A DNA stretch of 53,116 nt, filler included, from Jimgerdemannia flammicorona (lineage: Eukaryota): NCBI GenBank assembly GCA_003990765.1. It is 2 parts of 2 records of this genome, joined end to end, with 100 filler letters (N's around TTAATTAATTAA, not from the genome) between each part and the next. Parts side by side here need not be neighbours in the genome. Positions count along the whole stretch, not along the records: positions 26,613 to 53,116 come from RBNJ01000723.1; 1 more part is not named here. One strand, written 5' to 3'. A model generated the notes under the pieces. The model worked only from the letters and a program-made list of their open reading frames with translations, had not been told where the DNA came from and ran no database searches. Positions 1 through 53,116 of the stretch are shown piece by piece (the first letter of the stretch is position 1; each line of letters opens with the position of its first letter). Both the position numbers and the translations under genes were made by a program.

Positions 1-1146
1 GACAATGTATGGGCCAAGGACACTATCCCTATCACTATTGGAGCCATTGCAGGACATATCAAAGGATGCCCTACCTGCCTTAAGACACACAGGTGTCCCA
101 AGCACTCCTCCAGAATCATCAGAATATGGAATTCGCCTGGCACAGCCTGCCCCAAGTACAGAAAGAAGAAGAAGAAATGCAGATATGTTCCAAAGACACT
201 TGCAGCCAAAGCTGCAGAAGTACAAACAATCTGGGGTCAAGAGTCATCAGAGGAAGAAGAAACTCCCAAACAGGAGGTTCCTGAACAAGAAGCACCCAAA
301 GGAGAAGAAGTCCCCAAACTGATTCCCTGGGATGACCCTCACTGGACACCATCTGAAGATAATGACCCCTGGAATATGGAAGAAGGACCCAACACAATTC
401 CCATTATTCCCAAGAAAGAAACTCACAAAGAAAGAGCTTTTTGCCTAGGAAGATGTCTACACCAAATGGTCTTCCACTCTCTGTGAGACTACTGCTATCA
501 GTGCCATCTACTAGACCAGCAGGAAAGACAGAGACCCCAAAGACCAGAACCCCTGACTATAGTTCACAGTCAACTACCTTCCCAGAAGTTACTACTAAGT
601 TGCAAAGTTGATTTAGAGGACAATGTCTCTTCACCCAAACAGAAGTATACCCCTTATCCACTCTTCCCTCAACTTATGATCAAGATGGATACTGATTCCT
701 GAGACAACAAGAGATCAATAACTAGGAACAGCATTTCCGAGCAATGGAATGTTTTAACCATAGAAGACATCCAGACTGCCAAGACTGCAGACATTAGAAG
801 ATTCACCTCAGTCATGATGTTGAAATCCACACCTTAAAGAGAGGAGATAACAGATGCCAGATCTGAAAAGCCAGACCAAGAAGCCAGGAAGAAGGACCCT
901 TAAGATCTATGATTTAGGAGAAGATATCCTAGCTCTCATCAGACATGCAACCCACCAAGAATGGGTAGAAGATGCCACCAACTTCATGGAAGCCCTAGAC
1001 CCTACAGGAAAAAGAGGAATCAACTACCTCCAAGACCCCTCTACAGGAGCCAGATGGCTACACTTCAACCTCAGAGCCTGGAGGCTCTCTGCAAGTAGAG
1101 CTTCAGCTCAAGGACAGCCTGAACTCAGCAAGGATGTTGCTCAGTG

Positions 1147-1545
1147 TGCCCTGCTACATCCCAAGGCCAAACCCCCGACCAAAGCTCACTCAGAAGATAT
1201 AGGATATGATCTTCAAAGTCTGGAAAATGAATCAATCAAGCCTGGAAGAACATTTATGATCAGAACCAGACACACCATACAGCAACCTCAAGGAACTTAC
1301 ATTCAACTGACCTCAAGGTCTGAACTTGCCAGACAAGGAATAACCATAGAAGGAGGGACCTTTGACACAGGATATACAGGCAAAATCAAGGTCATCCTGC
1401 ACAACAGCAGCATAGAATGGCACCAAATCATAAGAGGACAGAAGATCACCCAAGCAATTTTCATGAAGGTCAAAACCCCACAATTACAAGAAGTCCCCAA
1501 ATTGACTGAAGGAATAAGGCAAGCCAAAGGATTTAGAAGCACAGA
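1147..1545 (+). pseudogene. dUTPase domain of Gypsy-1 pol, upstream of RT
   Basis: ORF 854-1786 carries recognisable dUTPase motifs: DIGYDL, TSRSELA, GGTFDTGYTGKI, GQKITQAIF, RQAKGFRST. Confidence 0.92.
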
Positions 1546-1938
1546 TAAGAAGGAAGTATACCTCCTTCAGATCAATCACCTCAAGAGGAATGTTCCCCAG
1601 AAAGTGTACTGCCAACCAGTAAAACTGCACAAGAATCTCATCCTGGAGTCTGTAAAGCTAACCACCTTCGAAATCTTTCCACCACCCGACCTCAGAAACC
1701 TCTTCTTTGAACCCAATGAAGATATCCCATACCTGGACATCGAAGGATACATATTTCCTGACAAGATGAATCCAGTGCACTCCTGAGCAACCAACCAAAG
1801 TTGAGAAACCATCATCTTGTCAAAAGGAACCATCATAGGATATCTGGTGCCTTTTCTCAATCAAACTTATAGAGAAATTAATGAACTAAACTTATTGCAA
1901 AACAGCAAAAGGTCCAAGAGGAAAGGAAAGGCCCCTCT

Positions 1939-3354
1939 GTGATCAAGGGGACAGTAAAGTCTTCCACTAACATTGGAGAAGAATTGATACCCCAGCAACA
2001 GCAACAACTTGTAGAACTCCTCAACAAATATCAAGATATCTTCACTACAGACTATGGCAACCTGCCATACAACCCATCATACCACTATAGCATAAATATA
2101 GAAAATGCATCACCCATCTGGCAGAAACCCTATAGAATACCCCATCACCTAAAGACATTCGAAAAGGAGTACATTCAAGAACTCTTGGACAATGGAGTCA
2201 TCTGACCCTCAACTAGCCCTTGGGCCAGGCCTATAGTTATTATACCAAAGAAAGGAGGATGGAGAATCTGTATAGATTACAGGAAACTCAATTCAGTCAC
2301 CAAAAAGGATACCTATCCTTTATCCAGAATTGATGACCTCTTGGATCAGTTAAAAAATGCCAGATACTTCAGCAGTATGGACCTTTTTACAGGATTCCAT
2401 GAGATCCCCATGGATCCCAAAGACATTCAAAAGACAGCCTTCCTTACTCTAGGAAAACTGTTTGAATATCTCCAAGCTCTTTGGACTTTACAATGCACCC
2501 CCTCATCTTTCAGAGGATGATCAATTCAGTCTATTCCCCCCTGATCTACCACTGCCTGACTGTATACATGAATGATTCCAACATCTATTCAGCAAACTTT
2601 GAGGAATACCTACACCACCTAGAAGAATTTTTCAAGCTCACCTGCAAGAACCACCTAAGACTTAATACCTGGGAAACAGAAACTTGAATTCCTTGGATTC
2701 GTAGTTTCGGAAGAAGAAACCCATGCAGACCTAAAGAAAACTGAGAAGATCAACAACTGGCCAATACCCAAGACCCAAAAGGAAACATTTTCCTTCCTGA
2801 TACTAGTATCCTACTACCGAAGATTCATTAAGGACTTTGCTCAGATTGCCACCCTAATCTGAACCCTTCTCAAGAAAGAAGTGCCTTACAAATAGATGAA
2901 ATCACAAGAAAGAGCCTTCAAGGAACTCAAGAACTGCATGACTACAGTACTAATTCTTGTGCACCCCAATATACAGAAGCTATTCATCTTATACACAGAT
3001 GCTTCCAAAGATGGCCTTAGAGCAGTTCAAGCCCAAGAAGGACCTGATCAGCAGCACCATGTGATAGCTTATGCAAGCTGAGCTACTAATCAGCAGCAGA
3101 TGAACTATGGTAGCACCAAATTGGAATGCCTTGAAGTCATATAGGTGGTCACTCTGTTCAAGCATTATCTTATTGGAAAAAGATTCACTCTGATAACTGA
3201 CCATATAGCCCTCAAATGGTTATTCAACTGCAAGTAACCTACTGAAATCTTGGCCCACTAGATTCTCATCCTTCAGGATTACAAAATCACCATCATCCAC
3301 AAAGCAAGGAAAGCTCACAACAATGTTGATGTACTTTTCTGCCAACCCCAATGA
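1939..3354 (+). pseudogene. Reverse transcriptase and RNase H of Gypsy-1
   Basis: KPYRIP, DYRKLNSVTKKDTYPLSRIDDL, SMDLFTGFHEI, VYMND(D), LVSYYRRFIKDFAQIA, YTDASK, HKARKAHNNVDVL; broken by stops. Confidence 0.93.
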
Positions 3355-4017
3355 ATCAGAAGAAGGGTGTCCCAAGGAACTGCACCCTAAAAGAAGCTCC
3401 TCAGACCCTCAAGGTATAAGAAGATCTCATCTGAAAAGAATATCAGAAAGCTCATCAAGGACATTTTTTTTATTTTTATTTTTTATTATTAAATAAGTAT
3501 TCAATAGAGGAAAAGGTTTTAGTGAGATGTGATGCTGATACAGTGGATATGAAGGTTGGCAGTAAAAGTTAAGCAATAGGAAATGATCAGTTTATGTAAA
3601 TTTTCACGACAGAGTGAGAAGGTAGAATAAAGCATTTTTCAAAGCAAGGTGCAATTGATCTACAACCTGCCCATGGCACCACAATACATGATAGTCTTTA
3701 TTCTAATTAGAAAATAAAGTTCAAGTACAAAAGCCATAGATCTAACTCCAGAATTCCAGTATTGGAATGGTGCATAAGTACCTAGACCTTGCTCTTATCC
3801 AAACAAAAGTCTGAATAGAGCATCATGGATCTACACACATGATAGGCCATTAAAAATCTGATATAGAAATAATTGGGAAAAGATACTGGTCATGTGATCA
3901 AATGTTAAAAATGTATAAACAAATACCAAAAATGGAACTAGACCAATGATGATCATATGTCATCACATAATTGTCACTTATAGGTTTAAAAACCTAAAAA
4001 TCATCAGCACCTAAAGG

Positions 4018-4247
4018 CGCAGGTGTCAGGTCTAGACCCTCATGACTGGAGTAGAGTAGAGCCTCAGCACTAGAGTGAGTGAAGTGAGTGAAGGTAGACA
4101 GGCATCATGGAGCAGGCATCAGGCCTAGAGCCTCATGACCAGAGTAGAGTAGAGCCTCAGCACTGGAGAGAGTGAAGCAAGTGGAGGTAGACAGGCATCA
4201 TAGAGCATAGGTATACAGGTGTCAGGCCTAGAGCCTCATGCAAGAGG
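4018..4247. repeat. Tandem ~95-bp unit (about 2.3 copies) in the PLE terminal repeat
   Basis: Unit caggcctagagcctcatgac...gagcctcagcac...ggtagacaggcatcat repeats here; single related copies at ~12960-13095 and, inverted, ~16855-16985. Confidence 0.8.
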
Positions 4248-5322
4248 TTGTCTGGTGAGTTTTTGCATTTTTAACATCACAACACATATATGGGTGGTTC
4301 AGCCTCACAGAGGACTTAGAGCAAAACTGGTATTTTAGATGGTATTAAGAACAGTAAAACCATTCTTCTGAGCAATGATAGGTCAGCAGACAGTCTCAGG
4401 GAAACTAAAGCAAACCAAAGCTATATATAGAGTCTTGGTAGGTTATTGATGTAGCTATTGGGCTATATCATATTGAATGACAAGTAGCAGGGGTGGAAAA
4501 GTGGAGTGGGGTATTAGGGCATGAGAAAGAAGGAGAAGGATTAAAATTAAAGTTCAAACCTCAAGCCAATCAACCAAACTCAATTGAGTGGTTACAATAT
4601 CAACATTGTATCCTTTCCTGTGAAGCAGGAATTTGGCCAAAGACTGACACTCATCAAGCCAATCATAGTGAGATGAGCAGAGTAGCAATAGGTAGTGGGC
4701 CTTATTCACAATATATAGATGTAGTGTCTTCCTAGAGTAATTACTCAACCAATCAACAAACTATATACTATGTGGGAATTTGGTGAAGCAGTTTGTATGA
4801 AATAGTGCAACTTGAATTTCCAAGTCCAAGTAATGGCATGGTCTAGTAGACAAGACTTCCCATTTGATATAATGATGTTGGGGATATACAGTACTAAAAA
4901 CTGAGGCCAAGTCTATCTTTGCAGGCATAAAGATGATCAAGTCATCAATAAACCAGGAGAACTTTAGCCTGACTATAATGGCTCAGCTTAGCAGATGGTA
5001 TAGTACTTACAAGGCACTCATGAGTGAAGCCAATAAGATTGACAAGATCTGGAGCACAATTGGTGCCCATAGCAATGCTAGTTACTGAGTGGAAGGAACT
5101 GATGGCAGATGTAAATATTATATAGGTCTTGACTATATGGACAAGGCTGAGAATGGCTTTAAGCAGCAAAGAGCCAGAGGGAAAGGCTACAGTTGACAAA
5201 AAGGTGAGGCAGTCAATGCACTCATATAATGTGATTCTGGTGTAGAATGTGGTGAAATCCCCAGTAGCAATGAGGAAGTAAGCTGACATGTCTAGGTAAT
5301 CTGATTGAACTAATTGTAAAAT

Positions 5323-5471
5323 TGTTGTGGAATACTTGGAATGGAGAGAGCAAGAGAGAGTTTATTGATCCCAGCTTACATGCTTTTATGTGTTCTAGAT
5401 TGATGACATATCCAAAGATTGGCTGCGCTACCACATATTGAGATATAACCCAAATTCTAGAAATTTCAACA
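5323..5471 (-). repeat. Copia 3' LTR
   Basis: Direct repeat of 10166-10314 with TG...CA ends and about 11 differences, all transitions. Confidence 0.96.
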
Positions 5472-5726
5472 CTCCTGCTCAATGAGATATGTAAAGAAAA
5501 ACTAAGTTATAACTATTGCAGATCCCACCACAATATTCAGATTGCTATCTAGGAACTGAAAAATACTCGATTTCCCTGCTTAAAAGCTCGAAAATAGGTT
5601 GAAAAAGTAATGCAATGAACATACATAGATAAGGAATGTTGGTAGAAATCACCAATGCAGGAATCAATGTTAAAGAAGCTTGCTGTCACTCTATTATCCT
5701 ATCTCATCCTGAATTGTCCTTAATTA

Positions 5727-8700
5727 CCAGTTTAGAGTCCCGTAATACCCATTCCTTACACACATAAGTCAAACTTTGCCTTTAGAAGGGCTTTAGTCAA
5801 TGAATCTGCCATCATATATTCTGTTGGGGTGTATTCAAGGTGTATAGTGCCGTTTTCCACGCATTCATGTATGAAATGATGCTGTATGTCAATGTGTTTC
5901 ATTCTGGCGTGATGTATAGGGTTCTTCGCCAAAGCTATTGTAGACTGATTGTCTTGTTGGAGTAGTGTAGGGTTTCATTCCTGAGAGAATCCCAACTCTT
6001 TTAACAGTTCTCAAAGCCATATAGCTTCCTTTGTTGCTGTTGACAATGCTTGATATTCTGCTTGCATAGAGGATGTCACCACCGATGATTGCTTACGTGT
6101 TTGCCATGAAATAGCTTCTTTTCCATTTAGTTTAAAGATGTATCCTGTCGTAGACCATCTGTCATCCAAATCACCAGCCCAATCGGCATCGCATATGCCA
6201 GAGAGATTTACAGTACTCCCGCTTACTCCTTTGCTGTTGTTGCCTAAGCTGAGCGTATAATGTACTGTACCTTTGATATACTGAAGAATGTGCTTAACTG
6301 CCATCCAATGTGAATTATCATAGCATGACAAGTATTGCACCACTTTGTTGACTGCAAATGATATGTCAGGTCTCGTCCCAAGCATAAGATACATGAGGGA
6401 TCCCACAGCTTGTCGATAGGGGATGTTGTTATTTTCAAGCATAGTTCCAGACTTCTTTAACCTCACAGACGTCTCCATCAGTGTTCCGACTGGCTTGCAC
6501 TCACTCATGCCAAATCACTCGAGTATTGTCTGAATGTAGGCTTCTTGGCTTAGGTGTATAGTACACGTGCTCCTGTCATGTATGATGGATATCCCCAAAA
6601 GGAAAGATGTGTCACCCATATCTGTCATCTTGAACTTCTTACATAATGCCGCCTTTACTTCATTGATCTCACTTGTCATCCCAACCAGAATGATATCGTC
6701 AACCCAAATTCCCAGATACACCGTTCCTGAGAATGTATGACAAGTGTATATGCATGGGTCTGCTTTGCATCATTTGAACCCATTCTCTTCTATGAGATAA
6801 TCGTCGATCTTTTGATTCCACAGCCTCGCCGCCTGTTTTATGCCATAGAGGCCTTTGCATAGTCTGCATACTAACTCCTTCTCGTTGTCATAGAGTTTGT
6901 ATTCTTGTGGTTGAAGAATGTATAGTTCGGTATCCACGTCTCCATTTAGGAAGGCTGTCTTAACATCATAGTCATACTTGGCTCCGATCACAAGAAGTAT
7001 TCTAAGCGAAGTAAGCTTAAATACCAGGGAAAACATTTCATCGTAGTCGACTCCAAAGTCTTGTGAATACCCCTTTGCTACAAATTGGACCTTGTATCAT
7101 TCTATGTCGCCATTGCTATCACGCTTAATTTTATACACCCATCAGGATCCTATGGCTTGTCGATTTGCCAGAAGAGGGACCAAGTCCCACATGTCATTCT
7201 CGATGAGTGAGTTATACTCCTCGTCTATAGCCTTTTTCCACTCCTTTTTATCATTCGAATGAATGGCTTCGTCATAGTGTGCTGGCTCACTGGTCGTTGC
7301 TATGTAAGTGCATTTGCAGGCATAGTTCACGTGATGTTGTTTGCGATGAGATGACTTGGGTGGGTTCCAGTAATTTCTCAGATCTGCTTGGACTTCGTTA
7401 TCCATCTCAGATTTGTGCTTCTTCTTACCCTTCGGAGAGATATCTTCCTCTTTGTTATCTGAAATCTCTGTAATTCTCGGTTCAGGAGGTCTCGTAGGTA
7501 CTTGCGCCATTGATCTTGTTGGCATTGGTTGTGCCATTGTTGTTGGAATCATTGGTGTAGTATTCGCGCTCACCGTTGGCATAATTCCACTTGCCATTGG
7601 ATTGATTACGAGTATAGGAATTTCCATGCAACCTTCCTTTGCTTTCTCTTTGAACTGAACATCACGAGAGATGATTATACCATGCTTTTGCATATTCCAC
7701 AGCCTATACACTGATCCGTCATATCCAAGGAATATATGCTTATCTGCCTTAGGCTCGAATTTTCCTCTATTTCCGCTTTTATCCAATACATAAGCCTCGC
7801 TTCCAAATGTCCGTAAGTGTGAGACATCGGGCTTGGATCTGCTTCACAGTTCTTCAGGTGTAAGGTTATCATCCTTAGACTGTACGTCACTCTCTTTGCA
7901 TAAGGCTCGAGAAATGCATCGATTACGTATATATACTGCTGTGTTCAATGCTTTGGTCCAGAAGGATTACAGCAGGCTAGCTGCATTCATCATCATTCGG
8001 GCCATCTCGACAATCGTTCGATTGAACTGTTCCACTACGACATTTTGTTGCCGTGTATAGGGAGCCATTCTAATATGTCATATTTCATGCTCTTTTAAAA
8101 AATGTTTAAAGGACTTATTTACATATTCTGTCCCATTATCCAAGCGTAGCATCCCTATCTGACGTTTTGTATTGTTCTCCATGCTTGCCTTGAATTCTTT
8201 GAATTTCTTGAATGCTTCGCTCTTTGCAGAGAGGAAGTATACATGGACCTTATGAGTGTACTCATCTATGAAAGTAATGAAGTACTTCTTCCCAGAGTGT
8301 GTTGCCATTCACATGGGGCCGCAGATATCCATATGTATCAGGTCAAGAATGCTGGCCGCTCACTTCATTCATTCCTAAAAAGGTTGCCGGGAAGCCTTGT
8401 TTGCCACGCATCCATCACAAAAACTGAAATCTGGTGGCATATAGTCTGGTAAACCGTATACGGACTTGCTCCTTATCATCTGTTCCAGGCTCGTCTCGCC
8501 GATATGTCCTAAGCATTCATGCCATATATATCAGAGATCCTCTCCAGTCGTAGTTGCAGAATATGCGAATGATGCACCACTCGGCATACCATCAATTGAG
8601 TATAAGTTCCCCTTCTTCAATGCATACATTAACTCCTTATTGTTCTTTAGATTGATTACTGTTACACCATTCAGGCATATATTTACTCTTTTATCACCTT

Positions 8701-10099
8701 GAGCCATCATCCGGCCTATTGAGAAGAGATTTTTGCCTATATCTGGGGCGTATAGTATGTCCGTAAAGATGCCTAAGGGTTCATCAACATTCCCGTGTAG
8801 ATGTATGCCAATGTTGCCTTTGCCTTGAGCATAGATGACATTATTATTGCCTAACTTGATGGGTACAGGATGCTCGAATTGTTCATATGTGGAAAACCAC
8901 TCACGATGTGCTGTCATATGCTGGGTTGTGCCTGAATCCATGAGCCAGACTTCTTCACTGCATGTATAAGCACTGCTCAGTACATAACCCACATTGGCAC
9001 TTATGTCACCGCTTTTCACTGTCGGAAAAGTGTTTTGTTGACCAGGATTTGTAGATGTCGAACTGGTGGAATTGCATCTGCAACTGGCATTGGTGGAACT
9101 GGCAGTTGGTTCCGAATTTCCTCCTATTTCAATGGTTTCTGCATATGGATAGGTTACCACTTCTGCAAAGAATAGACCTCCACTACCACTGTTTTCATTG
9201 TTAGCATCCACCGCATTTGCCTGCCATTGTCCTTGCTATTGGCCACCCTTTTCCTTCTTCTTACAGTTGCAGTCCTGCTCATGATATCCACACTTATTAA
9301 AGCAAAAGCATTTACCATCGAATTTCTCACGTTGCTGGCCTCAACCTTTGTTTGGCTTGCCTTTGCCTCATTCACATGCTCCACTATAGAATGCTTTCTC
9401 GTCATATTCCTCATTGGCATTGTTGCTGCCTAGCCTTGTTTCCTCATTTAAAAGGCTTGTGACAACATGCTTATAATCTGATAATCTGCCAGATTCCCTC
9501 ATAGCAGCGACAACCACATTGTACACTTCGGGAAGGCCTCGTATAAGAGCCAGAACCTTGTCTTCATCCTTGATGGTGTCCGCCAGCGTAGATGTAAGGG
9601 AATTCACTTGATTCGCCAGCTCATTGACTCGATTGGCATAGTCCTGGATGCTCTCCTTGGACTTAATTCGAAGATTGAATAGTTGCGCCTTTAAGTGGAA
9701 TCTGTTTGACACGGATGCCTATTGATGGTGATTGCGTAAAATCTCCCAGGCTTCATTCGCCATTGTAGCATTGATTACCAGCTTCATTTGCACATTCAAA
9801 AGGGTGAACATAATCTCCCTTAGCACTTTGCGATCTTTCATGGCATCATATGTTGTTACTTGCACCTGTGGCTTCCAGTAGTCCTCCAAACCACATTCTT
9901 CTAGGAGATACTTCATATGGTACACCCATATGGCATAGTCCTTACTGTCAAAGACAGGAATCATCCTCTTTACCATTGATGTTGGCACCACTGCCAGAAT
10001 GTTCATTGTCATGGGAGAGAAACTCGTTCCGGCTGTGTTTGTATTCATGTTACCAGAACTTGGCAGTGTGCTGCTAGCACTGCTTGGACTAGTAGCCAT
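5727..10099 (-). pseudogene. Copia gag-pol (gag-protease-integrase-RT-RNase H)
   Basis: gag (YAIW...LLEECGL; LIRGLPEVY), protease WLMDSGTTQHMT, integrase KYFITFIDEY and LRLDNGTEY, RT DVKTAFLNG, GLYGIKQAARLW and IWVDD, RNase H CDADWAGD...STTGY. Fragmented by stops. Confidence 0.95.
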
Positions 10100-10147
10100 T
10101 GTATAGCATAGTGTAGCGTATGTGTAAGAGGGGTGTATAGCCGCTAA

Positions 10148-10163
10148 CTGGGGCTCATAACCT
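10148..10163 (-). promoter_or_regulatory. Primer-binding site complementary to the initiator tRNA-Met anticodon arm (half-tRNA priming, Hemivirus type)
   Basis: Minus strand reads GGTTATGAGCCCCAG two bases after the 5' LTR, the same type of PBS as yeast Ty5 and Drosophila copia. Confidence 0.85.
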
Positions 10164-10165
10164 AT

Positions 10166-10314
10166 TGTTGTGGAATACTTGGAATGGAGGGAGCGAGAGA
10201 GAGTTTATTGATCCCAGCTTATATGCTTTTACATGTTCTAGATTGATGATGTATCCAAAGATTGGCTGTGCCACCACATATCGAGATATAACCCAAATTC
10301 TAGGAATTTCAACA
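10166..10314 (-). repeat. Copia 5' LTR
   Basis: Direct repeat of 5323-5471, followed by PBS and gag. Confidence 0.96.
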
Positions 10315-13300
10315 AAAATTTTGAGCATATCATATAGAGGTGAGTAACACAAGTAACCCACATTTTGGCATAGATGGGCTGACCACAGACAGAGAAAGTG
10401 AGATAGGAAATGTGAAATCTCAGTCATAGAAGAGTTCAAAGCACCAATGATAGGGTACTATGCTATGCATGCCCCTTTGTGTACTTTGGGCAAAGCATAA
10501 AACACAGATAGCTTATTATCATTGGGTTCCATGAGGTGATTCCAGACTGATATGCAACTTGTGTCATTAATACAGAACTCTAATAGACTCAATAGGTCTA
10601 ACTTCACTGATTCTCTAATATTATCAATTATAGAGAGATTGTTCATATATATAGGATCATGAAGGAGAGACTGAAGACCATTGAGATATAGAGCATATGG
10701 AAGTATAGTGAACCTCAGATTTTTGTCAGTAAGACAGACAGTAAAGTCATCATGAGTTTGGACATCTTTGAGAAGGCATTGGAACTTCTTTGGTATAAGC
10801 ATGCCAGACACATTCATTATGGGTCAGACTTGATTTAGTGTGGCAGCCATATGAAGCATAATTTACATATTTTCCATATAGTGTAGTAGTCACCATTTGG
10901 ATGGCACCCAGGCAGAGATCTCTGGGATATTGTTGGGATTATCCATAGAGGTTCAGAAGGTGGCAAGGTCAAGACATCATTGAAATGATGACAGCAAAAT
11001 TGGATCAATGGTGCTGTTCATCAATGCTGACCTGGGGGGAACAAACTTAGGGCCAAAGTTCAGTATATATGTGAGCTCAGGAGCAAGCCAAGGCAGAGAT
11101 ATATTGGTAACAAAGCCCTCCTCAGTAAACATCTGAAACTGAGAGATAAAAAACTGACTTAAATAGAAACCAGGAAGAGTTGACATGAAGGCAAAATCCT
11201 GAATTAGTTTTGAGGCAGCTACTCTATATGGAATGGAGACATCAGGGACAACTATGCTGCCAGGAAGTCATATAAGACTTCTGGGCTGGAAATCTCTAGT
11301 TTTTTGATGCTAAAGGACAGATATCACCAGTGTTGTGCCAGACAACATGATGTTTGGTAGCAGTACACTTGTTGTACTGTGGCACAAACACTCTGGTAGC
11401 ACTCTTGGAGAAGTGACTTGAAGTCGATAAGCAGCTCATATAGGTAGAAGTAGAAGAAACAGATGGAGAAGACAAAGCCTTATATGCTCACTTGACCCCT
11501 TTTACAGAACCCTCTGATAAGGCAGGGGATAGGGGACAAGGATCCCAATGAGTCTTTGTAGGGACACCAAGGCATCCAGAATAGTTGTAGCAGTTCAGCA
11601 CAATGGAGGCTAAAGTCATACTCACCCCCTTAACCTTTTCTGCAGCCCCTGCAGATGTGGTGGTAGAGGATCAGAGAGTGGAGACACTCTTTTTCAGCTG
11701 GGTGGAACCAGTGGCAATAGAAGCAAATGTACATTTGGCACCAAGAGTAACAATCTTGGGGTACTTCCCAAGCTCCTCAACTATAACTTTGTGGGCAGTA
11801 GCAGTTCCCTCTTGAAGAGATGAGGATGTGAGAACTATCAGGTGGACTGCAGTAGTAGTGGCTTTAGCAGTGGCAGCAGTAGCGAGATAGTGAGATTGAT
11901 GTATAATAAAGTCAAAACTATAAAGTAGAAACAAGTTTGTCTTGGCCTAGTCAGTAGTAACAAGAGTCGCAATATTCTTCCCAGCCCCTTGGGTGGTATC
12001 AGCTAGAATCCCAAAAAAGGCAAGTGCTTCTATGAAAACCCTCATAACTTTGTTAATTTTAGCATTTGTCCTTAGTGTGCTGGGTGGTGGTATCTTGATC
12101 AGATATGGCAGCCTCAATTGTGGCTTCAGTGTGGCGCTTGGCTTCAGCAGATACAATAATAAGGGTGACATCACACTATTCCTCTAGAAGGAGGGCAATC
12201 ACATCAGTAACCTTCTTGGAAGAGATAAACTTCCATTCAGTAAGTTGGACCAGCAGGAAGGCAGTATGGCACTTGTAAGTGATAGCTACCTTGAGGGCAT
12301 GGAGTACTCCAGTGTGAGCAGCATGGAAGATAATGCAGCCAGGTCATTGAACTTCATCAAGTCAGCAAAGGAAGTGGTGGAGATAGCAGCATCACCATCT
12401 ACATTCATATTATCTATCATGTTATGTATTATTAAATGAGTAGACAATAGAGAAAAAGGTTTTAGCAAGATGTGATGCTGATATGGCAGATATGAAATTT
12501 GGCAGTAAAAGTCAAATAATAGAAAATGATCAGTTTTTGTAAATTTTCACAATGAAGTGAGAATGTGGAATAAAGTGTTTTCCAAAGTAAGGAGCAATTG
12601 ATCTGCAAACTGCCCACAGTACCACAATATATGATGGTCTTTATTCAAATTAAAAAACAAAGTTTGAGTACAAAAGACATAGATCTAACCCTGGAATTCC
12701 AGAATTAGAATGGTATATAAGTACCCAGACCTTGCTTTATCTAAACAAAAGTCTGAATTGGGTATCATCAATCTATATACATGACAGATCATTAAAAACC
12801 CAATATAGAAATGTTCAGAAAAAGGTACTGGTCATGTGATCAAATGTTACATATGCATAAACGAATGCCAAAAATGGAACTAGACCAATAATGATTATAT
12901 ATTATCATGTGATTGTCACTTATAGGTTTAAAAACCTAAAAATCATCAGCACTCAAAGATACAGATATCAGGCCTAGAGCCTTGTGACTGGAGCAGAGTA
13001 GAGCCTCAGCACCAGAGTGAGCAAAGCAAGTGGAGATAGATAGGCATCACAAAGTATAGGTACACAGGTATTAGGCCTAGAGTCTTGCACCAGAGGTTGT
13101 CTAGTGATTTTTTGTATTTTTAAACCTATAAGTGACAATCACATGGTGAAATATGATCCACATTGGTCTAGTTCTGTTTTTGGCATTTGTTTATACATAT
13201 GTAACATTTGATCATATGACTAGTACCTTTTCCTGATTATTTCTATATCGTGTTTTTAATGGCCTATCATGTGTATAGATCAATGATGCCCGATTCAGAC

Positions 13301-13635
13301 ATTTGTTTGGATCAGGGCAAGGTCTGGGTACTTATGCACTGTTCCATTTCTGGAATTCCAAGGTTAGATCCATATCTTTTATACTTGAACTTTGTTTTCT
13401 AATTTGAATAAAGACCACATATGTATTATGTTACCATAGGCAGGTTACAGATTAATTGCACCTTGCTTCAGAAAATACTTTATTCTACCTTCTTGCTCTG
13501 TCTTGAAAATTCACATAAACTGATTGTTTCCTATTACTTGACTTTTACTGCTGACCTTCATATCCACTGTATCAGCATCACATCTTGCTAAAACCTCTTC
13601 CTCCATTGTCTACTCATTTAATAATACACAACATA

Positions 13636-14830
13636 ATGGACAATATGAATGTAGATGGTGATGCTGCTGTCCCCACTGCTTCCTTTGCTAACTTGGTGAA
13701 GTTTGATGACCTGGCCATCTACTTGGCTGCCTCTTTCATTGAGGTCCCCATTACCTTCCATGCTGCTTACACCAGAGTACTCTATGCCCTTGAGGTAGCT
13801 ACCATACATGAGTGCTGCACTGCCTTCCTGCAGGCCCAACTTGCTGATTGGAAGTTTATCCCTTTCAAGAAGGTTGCTGCTACAATTGCCCTCCTTGTAG
13901 AGGAACAGCATGATACCACCCTTACTACTGCATCTGCAGAAGTCAAGTGCCATATCAAAGCCACAATTGAGGCTGCCATATCTGATCAAGATGCTACTGC
14001 TCAGCATGCTAAGGACTAGTGTTCTAAAATCAACAAAGGCATGGGGGTTTTCATGGAAGCACTTGCCTTTTTTGGGCTTTTAGCTGATACCACCCAAGGG
14101 GCTGACAAGTATATTGTCACTCTCACTACTACTAACTGGGTCAAGACAAACTTGTTTCTGCTCTGTGGTTTCGACATTGTCATATATCAATCTCACTGTC
14201 TTGCCACTGCTGCTACTGCTAAAGCCACCACTGCTGTAGTCTGCCCAACAGTCCCTATGTCCTCATCCCTTCAAGAGGGAATTGCTGCTACCACCTGCAA
14301 AGTTGTAGTTGAGGAGCTTGGGAAGTGCTCCAAAATTGCCACTCTGGGTGCCAAATTCACATTTTCTTCTGCTGCCACTGATTCTGCCCAGCCAAAAAAT
14401 AGTGTCCCCACTCTCTGATCAACTACTGCCATGCCTACAGTAGCTGCGGGAAAGGTTAAGGAGGTGAGTGCAACTTCAGCCTCCACTGTACTAAACTGTC
14501 ACAACTGTTCTGGATGCCTTGGTGTGTCTACAAAGACCCATTGGGGTCCTTGCCCCCAATCCCCTGCCTTATCAGAGGATTCTATAAAAGAGGTCAAGTG
14601 AGTATATAAGACTTCACCTTCTCCATCCATTTCTTCTACTTCTACCAGTATGAGCTGCTTGTCGACTTCGAGCCACTCCTCTAAGAGTGCCATCAGAGCA
14701 TTTGTGCCAGAGTGCAACAAGTGTACTGCCACCAAACATTATGTCATCTGGCACAATACAGGCAATGTCTGTCCTCTAGCATCAAATAATTAGAGGTCTC
14801 CAGCCCAGAAGTTATATATAACTTACTGGC
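13636..14830 (+). pseudogene. PLE ORF1, function unknown (Ala/Thr-rich, with a CxxC...H...C motif)
   Basis: MDNMNVDGDAA... and following fragments are conserved in the opposite arm (12286-12468, 11947-12174, 11671-11934); LNCHNCSGCLGVSTKTHWGPC at ~14490-14555. Confidence 0.6.
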
Positions 14831-14876
14831 AGCATAGTTTGGCCCTAATGTCTCCATTCTATATTGGGTAGCAGCC

Positions 14877-16790
14877 TTGATAACAATTCAGAATTTTCCC
14901 TTCATGTCTACTCTTCCTGGTTCCCATTTAAGTCAGTTTTTCATCTCTCAGTTTTGGATGTTTACCGAGAAGAGCTTTGTTACTAATATACCTCTATCTT
15001 GGCTTACTTCTGAGCTCACATATATGCTGAACTTTGGCCCTAAGTTTATTCTCCCTGGGTTGGCATCAATGAACAGTACTATTGATCTGATTTTGCTATT
15101 GTAATTTCAATAATGTCTCGACCTTGCCACCTTCTTGACCTCTATGGGTAATTCTGATGATATCCTGGAGATCGCTGCCTGGGTGCCATCCAAATAGCAA
15201 CTGCTGCACTATATGAAAATATGCAAATTATGCTTCATATGGCTGCTATGCTAAATCAAGCTGTCTAACCCTTAATGAATGTGTCTGGTATGCTTGTACT
15301 GAAGAAGTTCTGATGCCTTCTCAAAGATATCCATACTCATGATGACTTTACTGTCTGTCTTACTGACAAAAATCTGAGATTTGCTATACTTATGCATGCT
15401 CTATATCTTAACAGCCTTCAGTCTCTCCTTCATGATCCTGCATATGTGAACAATCTCTCTATAATTGATAATGTTAGAGAATTGGTGAAGTTAGAACTAT
15501 TGGATCTATTAGAGTTCTGTATTGATGACACAAGTTGAATTCCAGTCTGGAATCACCTCATGGAATTCAATGATAGTAAGTTACCTATGTTTCATGCTTT
15601 GCCCAAGATATACAAAGGTGCATGCATGGTATGGCGCCCTATCATTGGTGCAATTAAATCTCCCATGACCAAGATTTCATATTTTCTATCTCACTTTCTC
15701 CATCTTTGGTAGGCCCATCTGTGCTATAATATAGGTTACTCACATTACTCACCTCTATGTAACATACTTGAACTTTTACAATTAGTTTGATTGGATTATC
15801 TAGATATGTCAGCTTGCTCTCTCATCACTACTGGGGATTTTATAGTGTTCTACACCAGGATCATTAGATGAGTGCATTGACTGTCTTACCTTTTTGTCAA
15901 CTGTGGCCTTTCCCTCTGACTCTTTGCCACTTAAAGCTATTCTTGACCTTGTCCACATAGTTAAGACCCATATGATGTTTACATTCACCATCAGTTCCTT
16001 TTGCTCAGTGACTGGCATTGCTATGGTACCAATTGTGCTTTGGATCTTACCAATCTTGTTGACTTCACTCATGAGTTATGTACCTTGCAAGTACCCAACC
16101 ATCTGCTAAGTAAAGCTATTGTAGTCAGGCTAAAGTTCTGCTAGTTTATTGATAGCTTGATCATCTTTACACCATGAAGATGGACTTGGCCTCGATTTTT
16201 AGTGCCATATATCCCCCACAACATCATATCGAATGTGAAGTCTTGTCTGCTGGACCATGCCATTACTTGAACTTGGAAATCCAAGTCACACCATTATGTA
16301 CAGGCTGTTTTACCAAATTCCTGCATAGTATACAGTTTGTCAATTGGTTGAGTAATTACCCTAGAAAGATACAATGTCTATGTATTGTGAATGAGGCCTG
16401 CTGTCTATCGCTACTCTGCTTATTTCACTATGATTGGCCTGATGAGTGTTGGTCTTTGGCTAAATTCCTAATTCATAGGAAAGGATACCCTATTGATGTC
16501 GTAGCCACTCAATTGAGTTTGGTTGATTAGCTTGAGGTTCAAACTTCACTTTAAATCTCTCTCCTTCTTTCCCACTCCCCAATACCCCACTCTGCTTTTC
16601 CACCCCTACTACTTATTGTCTAATATGATATGGCCTGATGGCTATATCAACAATCTGACAAGACTCTATATATAGCTTTACTTCACTTTGGTTTCCCTGA
16701 GACTGCTTGCCAACCTATCATTGCCTAGAAGAATGGTTTTACTATTCTTAATACTGTCTCAAATACCAGTTTCACTCTAAGTCCTCCATG
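14877..16790 (+). pseudogene. PLE reverse transcriptase, no GIY-YIG endonuclease evident
   Basis: LNFGPKF, TDKNL, FHALPKIYK...WRPIIG, TGDF..FY, GIAM, degenerate FIDD motif (~16140-16160), HYLNLEI, SNYP...KGYP; frame ends shortly after the thumb region. Confidence 0.85.
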
Positions 16791-17542
16791 AGACAGCACC
16801 ACCTTATGTGTGATACAATGTTTAAAAACATGAAAAATTGCTAGACAACCTCTGGTACAAGGCTCTAGGCCTGACTCCTATGTACCTATGCTCTATGATG
16901 CCTGTCTACCTCTGCTTGCTTTGCTCACTCTAGTGCCAAGGCTCTACTCTGCTTCTGTCATAAGAGTCTAGGCCTAACACCTGTGCCTTTGGGTGCCAAT
17001 AATTTTTAGGGTTTTAAATGTATAAATGATATTCACATGATGACACATGATCATCATTGGTCTAGTTCCATTTTTGGTATTTGTTTATATATGTATAATA
17101 TTTCATCAGATGACCAGCACCTTTTTCTGATCATTTCTATATCAGGTTTTTAATGGCCTGTCATGTGTGTAGATTGATGATACCTGATTCAGACTTTGTT
17201 TGAATCAGAGCAAGGTCTGGATACTTATACACTATCCTGATTCTGGAATTTCGGGGTTAGATGTTTTCTAATTTGAATAAAGACCATCATATATTATAGT
17301 GCTATGGGTGGGTTGCAGATCAATTATATCTTGCTTTGGAAAATCCTTTATTCTGCCTCTTGCTCTATTGTGAAAATTCACATTAACTGATTGTTTCCTA
17401 TTGCTTGACTTTTACCACTGACCTTCATATCTGCCATATCAGTATTACATCTCACTAAAACCTTTTCCTCTATTGTCTACTCATTTAATAATAAAAAAAA
17501 ATAAAAAATAAAAAAAATAAAAAAAAAATAAAAAATAAAAAT

Positions 17543-18480
17543 ATAGAAGCTGCAAACAATATACCAATATTGGCTCAATCTCAGAACACAAGTCCAAGAC
17601 ATCCTCAAGAGATGTCACACCTGCCAGAAGTACTAAGGAAGGAAGAACCATCAGGCACCTTTAAAACCAATCAAACCACCAGACAACATCTTTCAGAGAT
17701 GGAGAGTAGATGTAATTGGACCTCTACCAGTTACACCAAGAAGAAATAAGTATATCCTTATATTTGTAGAACATCTGACTAAGTGGCCTGAGACTTTCCC
17801 AATGGAAATTACAGATGCCTTAACCATTGTAGGCCTTCTCCATAGACTCACTCTCAGATATGAACCCCCAGAAGACCTCATGTCCGACTGAGGCACAGAG
17901 TTCATCAACACCATAATCACAAGTTATACCTGAATTCACAAAATCCACCTCAAATAGACCACATCATACCACCTCCAGACCAATGGCATGACAGAAAGAA
18001 TGAATCAAACCATCAAGAAAGGACTTACTTGAGTCAATCCTACTAACTGGGACCTCTAATTACCTGAGATCCTATGGGAAATTCAGAACACTCCTGCTGC
18101 CTCCACCAAATAAAAGCCATTCGAAATGATATTTGCCAAGAGAACCAGAACTGCTGACTATGAGAATCTCAGAGACCTTCTTAAGAAGGCAGAGCAGTTA
18201 CATAATCAGTTCTAAGTTCAGATTATCAAAAGACAAAAGAAGTAATATAACCAGAAGTGGAAGAATCAGGAGAAATCAAGATTGGAGATCAAGTACTAGT
18301 TTGGAGAAGCATGATTGAAATGAATTTTGCCACCAAACTGGAGCCCAAATAGGAAGAACCTTATCTTGTACACAATATCAGAGGAACCAGCATATATTTA
18401 AGAAGCATGGATGGATGAACCCTGAGGATCCCAGTACACATCAATCATCTCAAGAAATACCTCTCTCCAGACTATGAATC
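17543..18480 (+). pseudogene. Integrase of Gypsy-1 (right of the PLE insertion)
   Basis: YWLNLRTQVQDILKRCHTCQK, FQRWRVDVIGPLP, LTKWPE, SD*GTEF, TNGMTERMNQTIK, KLEPK*EEPY. Confidence 0.9.
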
Positions 18481-19017
18481 AGAGAATTGACTACCACCTT
18501 CAGACTCTTGTCCTTAGCTCATTTTAATCACTACTGTTCTCCTATCTCAATTCTGAGAAATCAATGGGAATACCCTCAAGATAATTCAGATTCATCAAGA
18601 GAATCTTATCCTGGCCAGACAATTGTTACAGGTCCATCAACCTCAGGCCCATTATGCAATTAGAGAACAATTACAGAATCTCCCAGCCCCACTTTAGTAA
18701 TACTACAGGACTATCAAGGAGTGATGTCACCACTGCAGACAGGCTCAACACTCTTTGTAAATGAAACCATGCAGCCCTGATACAGACACAATTCTTCTAG
18801 TATGATGTATGAGGAATAAACCTAGCCATCTATCTGAGCATCATCAATATTGTCAAAATCCTGTTTACAGAAGAAGATGGTAAACCCCTGGAATGGAGTA
18901 ACCATGATACAGAAAGTGAAGTTGATGGAACAGGTATTGATGCAGAAGATGCTTATCTATATTGGAATGATGACTAAAGGACAGTCTGAGGACAGACCAT
19001 CCTTTAGTGGGAGCTGA

Positions 19018-20195
19018 TGTGATAAGCCAAAATGTACCACTCAAATTATAACTTAGTCAGATGACATGAATACATAGCATAGTAACACAGTAACCGTTGC
19101 TGCAGAAAACTGTATAAATAGCCAGACTACCAGAAAAGATATACCTGTGCAGGACCTGCACACCTGTGCCAGATCTGTACACTTGTGCTGGACCTGTACA
19201 ACTTGTCATAAATAGCAAATCTACAGTTAGCAATGTAGTAACCAGTAGCAACCATAACTGTATAAAATACCCCAGAGACAAGAGTGAAGAAACCTCTGTC
19301 CAAATTGAATCCAAAGCAAAAGTCAAGTCTGCCTACCACACTTTGAGAGGAACTCTACAGCTACTGCTAGGAGATTGTGAGCAAAGCATTCCTTTCTACT
19401 CTGGTCCACTTTTCAATACAAAGAAGAGTTTGTTATGTTTTTGGTTCACTTGTCAGATAAGCCTGAAGAATTCAAGCTATCTGCTAAGTTCAAGAAAGAA
19501 CTTCACCGCATTCCCAGAGAGTCTTAAGGAACATCTGAGTTATTGAATTATCCACTCTCTGAGTTATCTGAATATCTGCCACTCAAGTTATTCATCTGTT
19601 CCCAGTGAGCCCAATTCAGGAGAATCTGTGCCATCCACTATTCTCAAAAGAACTGCTGAGATATTATTCCCAGAAGCCTGCCAATTCAGGAAGAATCCAC
19701 TGCCAGTATAATTCCCAGTGAGCCATCTCAGGAAGAATCTGTGCCATCCTCTATTCCCAGTAAGCCTGATTTAAGAGAATCCATGCCAAATTGAGTTATC
19801 CACCAAATTCACATAAAGAACCCACCACATCATACAGAGATCATCGTGCTACCTAAGATCATCATGCAGAAATTACATACCTCTGGAGATCGCCACCCAA
19901 GAAGGAAACTGCTAAATTACCAGACTGCTTCGCATAAGGAAACTGCTAAATTGCCAGGTCATCACACATAAGGAGATTGTTGCACTAAACCAAATCATCC
20001 ACCACATACACAAATCACTGCTACATCCAAGAACTCATCCCAATAAGGAAATCACTCACAGATATCCAGCTTTGACTATTATACCACTAAACACTACAAA
20101 CATTTTGTTGCTTTTAACAAAGTAACTGGGGGCTCAAGCCAAACTATGTCAACCCCCAACCTTGTAATTTGCCTCTATTGGACCAGGCACATTAC
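19018..20195 (+). repeat. Putative 3' LTR of Gypsy-1 with internal imperfect tandem repeats (~19600-19780)
   Basis: Purine-rich tract (tttagtgggagctga) then TGT at 19018, TATAAA at ~19261 and an end at ...TTACA 20195. The partner LTR is outside the window, so boundaries are unconfirmed. Confidence 0.55.
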
Positions 20196-20319
20196 ACTAT
20201 ATAACTGTATTCTGACTTATCAGTCAGTTGATCTATTAATATATCAGTTTATAATTTATATTATATGACTAAATTCTGATATATTAAGTACTAAAGTGTT
20301 AGTCCATATTTAGCCTAGT

Positions 20320-21109
20320 TTTTTTTTTTATTTTTATTTTTATTTTTTTTTATAGTTACTTGGACTTCTTTATCACTAACAGATTCTATAAAACAATATA
20401 TAATTCATGGTTCCATCAACCACAATATCCCAACCCACTATCTAATTTCCTGAGAGGAACCCCCCCCTACACTTGTATAATTAAATATTACTGTATTATT
20501 TCGCACTACAATACTCTCCCTACTCTGCCCACATATCTTCTCTACTAGTCAGTGATAACAACCTCTCTGCAGACCCAATCCCAGCCACCAACATATCAAG
20601 ATATCCCCCATTAACCCTTCTCATCTCATTAATTGCTCACCCAAACTTAACTACCACCTCACCACAAAAATAAACAACTAGTAACTAGCCAATCCCATCT
20701 ATATAGCCAAAACCCACCCAATAGTGAGTCATCTATTCTCAACCCCACTCACCAATCTATCTCTCAAATCCTCTCAGTGATCCCTCTCATCATCTCTCCT
20801 CCTCACAATATCCAATCTATCTCCAATTGCTAACCAAAAGTCTCTAAGTATCTTACACTCTCTCAGTCAATATTTTGGTATCTGTACAAACCCTCCCTTC
20901 TGCCCTATATTATAGTACTCCTAATATTCAAATTGTCTGCCTTCTACAAGGTGGCCTTAATGAAAGTTGAGCACAATATTTCTCCTCAGTAAGTACCACC
21001 ACACTACCAAGAACTTAGGTGACAGCCAGTACTATATCTCAGCACTCTAGGACCAGACTCCATCTCTGTCCCACCCTTCACCAATACATGTTGTCTGTCA
21101 GCCACTAGG
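20320..21109 (-). mobile_element. 5'-truncated non-LTR retrotransposon (LINE) 3' end inserted in an older LTR-like sequence
   Basis: A-rich tail read as a T-run at 20320-20351; 16-bp TSD CCATATTTAGCCTAGT at 20304-20319 and 21110-21125; decayed Trp-rich zf-RVT-like text (LSPKFLVVWWYLLRRNI). Confidence 0.8.
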
Positions 21110-21856
21110 CCATATTTAGCCTAGTCTAGATAGTTCCTCAGTAGTATAAATATCCCCTCTCTCAGATCTCTGAAATGAGACAAGAATATAGATAACTTGA
21201 GTATAAATAATCTTTTATACAAATATTCCTTTATATACTACTCTAGTAATGGTCAATAGTCATATCATAAACAGTGAATAAATCTATTTTATAATATATA
21301 AACTACTCTTAAATAAATCTGTACTATATTAGGTCTCACTTCTATCTGGATTTAGAAATTTTCTAATTTGATATTATCTGCAGTAATATGCCAATTCTAC
21401 TAAGCTGCTCTTAGTTTCTTGAACTTCTTAAAATAACAGAAATCCTAAATATCTAAAATAAGTCTAGAAAGGAACTTTGATTGAAACATCAATTTAATCT
21501 TGAAATTAATAATTATTGTAGATATACTCTATATGAAATTAATTTAGATCTAAAGAAAATAGTCTTCTAAAATATCCAGAACTTTTAGAAATCTCTTATA
21601 GAACTTATAATAATATATTAACGAAGTAATATCTTATGTAATCAGATTTTGTGATCTGTATGATATTTTTTCAATTGGGTTTATATATCTACAGAAAATC
21701 AGACAAAGATTATGACTATATATTCACCTCAGAAAGTCTAGTTTCAATATACTTTTCTTTATAAACTACTAAGATGTTTGGTTAGATAAATCTATTATTA
21801 TTATATTAAAAGATCACATACCAACAACTGGTATAAGTTCAAGAAATTACATTAAG

Positions 21857-22321
21857 TGTAACAATTTCACTGTCATATTTAGTCTTAGTACATTTTTGCA
21901 TCTTTTAGTTAGTCTTTTATTGTTATTTCTTGAACATTATACTATGTTCTATCACCTTCTACTTGCTTAGAAACCTTCTCTCAGTGTCCAGACACCACTA
22001 GAATATTCTTGTCTTTTCTTAGTACTATGCACCTTGTCTTAGCTAGTCATGGAACCTATTGGAACATTGTAGAATAGTATTAGTCAGCTTTGCTAAGAAC
22101 CTATTTCTTGGCATTTCTCTTTCTTTCCAAGATCCTTCCAGATCTTTCTTTCAGATCATGTATAAATATTCTTGTTCTCTACCAAAATAAAAGCTCAGAA
22201 TATTTTCTCTCAGAAATCCTTCAAGAACACTTTAACCTTTAAGTATCTCTTTGAGCTACTTTAGGCCAACTAGAACTTCCAGATTTAGTCACTTTCTCTT
22301 AAAGAAACTAGAACTGTTACA
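21857..22321 (+). repeat. 5' LTR of Gypsy-2
   Basis: TG...CA ends, TATAAATA at ~22161, followed by a tRNA-iMet-type PBS; homologous to 36666-37125. Confidence 0.85.
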
Positions 22322-23388
22322 CTGGTAGCAGCAGTGTCATTATACCTTGCCTTATTAAGAAACCTCACACAAATTTGATAACCAGTCACAACTAGTCACA
22401 CAAATCCAAAATGAGCCAAAAAGAGACAGTCTACCAGCCAGACCCCTCTGCTGCAGAAGAAGCAGGAGGATCGCAGCTCAACATAGAAGATATGATCAAT
22501 GCTATGGCCTACCAAATTCAAGAACTGCAAGCACAACTAGAACAGCAGAAAACACATACTACAGGTACATCACATCCTACCATAGCACTAGTCAGTTTCA
22601 AGCCACTCAAGCCAGATACCTTCAATGGCCATTGAGGAGGACTATCTATAGATGTATGGACCTTTGAGTTGGACCAATACTTCGAGCTCACAAGAATGGA
22701 AGATGACATGCAAGTCCAATTTGCCACCACACTCCTCTGAGGAAATGCAGCCATCTGGTAGCGCAACCATATTATGGTTACATCTGTACACTCATATGTA
22801 TGAATCAGAGATTGGGAAGCTTTCAAGAGAGCCCTTCACAAGCAGTTCAAGCCTGCTAATGCCACCAAGCTAGCCAGGGACAAGCTAGTGAACATCAAGC
22901 AACTCAAGTCTATGCAAAGCTACAATGTACAATTTTTGTCAATCCTACTTGAGCTACCAGTGGTATCTGAGGATAAAAAGATAGACTGCTATGTCTGAGG
23001 TCTGAAGGGAAACACACAAGTCAAGGTTGAGCTAGAGGAGCCCAAGACTCTTGATGAAGCCATGAGAATCGTCAATAGATTTGATATCATCACCTTTGGC
23101 AACTGCTTCGAACCAGAATACCACAAGAAGAACCACTTCAAGAACTGCCACAGAAACCAACCAAGAACAGTTGGCCTGACACCAATGGACTTAGACACTA
23201 TGAACAAAAAGAACACCAAGCTTACCCCTGAAGAAAAGGACTGCCTGAAGAAATCCAGAGCCTGTTTCTTCTGTTGCCAAACAGTACACATTGCAACCAA
23301 ATGTCCTAGGAAGACAAGTGAACTCTCAAGACCAGTCACCATGTTGGCCAAGGACACACCTGTCAATCTCACCACCAGTCAACTTGAG

Positions 23389-23796
23389 CTCAAGATCAAG
23401 AAGCTTCATCTGAAGGCCCAGGTCCCTCAACATCAAACAGAAGGAGCCATTGGTCTTGACCTACACTCAGTCAAACAAGTCACTATTCCAGTCAAGGGCT
23501 GCACTCTGGTGCCTACTGGAATTGCAGTTCAATGCCTTGAAGGACATTATGCTAGAATTGCACTGTGATCAGGACTCAGTGTCAAACATCATTTAGATGT
23601 AGGCACTGGTATCATTGACCCAGACTTTCGAGGACAAGTTCAAGTCTTGCTTGTCAACCAGAAGGATCAAGACTACACAGTTAAAGAAGGAGACTGAGTC
23701 GCACAAATGATCCTAGAAAAAGCCAGTCAACTCAAGATTACAGAATTCCAAGAACTCTCTGAAACCAAATGAGATCAAAAGGGTTTCGGCAGCACT
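23389..23796 (+). pseudogene. dUTPase domain of Gypsy-2, between the gag zinc knuckle and the protease
   Basis: AIGLDL, LVPTGIAV, ARIAL*SGLS, GIIDPDFRGQVQVLL, GD*VAQMI, KGFGST. Confidence 0.93.
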
Positions 23797-26512
23797 GATC
23801 AAGCAGCAAGTCTTAGTGAAAATCGAGCTCAAGCTATGCTCATTTTCAAAGGCCTAATCAAAGGAAAAGAAGTTCAAGTACTCATGGACAGCAGAGCTAC
23901 AGAGAACTTCATCAACCAGAATCTCATTGAAAGCCTCAAGATCCTCACCAAGCCTGCACCCAAGAACAATAGTATAGTCACTACAGATGGTACTCTGTAC
24001 CCTATTGAGTCAATTGCCACCAAACTACCCATCAAGATCCAGAAATATTGGGACTGAGTAAACTTTGAGGTTGCACTACTATGATGTCATAACTTGATCT
24101 TAGGAAAACCCTGGCTTATGAAATATAACCCAGACATCGATTGGTGTAAGAATGAAGTTACCTTACTTCAAGATGGAGCCAACATTATGATCAAGACAGA
24201 CAAGACCACAAACAAGACCCAGATTGCAACACTGTCAGCTATACAGTACAAGAAAGCACTCAAGAAGGCAATGCATACCTTTGTCATAATGATCCACCCC
24301 AAGAAATAAGACAAGAGACTATCAGTCAATGAAAGTGTCAAGCTACTGCTAGAAAAATTCAAGGATGTCTTTCCAGACAAGCTACCTGGTCTACCACCTA
24401 TACAAGAAGTTGATCATAAAATCAAACTGTCCTCAGGAGCTGTATCACCCAAGAAATATATGTACCACATATTGCCACTTGAAATTGAATGAGATAAGAA
24501 GAAACTAGAAGAACTACTTGTATGAGGAGCCATCCAGCCAAGCAAATCTCCTTATGGCTCACCAGTCTTATTCGTCAAGAAGAAGGATGGTAACTTACGA
24601 GAAGGAACTACTAGCAATAATATATGCACTAGACCACTGGTGATGCTATCTAGAAGGTATTGAGTTTGATGTCATTACTGATCATCAATCCCTCAAGTAC
24701 ATCAACACCCAACCCACTCTATCATATCTACAAGCCAAGTGGAGTCTCAAGCTTCAAACCTTCAACCTGATGATCATCTACAAGCCTGGCAAGACACTTG
24801 TAGTACCAGATGCCTTATTAAGACACCCAGACCTTGCCACAATCATACAAGTCACCTTGGCATCAAAATTCTTAGACCAAAACAGGCAAGCTTACAAAGA
24901 AGACACAGTTGCCACTAGAGTTTTCTCGAATGAACTCAAGGATACATATGCTGTTGAGAACAACCTGATCTATTATCAAGATCAAGTCTATCTATCTGAA
25001 AATATGAATCTATGCTACAAGGTTTTGCAAGAACATCATGACTCCCCTCTTACTGGTCACCTGGGAATTGAGAAGACTGTCAAGAATATCCAATGCCACT
25101 ACTATTGGCCAAACATGGTCAAGAAAATCAAGAACTATGTTGCCAGCTGTGATCTATGTCAGTGCAACAAGTCTACCAACCAAGCACCTGCCGGTTTGCT
25201 ATAACTACTGCCAATTCCTACTAAGAAGTTCGAGCAAGTCACCATGGACTTTGTAACTCAACTACCACAAACTCAATCTGGTGCTAATGCTATCATCATA
25301 TTTGTTGACTGCCTGACTAAGACTATGGTTGCTGAACCAACCACTACCAATGCTACTGCACCTGAGATGGCAAGAATCTTCTTCAAGTTCATCTTCCATC
25401 ACTATAGTCTACTACAAGTAATTGTCAGTGATTGTGACTCCAAGTTCACTAGCCACTTCTAGCAAACCCTCTTCAAGACTCTGGGAACCCAACTGGCTAT
25501 GTCTACTGCCTTTCACCCACAAACTAATGGACAAACTGAGCACATGAACAGAACTCTAGAACAAATATTTAGAAACTATGTTTCTTGTGAGCCAGATGAT
25601 TGGGACATCTACCTGACTTATGCAGAGTTTGCATATAACAATACCATCCAATCATCTACTGGTCTTTCCCCTTTTCGGTTACTCTATGGTCAAGATCCCG
25701 AGACCCCTGCAAGTCTATTCCCTTTCATGAAAACCAGTCAAATACAAGTCCCAACCACCAAGAATCTTACAGACAAAATGGACAAACTACTCAAGATTGC
25801 TACCATGAATCTCCAGAAGGCTCAACAGCATCAAGCCAAGAAATGCCATGATGTCACTTACACTGTTGGAGATCAAGTCCTACTGTCTACTGAGAACCTC
25901 AAGATACAATCTCAAGTCAACTGCCCTTCAAAAAAGTTCCAATCCAAGTAGATTGGACCTTTCGAGATCACAGAACAAGTCTCTGCATCCTCCTACCATC
26001 TCAAGCTACCTGAGAGTACACTCAGTTTTTCATGTGTCACATCTCAAGACCTGGAACCAGTCACCACCCTACCCTGGTTGAATTCCTAAGCCTTCTGCCC
26101 CTGTGATTATTAAAGACCATATTGAGTATAAAGCTGAGAAAATCCTTAACAAATGAATCTGCTACTGCCACCCTGAATACCTAGTCAAGTGGATGGGTTA
26201 TCCTGAATATGATGCTACCTGGGAACCACTGGTCAACCTCAAGAACTCTCAAGATCTAGTTCAAGACTTCGAGGCAAAACACATTGCCCAATCCCTGTAG
26301 TGACTTCCTTGGATTGTCGATGACTGATGGCAATGACCAGTGCCTTATGCATCAGAAGTTTATTTTGGGACCCTAGACCCAGCAGAACATTTAATGAACA
26401 AGAAGTCCATCAAAATGAAGCTTCTAGCTGGGTTCGAACCCCTCCCAGTTGGTTAGTCTGGTAATAGGCCCTCTGCCCTATATTAGAATGGCCAATCCTT
26501 TTTTTTTTTTTT

Positions 26513-26612
26513 NNNNNNNNNNNNNNNNNNNNNNNNNNNNNNNNNNNNNNNNNNNNTTAATTAATTAANNNNNNNNNNNNNNNNNNNNNNNNNNNNNNNN
26601 NNNNNNNNNNNN
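26513..26612. other. Artificial assembly joiner (N44-TTAATTAATTAA-N44)
   Basis: Exactly 100 nt with a central linker that has stops in all six frames. Confidence 0.97.
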
Positions 26613-26909
26613 ATCTCGGCAACACGTAATCCGATTTTAATGTTCTTGGTATCATTAGAAAGGCCTTATTAAGGGCTTTCAAATGACACCAAGATCATCA
26701 AATTTGGATGATTATTCATCAAGTTATTGATGTAAACATTTAATTGTCTAATTTGGAAATCAAAACAATGGTTGATTCGAATCCGATTCGAATCCGATTC
26801 GAATCCGATTCGAATCCATCCGGATGGGATTCGAATCCGATTCGAATCTGATTCGAATCCAATTTGAATCCATCCGAATCCCATCCGGATTGACTCATTC
26901 GGAGCACTA
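26613..26909. mobile_element. Right end of a young hAT-family MITE or element
   Basis: Ends in ...TTCGGAGCACTA (TIR TAGTGCTCCGAA) after tandem palindromic GATTCGAATCC subterminal repeats; CpGs largely intact. Confidence 0.8.
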
Positions 26910-28466
26910 CATCACATGGTGGAGGTCTCAAAAGGAACAGAAGTAAGCCTTCATGAGCAATCTTGTACAACTTGTACAACTCATTGGCATATAACTTATC
27001 AGTATACAGCTCACTCACTCACTCACTCATGCTCTATTTCTGTAATACCCATCTCCATGTTTTATTTAATTTCATTTTTTATGTGGTCTCTTCCTAAAAA
27101 ACACTCATATCTGCATGCAATCTGCCTACATGCAACTCACCTATATACAGCCTGTCTACATATAACCTGTCTGCATGCAACCCATCCATATGTAACCTAT
27201 CTATACACTTATCTCAGTCCCTCAGATCAGGGCTCAGTTCTATTGGAAAGGAGAGTTCAAAGTTACTCGAGTTCAACTACATCCAGCATCTGATCAAATA
27301 GAGAAATTCAAGGGCAAGATATTTAGCATAAGTAGTACCAGCATTGTCATCAAGGCTTGGAGATCTATATTCGAATCAGAGCTAATCATTCTTGACTAAG
27401 GGGTCTATTGGCCAGCAGAAGTAACCAATGACAAAGAGAACTATATCTTTATTAATTAATGTAGAGAGGTGGCTGTGATAGTGATAAGAAATCTCTACAG
27501 TAATGAGCTTCACCACTATATCAACAAGATTTGCAAGGATTGTGTCAAATACTGGGTGGTAGAAAAGAGGGAGTGAAAAAAGCAAGGAGGGGGGGTTTGG
27601 ACAGGAATTGGATATACTATAACACTGATAAAGGGTGGGTTCTAGAGTTTTGAAATCTCCTACACTTGTCTCTCTTTTTTTTTACTCCTCCCCAGATAAA
27701 CCACACTCTTCACCAATATACTCTTTTTGATACAAATCCAGGGATACATAAGATTCTATACCCCTACTGAAACTTTAGAAGTACTATCAAAGAGCAAACT
27801 GCATGCAAGCATGACACAGCCTATGTGGCAATAGTGGCTATGATCTGGGGTTCTTTGAGCAGATTGGTAGAGCATATGGCAGGCCAGCTTGGTGGTGATC
27901 CCAGTGTGGCTGTATGTATATTCTTAGTGCAATTTAGTATGCTGTATGAGGTAAGGAGCTCTGCTTTTTTGAGGTGCTACAGCCCAGGGGGTTTCTGCAG
28001 CCCAGGGGGTTTTTGCTCCCCCCATACACAAAAAGAACTGACTGGTTGCCATCTGTTTTGGTAGGTTTCCAAACTGGGACTCTCAGGACTGGACCAAGAG
28101 CAGGCATCCACTAGCACAGCCTGGTAGTATGAGGTCCTGGACCAAGGGTTCACCCAACTGTATGCTTGTATCATATCAGGATATGTCAGGTGCAATCTTT
28201 CTCTGCCTATACACACAGACAACAATATCACCCCAGTAATGTTTTATATTTCAGAAAGGAAGGGCCCAACCTGGGAGGATAGCAGCAGAGTCTGGTACAA
28301 CCTCACCTATGGTTTCAGGGTCCCATTTGCAGCCAACATGACCATCCTCTTTCAACCACATGACTACCATAGTACCATTGCCTTCGAGGAGAGCTTGGAT
28401 ACAACAGTTGTCACACTCACAACAGATGATAGACTCATCAAGGCCTGGAACTGGTGGGTGGAGTAG
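26910..28466 (+). pseudogene. Spliced, decayed TET/JBP-like Fe(II) dioxygenase gene (exons 26910-26942, 27226-27634, 27742-27950, 28065-28466; 5' end cut by a MITE)
   Basis: Three GT-AG introns with matching phases give one reading frame (a few TAA/TGA/TAG stops) ending ...GYVRCNLSLPIHTDNNITPVMFY...SSRVWYNLTYGFRVPFAANMTILFQPHDYHST...; HxD plus a distal His about 52 residues later. Confidence 0.62.
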
Positions 28467-29500
28467 TTTTTGTGAGAGTTAGGCAATCTTTCACAAGGGA
28501 TAGGCAGTCTTTCATGAGGGTTAGGCAGTTATTTTGCATGAGTTGGGCAGTCTTATGTGAGGGGTTGGGCTGGGCACCTCTTCTGTAGTACTAGCTTAGC
28601 TATTATGCAGGGCCCTACCAGCCCCTTGGCCCTGCTCTGCAGTATCACTGGTATGGCACTGTGGCACAGGGCCAGAGTGCCCATGAGACTCAAACTGGTG
28701 ATGGGGCCTGAATCTATGGTGGACTCTGACTGCTGGAAATGCCCTCTAACTGCCAGAAGCACTCTCTGACTGCTAGAAGCACCCTCTGACTGCCAGAAGC
28801 ACCCTCTGCCCCAGACTCCTTGGTAGCTTGGGGCTGCTCCTGTGCCACTAGTAAAGGGCCACAAATTTTGCACACTCCCTCTACCTGCCCTACTCATCCC
28901 AGACACTTGCAGCTTAAGGCTGCCTCTTGCTACCAGCAGAGGGCTGCAAATTTTGTATACTCTCTTATCAACCCCATACCCACTGACCCTGCCAACCGAC
29001 CCTGCCCACTGACCTGGGTGCTGACAGCTTGGGGCTGCCTCTCACTGCTGGCAGAGGGCTGCAAATTTTGTGCACTCTCTCCATCTGCCCTGCTCATCTC
29101 AGATACTTGTAGCTTGGGGCTGCCCCTTGCTGCCAGCAGAGGGCTGCAAATTTTGTATGCTCTCTCCACTGACCCTGTGCCCACCAACTCCACTGACTGA
29201 CTCTGCCCACTGATCCAGGCACTGACAGCTTGGGGCTGCCCCTCACTGCTGGTGGAGGGCTGCCCCTCACTACTAGCAGAGGGCTGCAAGTTTTGTGTGC
29301 TCCCTCTACCAACTCCCCCAACTGGGACACTTGCAGCTTGGGGCTGCCCCTTACTGCTGGCAGAGGGCTGCAAATTTTGTGTACTCCCTCTGTCAACCCA
29401 CCCACCAACCCAGGCACTGACAGCTTGGGGCTGCCCCTTGCTGCTGGCAGAGGGCTACAAATATTATACACTCTCTCTGCCACTAATCCCACCAACCACT
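28467..29500. repeat. Imperfect tandem repeat array between the dioxygenase and hAT transposase 3' ends
   Basis: About eight copies of agcttggggctgcc...gcagagggctgcaaattttg at ~80-120-bp spacing (28820-29480), plus short 20-23-bp repeats at 28475-28560 and 28725-28805. Confidence 0.9.
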
Positions 29501-29627
29501 ACCTACTTGGGCCACAAACTCTGGGCCAAGTCCTCAGGGTTTTTTACCTTTTTATTATTTTTGAAAGGTATTAAATATTCCACAAGGCCAACCAATTTAT
29601 CTGCGAACCCCCAGGACCTACTGAATT

Positions 29628-32330
29628 TTAGTGGCCCAAGCCCCACTAAGACTTCAGACACATATACACCCAGATTGTCTCAGCATTCAGCACACACCTC
29701 TTTGGGGCAACAAGGTCTACCCTACCTGAGAATATCTGCTCGATGGGAGCACTAGAGGCAAGAATTGCCAGGTAGTCCCAAGTCATACCACACAGGCTGG
29801 GGAAGTCTGTTTGATGCAGCTACATACTCTAGTAGATAGAGTGGTGGGTAGAGTGGTGGTTAGATTGGTGGGTTAAATTGGTCCAATGCCCATCTGACAA
29901 CCCACCTTCCACCAGTTGAGCATCTCCATGCCCTCCAGCAGGATCACATGGTCACTGGTGAAATAAATGATAAGTTCATCTATTGACAGTAGCTCTTTTA
30001 CTGACAGCTCCCTCTTCCTCTTTCTGCTGAAGTAAATGTGGGGCAGGAGGGATCCCTCAGTATATTCATCTGGACTTCAGCTGGAACCTTGTGGCAGCAC
30101 ATAGTTTTCCTGGTACACTTTGATTATGGCCTGCTTGGTTCTCTCAATGAAGTGCTGCTCTCAGCCCTGATCTTTATGGTATTGTAGCTTTAAGCATAGG
30201 TCCAGCACTGTTTAAAGGAGAGGAGAGAGTGAGTTTTTGCAGAGGTTTCTCTGTTTTGGAAGAGGCAATAGCCACATACTGATATTGACATACCTGTACT
30301 GATTGAATATATAGCAGTATCTGTTTGGGAGTAGTACTTTCGGAACTTGCTAAGAGCAATCTCCATGGCATCTCTCTGATCTGAGCTTAACTGTAAATTA
30401 CCATAACCCTCCAGCCTGTCCTCAAGCTTGTCCTCTAGCCAGTCAATCAGAAGGTTGTATACTAGTATTGCCAAGCTTATTGTCAGGATCATTTATTTGA
30501 CTATATCCTTTGTACAATCATTGAAATACTGACAGTTATATGTGGTGAGGTATTGCATTGTGTGGAGGCAGACAAAATAAGTATGAAGGCTAACAAAATA
30601 AGTATGGAGCCAGAGCAATTACCACTTACTTCTAAAACTCTGACAATATTCCTAAGTACATCCCACTCACTTTTACCTAGAGCCTCGGCCCATATTTCCT
30701 TATCAGCAGTCACTGTTGAATCTATTGGCTTTTTTTGTTTTTTGTTTTTTTTTTTTTTAAAATAAATCTTCAATTATCTAAAACAAGTTGCTTCAGTCAA
30801 CTGAAGAAAAAATGAATGTATACTATAGCAAACTCCAGCATGTGCTGGATCATTGCAAATGTTGATTTCTAATGTATACAGATGTCCAATATAAGCTCTG
30901 TCAGGGCTAAACTAATTGCCCTACACTGTGTAGTGAATTTGTCTTGTCATTGTGGGGATGATCAGACTGATACAACCAGATTGCACAGCTTGGAAATTAT
31001 ACTCAGGGCTCCTCCTCTCTTGGATGTTTTGTCTATGTGAATAAGATAGTTCTGAACAGTGAGGTTCAGTATATGGGCCTGGCATCACACATGACAGCTT
31101 TCTGCACTGAAGGCCATATTTTCCTGTTTGAGGCTGGCTGCTAAAACTTTGAAAAATGTTGAGTTATTTGTGTTATTGTCCATTATAATGACCAAAATCT
31201 GTACTTGAAATATTTGGTTAGTGAATTTATGTGAAAATAAATAACTAATAAAATCTGGTTTGATTTAGGATCTCCCTCAAAACACTGACCTGACAGCAAG
31301 CCCCCCTTTTTTACCTTGGTTGTGATCCCAAGCTCTTGGATATAACTAATAAAAACATCTGCAATGTTGTCTCCAGAATGAGGGCCAGCAAGTTTGATGA
31401 AGTCAAGGGTGAGAGATTTAAGCTGCCAATTGAGGTCAATCTAATAACCAGTAATGCCCAGAAATGAAATTGCATTGGGGGATGTCAATATGTCGATCAT
31501 AAATGAAATTTTGTCTGCTGAATTCTGCTTATTGAATGTGATGTTAAATTTGTGAGCTCTTTTATATAATTCAGCTTGCAAAGATCATGGTGCTGCCCTT
31601 ATTTTACCTGAAGTGTCTGGTGGAGATTGTCATGCTCCTTCATAGGTCTCCAGGACATCTTTGCAAATAGTATTGGTACTTGGCAAATATAAATCATACT
31701 TGAGGAGGCCAAAGATGCTATGTAATTAATCACTCTCGATAGTTGTGAATGGCTGGTCTGTGTACACAATCCAGTGAATAAGCCGATTTTGAAATTCTGC
31801 CAAAGTGTATGGCTAAGTATTTTTGATTAAATGGTGTTGTTGGTACAGAAATGGTCAGGCAATCAGATAAATATACACACAACAGCTTGGATGTTGATTT
31901 TATTTATCTCTGTGTTCTTTTTGATTTTGTTAGAGTGCTTGTCTTTTATGTGTTAATTCATATTCGAAGTCATACCCTCAAGCATTTTGAACTTCTGGCT
32001 GGTGCAGTTTATGGGGGTAGATGAAACAATATCATGTGTATGTCAAAATAAACAAAAAGTATCAATAGGTGCATCTTAATTTTTCACCTGCAATAATTAC
32101 AAACAATATCATCTCCTATCTTAGTACAATATTGCCAGATTTTGGAGCAAAAATTACATGGAAGGTGTGGAACTATCAGGGATATTTGACTTGAAGCATT
32201 ATTGGTACTGTGAACTGTTGAAGACTGATCTGTCAACATGTGTGTTTGCATGTTTGCATGTATATATATATATATGTGTATGTATTGTGTATGTGTGTGT
32301 GTGTATTGTATTGTGGATATGTTCGACATA
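29628..32330 (-). pseudogene. hAT transposase, intron-containing, decayed (copy 1)
   Basis: BED-like SKIWQY...IVCNYC; WIVYTDQPFTTIE; DILTSPNAISFLGITG; DFIKLAGPHSGDNIA; MDN..NN; CQAHILNL; C-terminal dimerisation motif DYLAILASSAPIEQIFS...LNAETI...CLKS. Confidence 0.9.
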
Positions 32331-32339
32331 TGAGTTATG

Positions 32340-32678
32340 TGGAGGATTTGGATTGGAGGATTCAGTTGAAGGATTCAGATGAGGATTCAGATTAAAGGAT
32401 TCAAATTGCAGGATTTGAATTAGAGGATTTGAATTGGAGGATTCATATTGAGTTATTTGGATTGAGTGATTCAGATTGAGTAATTCAGATTGAGTAATTT
32501 GGATTGAGTGATTTGAATTGAGGTGGTTCAGATGGATGATTCGGATGGGGTAATTCAGATGGGGTAATTCAGATTAATCCAAGTTGATTCAGATGGCTTT
32601 GGATTTGAGATTTGGATCAAACCATTATGTGACAAATCAAATCCGAATTTGATTCAAATTGACTCATTCAGAGCACTA
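32340..32678. repeat. Subterminal GATTCRGATT-like repeats and TIR of hAT copy 1
   Basis: Short repeats ending in GACTCATTCAGAGCACTA at 32678. Confidence 0.85.
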
Positions 32679-33004
32679 CTTGTACATATGTTGGAGTTTC
32701 AGATATATATATGTCTTCAGTTATAGGTATATAGTTGTTTACTCTTTAGTAGTAGAAAGAGCATAGTGTATAGAATAAGATATGAGTAACTATAACTGCT
32801 ATATCTAGTATAGTCAAGCTACTAGACAATAGCTATATAACCTAGATTTAATAGAGATATAGTGCTTGGGGAGTAGTAATAGAGAGTTTTGGCCTATATA
32901 ATCTAAGTTCTCTTCTAATAAAATCTACAGAACTTTGAGTCTATAAAATAAAAAAAAAAATAAAAAAAAAAAAAAAAAAATAATAAAAAAAATAAAAATA
33001 AAAA
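32679..33004 (+). mobile_element. Possible strongly decayed retroposon 3' end with A-rich tail
   Basis: AATAAA at ~32917 followed by a ~60-nt A-rich tract at 32944-33004; no TSD identified. Confidence 0.3.
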
Positions 33005-33024
33005 TCTTTTGGCATGCAGTTTCC

Positions 33025-34976
33025 TTTTTTTTTTTGTTTTTTTTTTTTTTAAAATAAATCTTCAATTATCTAAAACAAGTTGCTTCAGCTGACCAAAGAA
33101 AAAAAGGACACATACCACAGCAAACTCCAGCATGTGCTGGATTATTGTAAATGTTGAGTTCCAATATATACAGACATCCAATATAAGCTCTTTCAGGGCT
33201 AAACTAATTGCCCTACACTGCATAGTGAATTTGTCTTGTCATTGTAGGGACAATCAGACTGACACAACCAGGTTGCATAGCTTGGAAATTATACTTAGGG
33301 CCCCTCCTCTCTTGGATGTTTTGTCTATGTGCATAAGATAGTCCTGAACAGCGAGGTTCAGTACATGGGCTTGGCATTATATACAGCAGCTTTCTGCACT
33401 AAAGGCCACATTTTCCTGTTTGAGGCTGGCTGCTAAAACTTTGAAAAATATTGAGTTGTTTGTGGCATTGTCCATTGTAATGGCCAAAATCTATACTTAA
33501 AATATTTGGTCAGCAAATTTATGCAAAAATAAATAACCAATAAAATCTGGTTTGGTTTAGGACCTCCCTCAAAATACCAACCTGATGGCAAGCCCCCCTT
33601 TTTTACCTTGGTTGTGATCCCAAGCTCCCAGATACAACTAATAAAAGCATCTGTGATATTATCTCCAGAATGAGGGCCAGCAAGTTTGACAAAGTCAAGG
33701 GTAAGAGATTTAAGCTACTAATTGAGATCAATTCAATGACTGGTAATGCCCAGAAACAAAATTACATTAGGGGACATCCATGTGTCGATTGTAAATGAAA
33801 TTTTACCTACTGAATTCTGCTTATTGAATGTGAGATTAAATTGGTAAGCTCTTTTATATAATTTAGCTTGCAAAGGTCATGGTACTGCCCTTATTTTACC
33901 TGAAGTATCTGGCAGAGATTGTTGTGCTCCTTTCTATAGGCCTCCAGGATATCTTTGTAAATAGTATCAGTACTTGGCAAATATAAATCATGCTTGAGGA
34001 GGCCAAAGATACTATACAATTGATCACTCTCAATAGTTGTGAATGGCTGGTCTATATGTATATACAATTCAGCAAATGAGTCAATTTCAAAATTCTGCTG
34101 AAGAGTATGGCTAAATATTTTTGATTAAATGGCATTATTGGTACAGAAATAGTTGGGCAATCAGATAAACAAACCCACCACAGCTTGGATGTCAATTTTA
34201 TTTGTCTCTATGTTCTTTTTGATTTTGTCAGAGTACTTGTCTTTTATGTGTCAATTCATGTTCAAAGTCGTACTCCTAAGCATTTTGAATTTCTGGCTGG
34301 TGCAGTTTATGGGGGTAGATGAAATAATATCATGTGTATGTCAAAACAAACAAAAAGTGTCAATAGGTATATCTTAATTTTTTACCTACAATAATTACAA
34401 ACAACATCATCTCCTATCTTAGTACAATATTGCCAGATTTTGGAGCAAGGATTGCATGGAAGGTGTAGAACTATTAGGGATATTTGACTTGAAGCATCAT
34501 TGGTACTGTGAACTGTTGAAGACTAATTTGTTGACATATATATTTTCATGTTTACATGTATATACATATATATATATATATATTGTATATGCATATATAT
34601 ATATTGTGTTGTGGACACATCTGGCATATGAGTCATATAGAGAATTTGGATTGGAGGATTCAGTTGAAGAATTTGGATGAGGATTCAAATTGAAGGATTC
34701 AAATTGGAGGATTTGAATTGGAGGATTTGAATTGGAGAATTCAGATTAAGTAATTTGGATTGAGTGATTTGGATTGAGTGATTCAGATTGAGTGATTCAG
34801 ATTGAGTGATTCAGATTGGGGTGGTTCAGATGGGTGATTTGGATGGGGCAATTCAGATAGGATGATTCAGATTAATCTGAGTTGATTTGGATGGCTTCAG
34901 ATTTGAGATTTGGATCAAACCATTATGTGACAAATTGAATCCAGATTTGATTCAAATTGACTCGTTCAGAGCACTA
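33025..34976 (-). mobile_element. Truncated hAT element (copy 2), direct repeat of ~30731-32678
   Basis: Collinear with copy 1 from the poly-T tract to the TIR (...TTCAGAGCACTA at 34976); lacks the C-terminal transposase part. Confidence 0.9.
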
Positions 34977-35111
34977 CCTGCAGACCTCAATCACATTGCT
35001 ATGTCAGCTCCTAATTTTAGTTGAGTGTAGTCAAGATACCTGAAATAGGTAGTCTCAGGCCCCCCTAATAACTAGGGCCCAACCTGTCAAATTGCCAAAA
35101 AAAGCTGAGAG

Positions 35112-35498
35112 TAGTGCTCCCAAATAAGTCAAATCAATTCAAATTGAATCAAATTGAGGGTTAAACAAGTTGAATCGAATTGGAGATTTTTCAATTCAAA
35201 TTAATTCAAATCAAATCAAAAGTCAAATCAAATTGAGGGTCTGATTTGAACCCTAAATTTCAAAATGTAATAACTCAGTGTAAACTCATCCAAATCTAAT
35301 GTACTTTAGCTTGTTAGAATCACATTAATACAGTGAATCTAACAAGCTAAAATACATTAAATTTGGATGAGTTTTTGTCAAGTTATTACATTTGAAAATT
35401 AAGGGTTGAATTGAACTTCAAATCGAATTGGACCTTTGATTTGATTTGAATCAAATCAAATTGGACCCTTGATTCGATTTGATTCGTTAGGAGCACTA
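35112..35498. mobile_element. hAT-family MITE
   Basis: TIRs TAGTGCTCC / GGAGCACTA; 8-bp TSD GCTGAGAG / GCTAAGAG; AATCGAAT-like subterminal repeats; internal inverted repeat. Confidence 0.9.
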
Positions 35499-36109
35499 GC
35501 TAAGAGTGACACCTATCACCTAACTGCTCTGCACTAATCAAAAGACCCTACTGAAGTAGCACCTACCCTAGCCCCAATGATTGCTCTTAGTCTGGCACCC
35601 TACTGGTTCACCATTATCACCCTTCCTCCTATCTGTGATGGCCACCTCTCCTCCCATACTAACAACATCTGAAAAGCAGTCACCTATACCAGAACCATGC
35701 TCGCTGGGAAGCTTGCTAAAGCCAGAGGGCCCCATCATAGATATTAAGGACCTACAGGTAACCTATATTGAGCACTTGATGTCTAAGATTGGCCAACTCT
35801 CTACATAGCCTGTGATATACTGAGATAGTATCTTATTAGTGACAGCAAAAGAAAGAAGGTGCTGTACCAAAACAGATATACTTCAGACATAACTGAAGAC
35901 ACCAGAAACTGTGAAAAAGTAGAGAAGACACTAATCTGATACTGATAAAGGGGCAACTCATCACTATTTCCTCTCTTCCACTGTTCTACAACAGGTATAA
36001 CAAACCAAACTGAGGTAGAGGGAATAATAATTGTAGAAAGTGGACTTGAAAGATTATCTACCAAACCAATGTGACTGGTAAGATAGCAGAGAAAGAGGTA
36101 TATACAGAA

Positions 36110-37125
36110 CAAGTCTCTATATTCTCCTATTATCTTAAGCTATCTGAAACTATAAGAGTATATCTAGTCTCTTATATATTCTACCTTAAGGTCTAGAACT
36201 AGTTACTACTCTCTTCTGATTGAATTTTCAAGCCTTCTACTCCTATAATTATTGAAGACCATATTAAGTATGAGGTTGAGAAAAAAAATATACTACTGCT
36301 AATCTAAATATCTGATCAAATAGATAAACTATCCTAAATATGATACTATTTAGGAACTACTAGTCAATCTCAAGAATATATATATAAGATCTTATTTAAG
36401 ACTTTAAGGCAAAATATATACTTCTATCTTTACTTACTAGCTTAATATACTTTTATATAGATATAGTTACTTTTAGTAAGCTTACTCAAAATAATAAGAA
36501 GTTTTCTCTAAGTAGTTTGAACTTCTAACTACTAAGTCTTTAGCTCTCATCTTATATAAAGTAGCCAACTCTTTATAATAGTATCTATATAAATTTGAGA
36601 AATTTTAGTTAAATATAACTAATCTTAGAATTCAATAAGAATATTAATTTTTTAAAAGAGAGAGATGTAATAATTTCTTAGTTATATCTTAGTTATAGTA
36701 TATTTTTATATTTTTTCTCTAGTCTTTTTCTGTCTTTCTTAAATATTCTATAATATTCCAATATCTTTTAAATACTTAGAAATTCTCTCTTAATACTAAG
36801 ACTTTATTAGAACCCTTTGTCTTTTTTCAGTATTAAGAATCTTATCTTAACTAGTTATTAAATCTCTTGGAATATTGTAGAATTCTATTAGTCATCTTTA
36901 CTAAAAACTATCTTTCTTAGATTTTTATTTCTAAGATTCTTTCAGATCTTTCTTTCAAATCTTATATAAATATCCTCTTCTTCTACTTAAATAAAACTTA
37001 GCTTATTTTTCTCTAGAAATCCTTCAAAACTATCTAAATCTATAAGTATCTCTTTGAGCTACTTTAGACTTATTAAAACCTTTCAGATTTAGTCACTTTC
37101 TCTTAAAGAAATTAAAACTATTATA
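36110..37125 (+). mobile_element. Heavily decayed 3' end of a second Gypsy-2-family copy (chromodomain, PPT, 3' LTR 36666-37125)
   Basis: 36240-36420 aligns by eye to the chromodomain at 26100-26285; purine tract aaaagagagaga precedes an LTR homologous to 21857-22321. Confidence 0.8.
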
Positions 37126-37171
37126 GTCTGAGATAGACTATTCTTTAGCTGATAGATTGTATATTTTTACA

Positions 37172-38732
37172 GTATAATGGTGATCCCAGAATGATGACAT
37201 CAGCACAGGAGACAGTCTTTCCTTGCAAGCCACCAGATCGGAGCACAAGAAGATCATATGGTATATGAGATGAGTAATAATGACCAACTGTGAGTCATTG
37301 TGACCACAGTTGAGTATTTTGAGGAATATAAAAGAAGAATCAAGAAACTGCAGTAGTAGCAACCAACAAGACCCACCAATCCCAAAATAGCTCAAAGACT
37401 TACTACAAATAAAATGTCTGCTGCTCACCAAACCTCAAAGTCAAGAAACTACCAAGGCATCTCAGTTGAAGAAAGGATGTTCCAAGACATCAGAAAAGCC
37501 ATAAGGACCCACTCAAGAAGGACTCCTAGTGTCAATCTGAGTACTAGTGACCCTTATCACTATATCCTCTATTACTATTGCTACCAAATACCTCCAAATA
37601 TAGTAGGAGTACAAAATAGAAAATCTCCTCTGCTGGGATTTCCCACAGACCTGCCCCCAAGAGCTATAAGATATCACTCCTATGGATATATATAAGGTAA
37701 GGACAGCTAAGAAGATCTATCAGATCTTCAGGCATGCACCATGGTCAATCCCCAACTTGGAGTATGTTAGAGTTTCAGACTTCAGAGACCTGTTATCTTA
37801 CCATATCAATGCACTAGAAGCCAGGGTAGCTACAGAAGCCCAGTCCACTATTACCTTCAATAGTGATGAAGTAGAAGACTTCTGGCATTCCATTCTTCAG
37901 GACAACCTAGACCAATTCCTGCAAGGATTGATCTCAGTATTCCAAGGCCCAAGCATCTAGGTTAGACCCACATTTGTCTCCTATTTTGTGGAAGAGAACC
38001 TCATAGATTGAAGAGCCCCTGATTTCCCCACTACTGAATGTGATGACATCATCAGTGATGATGTCATCCCGTATGACATATGTAAAATGTGCAATGAAAC
38101 ACATGAAGTATACAAAATATATGATGATGATGACCACACAGATGAGATATTCATGGACCTCATCTCCTTCAAAGACATTCTGATCTCTGAGAATGAAGCC
38201 CCCATGGTCTTGAACATTCTACTCTAAGTCCCTTAGTTATACTGAATAATGCCAGCACTGGCATTTTGATGTAATACTGAATAATACCAGCACTGGCATT
38301 TTGATGTAACACTGAATAATACCAGCACTGGTATTCTGATGTGATACTGAATTATACCAGCATTCTGAACCTATATAACCATCAGTACCAACTCTAGAAT
38401 TTCTTAGTTTTTCCTGTCTTGGTATTTTATTTTAGTTATTGAAATTTATATTTAGCTTTATATCTTAGCAACCATTGAATTATATTTTGTATAAATATCC
38501 CTCTTATTTCCTCTGAAATAAAGTCAGTTCTGGTTCACTTATATATATATAATTCCTTACAAGCAATCTAAGAGGTAACAAGACAGTTAAAGATAAGAAG
38601 TTTGAAGACTATAAGACCTTGAGAAGGTACTCCAATAAGAACTTGCTTATAACAAACTTGAGTTAGTCTAAGAGATATATCTTGAAGAGAATCTGGCATA
38701 TTTGAAGAACTCAGCGACCACTATATGACAAC
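37172..38732 (+). repeat. Long direct repeat of ~44425-46019 (extra-ORF region plus LTR) preceding Gypsy-3
   Basis: Collinear match including translated RVSDFRDL, ISVFQGPSI and SENEA...LNILL, a 35-bp tandem repeat (38240-38360), TATA and AATAAA signals. Confidence 0.9.
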
Positions 38733-41700
38733 TTAGTACTCATTGGCTGGTGATTCAAGATGAATCCCTCACTTTTAAGCTGAAAAATGAACAACCCCCA
38801 CAACAACTACCCTGACTACAAGAGTCACCCTGCAAGAATTCAAGATAAGATAGAAATGCACCCCCCCATATTCTATAGATATACTACTGAAGAGTCAATC
38901 CTGACCTTTATTGAAGACTTTGAACAATTTGCCACTGTATGAGCCCTTGGTGTGGATGCACAATTGGCCCTTCTATCAGTCAGCCTCAGAGGACCTGCCA
39001 GAGACAAGTTCAATATAGCTACTATTACTGATAATAGTACAGCTAAACTTGCCAATATGAAGGCCTTCCTCAGAACAACATACTATACTGAAGAGATCAA
39101 GCAAGCTCTCAAGGATCAACTCAATACTATCTGCCAGAGACTCAGTGAAGATCCCAACTCATTCTATACCTGAATCTGCCACCAGATTATCTTGGCTGGC
39201 TATGATGATACCCTCAAGGAACAAATAGCAGATTCAACCTTTCTCAAAGGAGTTCACCCTGAAATTGCCTTAGCAATCCAGTCTACCCCAGCTACACTAA
39301 CCCTTGATCAGAAAGTGGTCTTTGCATAGAGATATTGGACTGTCAGACACCCTGCTGAACACTTAATGGAGAAAATAACTAATATCAAGATAGAGCTATT
39401 GAAGCCAACCAGTATCATATCTGCTATAGTTGTAAACAGATAACCATCCCCACCTACCCCCAAGACAACCAAAGCTGATCCAGTAGAGGAACTTGCCAAG
39501 TAGTTCACTAAAATAACTGCATATCTTAGTAATGTTATTAGAGAAGTCTGAAGTGCCAACAGGAGACCAGTGCAGAGATTTGCAGCTGCTATAGAAGAAT
39601 GCAATATCACATACTTCAGATGTGGAGAAGAAGACCACTATATAAAGAATTGTATGACCAAAATAAGATATAAAGCCCAACCAAGTAATACGAGCAGAAC
39701 TAGAGAACAAATCAATACAGTAATCATCAAGGAGATTGGTGACACTGATGATGAAGAATACTATGAGGAGCTTGAATTCTACTCTGCTACTGAAGATACC
39801 AGAACCTGGTCCAAGCCCTATGACAAGAAGAGCAACAGCAAGCCAGTTGGAAGACCAAAGAAGACCCCAGCTGTTACAATATAAAGTAAGACCCAACCCA
39901 AGGAGATTGATCAAGATATGGAGTTAGATGAAGCTGCCTGCCAAATCATAGAAGGCACTACTCTAGTCTCAGGAGAAAGCAAAAGCAAGAAGGAACAGAA
40001 GCTGTGCAAGACCAAGATCCATCAGTATGATATTTATAAAGACCTCAAGGAACAGAAGGTCAATGCTACTTTTGGATAACTAGCTGAAGTCCCTGCCTTT
40101 AGACAACAGTTGAGAGTAGGACTTACAACTACTGCCAAGAATCAAGAGTACAAGATTGTAGAAGCTCACAATACACAGGAAGAATCTGAGAACTCAGATA
40201 AAGAATCTGAAGACCAGTACAAGACATCAGCCTATACCCTATATCAGATTGAAGATTGTATCTTTGATGTCATCATTGATACCAGTGCTAGAGGATACTT
40301 CATAAGCAAGAAGGCAATTGACTGCCTAGGTTGGGATATTGAAGAGTCCACCAAGATGGTCTATGTCACAGCAGATGGTACATGAGCTACCCCTCTTGGC
40401 AAAATCTGAGAAGTCCCCATCAAGATAGGAGGAGCTACTATCCCAGTAGATATGATTGTTACAAGCACCACTAACTATGATATCCTCATTGGCAATCAAT
40501 GACTTCATAAGGCCAGAGCTATCATTGATCTCAATGCCCAGAAGATACAGATCAATTATAGAGAAAGAAAGGTATGAGTCTCTATCAATGTCCATAAAGA
40601 AGTTCTACCAGACATAGAGGAAGGAGATGAAGAGGACACAGAAGTCTTCATATACTCAGTGAACAAGAACAAGAATAAGACACTCAAGCTCATAGATGAG
40701 TAGTAGTATAACAAGATCATTGATGGCTATATCCCTCAAGGAAGATGCCCCCATGGTATTAGGATGTACTGCTCTAAACATCTGAATGACTGCTGGTCCT
40801 GTATCAGTGAAGTCAGGAAAATCCACCAACAGAAATATGAGCAAGAAGCTACCAAAGCAAAAAGGAAAGCCGGAAAAAATGACCAGCTCCCTGAGCTTCA
40901 AGCTGACAGTGACGATGAGGAGGAACAAGAATCAGACATCACCCTCAAGGTTAAGAAGTTTCACCCTGAAGCCAAGATCCCAGAATACAAGACTGAAGAA
41001 ACCATAGGAATGGACCTTGCCAGCATTCAAGATACTACTCTTGAACCACAGACCACCACCCTACTTGGCACTGGAATTGGAGTCAAGCTGCCAGAAAACT
41101 ATACCAGAATTATCAAGACCAGGAACAGTCTGGCCAAGAGCGAAATCTCAGTTGAAGGAGAAGTAATTGACCCTGATTATACTGACAAGATCTTTCTCAT
41201 AGTCAGAAATCACAACCCCACCACTCCATTCAAAGTCAAGAAGTATGACAGGATTGGCCAGATGCTGATCCATGAAATTAAGAAACCCAAGATCATTGAA
41301 GCCATTGAACTCATCAAGACCAAGAGAGGAGAACAAGGCTTTGGATCTACTGGAAGAGGAGTCTATACTGCCACCAAGATTACTGAACTTGAGCACAAGA
41401 AAGACAAGAACCAGAACAAGCACACATATACTATTGGAGAAAACTTTCCCCTAGAGGAACAACTTCTCAAGATCCTGCACCAGAACAAAGGAGTACTTGC
41501 TACAGACTTCAGGGATATCCACAATCAAGAACCCAAGTACTATCATAAAGTTGACACTAGTGATACCAAGCCCATCTACCAGAAAGCCAGACCCATACCA
41601 CCTACCTACAGAGAATGGCTGTGAGCAGAACTCAAGGAAATAGAAGAAGCCAGAATCATCAAACAAGCTATTAGTCTCTGGGCTTCACCCATTATCCTTG

Positions 41701-44700
41701 CTCCAAAGAAAGGAAGCAAGTCTGGAGAGTTTGCATCAAGACTCTGTATTGACTACAGGAAGCTCAATACCATCACCAAGAAGGATAGGCAGCCCTTGCC
41801 AAATATTCAAGAAATCCTTACCACTCTCAGAAGCAAAGCCAAATACTACACCACCTTGGATCTGTTCTCAGGCTTCCATCAGATTGGTCTCACTCAAGAT
41901 GCTAGTGAGAAATCAGCCTTTATCACACCTGATGCCACCTATATCTATCTGCAAATACCATTTGGAATGTGCAATATCCCAGCAAGTTTTCAGTAAATGA
42001 TGAACAGAATCTTCAGCAACAAGATTAGAAAATGGCTCTTTGTCTATGTTGATGATGTGATCATCTTCAGCAATACTGCATGGGAATATGTCAATCACAA
42101 TACAGCTAGCTTTCAAGAAGCTCAAAGAGCATGGCCTCTATATTAAGCCTAAGAAATATAAGTTTGCAGCTCAGGAAATTGCCTATCTAGGACATCCCAT
42201 CAACCAGACCAGAATCCACACAGACTTTATGAAGATTGAGGCTGTTGCAGCCTACTCGAGACCCAGAAAACCCACAGAAGTCCATGCCTTCCTTGGACTA
42301 GCCAGCTACTATAGAAGATTCATCAAAAGATATTCCAACATTGCAGCACTTATCTACAAGCTACTGAAGAAAGAAACTAAATTTAAATGGACCAAGGAGT
42401 ACTAAGAAATCTTCAATGAGCTCAAGACCAGGTTGACCCAAGTACCTATCCTCAGAAGACCAGATTGGAATCTAGAATTCATCCTGCAGACAGATGCAAG
42501 TGCTATAGGACTTAGAGTAGTCCTAGCTCAGAAGAAAGATGGACATGAATATGTCATCTCCTATGCAAGCCAAGGCACCCACAGAGCAGAACAGAACTAT
42601 GAGTCATATAAGCTCAAATACTTAGCAGTAGTTTGGGCAGTAGATAAGTTTCACTACTACCTAGCTAGAAAATACTTCACTATTCAAACAGACTATTCTG
42701 CTCTTGTCTGACTATTCCACACTCTAAACCCCAAAGGAATATATATCAGATGAATCTACAGGCTGCAAGAGTATGACTGTACTATCAAGCACTACTCAGG
42801 GAGAACCAATGCTGATATACTCTCAAGGACACCCTGAAACACCCCCATCAAGACTATTCAACATGAATAAGGAGCTATACTATGGATTAATTGGCTACCT
42901 TAGGCAGTAGAAGATGCCCAACCACCTCAAACTCTGGACAATTACCATCATCAACCAGACTTGGAAACAGTTTAAACTAGACAACATTATACTCAGAAAA
43001 AAAGAAAAGCTAGTAATACCTGAATACAAGAAGTATCAAGTAATGAAGGAAGTACATGAGTAAGGATACTTAGGAGGAACTAACACATATGATAAGGTAA
43101 GAAGAACTATATGGTGGCCCAAGATAGAAGAAGGCCTGTGCCAATTTGTCAAAGAGTGTGATAAGTGCTAAAAACAGAAACAAGATCAGCAAGACCAGGT
43201 ATCTGGGTCATCAAGAATTGAGCCTATCCCCTTCCACCATATCACAATAGATATTATTGGGCCACTATTAGTAACACTATCAGGAAACTACTATATTATA
43301 GTTATTATAGACCTCTTTACCAAATGGATAGAAGCAGGAGCATTACAAGAAACCAATGCCCTCTCTATAGCTGACTTCTTGTACTGAAAAATTATCTGCC
43401 GCTACAAGACACCAAAGAAAATCACAACAGACTATAGCACAGAATTTGTCAATAGATTCCATGAGATAATATATCAGAAATACAAGATTCAGTACATCAA
43501 GACCACTACATACCACTCTCAAGGAAATGGACAGACAGAGAGAACCAATAAGACCCTCAAGAACATTCTGACAAAGATCTCAGAGACATATGAGAATTGG
43601 GATAACTATCTTCCAACTGCCCTCTCTGTTTTACAAAATATATAATCACAGAGCACAAACTTTACCCCAAGAGAACTGCTCTTTGGAGAAGATTCTGACA
43701 GAATCTCAGCTACAAATCTAGATCTAACTTGGAGATGAGTTGATGCAGAAATCTGGAGACTATACCAAATCAGGAAGAAGGCTGAAGATTATATTATCAA
43801 GTCACAAGTGCTGACAAGAAAGAATGTGGAAAAGAATTACAAGACCCTAGAACCCATCTGAATCAGAGAAAAGGTCCTACTATATCGAAATATGGTAGAA
43901 GCCTCATGGTCATGAAAACTGGAGCCCAAATGGGAAGAACTCTTCTATATGTAAGATATCAAGGAAACTATCTTCTGGCTTAGAAAAATCTCAGGGACCA
44001 TACTGCCTATCATGGTACATAGGAACAGACTCAAGAAGTACCATGAACCTATACAAGAGAAGCAAAACATAATGACCACCTGTGAGGTTCTAGTCTGCAA
44101 ATTGTAACAGCATGTCCTATGACCAGCAGGCTATCTGTCTGGACTATTCTCTAAGAGATACAGTACCAGCAACTACTCATCCATGAGACTTTCAAAGCCA
44201 GAGGAGTTCAAACCATCAACTGATTAGTTAAGATCAGAATCAGGCCCTTGCTCTATATGAAGGGAATGACCCTTCACTATCACACCAAAATATATAGGGA
44301 AGACACCAGCCCATAAATACTACTTTTTAACCCCTTGCCAGAGGTTATAGGATCAGCAAATTTTTCAGGACTGGACCAATGAATAAGGATATGTACTCGA
44401 GAAGATTCTTATTCAGAAGGAAGATATAATAGTGACCCCAGAATAATGATATCAGCACAGGAGACAGTCTTTCCTTACAAGCCACCAGATCAGAGCACAA
44501 GAAGATCATATGACATATGAGATGAGTAATAATGATCAACTGTGAGTCATTGTGACTATAGTTGAGTATTTTGAGGAATATAAAAGGAGAATCAAGGAAC
44601 TGCAGTAGCAGTAACCAACAAGACCCACTAATCCCAAAATAGCTCAAAGACTTACTATAAACAAAATACCTGCTGCTCACCAAATCTCAAGGTCAAGAAA

Positions 44701-46019
44701 TCACCAAGGCATCTCAATTGAAGAAAGGATATTCCTAGACATCAGAAGAGCCATAAGGACCTGCTCAAGAAGAACTCCTAGTGTCAATCTGGGTACTGGT
44801 GACCCTTATCACTATATTCTCTATCACTATGAAATAGAAAAAAGGATCATCATTACTACCAAATGCTTCTAAATATGGCAGGAGTACAAAATAGGAAATC
44901 TTCTCTACCAGGAGTTCTCACAGACCAGTCCCCAAGAGCTACAAGATGCCACTCCTATGGATATACATGAGATAAAGATAGCTAAGAAGATTCATCAGAT
45001 CTTCAGGCATGCACCATAGTCGATCTCTAACTTGGAGTATGTTAGAGTCTCAGACTTCAGAGACCTGTCATCCTGCCATATTAATATACTAGAAGCCAGA
45101 GTGGCTACAGAAGCCCAGTCCACTATCACTCTCAATAGTGATGAAGTAGAAAACTTCTGATATCCCATCCTTCAGGACAACTCAGACCAATTTCTGCAAG
45201 GATTGATCTCAGTATTCCAAGGTCCAAGCATCCAGGTTAGACCCCCCCAAGACCTCACATTTGTCCCCTATTTTGTGAAAGAGAATCTCATAGATTGGAG
45301 AGCCTCTAATTTCCCTGTTGCTGAATATAATGATATCATCAGCAATAATATCATCTCACATGATATATGTGAAACACATAACAAAACATGTAAAGTACAT
45401 AAAATATGCGATGACAACAACCACACAGATGAGATGTTTGTAGACCTCATCATCTTCGAAGATATCCTGACCTCTGAGAATGAAGCCTCTATAGTCTTGA
45501 ATATTCTGCTCTAAGTCTCTTAGTTACACTGAATAATGCCAGCACCAGCATTTTGATGTAACACTGAATAATATCAGCACTAGTATTTTGATGTAATACT
45601 GAATAATGCCAGCACCAGTATTCTGATGTGATACCAAATTATACTAGCATCCTGAACCTATACAACCATCAGTACTGACTCTGGAACTTCCCAGTTTTTT
45701 CTATCCTGGCATTTTATTTTAGTTATTGGAATTTATATTTAGCTTTATATCTTAGCAACCATTGAATTATATTTTGTATAAATACCCCTCTTATTTCTTC
45801 TGAAATAAAGTCAGTTCTGGTTCACTTATATATATATAATCCCTTACAAGTAATCTAAGAGATAACAAGACAGTTAAAGATAAGATATTTGAGGACTATA
45901 AGACCTTAGGAAGATACTTCAATAAGAACTTGCTTATAACAAACTTGAGTTAGTCTAAGAGATATATCTTGAAGAAAATCTGATATATTTGAAGGACTCA
46001 GTGACTACTATGTGATAAC
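38228..46019 (+). mobile_element. Decayed Ty3/Gypsy (Gypsy-3): gag-protease-dUTPase-RT-RNase H-integrase-extra ORF, flanked by direct repeats
   Basis: gag (FIEDFEQFA; ICQRLSEDPNSFY; knuckle remnant YFRCGEEDHYIKNC), protease VIIDTSA, RT LCIDYRKLN, LDLFSGFHQI and VYVDDV, RNase H LQTDASAIGL, integrase IDIIGPL and GNGQTERTNKTLK. Exact LTR start unresolved. Confidence 0.92.
40945..41355 (+). pseudogene. dUTPase domain of Gypsy-3, between protease and RT
   Basis: VKKFHPEAKIP, IGMDL, LGTGIGV, TRNSLA, VIDPDY, DRIGQMLI, RGEQGFGSTG. Confidence 0.93.
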
Positions 46020-46208
46020 AGACAAATTTATCTATATTATAGCCTAAGAGTTAGATATTCTTTTTCTTCTGAAATAAGCTTAATATTCTTCTTATTTATA
46101 GAATTCAGATCTATTAGAGTTAATCTTACTATCTTAAATTAGTTTTTATAGTAGTTTTTAAAGTTATTCTTTTTATAGTATTCTAGTTCAAAATAATGGC
46201 TATAAATA

Positions 46209-46638
46209 TAGTACTCTTAAATAAATCAAATCAATTTGAATTAAATCGAATTAAGGATCATTCAAATTAAATTAAATTGAAGATTTTTAAATTTAAATTA
46301 AATTAGATTAGAGTCTGATTTGGTTTGAAATATTTATCTCAAATTTAAAATATAACAACTCAATAGAAATATATTCAAATTTAATATTTTTTTATTATAC
46401 TAGATTCTTTATCATAAGATATATTAAATATGCTAAAATTTATTAAATTTAAATATATTTTGGTCAAGTTATTGAATTTTGAAAAATTAGATTCAAATTA
46501 GACTTTGAATTAAATTGAATCTCAATTTAATTTGAATTGAATTAAATTATATAAATTGATTCTTAATTTAATTTGAATATTTTAAATCAAATCAAATTAA
46601 AGACAAATTTAATTTAATTTAATTTGTTCTGAGTACTA
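46209..46638. mobile_element. Old, AT-shifted hAT-family MITE
   Basis: Degenerate TIRs TAGTACTC / GAGTACTA; near-TSD TATAAATA / TATAGATA; same subterminal repeat layout as 35112-35498. Confidence 0.75.
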
Positions 46639-47978
46639 TATAGATAATAATATTAAATCTATTAGCAATCCTTATGATTTCTTTAAGAGAGCTTAGTTCT
46701 TTTAGCTCAATCTTGACTTATATATTTTCTTTTATATAGATCTCAGATATAGTAGTTTATCTTCTTATTTTCTATAATATTAGATAATTTTAAAAGAATT
46801 AATAGAAATTATGTATTATAACTTTATATAAACTTAAGTTACTTAATATTTACTAGTTTATCTCTAGTTAGTTTAATAGTATTAGTAGGCTTGAACTATT
46901 TATAAAGAGCCTCCTTAAATATTATCTATTCTTTAATACTTATTTCTTGATAGATAGAGATAGTTATAATATAATTATACCAATAGATATTTAATTATAT
47001 ATAATATATATACTGAATCTGATTTTCAAATTTAGTATAATATATAGTTAATAATTACAAAGTTTGATATAATATTAAGATAATATAAAATAATATTTAA
47101 GATAATGTTTAAAATAATATAAAAGATAAATTACTTATATATAACTTAGCCACTATATAGCTAGCAAACTTATATAAATATCTCTAGTATTTAAAGTAAA
47201 TAAATCTTAGATAAAAATAGTTCAAAGTAAAGAAACTAATACATAAGTCTACAGGTAGATATATCTTCAAACTTACTTCTATACTCTTATTAAGAACTCT
47301 GAGAAGTCAAAAAAAAAGATAAAAAAATCTGCTATACTTCTCAGATTAAGTATCTGTTATATTATATTATATAGAAAATATAAACTATAAATCTAACTAT
47401 CTATTATTTATTTATTTATTTATTTATTATTATTATCTAACAATAAGAGAGCTTCAAGTTAATGCTGATGAAAGACAAGATATATATGATAATATAGTAA
47501 TTTTATATCCATAAATATACTGGGCTTCACTTGATAGAGCTACTCTTAGAGATATTAGTTGATTTAAGACAGTGATAGCTAGTAATAACATCTTGTCTAT
47601 TTGGGTCCATCTCAAGCCATCCGATGTATAGCATTAATGATATATTACTTATTATTTTGTGCGTGACACTTTTCCCCCTTTTTTATTTGCACCTCTTTTT
47701 TGATGAAATTATTTGATGAGGATCCTGTAATGTGAAGAAATTATCTGTTGTCAATCCATCACGTAGCGATCTCCAGACCATAGAATTAAGCAGGTTTATT
47801 ACTTCGACCTGAGCGTACAAGCAAGCAAGATTTATTATTCTACTATTAAAAGTATTACAATCCTATGTATCACACAAAAGTTCATTCGCGAGCGCTCATG
47901 AAGGGCGATTGACGACGTCGAAACCAGTGCACAGAGTGCAGATCTAGATTTCCAACGGTTCACCATATCCGCTTACGC

Positions 47979-48941
47979 TTAGAACAGCGTGACGACGAAG
48001 GCGGCGACGCCAACAAGAGCGAGGACGGTCTTGCTCACGCTCACGCTGAGGCCCGAGGCATTAGTGGTCCTGTTCGGTGGGACCGAGGTCGAAGCCGAGG
48101 AGGAACCGCTGGAGGTAGCCACGCTGCCCCCACTGGGGTTGAGTATGAGGGTGGAGCTGGCGGCAGGGGCCTGGGGGCGGATAGTAATATTGAAGACGAG
48201 CTTGGTGTTGGTGTCGATGGAGAGGAAGGTGACCTATTGAGGTGGTGTGCAGAAAAGAGGGATGAGAGAGGCAAAAATAATGTCTTAGCCATGCATATCG
48301 AATCTCAGGGAATGATCTTCCTTTTCACCCATAGTTGTCATCAACCAACCCCTATTTTCCTAATTTCATTTCGATAAAACATACATAGTAAGGGCCGGCC
48401 GGGGTCGTGGCGGGGATCGGGTAATTGACCTGGTGCTCCCAGAAGGTGACATTGCCGTTCGTTTTCGCGAATTGCTGGGTCGTGGAAACATCAGCGGAAG
48501 AGATGATGGTGACGGCGGTGAAGTTGGCAGCCGGATCAGCGCTCAGTGTAATCGAGATCTGGAGACCTGAAAGCGTTTGGGAAGTCGGTTGTGTGCGTGT
48601 GTGTGTGTGTGTGTATGTGTGTGTGTGAATGGTGCGGTTCGGAATGAGAAGGTGAATAGAGCGTGGTCAGTCCGTGGGGAACCATCTTAATTGCGATAAT
48701 TGACTTCCGTATGTCTGTCACTTGAGCGACAGCTCTAAGACATGTCGAGGAACTCACCGGTGGTATCTTGTGTCAGGATCTGGTAGGTGCAGGGCAAGGT
48801 TTGGCCAGCGACATAGGGACCGTTTTGGATGGGAGAGGTGACATTGTAGTTCTTCATGGGAGACGTGACTGGAACCGTGGTTTGGGCGGTAACCATAGAG
48901 GCGGCAGCGAGAACGGCAGCGATAGTGGCGATGAGCTTCAT
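47979..48941 (-). CDS. Secreted, probably GPI-anchored Ser/Thr-rich cell-surface protein, ~206 aa (exons 48941-48758, 48566-48385, 48233-47979)
   Basis: Signal peptide MKLIATIAAVLAAASMVTA; NVTSP...AGQTL beta-rich domain; Ser/Thr linker; hydrophobic C-terminus VLALVGVAAFVVTLF*; two in-phase GT-AG introns. Confidence 0.88.
48590..48627. repeat. (GT/AC)n microsatellite in intron 1
   Basis: Near-perfect dinucleotide run. Confidence 0.95.
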
Positions 48942-50532
48942 GGTAACTTTCTTTGTTTGGTTGGTTGGAGTACAGGATAAGAAAGTAAAAGAAGAAAGAA
49001 AAGGATAAAGGTGTAGAGACAGGGGGGAGAGAGTATTATTTAGCCTACGGATAAAAATAGCAATGACACCATGTCTGACCTTTCCTCTCTTTGGGTCCAA
49101 AATTTCGGTGTGCCACCAATCCGCGCTGATTTTCATATCGAACAGGTCTTGACCAAATTGACCACCGAACCCGCCCACCGACGCCTGGTCGCATGCGGTT
49201 ATCCCTAAGAAGTTCGCCCCGAGCAAAACCATGCTTCTTGTTCACGAGGGGGATCTCGTGGTTCTGCAGACAAAAATCGAATTTCGAAGGTAGATCGGCC
49301 TCCGCGATCAAGTTCACAAAAAGGAGTTCTCACGATCTTGCACAGGTGTCAAATCTTGAAACTACAAAGTTAATGTACGCGGAACTTCGAGTGCTCCGAA
49401 CCAGCTCAGCCCGGGAATACCAATATCCGCACCATTTTCCTCTTCAAGAGAGCAAAATATAGCATGAACCTCGCAAATAGACAAAGCCGATATATAGCTT
49501 TCGGCAAAATTTATAGTGGGCAAAACTCGCCATATCTGGCAGTCATTTTCTTGGCAAACGCCAAAAATGTCGAGCTGGCGACTTTACTCATGTTCAAGGG
49601 CAGCACATCTAAATAATCTTTTGCCTTTTCAAAGAGTCGACTAAACACCAACCCGTCATATTCTACATCCGCATTCAGAACCTGTTGATAGAAGCAGTGC
49701 CAATCTCCATGTCGTTACAAATGTGCGTATGTGGAACACAAGCACATCCATATCGGTTGCCTTTCATTCATTGTTCGTATCACATATTATTGGATGCTTG
49801 CATTACCATCGGGCCCGTTTCCTTCTGATACTGCATAGATAATCTCGTGAATAATCATGTGATGTTACCAGGTGTGTAATTAGAGCTCCAATGACTACTA
49901 TAGGTATTGTATGACAACATGATAACACTCAACACCTGATGGCGAAGAAGCGGCGACGCGAGACGTGCGGTTGCTACTATATGCAGGAAGGCCTAGACAT
50001 GGGATAACAAATGTCCTCTACGTTCAGGTGAAAGCATTTTTTCCTTTGGAGAGGAGAGACCATTTTTGGACCACGATCGGAGTTTGCGGGAGTTGAATTA
50101 TCCGACAGCCTATAATCAGGCACTCTGTCAACATTGTTAGGTTGAAGGCTTCTTCCTCGAGTTAGCTCACGGTGCCGTCGTCTTCACGGGGCGGGGTGGA
50201 GAGAAGGAAGAGTGACGTGACTAAGTAGGGACCTTCCGCGTCACGTGAGTAGTCGAGGTATGTGTTCACACCAAAAGTAGTTAATTTAATAATCACTATC
50301 ACCGAAGGAAGTATCAGTTTGTATGGTTCATCGTTACCTGTTGATATCTTTTACGGTTCACGCCATCTCGCTATTCTGAAATTTTCCACCCACCCTCCGA
50401 CCCGCTCTTGTTTTTGTCGTCTCACACGAAATCCGATTTATTTTTAAAACTGAACCCATGGCACACGTTTATTTTCCCAGTGTGTTTTTGATCTTCCACG
50501 ACTCCAATCACAACTACTACCACTGGCAAAGA

Positions 50533-51250
50533 CTAAGCGACCTGTTCAATAGAAGCAGACTTCTGCTCCTCAACATCCGTGGCGACGACCCTAGGCTTCA
50601 TGCCAGCTTCAGGACTCTCGAAGCTGACGACGTCGGCCATGCACACGTTGTGGGTGTTGTCCGGCCCGACGTGGAACACGCCGCAAAAGAGGTAGTGAGT
50701 GGATGTGTCCTTGGATTCTTCGGGCTCGGGTATGGGGGCCCAGACGACATGGATTACGCCGAGCTCGCGCCTGGGAGCGAGGGGGATGCCGTCGGTGGTG
50801 GTAACTTTATGAAAAAAAAAAAAAAAAAAAAAAAAATGGAACTCATTAATGAATGTAGACTGATTGTCCGTTCCAAGAACGGGGACAAAGACAAAACTCA
50901 CTCAGCTCAGTCGGGACGATGGAATGCAAAAGTTTTCCTTCAGCCGGCTGGCAGCAATCGGGGTTATTGAACTGCTCGCACGAGAGGCCGAACTCATGGA
51001 GCTCATGAATCGCGCTCACTTCGTCAACAACGCGGCCGATGGGCTCGATGATATTGTTGGGGCGGAGGAAGAAGTTGTGGCCGCGGTAGAAGCAGTTTAC
51101 CAAAGGTGCGGTGATTTTGCGATACGAGTCTATCAGGTGATGCTGGGCGACGACCTCGTCGGCGATGGGGATATTGGCGGCCGCGCTAAGCGTGGCAAGC
51201 AGGGCGAACAGGGCGGTGGCGAGCAGGACGATGCAGTTGAAGGCGGTCAT
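50533..51250 (-). CDS. Small secreted Cys-containing protein, possibly RNase T1-like fold, ~206 aa (exons 51250-50902, 50804-50533)
   Basis: Signal peptide MTAFNCIVLLATALFALLATLSAA; in-phase GTGAGT...AAG intron; C-terminus LGVIHVVW...YLFCGVFHVGPDNTHNVC resembles the end of fungal guanyl-specific RNases. The gene model is firmer than the fold call. Confidence 0.75.
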
Positions 51251-51714
51251 TGTTGTGAAGATGAGGGGGGTTTCGCTTTTTTTTCTTTTTCTTATTTTTC
51301 TTTGAAGAACTTGGATTGATTGGTGAGGCAGCTGAGGAAGTTGATAGAAAGTGGTAGGTCGACAGATGAGGGGTTTTATAGCCAAATCCCCTTGCTATCG
51401 AAAGGCCTTTGCATGGCACAACAAGTCCATCCGAAAGGCGCCTTTCTGGTAGCAGGAATAGCATCAGTGATGGCATCCAGATCGAATATAAACCGCCCTA
51501 GTTCAATATATTTCGGTTTCTATTGGGTTTGCACACTAATTAAAAAGCCGACTGTTATCCCAGATTTATCGATTTTCGAATCTACTAATGGTATAATGGC
51601 ATTGAAAGCACGAATGCAACAACACACCCCATCTTAGTTACAATCTACACCTTTTGATAACCCCCCACAGAAAAATAATGGGGGAAGAAAAGAATAATAA
51701 TAATAAAGAAATAA

Positions 51715-51730
51715 CTTTTTTCGGCTGCAC

Positions 51731-51763
<33 letters not shown>

Positions 51764-51842
51764 TTTTTCGGCCGCACCAAAAAAAAAAAAAAAAAAAAAC
51801 CTCCAGATATCAAGACCTATAGCTTGCCGGAAATCACGTGAT
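51715..51842. promoter_or_regulatory. Divergent promoter region with poly(dA) tracts and a palindromic ATCACGTGAT site
   Basis: Two copies of TTTTTTCGGCYGCACC each followed by a long A-run, and an E-box at 51833-51842, upstream of the bL34m start. Confidence 0.45.
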
Positions 51843-51895
51843 ATGATGATTTCATCGCGTTGCATGGCCAAAGCCACACACTGGGACGCTCATCC

Positions 51896-52484
51896 ATGTC
51901 GTTTCTTCGATCGATCCTTCGGTGCTCGCTGCCCAAGCCGCCAACGTCGTCGACGTTGGTTGCGATGCAGAGGTATGTGAGCGTGTGTCATCCGAGACGG
52001 CAGGAAGGTTAAGGGGTTTTTTTATCGAGCCTAAACCGTGCTTTCCTTTGCCTTCACTTGCAGGATGTCATTTTCCACAATCCTGACGTCGGGCAGCCGG
52101 CCGTCGCTACTTTCTAGCGCATGGCCAAGACCAACCGCGTGCCCAATGTACGTTGTGGGGGCAAGAATGGAGCAAAGTTCTACTTGAACCCCCCATACAG
52201 CCATACTATCTGCTGCAACGCTCCACCTTCCAAATGGCTCACCTACCCAACCCCCCCACCCCTCAAACCTCCCTAGCTTCCCTACCCTCTTCGCCCCCGC
52301 CCCGACATCCTCGCCGTTTGCCAGCTCCCTCCAGATTCGCTGCGGCACGTTTGGCAACACGTACCAGCCCAGCAACCTGGTACGCAAGCGCCGGCATGGA
52401 TTCCTGGCGCGGTTAAGGACCAAGGCGGGAAGGAGGATTCTCGCGAGGCGGAAGCTTAAAGGGCGGAAATACCTGACGCATTAG
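51896..52484 (+). CDS. MRPL34: Mitochondrial ribosomal protein bL34m, ~122 aa (exons 51896-51972, 52064-52147, 52277-52484)
   Basis: C-terminal [44 protein letters not shown] is the L34 signature; N-terminus is a Ser/Arg-rich targeting-like peptide; the second acceptor was chosen to keep frame. Confidence 0.93.
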
Positions 52485-52952
52485 TGAATACTGAAATGGT
52501 TGCAGACAAGGGATGATGGTGAATAGAACTAATACTGCTTTTAACATGGAGGAATGGTTATGATGTGGGTTGTGTGTAGGGGAGGGGGGAGGTTATCTAA
52601 ACGCAGATGCCATTGAGATGGAGTTGATTTGTTTGCCATACCGCGGGGTTTGGTGCATACTGTACGCGAAAGGAATAGTTTGAATATTGGCAGTCGAAAC
52701 CCATTATGCAACTCGGCACCAGCTACTAGTGATTCTCCATATTGTATAGCGGCAAATATCGTATTCAACAAGTGGCATAAAACATCATACATACGCGCAC
52801 GGCGCGAAACATCGTACATACGCGCACGAAAGAATACAAATTCTACTTGTGATCATCGTTCAAATCGGAACAAAAAAATGTCTAGAGTAAACTTTATATT
52901 TCAACACACAAAAAGTCCAACCCTTTCTTCCCCAATATATGCATTGCCCACA

Positions 52953-53116
52953 CTACAACGCCTTTCCCATCTCCATCTTCCTCTTTAGCGTCCTCTCGGC
53001 GCGGTAAATAAAACCATCGATCATGCCAGCGACGGTGAAGATACCGCCGACGATGGCGCAAACGCCCGTGAGGAAGCTGGTGAAGGAGGTACGGCTCTCC
53101 TTGTAGATGATGAGCA
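52953..53116 (-). CDS. ERV46: 3' end of ER-Golgi vesicle protein Erv46/ERGIC3 (partial)
   Basis: LIIYKESRTSFTSFLTGVCAIVGGIFTVAGMIDGFIYRAERTLKRKMEMGKAL*, the conserved C-terminal transmembrane segment and basic tail. Confidence 0.9.
   Translation of the reverse strand, partial: LIIYKESRTSFTSFLTGVCAIVGGIFTVAGMIDGFIYRAERTLKRKMEMGKAL

Follow-up and report, generated by a model that had tools for sequence, protein, structure and literature searches.

The window analysed here, the whole stretch of 53,116 nucleotides from Jimgerdemannia flammicorona (GCA_003990765.1), contains at 26917-28466 the remains of a spliced gene that is flanked by hAT transposons. The gene belongs to a family whose proteins are named here P0003 to P0008 and whose genomic copies from two metagenomes are named L001 and L002. 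The following exons and introns were assigned:

26917-26952, plus strand: remnant of an N-terminal exon that reads WWRSQKEQK*AF in frame with the next exon and has a TAA at 26944-26946
26953-27225, plus strand: intron 1 as placed by homology; acceptor AG at 27224-27225, before (I/A)R(A/H)QF, common to L001
27226-27634, plus strand: exon of 136 codons and 1 nt, homologous to residues ~28-167 of P0006
27635-27741, plus strand: intron 2, GT-AG, phase 1, splitting a Gly codon after (K/S), as in L001
27742-27950, plus strand: exon for a long helical middle part, from the alignment with relatives
27951-28064, plus strand: intron 3, GT-AG, phase 0, after ..LY(E/L), as in L001
28065-28466, plus strand: last exon, predicted catalytic core; shares 73% identity with P0003 over 130 residues (E 1e-55)

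A sequence-only reading of 26910-28466 had already proposed four exons joined by three introns, and this gene model is largely right. All peptides quoted in it are found in the frames given, and the sequence has the GT-AG ends of the three introns (26943/27225, 27635/27741 and 27951/28064). That this is a spliced protein-coding gene is borne out by the relatives, which make it a real family, and by the intron positions of L001: introns 2 and 3 have identical codon positions and phases there. L001 and L002 both consist of three coding blocks, the breaks of which agree in codon and phase with those of the window copy. Searching the window with tblastn, P0003 matched with an E-value of 1e-55 and P0006 with 2e-16. 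Residues 92-343 of P0006 are collinear on two window frames that are joined at intron 2, with residues 92-167 landing on 27412-27636. The 38 codons of intron 3 are missing from P0006 and P0008 in the alignment.

The proposed intron 1 was right in its acceptor, which is common to L001, but not in its donor at 26943 (GTAAGC, which carries an in-frame TAA). The exon proposed in front of it (ATG at 26916, frame MVEVSKGTE) is without homology and its start codon is not real; this frame was rejected, as P0006 matches the frame of the second exon, WWRSQKEQK*AF. The latter peptide gave a local score of 43 with residues 14-26 of P0006, which was reached by none of 300 shuffles, and the other two frames at 26917-26952 scored 16-22 against P0006. 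The homology extends up to 26952, therefore the exon ends at this position and the donor of intron 1 is AT, not GT. We infer that this AT derived from GT by mutation.

The window copy (26917-28466) is dead and without function. The sequence-only reading had taken it for a hidden gene; as a functional copy this does not hold, and the locus is a 5′-truncated pseudogene with mutated conserved residues and six internal stops in the homology-based model (26944, 27397, 27457, 27574, 27768 and 28125). The in-frame TGA at 27768 stands where relatives have R or S, the stop at 28125 is an in-frame TAG, and at the terminal TAG (28464) P0003 has Q and extends five residues beyond. Since relatives carry R, Q and Q, respectively, a single C>T change each suffices for the stops at 27768, 28125 and 28464, as had been suggested. 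The conserved GG is now S-R (28284-28289) and the conserved HG is now HS. A decayed GG had been proposed before; the codons concerned are AGC AGA (28284-28289), which lie one codon further right than the AGC AGC that had been named. The CpG loss noted earlier is evident as well, with 3 CpG in 1241 nt (o/e 0.051). The stops arose through C>T and G>A decay, as did the changes from GG to S-R and from HG to HS. The 5′ exons were severed at 26909/26910, where a younger, CpG-rich hAT copy (copy C) ends; the N-terminal remnant begins at 26917, 8 nt past the terminus of copy C.

The family is rare and unannotated, and an intact gene is predicted to comprise ~374-384 codons. An exhaustive phmmer search of 1.84 billion protein representatives at E<=1e-3 found five relatives, P0003 to P0007, all of them unnamed metagenome proteins; the best was P0003 (E 1.3e-58, 73% identity), followed by P0004 (E 3.6e-27). 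P0006 as query retrieved P0008 (E 8.8e-59). The cluster of P0005 has 28 members. Altogether, 17 proteins of clusters 3 and 5 were inspected: 11 have HVD, four have HVN and two are fragments without the site. L001 is an intact copy on a metagenome contig, and L002 from a second metagenome carries stops. Both are ~99% identical over 2715 nt, introns included, and of their 28 differences 23 are transitions and 15 are located at CpG sites. Homologue searches with the query P0001 gave none among 33 candidates at longer lengths, and those with alignment A2 returned P0006 and P0003 only. The collections of viral and prokaryote contigs yielded no relatives, the ESM Atlas gave no usable match to P0001, and the remainder of L001 had no further match to the window. 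Among sequencing runs no RNA run was listed; the single row, a soil-metagenome DNA run with a 0.05 share of words, was not taken as evidence.

We consider it likely that this pseudogene stems from a divergent branch of the TET/JBP 2-oxoglutarate/Fe(II) dioxygenases, and it was probably carried as hAT cargo. The gene is located among these elements:

26613-26909, plus strand: right end of the young hAT copy C, with subterminal repeats and terminus
28467-29648, no strand assigned: GC-rich tandem-repeat spacer from the TET-like remnant to the hAT transposase remnant; CpG o/e 0.024
29649-32678, minus strand: decayed hAT copy A; transposase pseudogene from ~32374 to 29649, convergent with the TET-like gene
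33025-34976, minus strand: partial hAT copy B, which shares the right terminus of copy A and is 87% identical to 30733-32682
35112-35498, plus strand: non-autonomous element of 387 bp from this hAT family, which defines the TIR TAGTGCTCC / GGAGCACTA

Thus, the transposon setting described in the sequence-only reading was found again, with hAT elements flanking the TET-like remnant. Copy C has ~10 units of a subterminal GATTCGAATCC repeat at 26774-26881 and ends at 26909 with the terminal ...TTGACTCATTCGGAGCACTA; its body lies leftward, past two runs of 44 N. A 21-mer of copy C also marks the right ends of two hAT copies that bear a transposase. The CpG o/e is 1.71 in copy C versus 0.05-0.09 in its neighbours. 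The spacer consists of 20-nt units at 28724-28808 and of 87- and 200-nt units at 28855-29497, and had no Pfam match in six frames. Copy A ends at 32678 with subterminal repeats and the terminus ...CAGAGCACTA. Its transposase is identified by a Dimer_Tnp_hAT domain (PF05699; 29649-29819, minus strand; 28.3 bits with a cut-off of 21.4, E 1.5e-6); further pieces of the reading frame show hAT-like core motifs by eye, and a BED finger is weakly indicated (E 0.14). Copies A and B have 244 differences in 1950 nt, 227 of which are transitions. The element at 35112-35498 is the one element with an 8-bp target-site duplication, GCTGAGAG / GCTAAGAG. Rfam and tRNA scans of the window returned nothing.

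Two other assignments were discarded. The region 26613-28466 was considered as the 3′ LTR of a Ty3/gypsy element (23-25.7 kb), which has no 5′ copy; in addition, the region encodes the TET-like gene. The octamer CTTGTACA, found twice at 26962-26978 and also next to copy A (32679-32686), was considered as the left end of copy A; its flanks are not the same, however, and it is not followed by a TIR.

The neighbourhood hints that the gene probably travelled as hAT cargo. A hAT right end (32678) and a transposase are located to the right of the gene, and no left end was found to its left; for copies A, B and C, the window yielded neither a left end nor a left TIR. The case for cargo is weakened further by the single gene copy in the window and by L001, which matches the window nowhere else. 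The terminus at 26909 is oriented like the other right ends and is therefore the end of another copy. An ordinary host gene, which was not cargo and decayed after hAT and LTR elements had landed nearby, would agree with this lack of an enclosing TIR pair, with an adjoining terminus that belongs to a younger, interrupting element, and with the TET-like gene being present once in the window, where a search for a second copy found none. We regard this explanation as unlikely. Near-identical copies are present on many metagenome contigs and some of them have stops, as expected for a repeat; 1.65 kb downstream of the gene L001 has GATTYGA-type repeats and a TTGACTCGTT motif, which resemble the hAT ends of the window; and the decayed hAT transposase of copy A, on the opposite strand 1.2 kb downstream of the gene, has suffered a similar CpG loss.

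In TET/JBP members, a strand with a GG lies between HxD and the distal His, and a small residue follows this His (H-x-small). An Arg on the last core strand (R-x5-aromatic) binds the C5 carboxylate of 2-oxoglutarate. The intact relatives of the window copy keep P-x-H-x-D, with H-(V/T)-D found in P0003, P0004, P0006, P0008, L001 and the window. The putative metal ligands, H283, D285 and H335 of P0006, are invariant or conserved across the alignments. Their counterparts in the window copy are the His at 28212-28214, the Asp at 28218-28220 (IHTD) and the distal His at 28368-28370, which is part of H-S-T instead of the H-G-T of relatives; H-G-(S/T)-T is found in every intact member. The sequence-only reading had described an HxD with a distal His about 50 residues on and a GG strand, and both are features of the family: H-G-(S/T)-T follows 52 residues past the first His, and the GG is present in P0003 to P0008 and L001, 21-24 residues past HxD. 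The Arg is less consistent. At the position of the phage TET Arg, ~15 residues past the distal His (GYR.S), the family alignment has non-basic residues, and the phage R.S.VYY aligns with l-s-l-s-V in hhalign. P0003, P0004, P0006, P0008 and the window have a candidate Arg ~20-21 residues past the His, which L001 and P0005 lack.

A TET-like identity of the family is probable, judging from profile comparisons, language-model neighbours and block order. PF12851 was not found in 401 Pseudomonadota genomes nor in five single genomes, so that the TET reference set is phage-only. Comparing the 6-row family alignment with 32 phage TET/JBP representatives, hhalign in local mode gave a score of 38.1 (P 2.2e-4) and a probability of 45% over 108 columns, the usual standard being 90-95%; in global mode, which again compares with phage members only and is to be read against the same standard, P was 2.9e-6 and the probability 75.6%. 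Because several alignment versions and option sets were run, these P-values do not come from a single pre-planned test. The alignment puts P-x-H-x-D onto PYHRD, GG onto GG and HG(S/T)T onto HGVTP, and an N-terminal strand-helix block also aligns. Approximately 27 of the 38 score units come from one 20-column block around HxD. Smaller alignments (A2 versus A5) showed the same register with P 0.0045. Reversed-profile controls scored 16.5 and 16.2, and none of 170 block-shuffled templates reached 38.1. Control profiles of AlkB (score 16.7, P 0.21) and of prolyl hydroxylases (PF13640 members; score 16.4, P 0.28) scored no better than noise. The TET HMM matched all six family sequences with P between 1.5e-4 and 1.3e-2, while the AlkB and P4H HMMs gave <=0.5 bits; in the opposite direction, the family HMM scored up to 8.7 bits with TET sequences and was negative on both control families. 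Neighbours of P0006 in the ESM Atlas included a basidiomycete cluster at rank 1 (0.96), in which 15% of the members have PF20515, and a viral cluster at rank 11 (0.91) with PF12851 in 16%.

The TET/JBP-like enzyme of the sequence-only reading is thus supported insofar as TET/JBP is the only one of three 2OG families with a profile signal, but not by a Pfam match. The HMMER check for Tet_JBP and 2OG-FeII_Oxy that had been proposed was negative: hmmscan detected no Pfam family in the members, PF12851 and PF20515 included, at E<=10 for P0001, the exon 2 read-through and the L001 exons and at E<=1 for P0003 to P0007. Cooper gp2, an undoubted phage member, likewise stays under the PF12851 cut-off (28.2 versus 34.9 bits). 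Neither the profile nor P0006 matched a PDB sequence at E<=10, a phmmer search of the PDB with P0001 returned only two unrelated matches (E 0.78 and 1.4), and PHROGs returned only unrelated weak matches. AlphaFold2 models had a mean pLDDT of 33.9 with the single sequence and 36.9 with the 6-row alignment. Over its last 120 residues, the latter, low-confidence model shows eight beta strands. The Foldseek check proposed earlier found no match for this model at E<=0.001; among the 37 rows shown, 18 were 2OG oxygenases of the prolyl-hydroxylase type and none was a TET/JBP chain. Matches from models of such low pLDDT are meaningless according to the warning of the tool, and the rows were not counted as support.

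These Foldseek rows, together with the missing Pfam matches and the TET-type Arg position that is not conserved, would fit a double-stranded beta-helix 2OG/Fe(II) oxygenase outside the TET/JBP clade, the substrate of which may be a protein or a small molecule. Such an enzyme is distinctly improbable: the rows rest on a model with a pLDDT of 37, the comparisons with PF13640 and AlkB are noise where those with phage TET/JBP yield a signal whichever side serves as the query, and the block order, by eye, fits that of the transposon-borne PE-type TETs. A transposon accessory protein of another fold, with an HxD...GG...H that resembles TET/JBP by chance, could account for the blank direct family and structure searches, the local hhalign probability of only 45% and an Atlas recognition score of 2142, which is under the level attained by 91 of 100 known-family proteins, but is very improbable given three motifs in register at conserved spacing plus the N-terminal block, a score attained by none of the 170 shuffles and two reversals, a signal specific against two control families, and the eight strands predicted by the low-confidence AlphaFold model.

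The probable TET/JBP family was compared with known systems. Phage TET/JBP (Mycobacterium phage Cooper gp2, cyanophage P-HS2 clade) is the only family with a measurable profile signal. It shares the register, that is P.H.D, GG 21-24 residues on and HG.T 27-28 further, at ~18% identity over aligned columns. Past the distal His the phage enzymes carry an R.S.VYY strand, which the family lacks, and their genes are unspliced and paired with ParB-like genes, whereas the family gene is spliced. NgTet1, CcTET and CMD1 are, like the family, small single-domain enzymes of ~300-400 residues with HxD and His ~50 apart (according to PMC12730594 and the sequence-only reading); the family matches no PDB chain at E<=10.

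Transposon-borne TET/JBP genes have already been described in fungi, where three types, PU, AG and PE, were catalogued recently (Kojima, 2025; PMC12730594). The family studied here appears nearest, by block order judged by eye, to the PE-type TETs of fungal DNA transposons: the blocks NYIF.D..E.V..V.RN, GYSAG, GG.F...DYG, FHGT(T/S) and T..RL.K of Table S1 in PMC12730594 have the same order. This likeness, the taxa of the Atlas neighbours and dUTPase-bearing Ty3/gypsy elements are indirect hints of a fungal host. The PE-type, as far as it is described there, and the family are alike in being linked to transposons and in a divergence that ordinary family models do not bridge. The hallmark of the PE-type is HxE in that source, whereas the family has HxD. 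Section 3.2.3 of the same paper gives HHpred E-values of 1.4 for CMD1 and 19 for NgTET. The PU-type TET+ hAT7 of Puccinia (section 3.1.2 of PMC12730594) combines a TET/JBP-like gene with a hAT transposon, as does the window. According to this source hAT7 has target duplications of 7 bp, whereas the complete element of the window has 8 bp, and hAT carriage is only inferred for the gene here; the PU-type motifs F(Y/H)N.PH.D and R.GFSCQ (Table S1) differ from those of the family.

As a tentative proposal that we hold to be somewhat doubtful, P0003 to P0008, L001 and L002 may constitute a fourth transposon TET/JBP lineage, PE-like with HxD, located on 8-bp-duplicating hAT elements and invisible both to Pfam and in annotated proteomes. 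Should this be true, the capture of TETs by DNA transposons would be wider than the three catalogued fungal types, extending to further carrier superfamilies and perhaps to further hosts, counter-silencing genes would be undercounted by genome annotation, and a compact new candidate enzyme for 5mC, 6mA and T would be at hand. By analogy with characterised TETs, an intact copy is predicted to hold Fe(II) on a double-stranded beta-helix, with His and Asp from P-x-H-x-D and the distal His in H-G-(S/T)-T as ligands. It might oxidise a methylated base in DNA, most plausibly 5-methylcytosine. Transposon-encoded TETs are thought to let mobile DNA erase host methylation marks. If the gene were carried as cargo of a hAT-family cut-and-paste transposon, base oxidation could likewise help the carrier evade methylation-based silencing. 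The window would illustrate such an arms race, with a TET-like gene that is CpG-depleted, riddled with C>T and G>A stops and split by a younger copy of the hAT family to which the decayed transposase downstream belongs.

The last exon of the TET-like remnant at 26917-28466 (+) is an open frame of 112 codons (P0001), and the frame at 27771-28463 contains two stops in 231 codons. The gene stretch has no second DNA-level match within the window, and P0001 retrieved nothing from Pfam, PDB, the Atlas or a word-based protein search. When P0001 was compared exhaustively by phmmer with 1.84 billion representatives, five proteins matched at E<=1e-3.

Proteins matching the last exon (P0001) in the exhaustive phmmer search
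P0003: 136 aa, 73% identity, E 1.3e-58
P0004: 50% identity, E 3.6e-27
P0005 and P0007: among the five matches at E<=1e-3
P0006: 374 aa, 35% identity, E 1.3e-6

P0008 (259 aa, E 8.8e-59) was the sole further protein recovered with P0006, and a profile search with the family alignment found no additional relatives. All six (P0003-P0008) are metagenome-assembly proteins that are unnamed or labelled 'hypothetical protein'. In tblastn, P0006 residues 92-167 align to 27412-27636 and residues 167-343 to 27741-28391 in a different frame (joint E 2e-16), and 130 residues of P0003 align to the window with E 1e-55. These alignments indicate that the protein family is real and that the stretch holds a diverged copy of it. 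Fourteen residues are invariant in six sequences (P0006 numbering: F262, Q264, H283, T289, V291, R298, G300, Y311, Y315, G316, V319, N324, F329 and H335), and the intact members have a common motif order of P-x-H-x-D, then GG, then YN..YG, then H-G-(S/T)-T.

A scan of metagenome contigs revealed two related loci: L001 spans 3666 nt and has an open reading; L002 spans 2870 nt and its gene contains stops. They come from different metagenomes and are approximately 99% identical over 2715 nt, introns included; 23 of their 28 differences are transitions and 15 are located at CpG sites. In both loci, AT-rich GT-AG introns divide the P0006 homology into three blocks. The L001 boundaries (slash: intron) are F/ARHQF, ..AS(G/G)MH (phase 1, within the Gly codon) and ..RLYL/DHPTLPRLD (phase 0), those of the window ..AF/IRAQF, ..IK(G/G)IH and ..MLYE/VSKLGLSGLD. 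The spliced window is collinear with P0006, L001 and P0008 across 339 codons. The sequence-only reading had recognised a spliced gene in the raw sequence, and the relatives and conserved introns bear this out: the peptides and GT-AG pairs that it quoted are found in the window, and its introns 2 and 3 are conserved in position and phase in L001 at 25-48% protein identity. For intron 1 the acceptor holds in position and phase when compared to L001, but the donor has to be moved, and exon 1 as read from an ATG has to be given up, its frame having no counterpart in the relatives. The exon 2 frame at 26917-26952 reads WWRSQKEQK*AF and matches P0006 residues 14-26 with a score of 43, reached by none of 300 shuffles (remaining frames: 16-22). 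This places the exon end at 26952, with AT as the present donor. L001 carries a second multi-exon open reading downstream of its intact TET-like gene, at 2320-3256 (+), with pieces of 93, 94 and 96 codons, for which neither a Pfam match nor a window counterpart was found.

The gene copy in the window is dead, and its start is missing. It has six internal stops (26944, 27397, 27457, 27574, 27768 and 28125) ahead of the terminal TAG at 28464; the relatives have R at 27768 and Q at both 28125 and 28464. Conserved glycines are changed to S or R by first-position G>A (GG to S-R at 28284-28289, HG to HS, VG to VR). Upstream exons of L001 were not found in the window. Gene homology begins 8 nt past position 26909, where the 21-mer TTGACTCATTCGGAGCACTA(C) ends; this 21-mer also forms the terminus of two hAT copies (32678 and 34976). 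The adjoining stretch 26613-26909 contains approximately ten GATTCGAATCC units and has a CpG o/e of 1.71, compared to 0.051 in the gene remnant. In the simplest reading, the gene copy would already have been old when a young hAT-family copy inserted into the first of its exons that are still preserved. Just upstream, two N runs, each exactly 44 nt long (26513-26556 and 26569-26612), are separated by TTAATTAATTAA and adjoined by a T run; continuity between the left-hand Ty3/gypsy element and the right-hand hAT end is thus uncertain.

A six-frame Pfam scan of 26.6-37.2 kb detected a hAT dimerisation domain; the isolated ORF scores 28.3 bits, above the cut-off. Upstream of it on the minus strand, ORF pieces reaching to approximately 32374 show motifs that by eye resemble a BED finger and the hAT core (zf-BED in Pfam: E 0.14); subterminal GATTYGA repeats come next, and then the terminus at 32678.

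hAT-related features
29649-29819 (-), hAT dimerisation domain
33025-34976, partial second hAT copy
35112-35498, MITE-like hAT derivative of 387 bp, TIR TAGTGCTCC / GGAGCACTA, GATTYGA subterminal repeats

The MITE-like element is flanked by an 8-bp target duplication (GCTGAGAG / GCTAAGAG). Between the hAT copies at 30733-32682 and 33025-34980, 244 of 1950 aligned positions differ; 227 of the 244 are transitions and only 9 are at surviving CpG. The region therefore underwent strong deamination-type decay, which may reflect either 5mC deamination or a RIP-like process. The TET-like remnant and the hAT transposase are convergent and equally decayed, with 1.2 kb between the remnant and the transposase 3′ end. 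L001 also has repeats of this kind and, 1.65 kb downstream of its gene, a TTGACTCGTT motif. These features would suit a TET-carrying hAT element, but its left end was looked for in the window and not found; we infer from the neighbourhood that the gene might be hAT cargo, and consider the chances approximately even. The octamer CTTGTACA flanks the right end of the hAT copy at 29649-32678 (32679-32686) and also occurs as a tandem pair, CTTGTACA-A-CTTGTACA, inside 'intron 1' (26962-26978); possible explanations are an excision footprint, a preferred target site or coincidence.

Direct searches for the family identity were blank: no family member matched Pfam (limits of E<=10 in some searches and E<=1 in others) or PDB sequences (E<=10), and PHROGs gave no relevant match. 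Two AlphaFold2 models were too poor to use (pLDDT 33.9 and 36.9). Foldseek with the latter returned nothing at E<=0.001; its weak rows, which carry no weight, were rich in cupins and in 2OG oxygenases of the prolyl-hydroxylase type (18 of 37), and included no TET chain. As leads only, the Atlas neighbours of P0006 include a basidiomycete cluster (score 0.96; 15% of its members carry PF20515) and, at rank 11 with a score of 0.91, a viral Tet_JBP cluster.

For profile comparison we used a TET/JBP set deemed undisputed, consisting of Mycobacterium phage Cooper gp2 (the seed; PF12851 at 28.2 bits, E 4e-8), its IMG/VR relatives and the cyanophage P-HS2 clade (32 representatives). Local hhalign of the family alignment with this set scored 38.1 (P 2.2e-4, probability 45%, 108 columns) and global hhalign gave P 2.9e-6 (probability 75.6%), with HxD, GG and HG.T in register and the N-terminal strand-helix block also aligned. 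With fewer sequences P was 0.0093, and in a separate run 0.0045. Reversed profiles scored 16.5 and 16.2, AlkB (35 representatives) 16.7 (P 0.21) and prolyl hydroxylases (30 loci) 16.4 (P 0.28). Neither ten-column nor twenty-column block shuffles reached 38.1 (0 of 85 each); the latter averaged 27.0, so most of the score comes from the HxD block. All six family sequences scored positive with the TET HMM (P 1.5e-4 to 1.3e-2), and TET sequences reached up to 8.7 bits with the family HMM, compared to −3.5 to 0.5 bits with the AlkB and prolyl-hydroxylase control families.

Transposon-borne TET/JBP genes are already in print as a class: Kojima 2025 (PMC12730594) describes TET genes of a 'PE type' carried by fungal transposons. 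These, too, could be recognised only through HHpred (E 1.4-19) combined with AlphaFold comparison. Judged by eye, the inspected Table S1 entries have the same succession of short blocks as the window family, including the C-terminal T..RL.K common to P0003 and the window, but the PE type has HxE where the window family has HxD. The TET-carrying hAT reported there from Puccinia has another TET type and 7-bp duplications, unlike the 8-bp duplication of the window hAT family. Taken together, motifs, Atlas, hhalign, HMM and PE-type likeness make a TET/JBP-type dioxygenase the most likely family identity, and we consider it probable; fold and activity are predicted, and the 2OG-binding Arg is putative. 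The TET/JBP assignment of the sequence-only reading is plausible, with a profile signal in register and controls at noise, and without a Pfam hit. New is the lineage itself: it has no name, escapes Pfam, resembles the PE type but has HxD, and seems to be linked to a hAT family with 8-bp duplications.

The window consists of eukaryotic repeat DNA. Pfam scans identified one Ty1/copia and three Ty3/gypsy elements in it, the latter each with a dUTPase domain.

Retrotransposon features
851-1783 (+), Ty3/gypsy dUTPase domain (PF00692, E 7e-22), between gag/protease and RT
6014-10823 (-), Ty1/copia element (gag, Pol_BBD, SH3_retrovirus, RVT_2; Pfam), CpG o/e 0.5-0.65, 0.05-0.1 around it
22999-23565 (+), Ty3/gypsy dUTPase domain (PF00692, E 2e-6), between gag/protease and RT
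40707-41621 (+), Ty3/gypsy dUTPase domain (PF00692, E 2e-23), between gag/protease and RT

The third Ty3/gypsy element has 1.56-kb LTRs (37173-38732 and 44425-46019) that are 86% identical. CpG o/e is 0.02-0.11 from base 1 to approximately 46000, except for the copia element at 6-10 kb, which is a younger insertion since its value is far above that of the surrounding repeats. At a sharp boundary near 46000 it rises to approximately 1.0 (46001-53116, 318 CpG). To the right of this boundary lies an ORF for a bL34-type ribosomal protein (52188-52481; PF00468, E 1e-21).

Follow-up and report, generated by a model that had tools for sequence, protein, structure and literature searches.

The window analysed here, a stretch of 53,116 nucleotides of Jimgerdemannia flammicorona DNA (GCA_003990765.1) made of two parts joined with filler, includes a 26.5-kb contig whose start is marked by a linker (N44-TTAATTAATTAA-N44, 26513-26612). 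Close to this contig start, two pseudogenes face each other across 1.07 kb of tandem repeats, in the convergent arrangement that the original prediction had described: a 2OG-Fe(II)-dioxygenase-like gene on the + strand and a hAT transposase gene on the - strand (Table 1). The contig ends about 300 nt to the left of the dioxygenase, and this short interval is taken up by the terminus of a second hAT element, named endX, of which the original prediction made no mention.

Table 1. Features of the hAT-dioxygenase region and of its neighbours on the contig (window coordinates)
Feature	Position	Strand	Remarks
endX, terminal 296 nt of second hAT	26614..26909	.	11-nt subterminal repeats GATTCGAATCC; TIR GAGCACTA at 26902-26909
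2OG-Fe(II)-dioxygenase-like (TET/JBP-like) pseudogene	26911..28466	+	7 internal stops
Dioxygenase exon-like segments	26911-26958 (tentative), 27196-27636, 27741-28466	+	
Dioxygenase internal stops	26944, 27397, 27457, 27574, 27768, 28062, 28125	+	
Dioxygenase terminal stop	28464-28466	+	
Dioxygenase motifs	~28200; ~28370	+	HTD; distal His (YHST)
Tandem-repeat block between the two genes	28470..29540	.	~1.07 kb, G+C 0.556
Array units	28473-28529; 28724-28808; 28855-29497		21 nt; 20 nt; 200/87 nt
hAT transposase pseudogene (copy 1)	29628..32144	-	usual blocks all there, scattered over three frames, many stops
Copy 1 BED-like finger	near 32144-32067	-	
Copy 1 C.AH.LNL block	near 31100	-	
Copy 1 end, transposase-5' side	32340..32678	.	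14-nt subterminal repeats; TIR 32661-32678 (...GACTCATTCAGAGCACTA)
hAT copy 2	33020..34976	-	subfamily of copy 1, 87-91% identical in gapless blocks
MITE, 387 nt	35112..35498	.	both TAGTGCTC TIRs; 8-nt TSD GCTGAGAG / GCTAAGAG (7/8)
Second MITE	46209..46638	.	TIR TAGTACTC; TSD TATAAATA / TATAGATA (7/8); in 15% G+C stretch

The transposase of copy 1 is a hAT transposase. One of the three minus-strand frames of 29500-32200 matches the Pfam family Dimer_Tnp_hAT (PF05699) over profile positions 26-82 of 84 (E 8.2e-5, 22.8 bits, for a cut-off of 21.4 bits), and one of the three shows a weak zf-BED match under the cut-off (E 0.082). The dimerisation domain extends from nt ~29804 down to 29649 and is followed by two in-frame stops, at 29646-29648 and 29628-29630; the predicted stop at 29628 is the second of them. 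The 5'-side TIR was also correctly placed at 32678, where the subterminal repeats and the 18-mer TAGTGCTCTGAATGAGTC end, next to the flanking 8-mer CTTGTACA (32679-32686). With up to 3 mismatches, this 18-mer occurs three times in the window, always on the minus strand and ending at 26909, 32678 and 34976; the expected number is 0.06, and a count of three was reached in none of 100 shuffles.

The opposite end of copy 1 is missing. The interval 26910-32200 contains no left-type TIR, inverted TIR partner or cluster of subterminal motifs, which bears out the earlier statement that no matching TIR separates the transposase stop from the dioxygenase. Moreover, from the transposase stop to 26910 we found no other inverted repeat of note and no recognisable terminus of any transposon type. 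The TAGTGCTC at 29747-29754 was rejected as a hAT end, as it is located inside the sequence coding for the dimerisation domain. Copy 1 thus has one end only, whereas its MITE relatives display both short TIRs and subterminal repeats. The 8-mer that flanks copy 1 is also found as CTTGTACA-A-CTTGTACA at 26962-26978, with no TIR after it; four matches to the 8-mer are present in the window for 2.04 expected, and the repeat could not be made a TSD of copy 1, the TIR being absent next to it.

Termini of hAT type are dense on the 26.5-kb contig, with seven in total, and no other DNA transposase was found there, none of KDZ or Plavaka type; the right-hand neighbour is a Ty3/gypsy element. Two MITEs that share the TIR have 8-nt TSDs, and the one at 35112-35498, akin to endX, illustrates how a left end is built in this hAT group. 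Copy 2 shows homology to copy 1 from position 30728 only: its end at 34976 is of the copy 1 type, its zf-BED match is under the cut-off (E 0.099), and it lacks both the C-terminal half of the transposase and an opposite end. A TAGTGCTT at 32860 was rejected as its left end, having neither subterminal repeats nor TSD. Since copy 2 is also one-ended, broken hATs are common on this contig. One-ended hAT remnants are known from maize, where fractured Ac (fAc) and others have kept one terminus and lost the other; copies 1 and 2 resemble them, although no aberrant-transposition footprint is tied to the breaks in the window.

Copy 1 could therefore be 'fractured' as well, its transposase-3'-side end having been lost by deletion or by insertion of another element, with the dioxygenase and the array derived from a different transposon, of any other TET-carrying superfamily, whose transposase and ends are off the contig. 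We consider such a chance juxtaposition possible, yet short of probable. It would agree with the fact that neither of the two long hAT copies with bodies on the contig has its opposite end, copy 2 being truncated inside the transposase, with the step in G+C content between the hAT body and spacer (0.36-0.39) and the array (0.556), and with the distribution of rust-fungus TET genes over seven transposon lineages rather than hAT alone (Kojima 2025, PMC12730594). On the other hand, the junction shows no recognisable terminus of another type of element, and the break would need to have occurred in a narrow interval, after the stop codon but before the lost subterminal region.

The gene on the other side of the array belongs to a rare family, with only five clusters among 1.84 billion representative proteins. 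A 136-aa metagenome protein shares 73% identity with its segment 28080-28469 (E 1e-55), the alignment of a 374-aa relative covers 27412-28391, and a weak N-terminal match to residues 15-27 of the relative P0005 (WWRSQKEQK*AFM, E 0.013 in a search of 837 nt) begins at 26917. In the seven-row alignment of the family (A1), the first His (H283) is present in all rows, the third position of the HxD (D285 of P0005) is D in five rows and N in two, and the distal His is found in six of seven, the seventh row being a truncated protein. The family thus retains the HxD and a distal HG[ST], that is, the Fe(II)-binding HxD...H triad. By eye, it is also motif for motif colinear with PU-type TET sequences from Kojima's Table S1 (PMC12730594), although the 2-oxoglutarate-binding Arg of the latter (...RLG.S.Q...) is without a conserved counterpart in A1.

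The curated TET/JBP models are Tet_JBP (PF12851) and 2OG-FeII_Oxy_6 (PF20515), and at E up to 1 no Pfam family was obtained for two window ORFs of the dioxygenase, five relatives or eight ORFs of the metagenome contig described below; Pfam gave nothing relevant for the short ORFs of the region. The family profile had no match among PDB sequences at E up to 10, and a profile of A1 searched against proteins returned P0005 and P0002 only, both already in A1. Word-based protein searches gave no match for the window protein, and for P0005 only itself and P0007; tblastn of P0005 against phage genomes gave chance-level matches (E 7-9). Two AlphaFold2 models had mean pLDDT values of 35.2 and 35.3, too low for use. 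In the ESM Atlas, P0005 has as neighbours clusters carrying 2OG-FeII_Oxy_6 (score 0.96, 209/256 features, on 15% of members) and Tet_JBP (0.91, on 16%), to be taken as a lead only given its low recognition value (2142); the 112-aa window ORF gave nothing usable there. Membership in TET/JBP is thus putative, resting on HxD...H motifs and language-model neighbours rather than on a family match.

The absence of Pfam and PDB matches and of the conserved Arg would suit a gene that is not TET/JBP, or not mobile cargo at all, but a host gene turned pseudogene, from an uncharacterised family of 2OG-oxygenase-like proteins, that happens to lie amid hAT insertions. We find this improbable in view of the retained HxD and distal HG[ST], the colinearity with PU-type TETs and the ESM Atlas neighbours, to which the state of the CpG sites can be added. 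The CpG observed/expected ratio of the dioxygenase is 0.043, like that of repeats, versus 1.0 in the genes at 47.9-53.1 kb. The array (0.012) and hAT copy 1 (0.073) are depleted to a similar degree, so that the similar decay noticed in the original prediction is real for both genes, but it is not specific to them, the unrelated LTR element at 37173-45650 having a ratio of 0.042.

In contrast to the adjoining unit (0.01-0.07), endX has a ratio of 1.71. Because it is CpG-intact beside a decayed unit, we infer that endX is a later insertion; it is oriented like the end at 32678, with its body situated past the contig start. It adjoins the 5' end of the dioxygenase and probably interrupts the gene there. 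As the N-terminal match begins a few bases past the TIR of endX, endX would be nested in the first exon of the dioxygenase, and this apparent cut near the start of the gene hides the far side of the unit from view. The proposal that the other end of the element lies beyond the contig start is accordingly upheld in one respect, the unit seeming to continue in that direction (weak match from 26917), but no second TIR was seen.

Outside the window, partial support for a hAT-dioxygenase linkage comes from a metagenome contig, L001. It encodes an intact relative of the dioxygenase, whose gene contains introns, at a distance of 1.67 kb inward from a terminus with homology to the hAT ends of the window. 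This terminus matches an HMM of seven hAT/MITE ends from the window at E 1.2e-6; among 42.6 kb taken as a control from elsewhere in the window, the best match has E 3.9, and the score was reached by none of 2000 dinucleotide shuffles. A rare dioxygenase family thus appears to be paired a second time with the same family of hAT ends, which argues against chance juxtaposition, but the linkage in L001 could itself be due to chance if hAT ends are equally dense in its organism. L001 comes from an AT-rich, CpG-normal organism and has no opposite hAT end within its 3.6 kb. Its order (dioxygenase, second gene, end, with no transposase seen) differs from that of the window, and in tblastx against the window the dioxygenase alone was matched, the second gene having no counterpart. 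Among sequencing runs, the search returned a single one, from a soil metagenome, whose share of words was 0.07.

Taken as a whole, the evidence gives an even chance, in our judgement, that hAT copy 1 and the dioxygenase are the wreck of one composite hAT with TET/JBP-like cargo. In its favour, the two pseudogenes lie next to each other and no recognisable transposon terminus of any kind separates them; moreover, the dioxygenase fills 26911-28466, leaving no space there for the boundary of another element. Against it, there is one TIR only, no TSD pair, and no second copy in the window having both genes. A break just past the transposase stop would look alike and, truncation being common on the contig, is a live alternative. 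The idea of a large hAT encoding its own dioxygenase, as originally put forward, therefore gains from the contiguity, from the apparent continuation of the unit past the contig start and from L001, and is weakened by the single TIR.

If the composite reading is correct, a canonical hAT (TIR TAGTGCTC..., with 8-nt TSDs in its MITE relatives) would have borne a TET/JBP-like 2OG-Fe(II) dioxygenase gene downstream of, and convergent with, its transposase gene, tandem repeats lying between the two 3' ends. Judging from the families concerned, the live element would have been cut and pasted by its transposase, while the dioxygenase would have oxidised 5-methylcytosine on the element's own DNA, thereby countering CpG methylation, by which repeats are silenced and mutated in this genome. 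The present copy would then have lost out to this methylation, both genes having many stop codons and nearly all CpGs being gone; a younger hAT of a related subfamily would have inserted in the 5' end of the dioxygenase, and this insertion, together with the contig break, would conceal the dioxygenase-side end of the old element.

Associations of this kind have been described. According to Kojima (2025; Biology 14:1741, PMC12730594), fungal TET/JBP genes are typically transposon cargo, hAT elements included; twenty TET+ hAT7 families occur in six Puccinia species, and self-carried 5mC oxidation by transposons arose repeatedly in fungi. The original prediction, which knew of no established hAT association, is out of date in this respect. 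In the same study, hAT7 families make 7-nt TSDs and start with CAACGGTGGG or CAGCGATGGG, the five hAT7_PGr consensus sequences in the available portion of Table S1 measure 8.1-9.8 kb, and hAT7 of the TET lineage P4 has the TET gene upstream of the transposase and co-oriented with it. The element reported here resembles Puccinia hAT7 in being a hAT, from a fungus with CpG-depleted repeats, that adjoins a TET/JBP-type gene, with escape from methylation-based silencing as the proposed role. It differs in that its group begins with TAGTGCTC and makes 8-nt TSDs (in the MITEs), in its visible part of 5.8 kb, and in its downstream, convergent dioxygenase. When six short motifs of the dioxygenase family were looked for in 187,118 characters of the supplementary file, five were absent and one gave a single unrelated match. 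KDZ (Kyakuja, Dileera, Zisupton) and Plavaka elements also carry TET/JBP genes (Iyer et al. 2014, cited after PMC12730594); in these, too, transposase and dioxygenase genes adjoin, and they are known in expanded, often decayed Basidiomycota copies, but the transposase of the window is a hAT (Dimer_Tnp_hAT).

The hAT and the dioxygenase may therefore once have formed one element, of a kind reported from rust fungi in 2025. A further-reaching possibility, which we hold to be rather unlikely, is that of a hAT lineage with 8-nt TSDs, apart from hAT7, carrying a fourth, very divergent TET/JBP-like type, with the hAT-end and dioxygenase families associated in two or more fungal genomes that look unrelated. 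A 5mC-oxidising enzyme borne by a transposon is a direct counter to methylation-based genome defence. If this hAT did carry the dioxygenase, it would represent a further, independent acquisition of such a gene by another hAT lineage, a new and very divergent type of enzyme, and an element that succumbed to methylation and mutation in spite of its cargo. Being dead and one-sided, the present copy is of use as a lead to intact ones, be it in the source genome or among relatives such as L001. Joint travel of the two families in a CpG-depleted genome and in the organism of L001 would then suggest an old partnership or a horizontal spread of the whole element.

The original prediction described a hAT transposon carrying a dioxygenase gene as cargo, with its other end beyond the contig start. 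The locus (26910-32678) lies right at the beginning of the second contig (26614-53116), behind an artificial linker that joins at least two contigs of the window. Since the window is a concatenation, the sequence left of 26513 is no neighbour of the finding. Decayed repeats with a CpG observed/expected ratio of 0.03-0.11 make up most of the window; the only exceptions, with CpGs preserved, are a Copia element at 6-10 kb (0.5-0.65) and gene-like sequence starting at 47.9 kb (1.0). A fungal source, perhaps a basidiomycete, is hinted at by the kinds of repeat, the short GT..AG introns and the taxonomy of the nearest protein clusters. The similar decay proposed for the transposase and dioxygenase genes is true but uninformative, because every old repeat here has reached the same floor of CpG loss.

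Coordinates of the features in the window and on metagenome contigs L001 and L002
Feature	Position	Strand	Remark
Artificial linker	26513-26612		N44-TTAATTAATTAA-N44
endX, end of a second hAT	26614-26909
Dioxygenase pseudogene	26911-28466	+	7 internal stops
hAT copy 1, transposase	29628-32144	-
hAT copy 2	33020-34976
Ends of long hAT elements	26909, 32678, 34976		all in the same orientation
Complete MITEs of the hAT group	35112-35498, 46209-46638		four termini; imperfect 8-nt TSDs in both
Ty3/gypsy LTR retrotransposon	37173-45650		LTRs of ~1.2 kb with 35-nt tandem repeats
Extreme AT-rich island	46000-47800		G+C 0.15-0.28
ORFs in CpG-normal region	48735-49241, 50846-51394	-
L001 (3666 nt)			intact, intron-bearing dioxygenase relative
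L001, second gene	2320-3300	+	intron-bearing
L001, hAT-like terminus	3567-3627
L002 (2870 nt)			intact, intron-bearing dioxygenase relative
L002, 74-nt direct repeat	1-74, 181-254		upstream of the dioxygenase gene

The hAT transposase of copy 1 is real: all the usual hAT blocks are found on the minus strand, scattered across three frames with many stops. One frame matches Pfam Dimer_Tnp_hAT above cut-off (E 8.2e-5), and there is a hint of a BED finger (E 0.082). The predicted stop at 29628 is present, with another in frame at 29646. Indeed, the TIR end at 32678 also holds, as its 18-nt terminus has three occurrences in the window, where 0.06 would be expected, and is preceded by ~340 nt of 14-nt subterminal repeats. 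An inverted partner, predicted to be lacking between the transposase stop and the dioxygenase, is absent anywhere from 26910 to the transposase: neither local alignment with five end sequences nor a relaxed TIR scan recovered one in this interval, and subterminal motif density clusters at known ends only. An exact TAGTGCTC at 29747 was rejected as an end because it lies inside the dimerisation-domain coding sequence. The transposase and dioxygenase genes are convergent across 1.07 kb of tandem repeats.

One hAT group accounts for seven termini on 26.5 kb, and the 8-nt TSDs of both its MITEs identify it as a canonical hAT. In gapless blocks, copy 2 shares 87-91% identity with copy 1; it breaks off at the position equivalent to 30728, and thus lacks half of the transposase and the other end. 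That copy 2 is itself broken, and that G+C jumps at the tandem array, favours the main rival explanation, a broken hAT abutting the remnant of another dioxygenase-bearing element, to which we give an appreciable but lesser probability. The end nearest the dioxygenase, endX, has its own subterminal repeats, unlike the other long ends, and is related to the first MITE. It retains 18 CpGs in 296 nt (observed/expected 1.71) beside DNA with 3 CpGs in 1560 nt from 26910 on, and is therefore a younger insertion; its CpG state points to a hAT subfamily in the genome that has been active recently or is unmethylated. A short N-terminal match (E 0.013, the best in an 837-nt search) puts the dioxygenase gene start at or just left of 26917 and, if right, endX would lie ~14 codons into the gene. 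On the most likely reading, at about an even chance, this is a dead TET+ hAT, with its end on the dioxygenase side concealed by the nested younger insertion and the break in the contig.

Several other features were observed. A CTTGTACA-A-CTTGTACA repeat at 26962-26978, within the dioxygenase gene's putative intron 1, resembles a hAT excision footprint; no adjoining TIR follows it. The same 8-mer, CTTGTACA, flanks the copy 1 TIR 5.7 kb away at 32679-32686 (4 matches in the window, 2.04 expected). In the Ty3/gypsy element, protease and reverse transcriptase flank a dUTPase domain (Pfam dUTPase E 2.9e-22), and dUTPase-like sequence was seen by eye in elements at 851-1786 and about 23400-23568. 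The AT-rich island, between the repeat graveyard and CpG-normal genes, looks like transition hypermutation of a kind differing from the CpG loss elsewhere, and the MITE within it has TAGTACTC as TIR in place of TAGTGCTC. By eye, internal Met-initiated stretches of the two ORFs resemble signal peptides of small secreted proteins.

Five relatives of the dioxygenase, all from metagenome assemblies, were recovered when 1.84 billion representative proteins were searched in full with HMMER. The closest, P0002 (136 aa), is 73% identical to 28080-28469, while P0005 (374 aa) aligns to 27412-27636 and 27741-28391, separated by an intron-like gap. HxD and a distal HG[ST] are kept across the family, and its motifs line up by eye, one by one and in the same order, with those of the PU-type TET sequences in Kojima 2025 Table S1 (PMC12730594). 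No Pfam model and no PDB sequence matched the family, and two AlphaFold runs gave pLDDT 35. Language-model neighbours of P0005 fall in clusters with 2OG-FeII_Oxy_6 on 15% of members (score 0.96) and Tet_JBP on 16% (score 0.91). PF20515 is, we presume, described as Tet-like. Given the kept motifs and these neighbours, and as formal membership tests failed, we call the plus-strand gene only a TET/JBP-like, putative 2OG-Fe(II) dioxygenase.

Among 23 pattern matches examined on metagenome contigs, two loci were confirmed, L001 and L002, whose dioxygenases are 47-48% identical to P0005 and whose DNA is AT-rich and CpG-normal. On the L001 plus strand, the dioxygenase gene is followed by a second gene, short GATTTGA-type repeats and the terminus. 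The second gene has no known family, no Pfam match and no counterpart in the window. An HMM of the seven window ends matches the terminus in the right orientation (E 1.2e-6); the best E in 42.6 kb of other window DNA was 3.9, and 0 of 2000 dinucleotide shuffles reached its score. No opposite end occurs within the 3.6 kb, so the element owning the terminus spans at least both genes. L001 is a second link of this rare dioxygenase family to the window's hAT-end family, weakened in that such ends can be common (in the window, the contig has one every 4 kb) and the gene order differs. That the window's dioxygenase-like gene is a host gene seems improbable.

Kojima 2025 (PMC12730594) describes TET/JBP genes within complete DNA transposons of 11 lineages, including, from six species of Puccinia, 20 hAT7 families that are TET+; the five hAT7_PGr consensus sequences examined are 8.1-9.8 kb long. 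An association of TET/JBP genes with hATs, of which the original prediction knew no established case, is therefore already published, and a search of other literature found no closer report. The hAT7 families make 7-nt TSDs, where the window's group has 8-nt ones, and the termini differ as well. Six short motifs of the dioxygenase family were looked for in the Kojima supplementary file: five are absent, one has an unrelated match, and none hit a family member. By analogy with the family, the transposase would move the element and the dioxygenase would remove 5mC from it; the copy here is dead. The locus would be a variant of the published TET+ hAT association, and is of most use in pointing towards intact copies.
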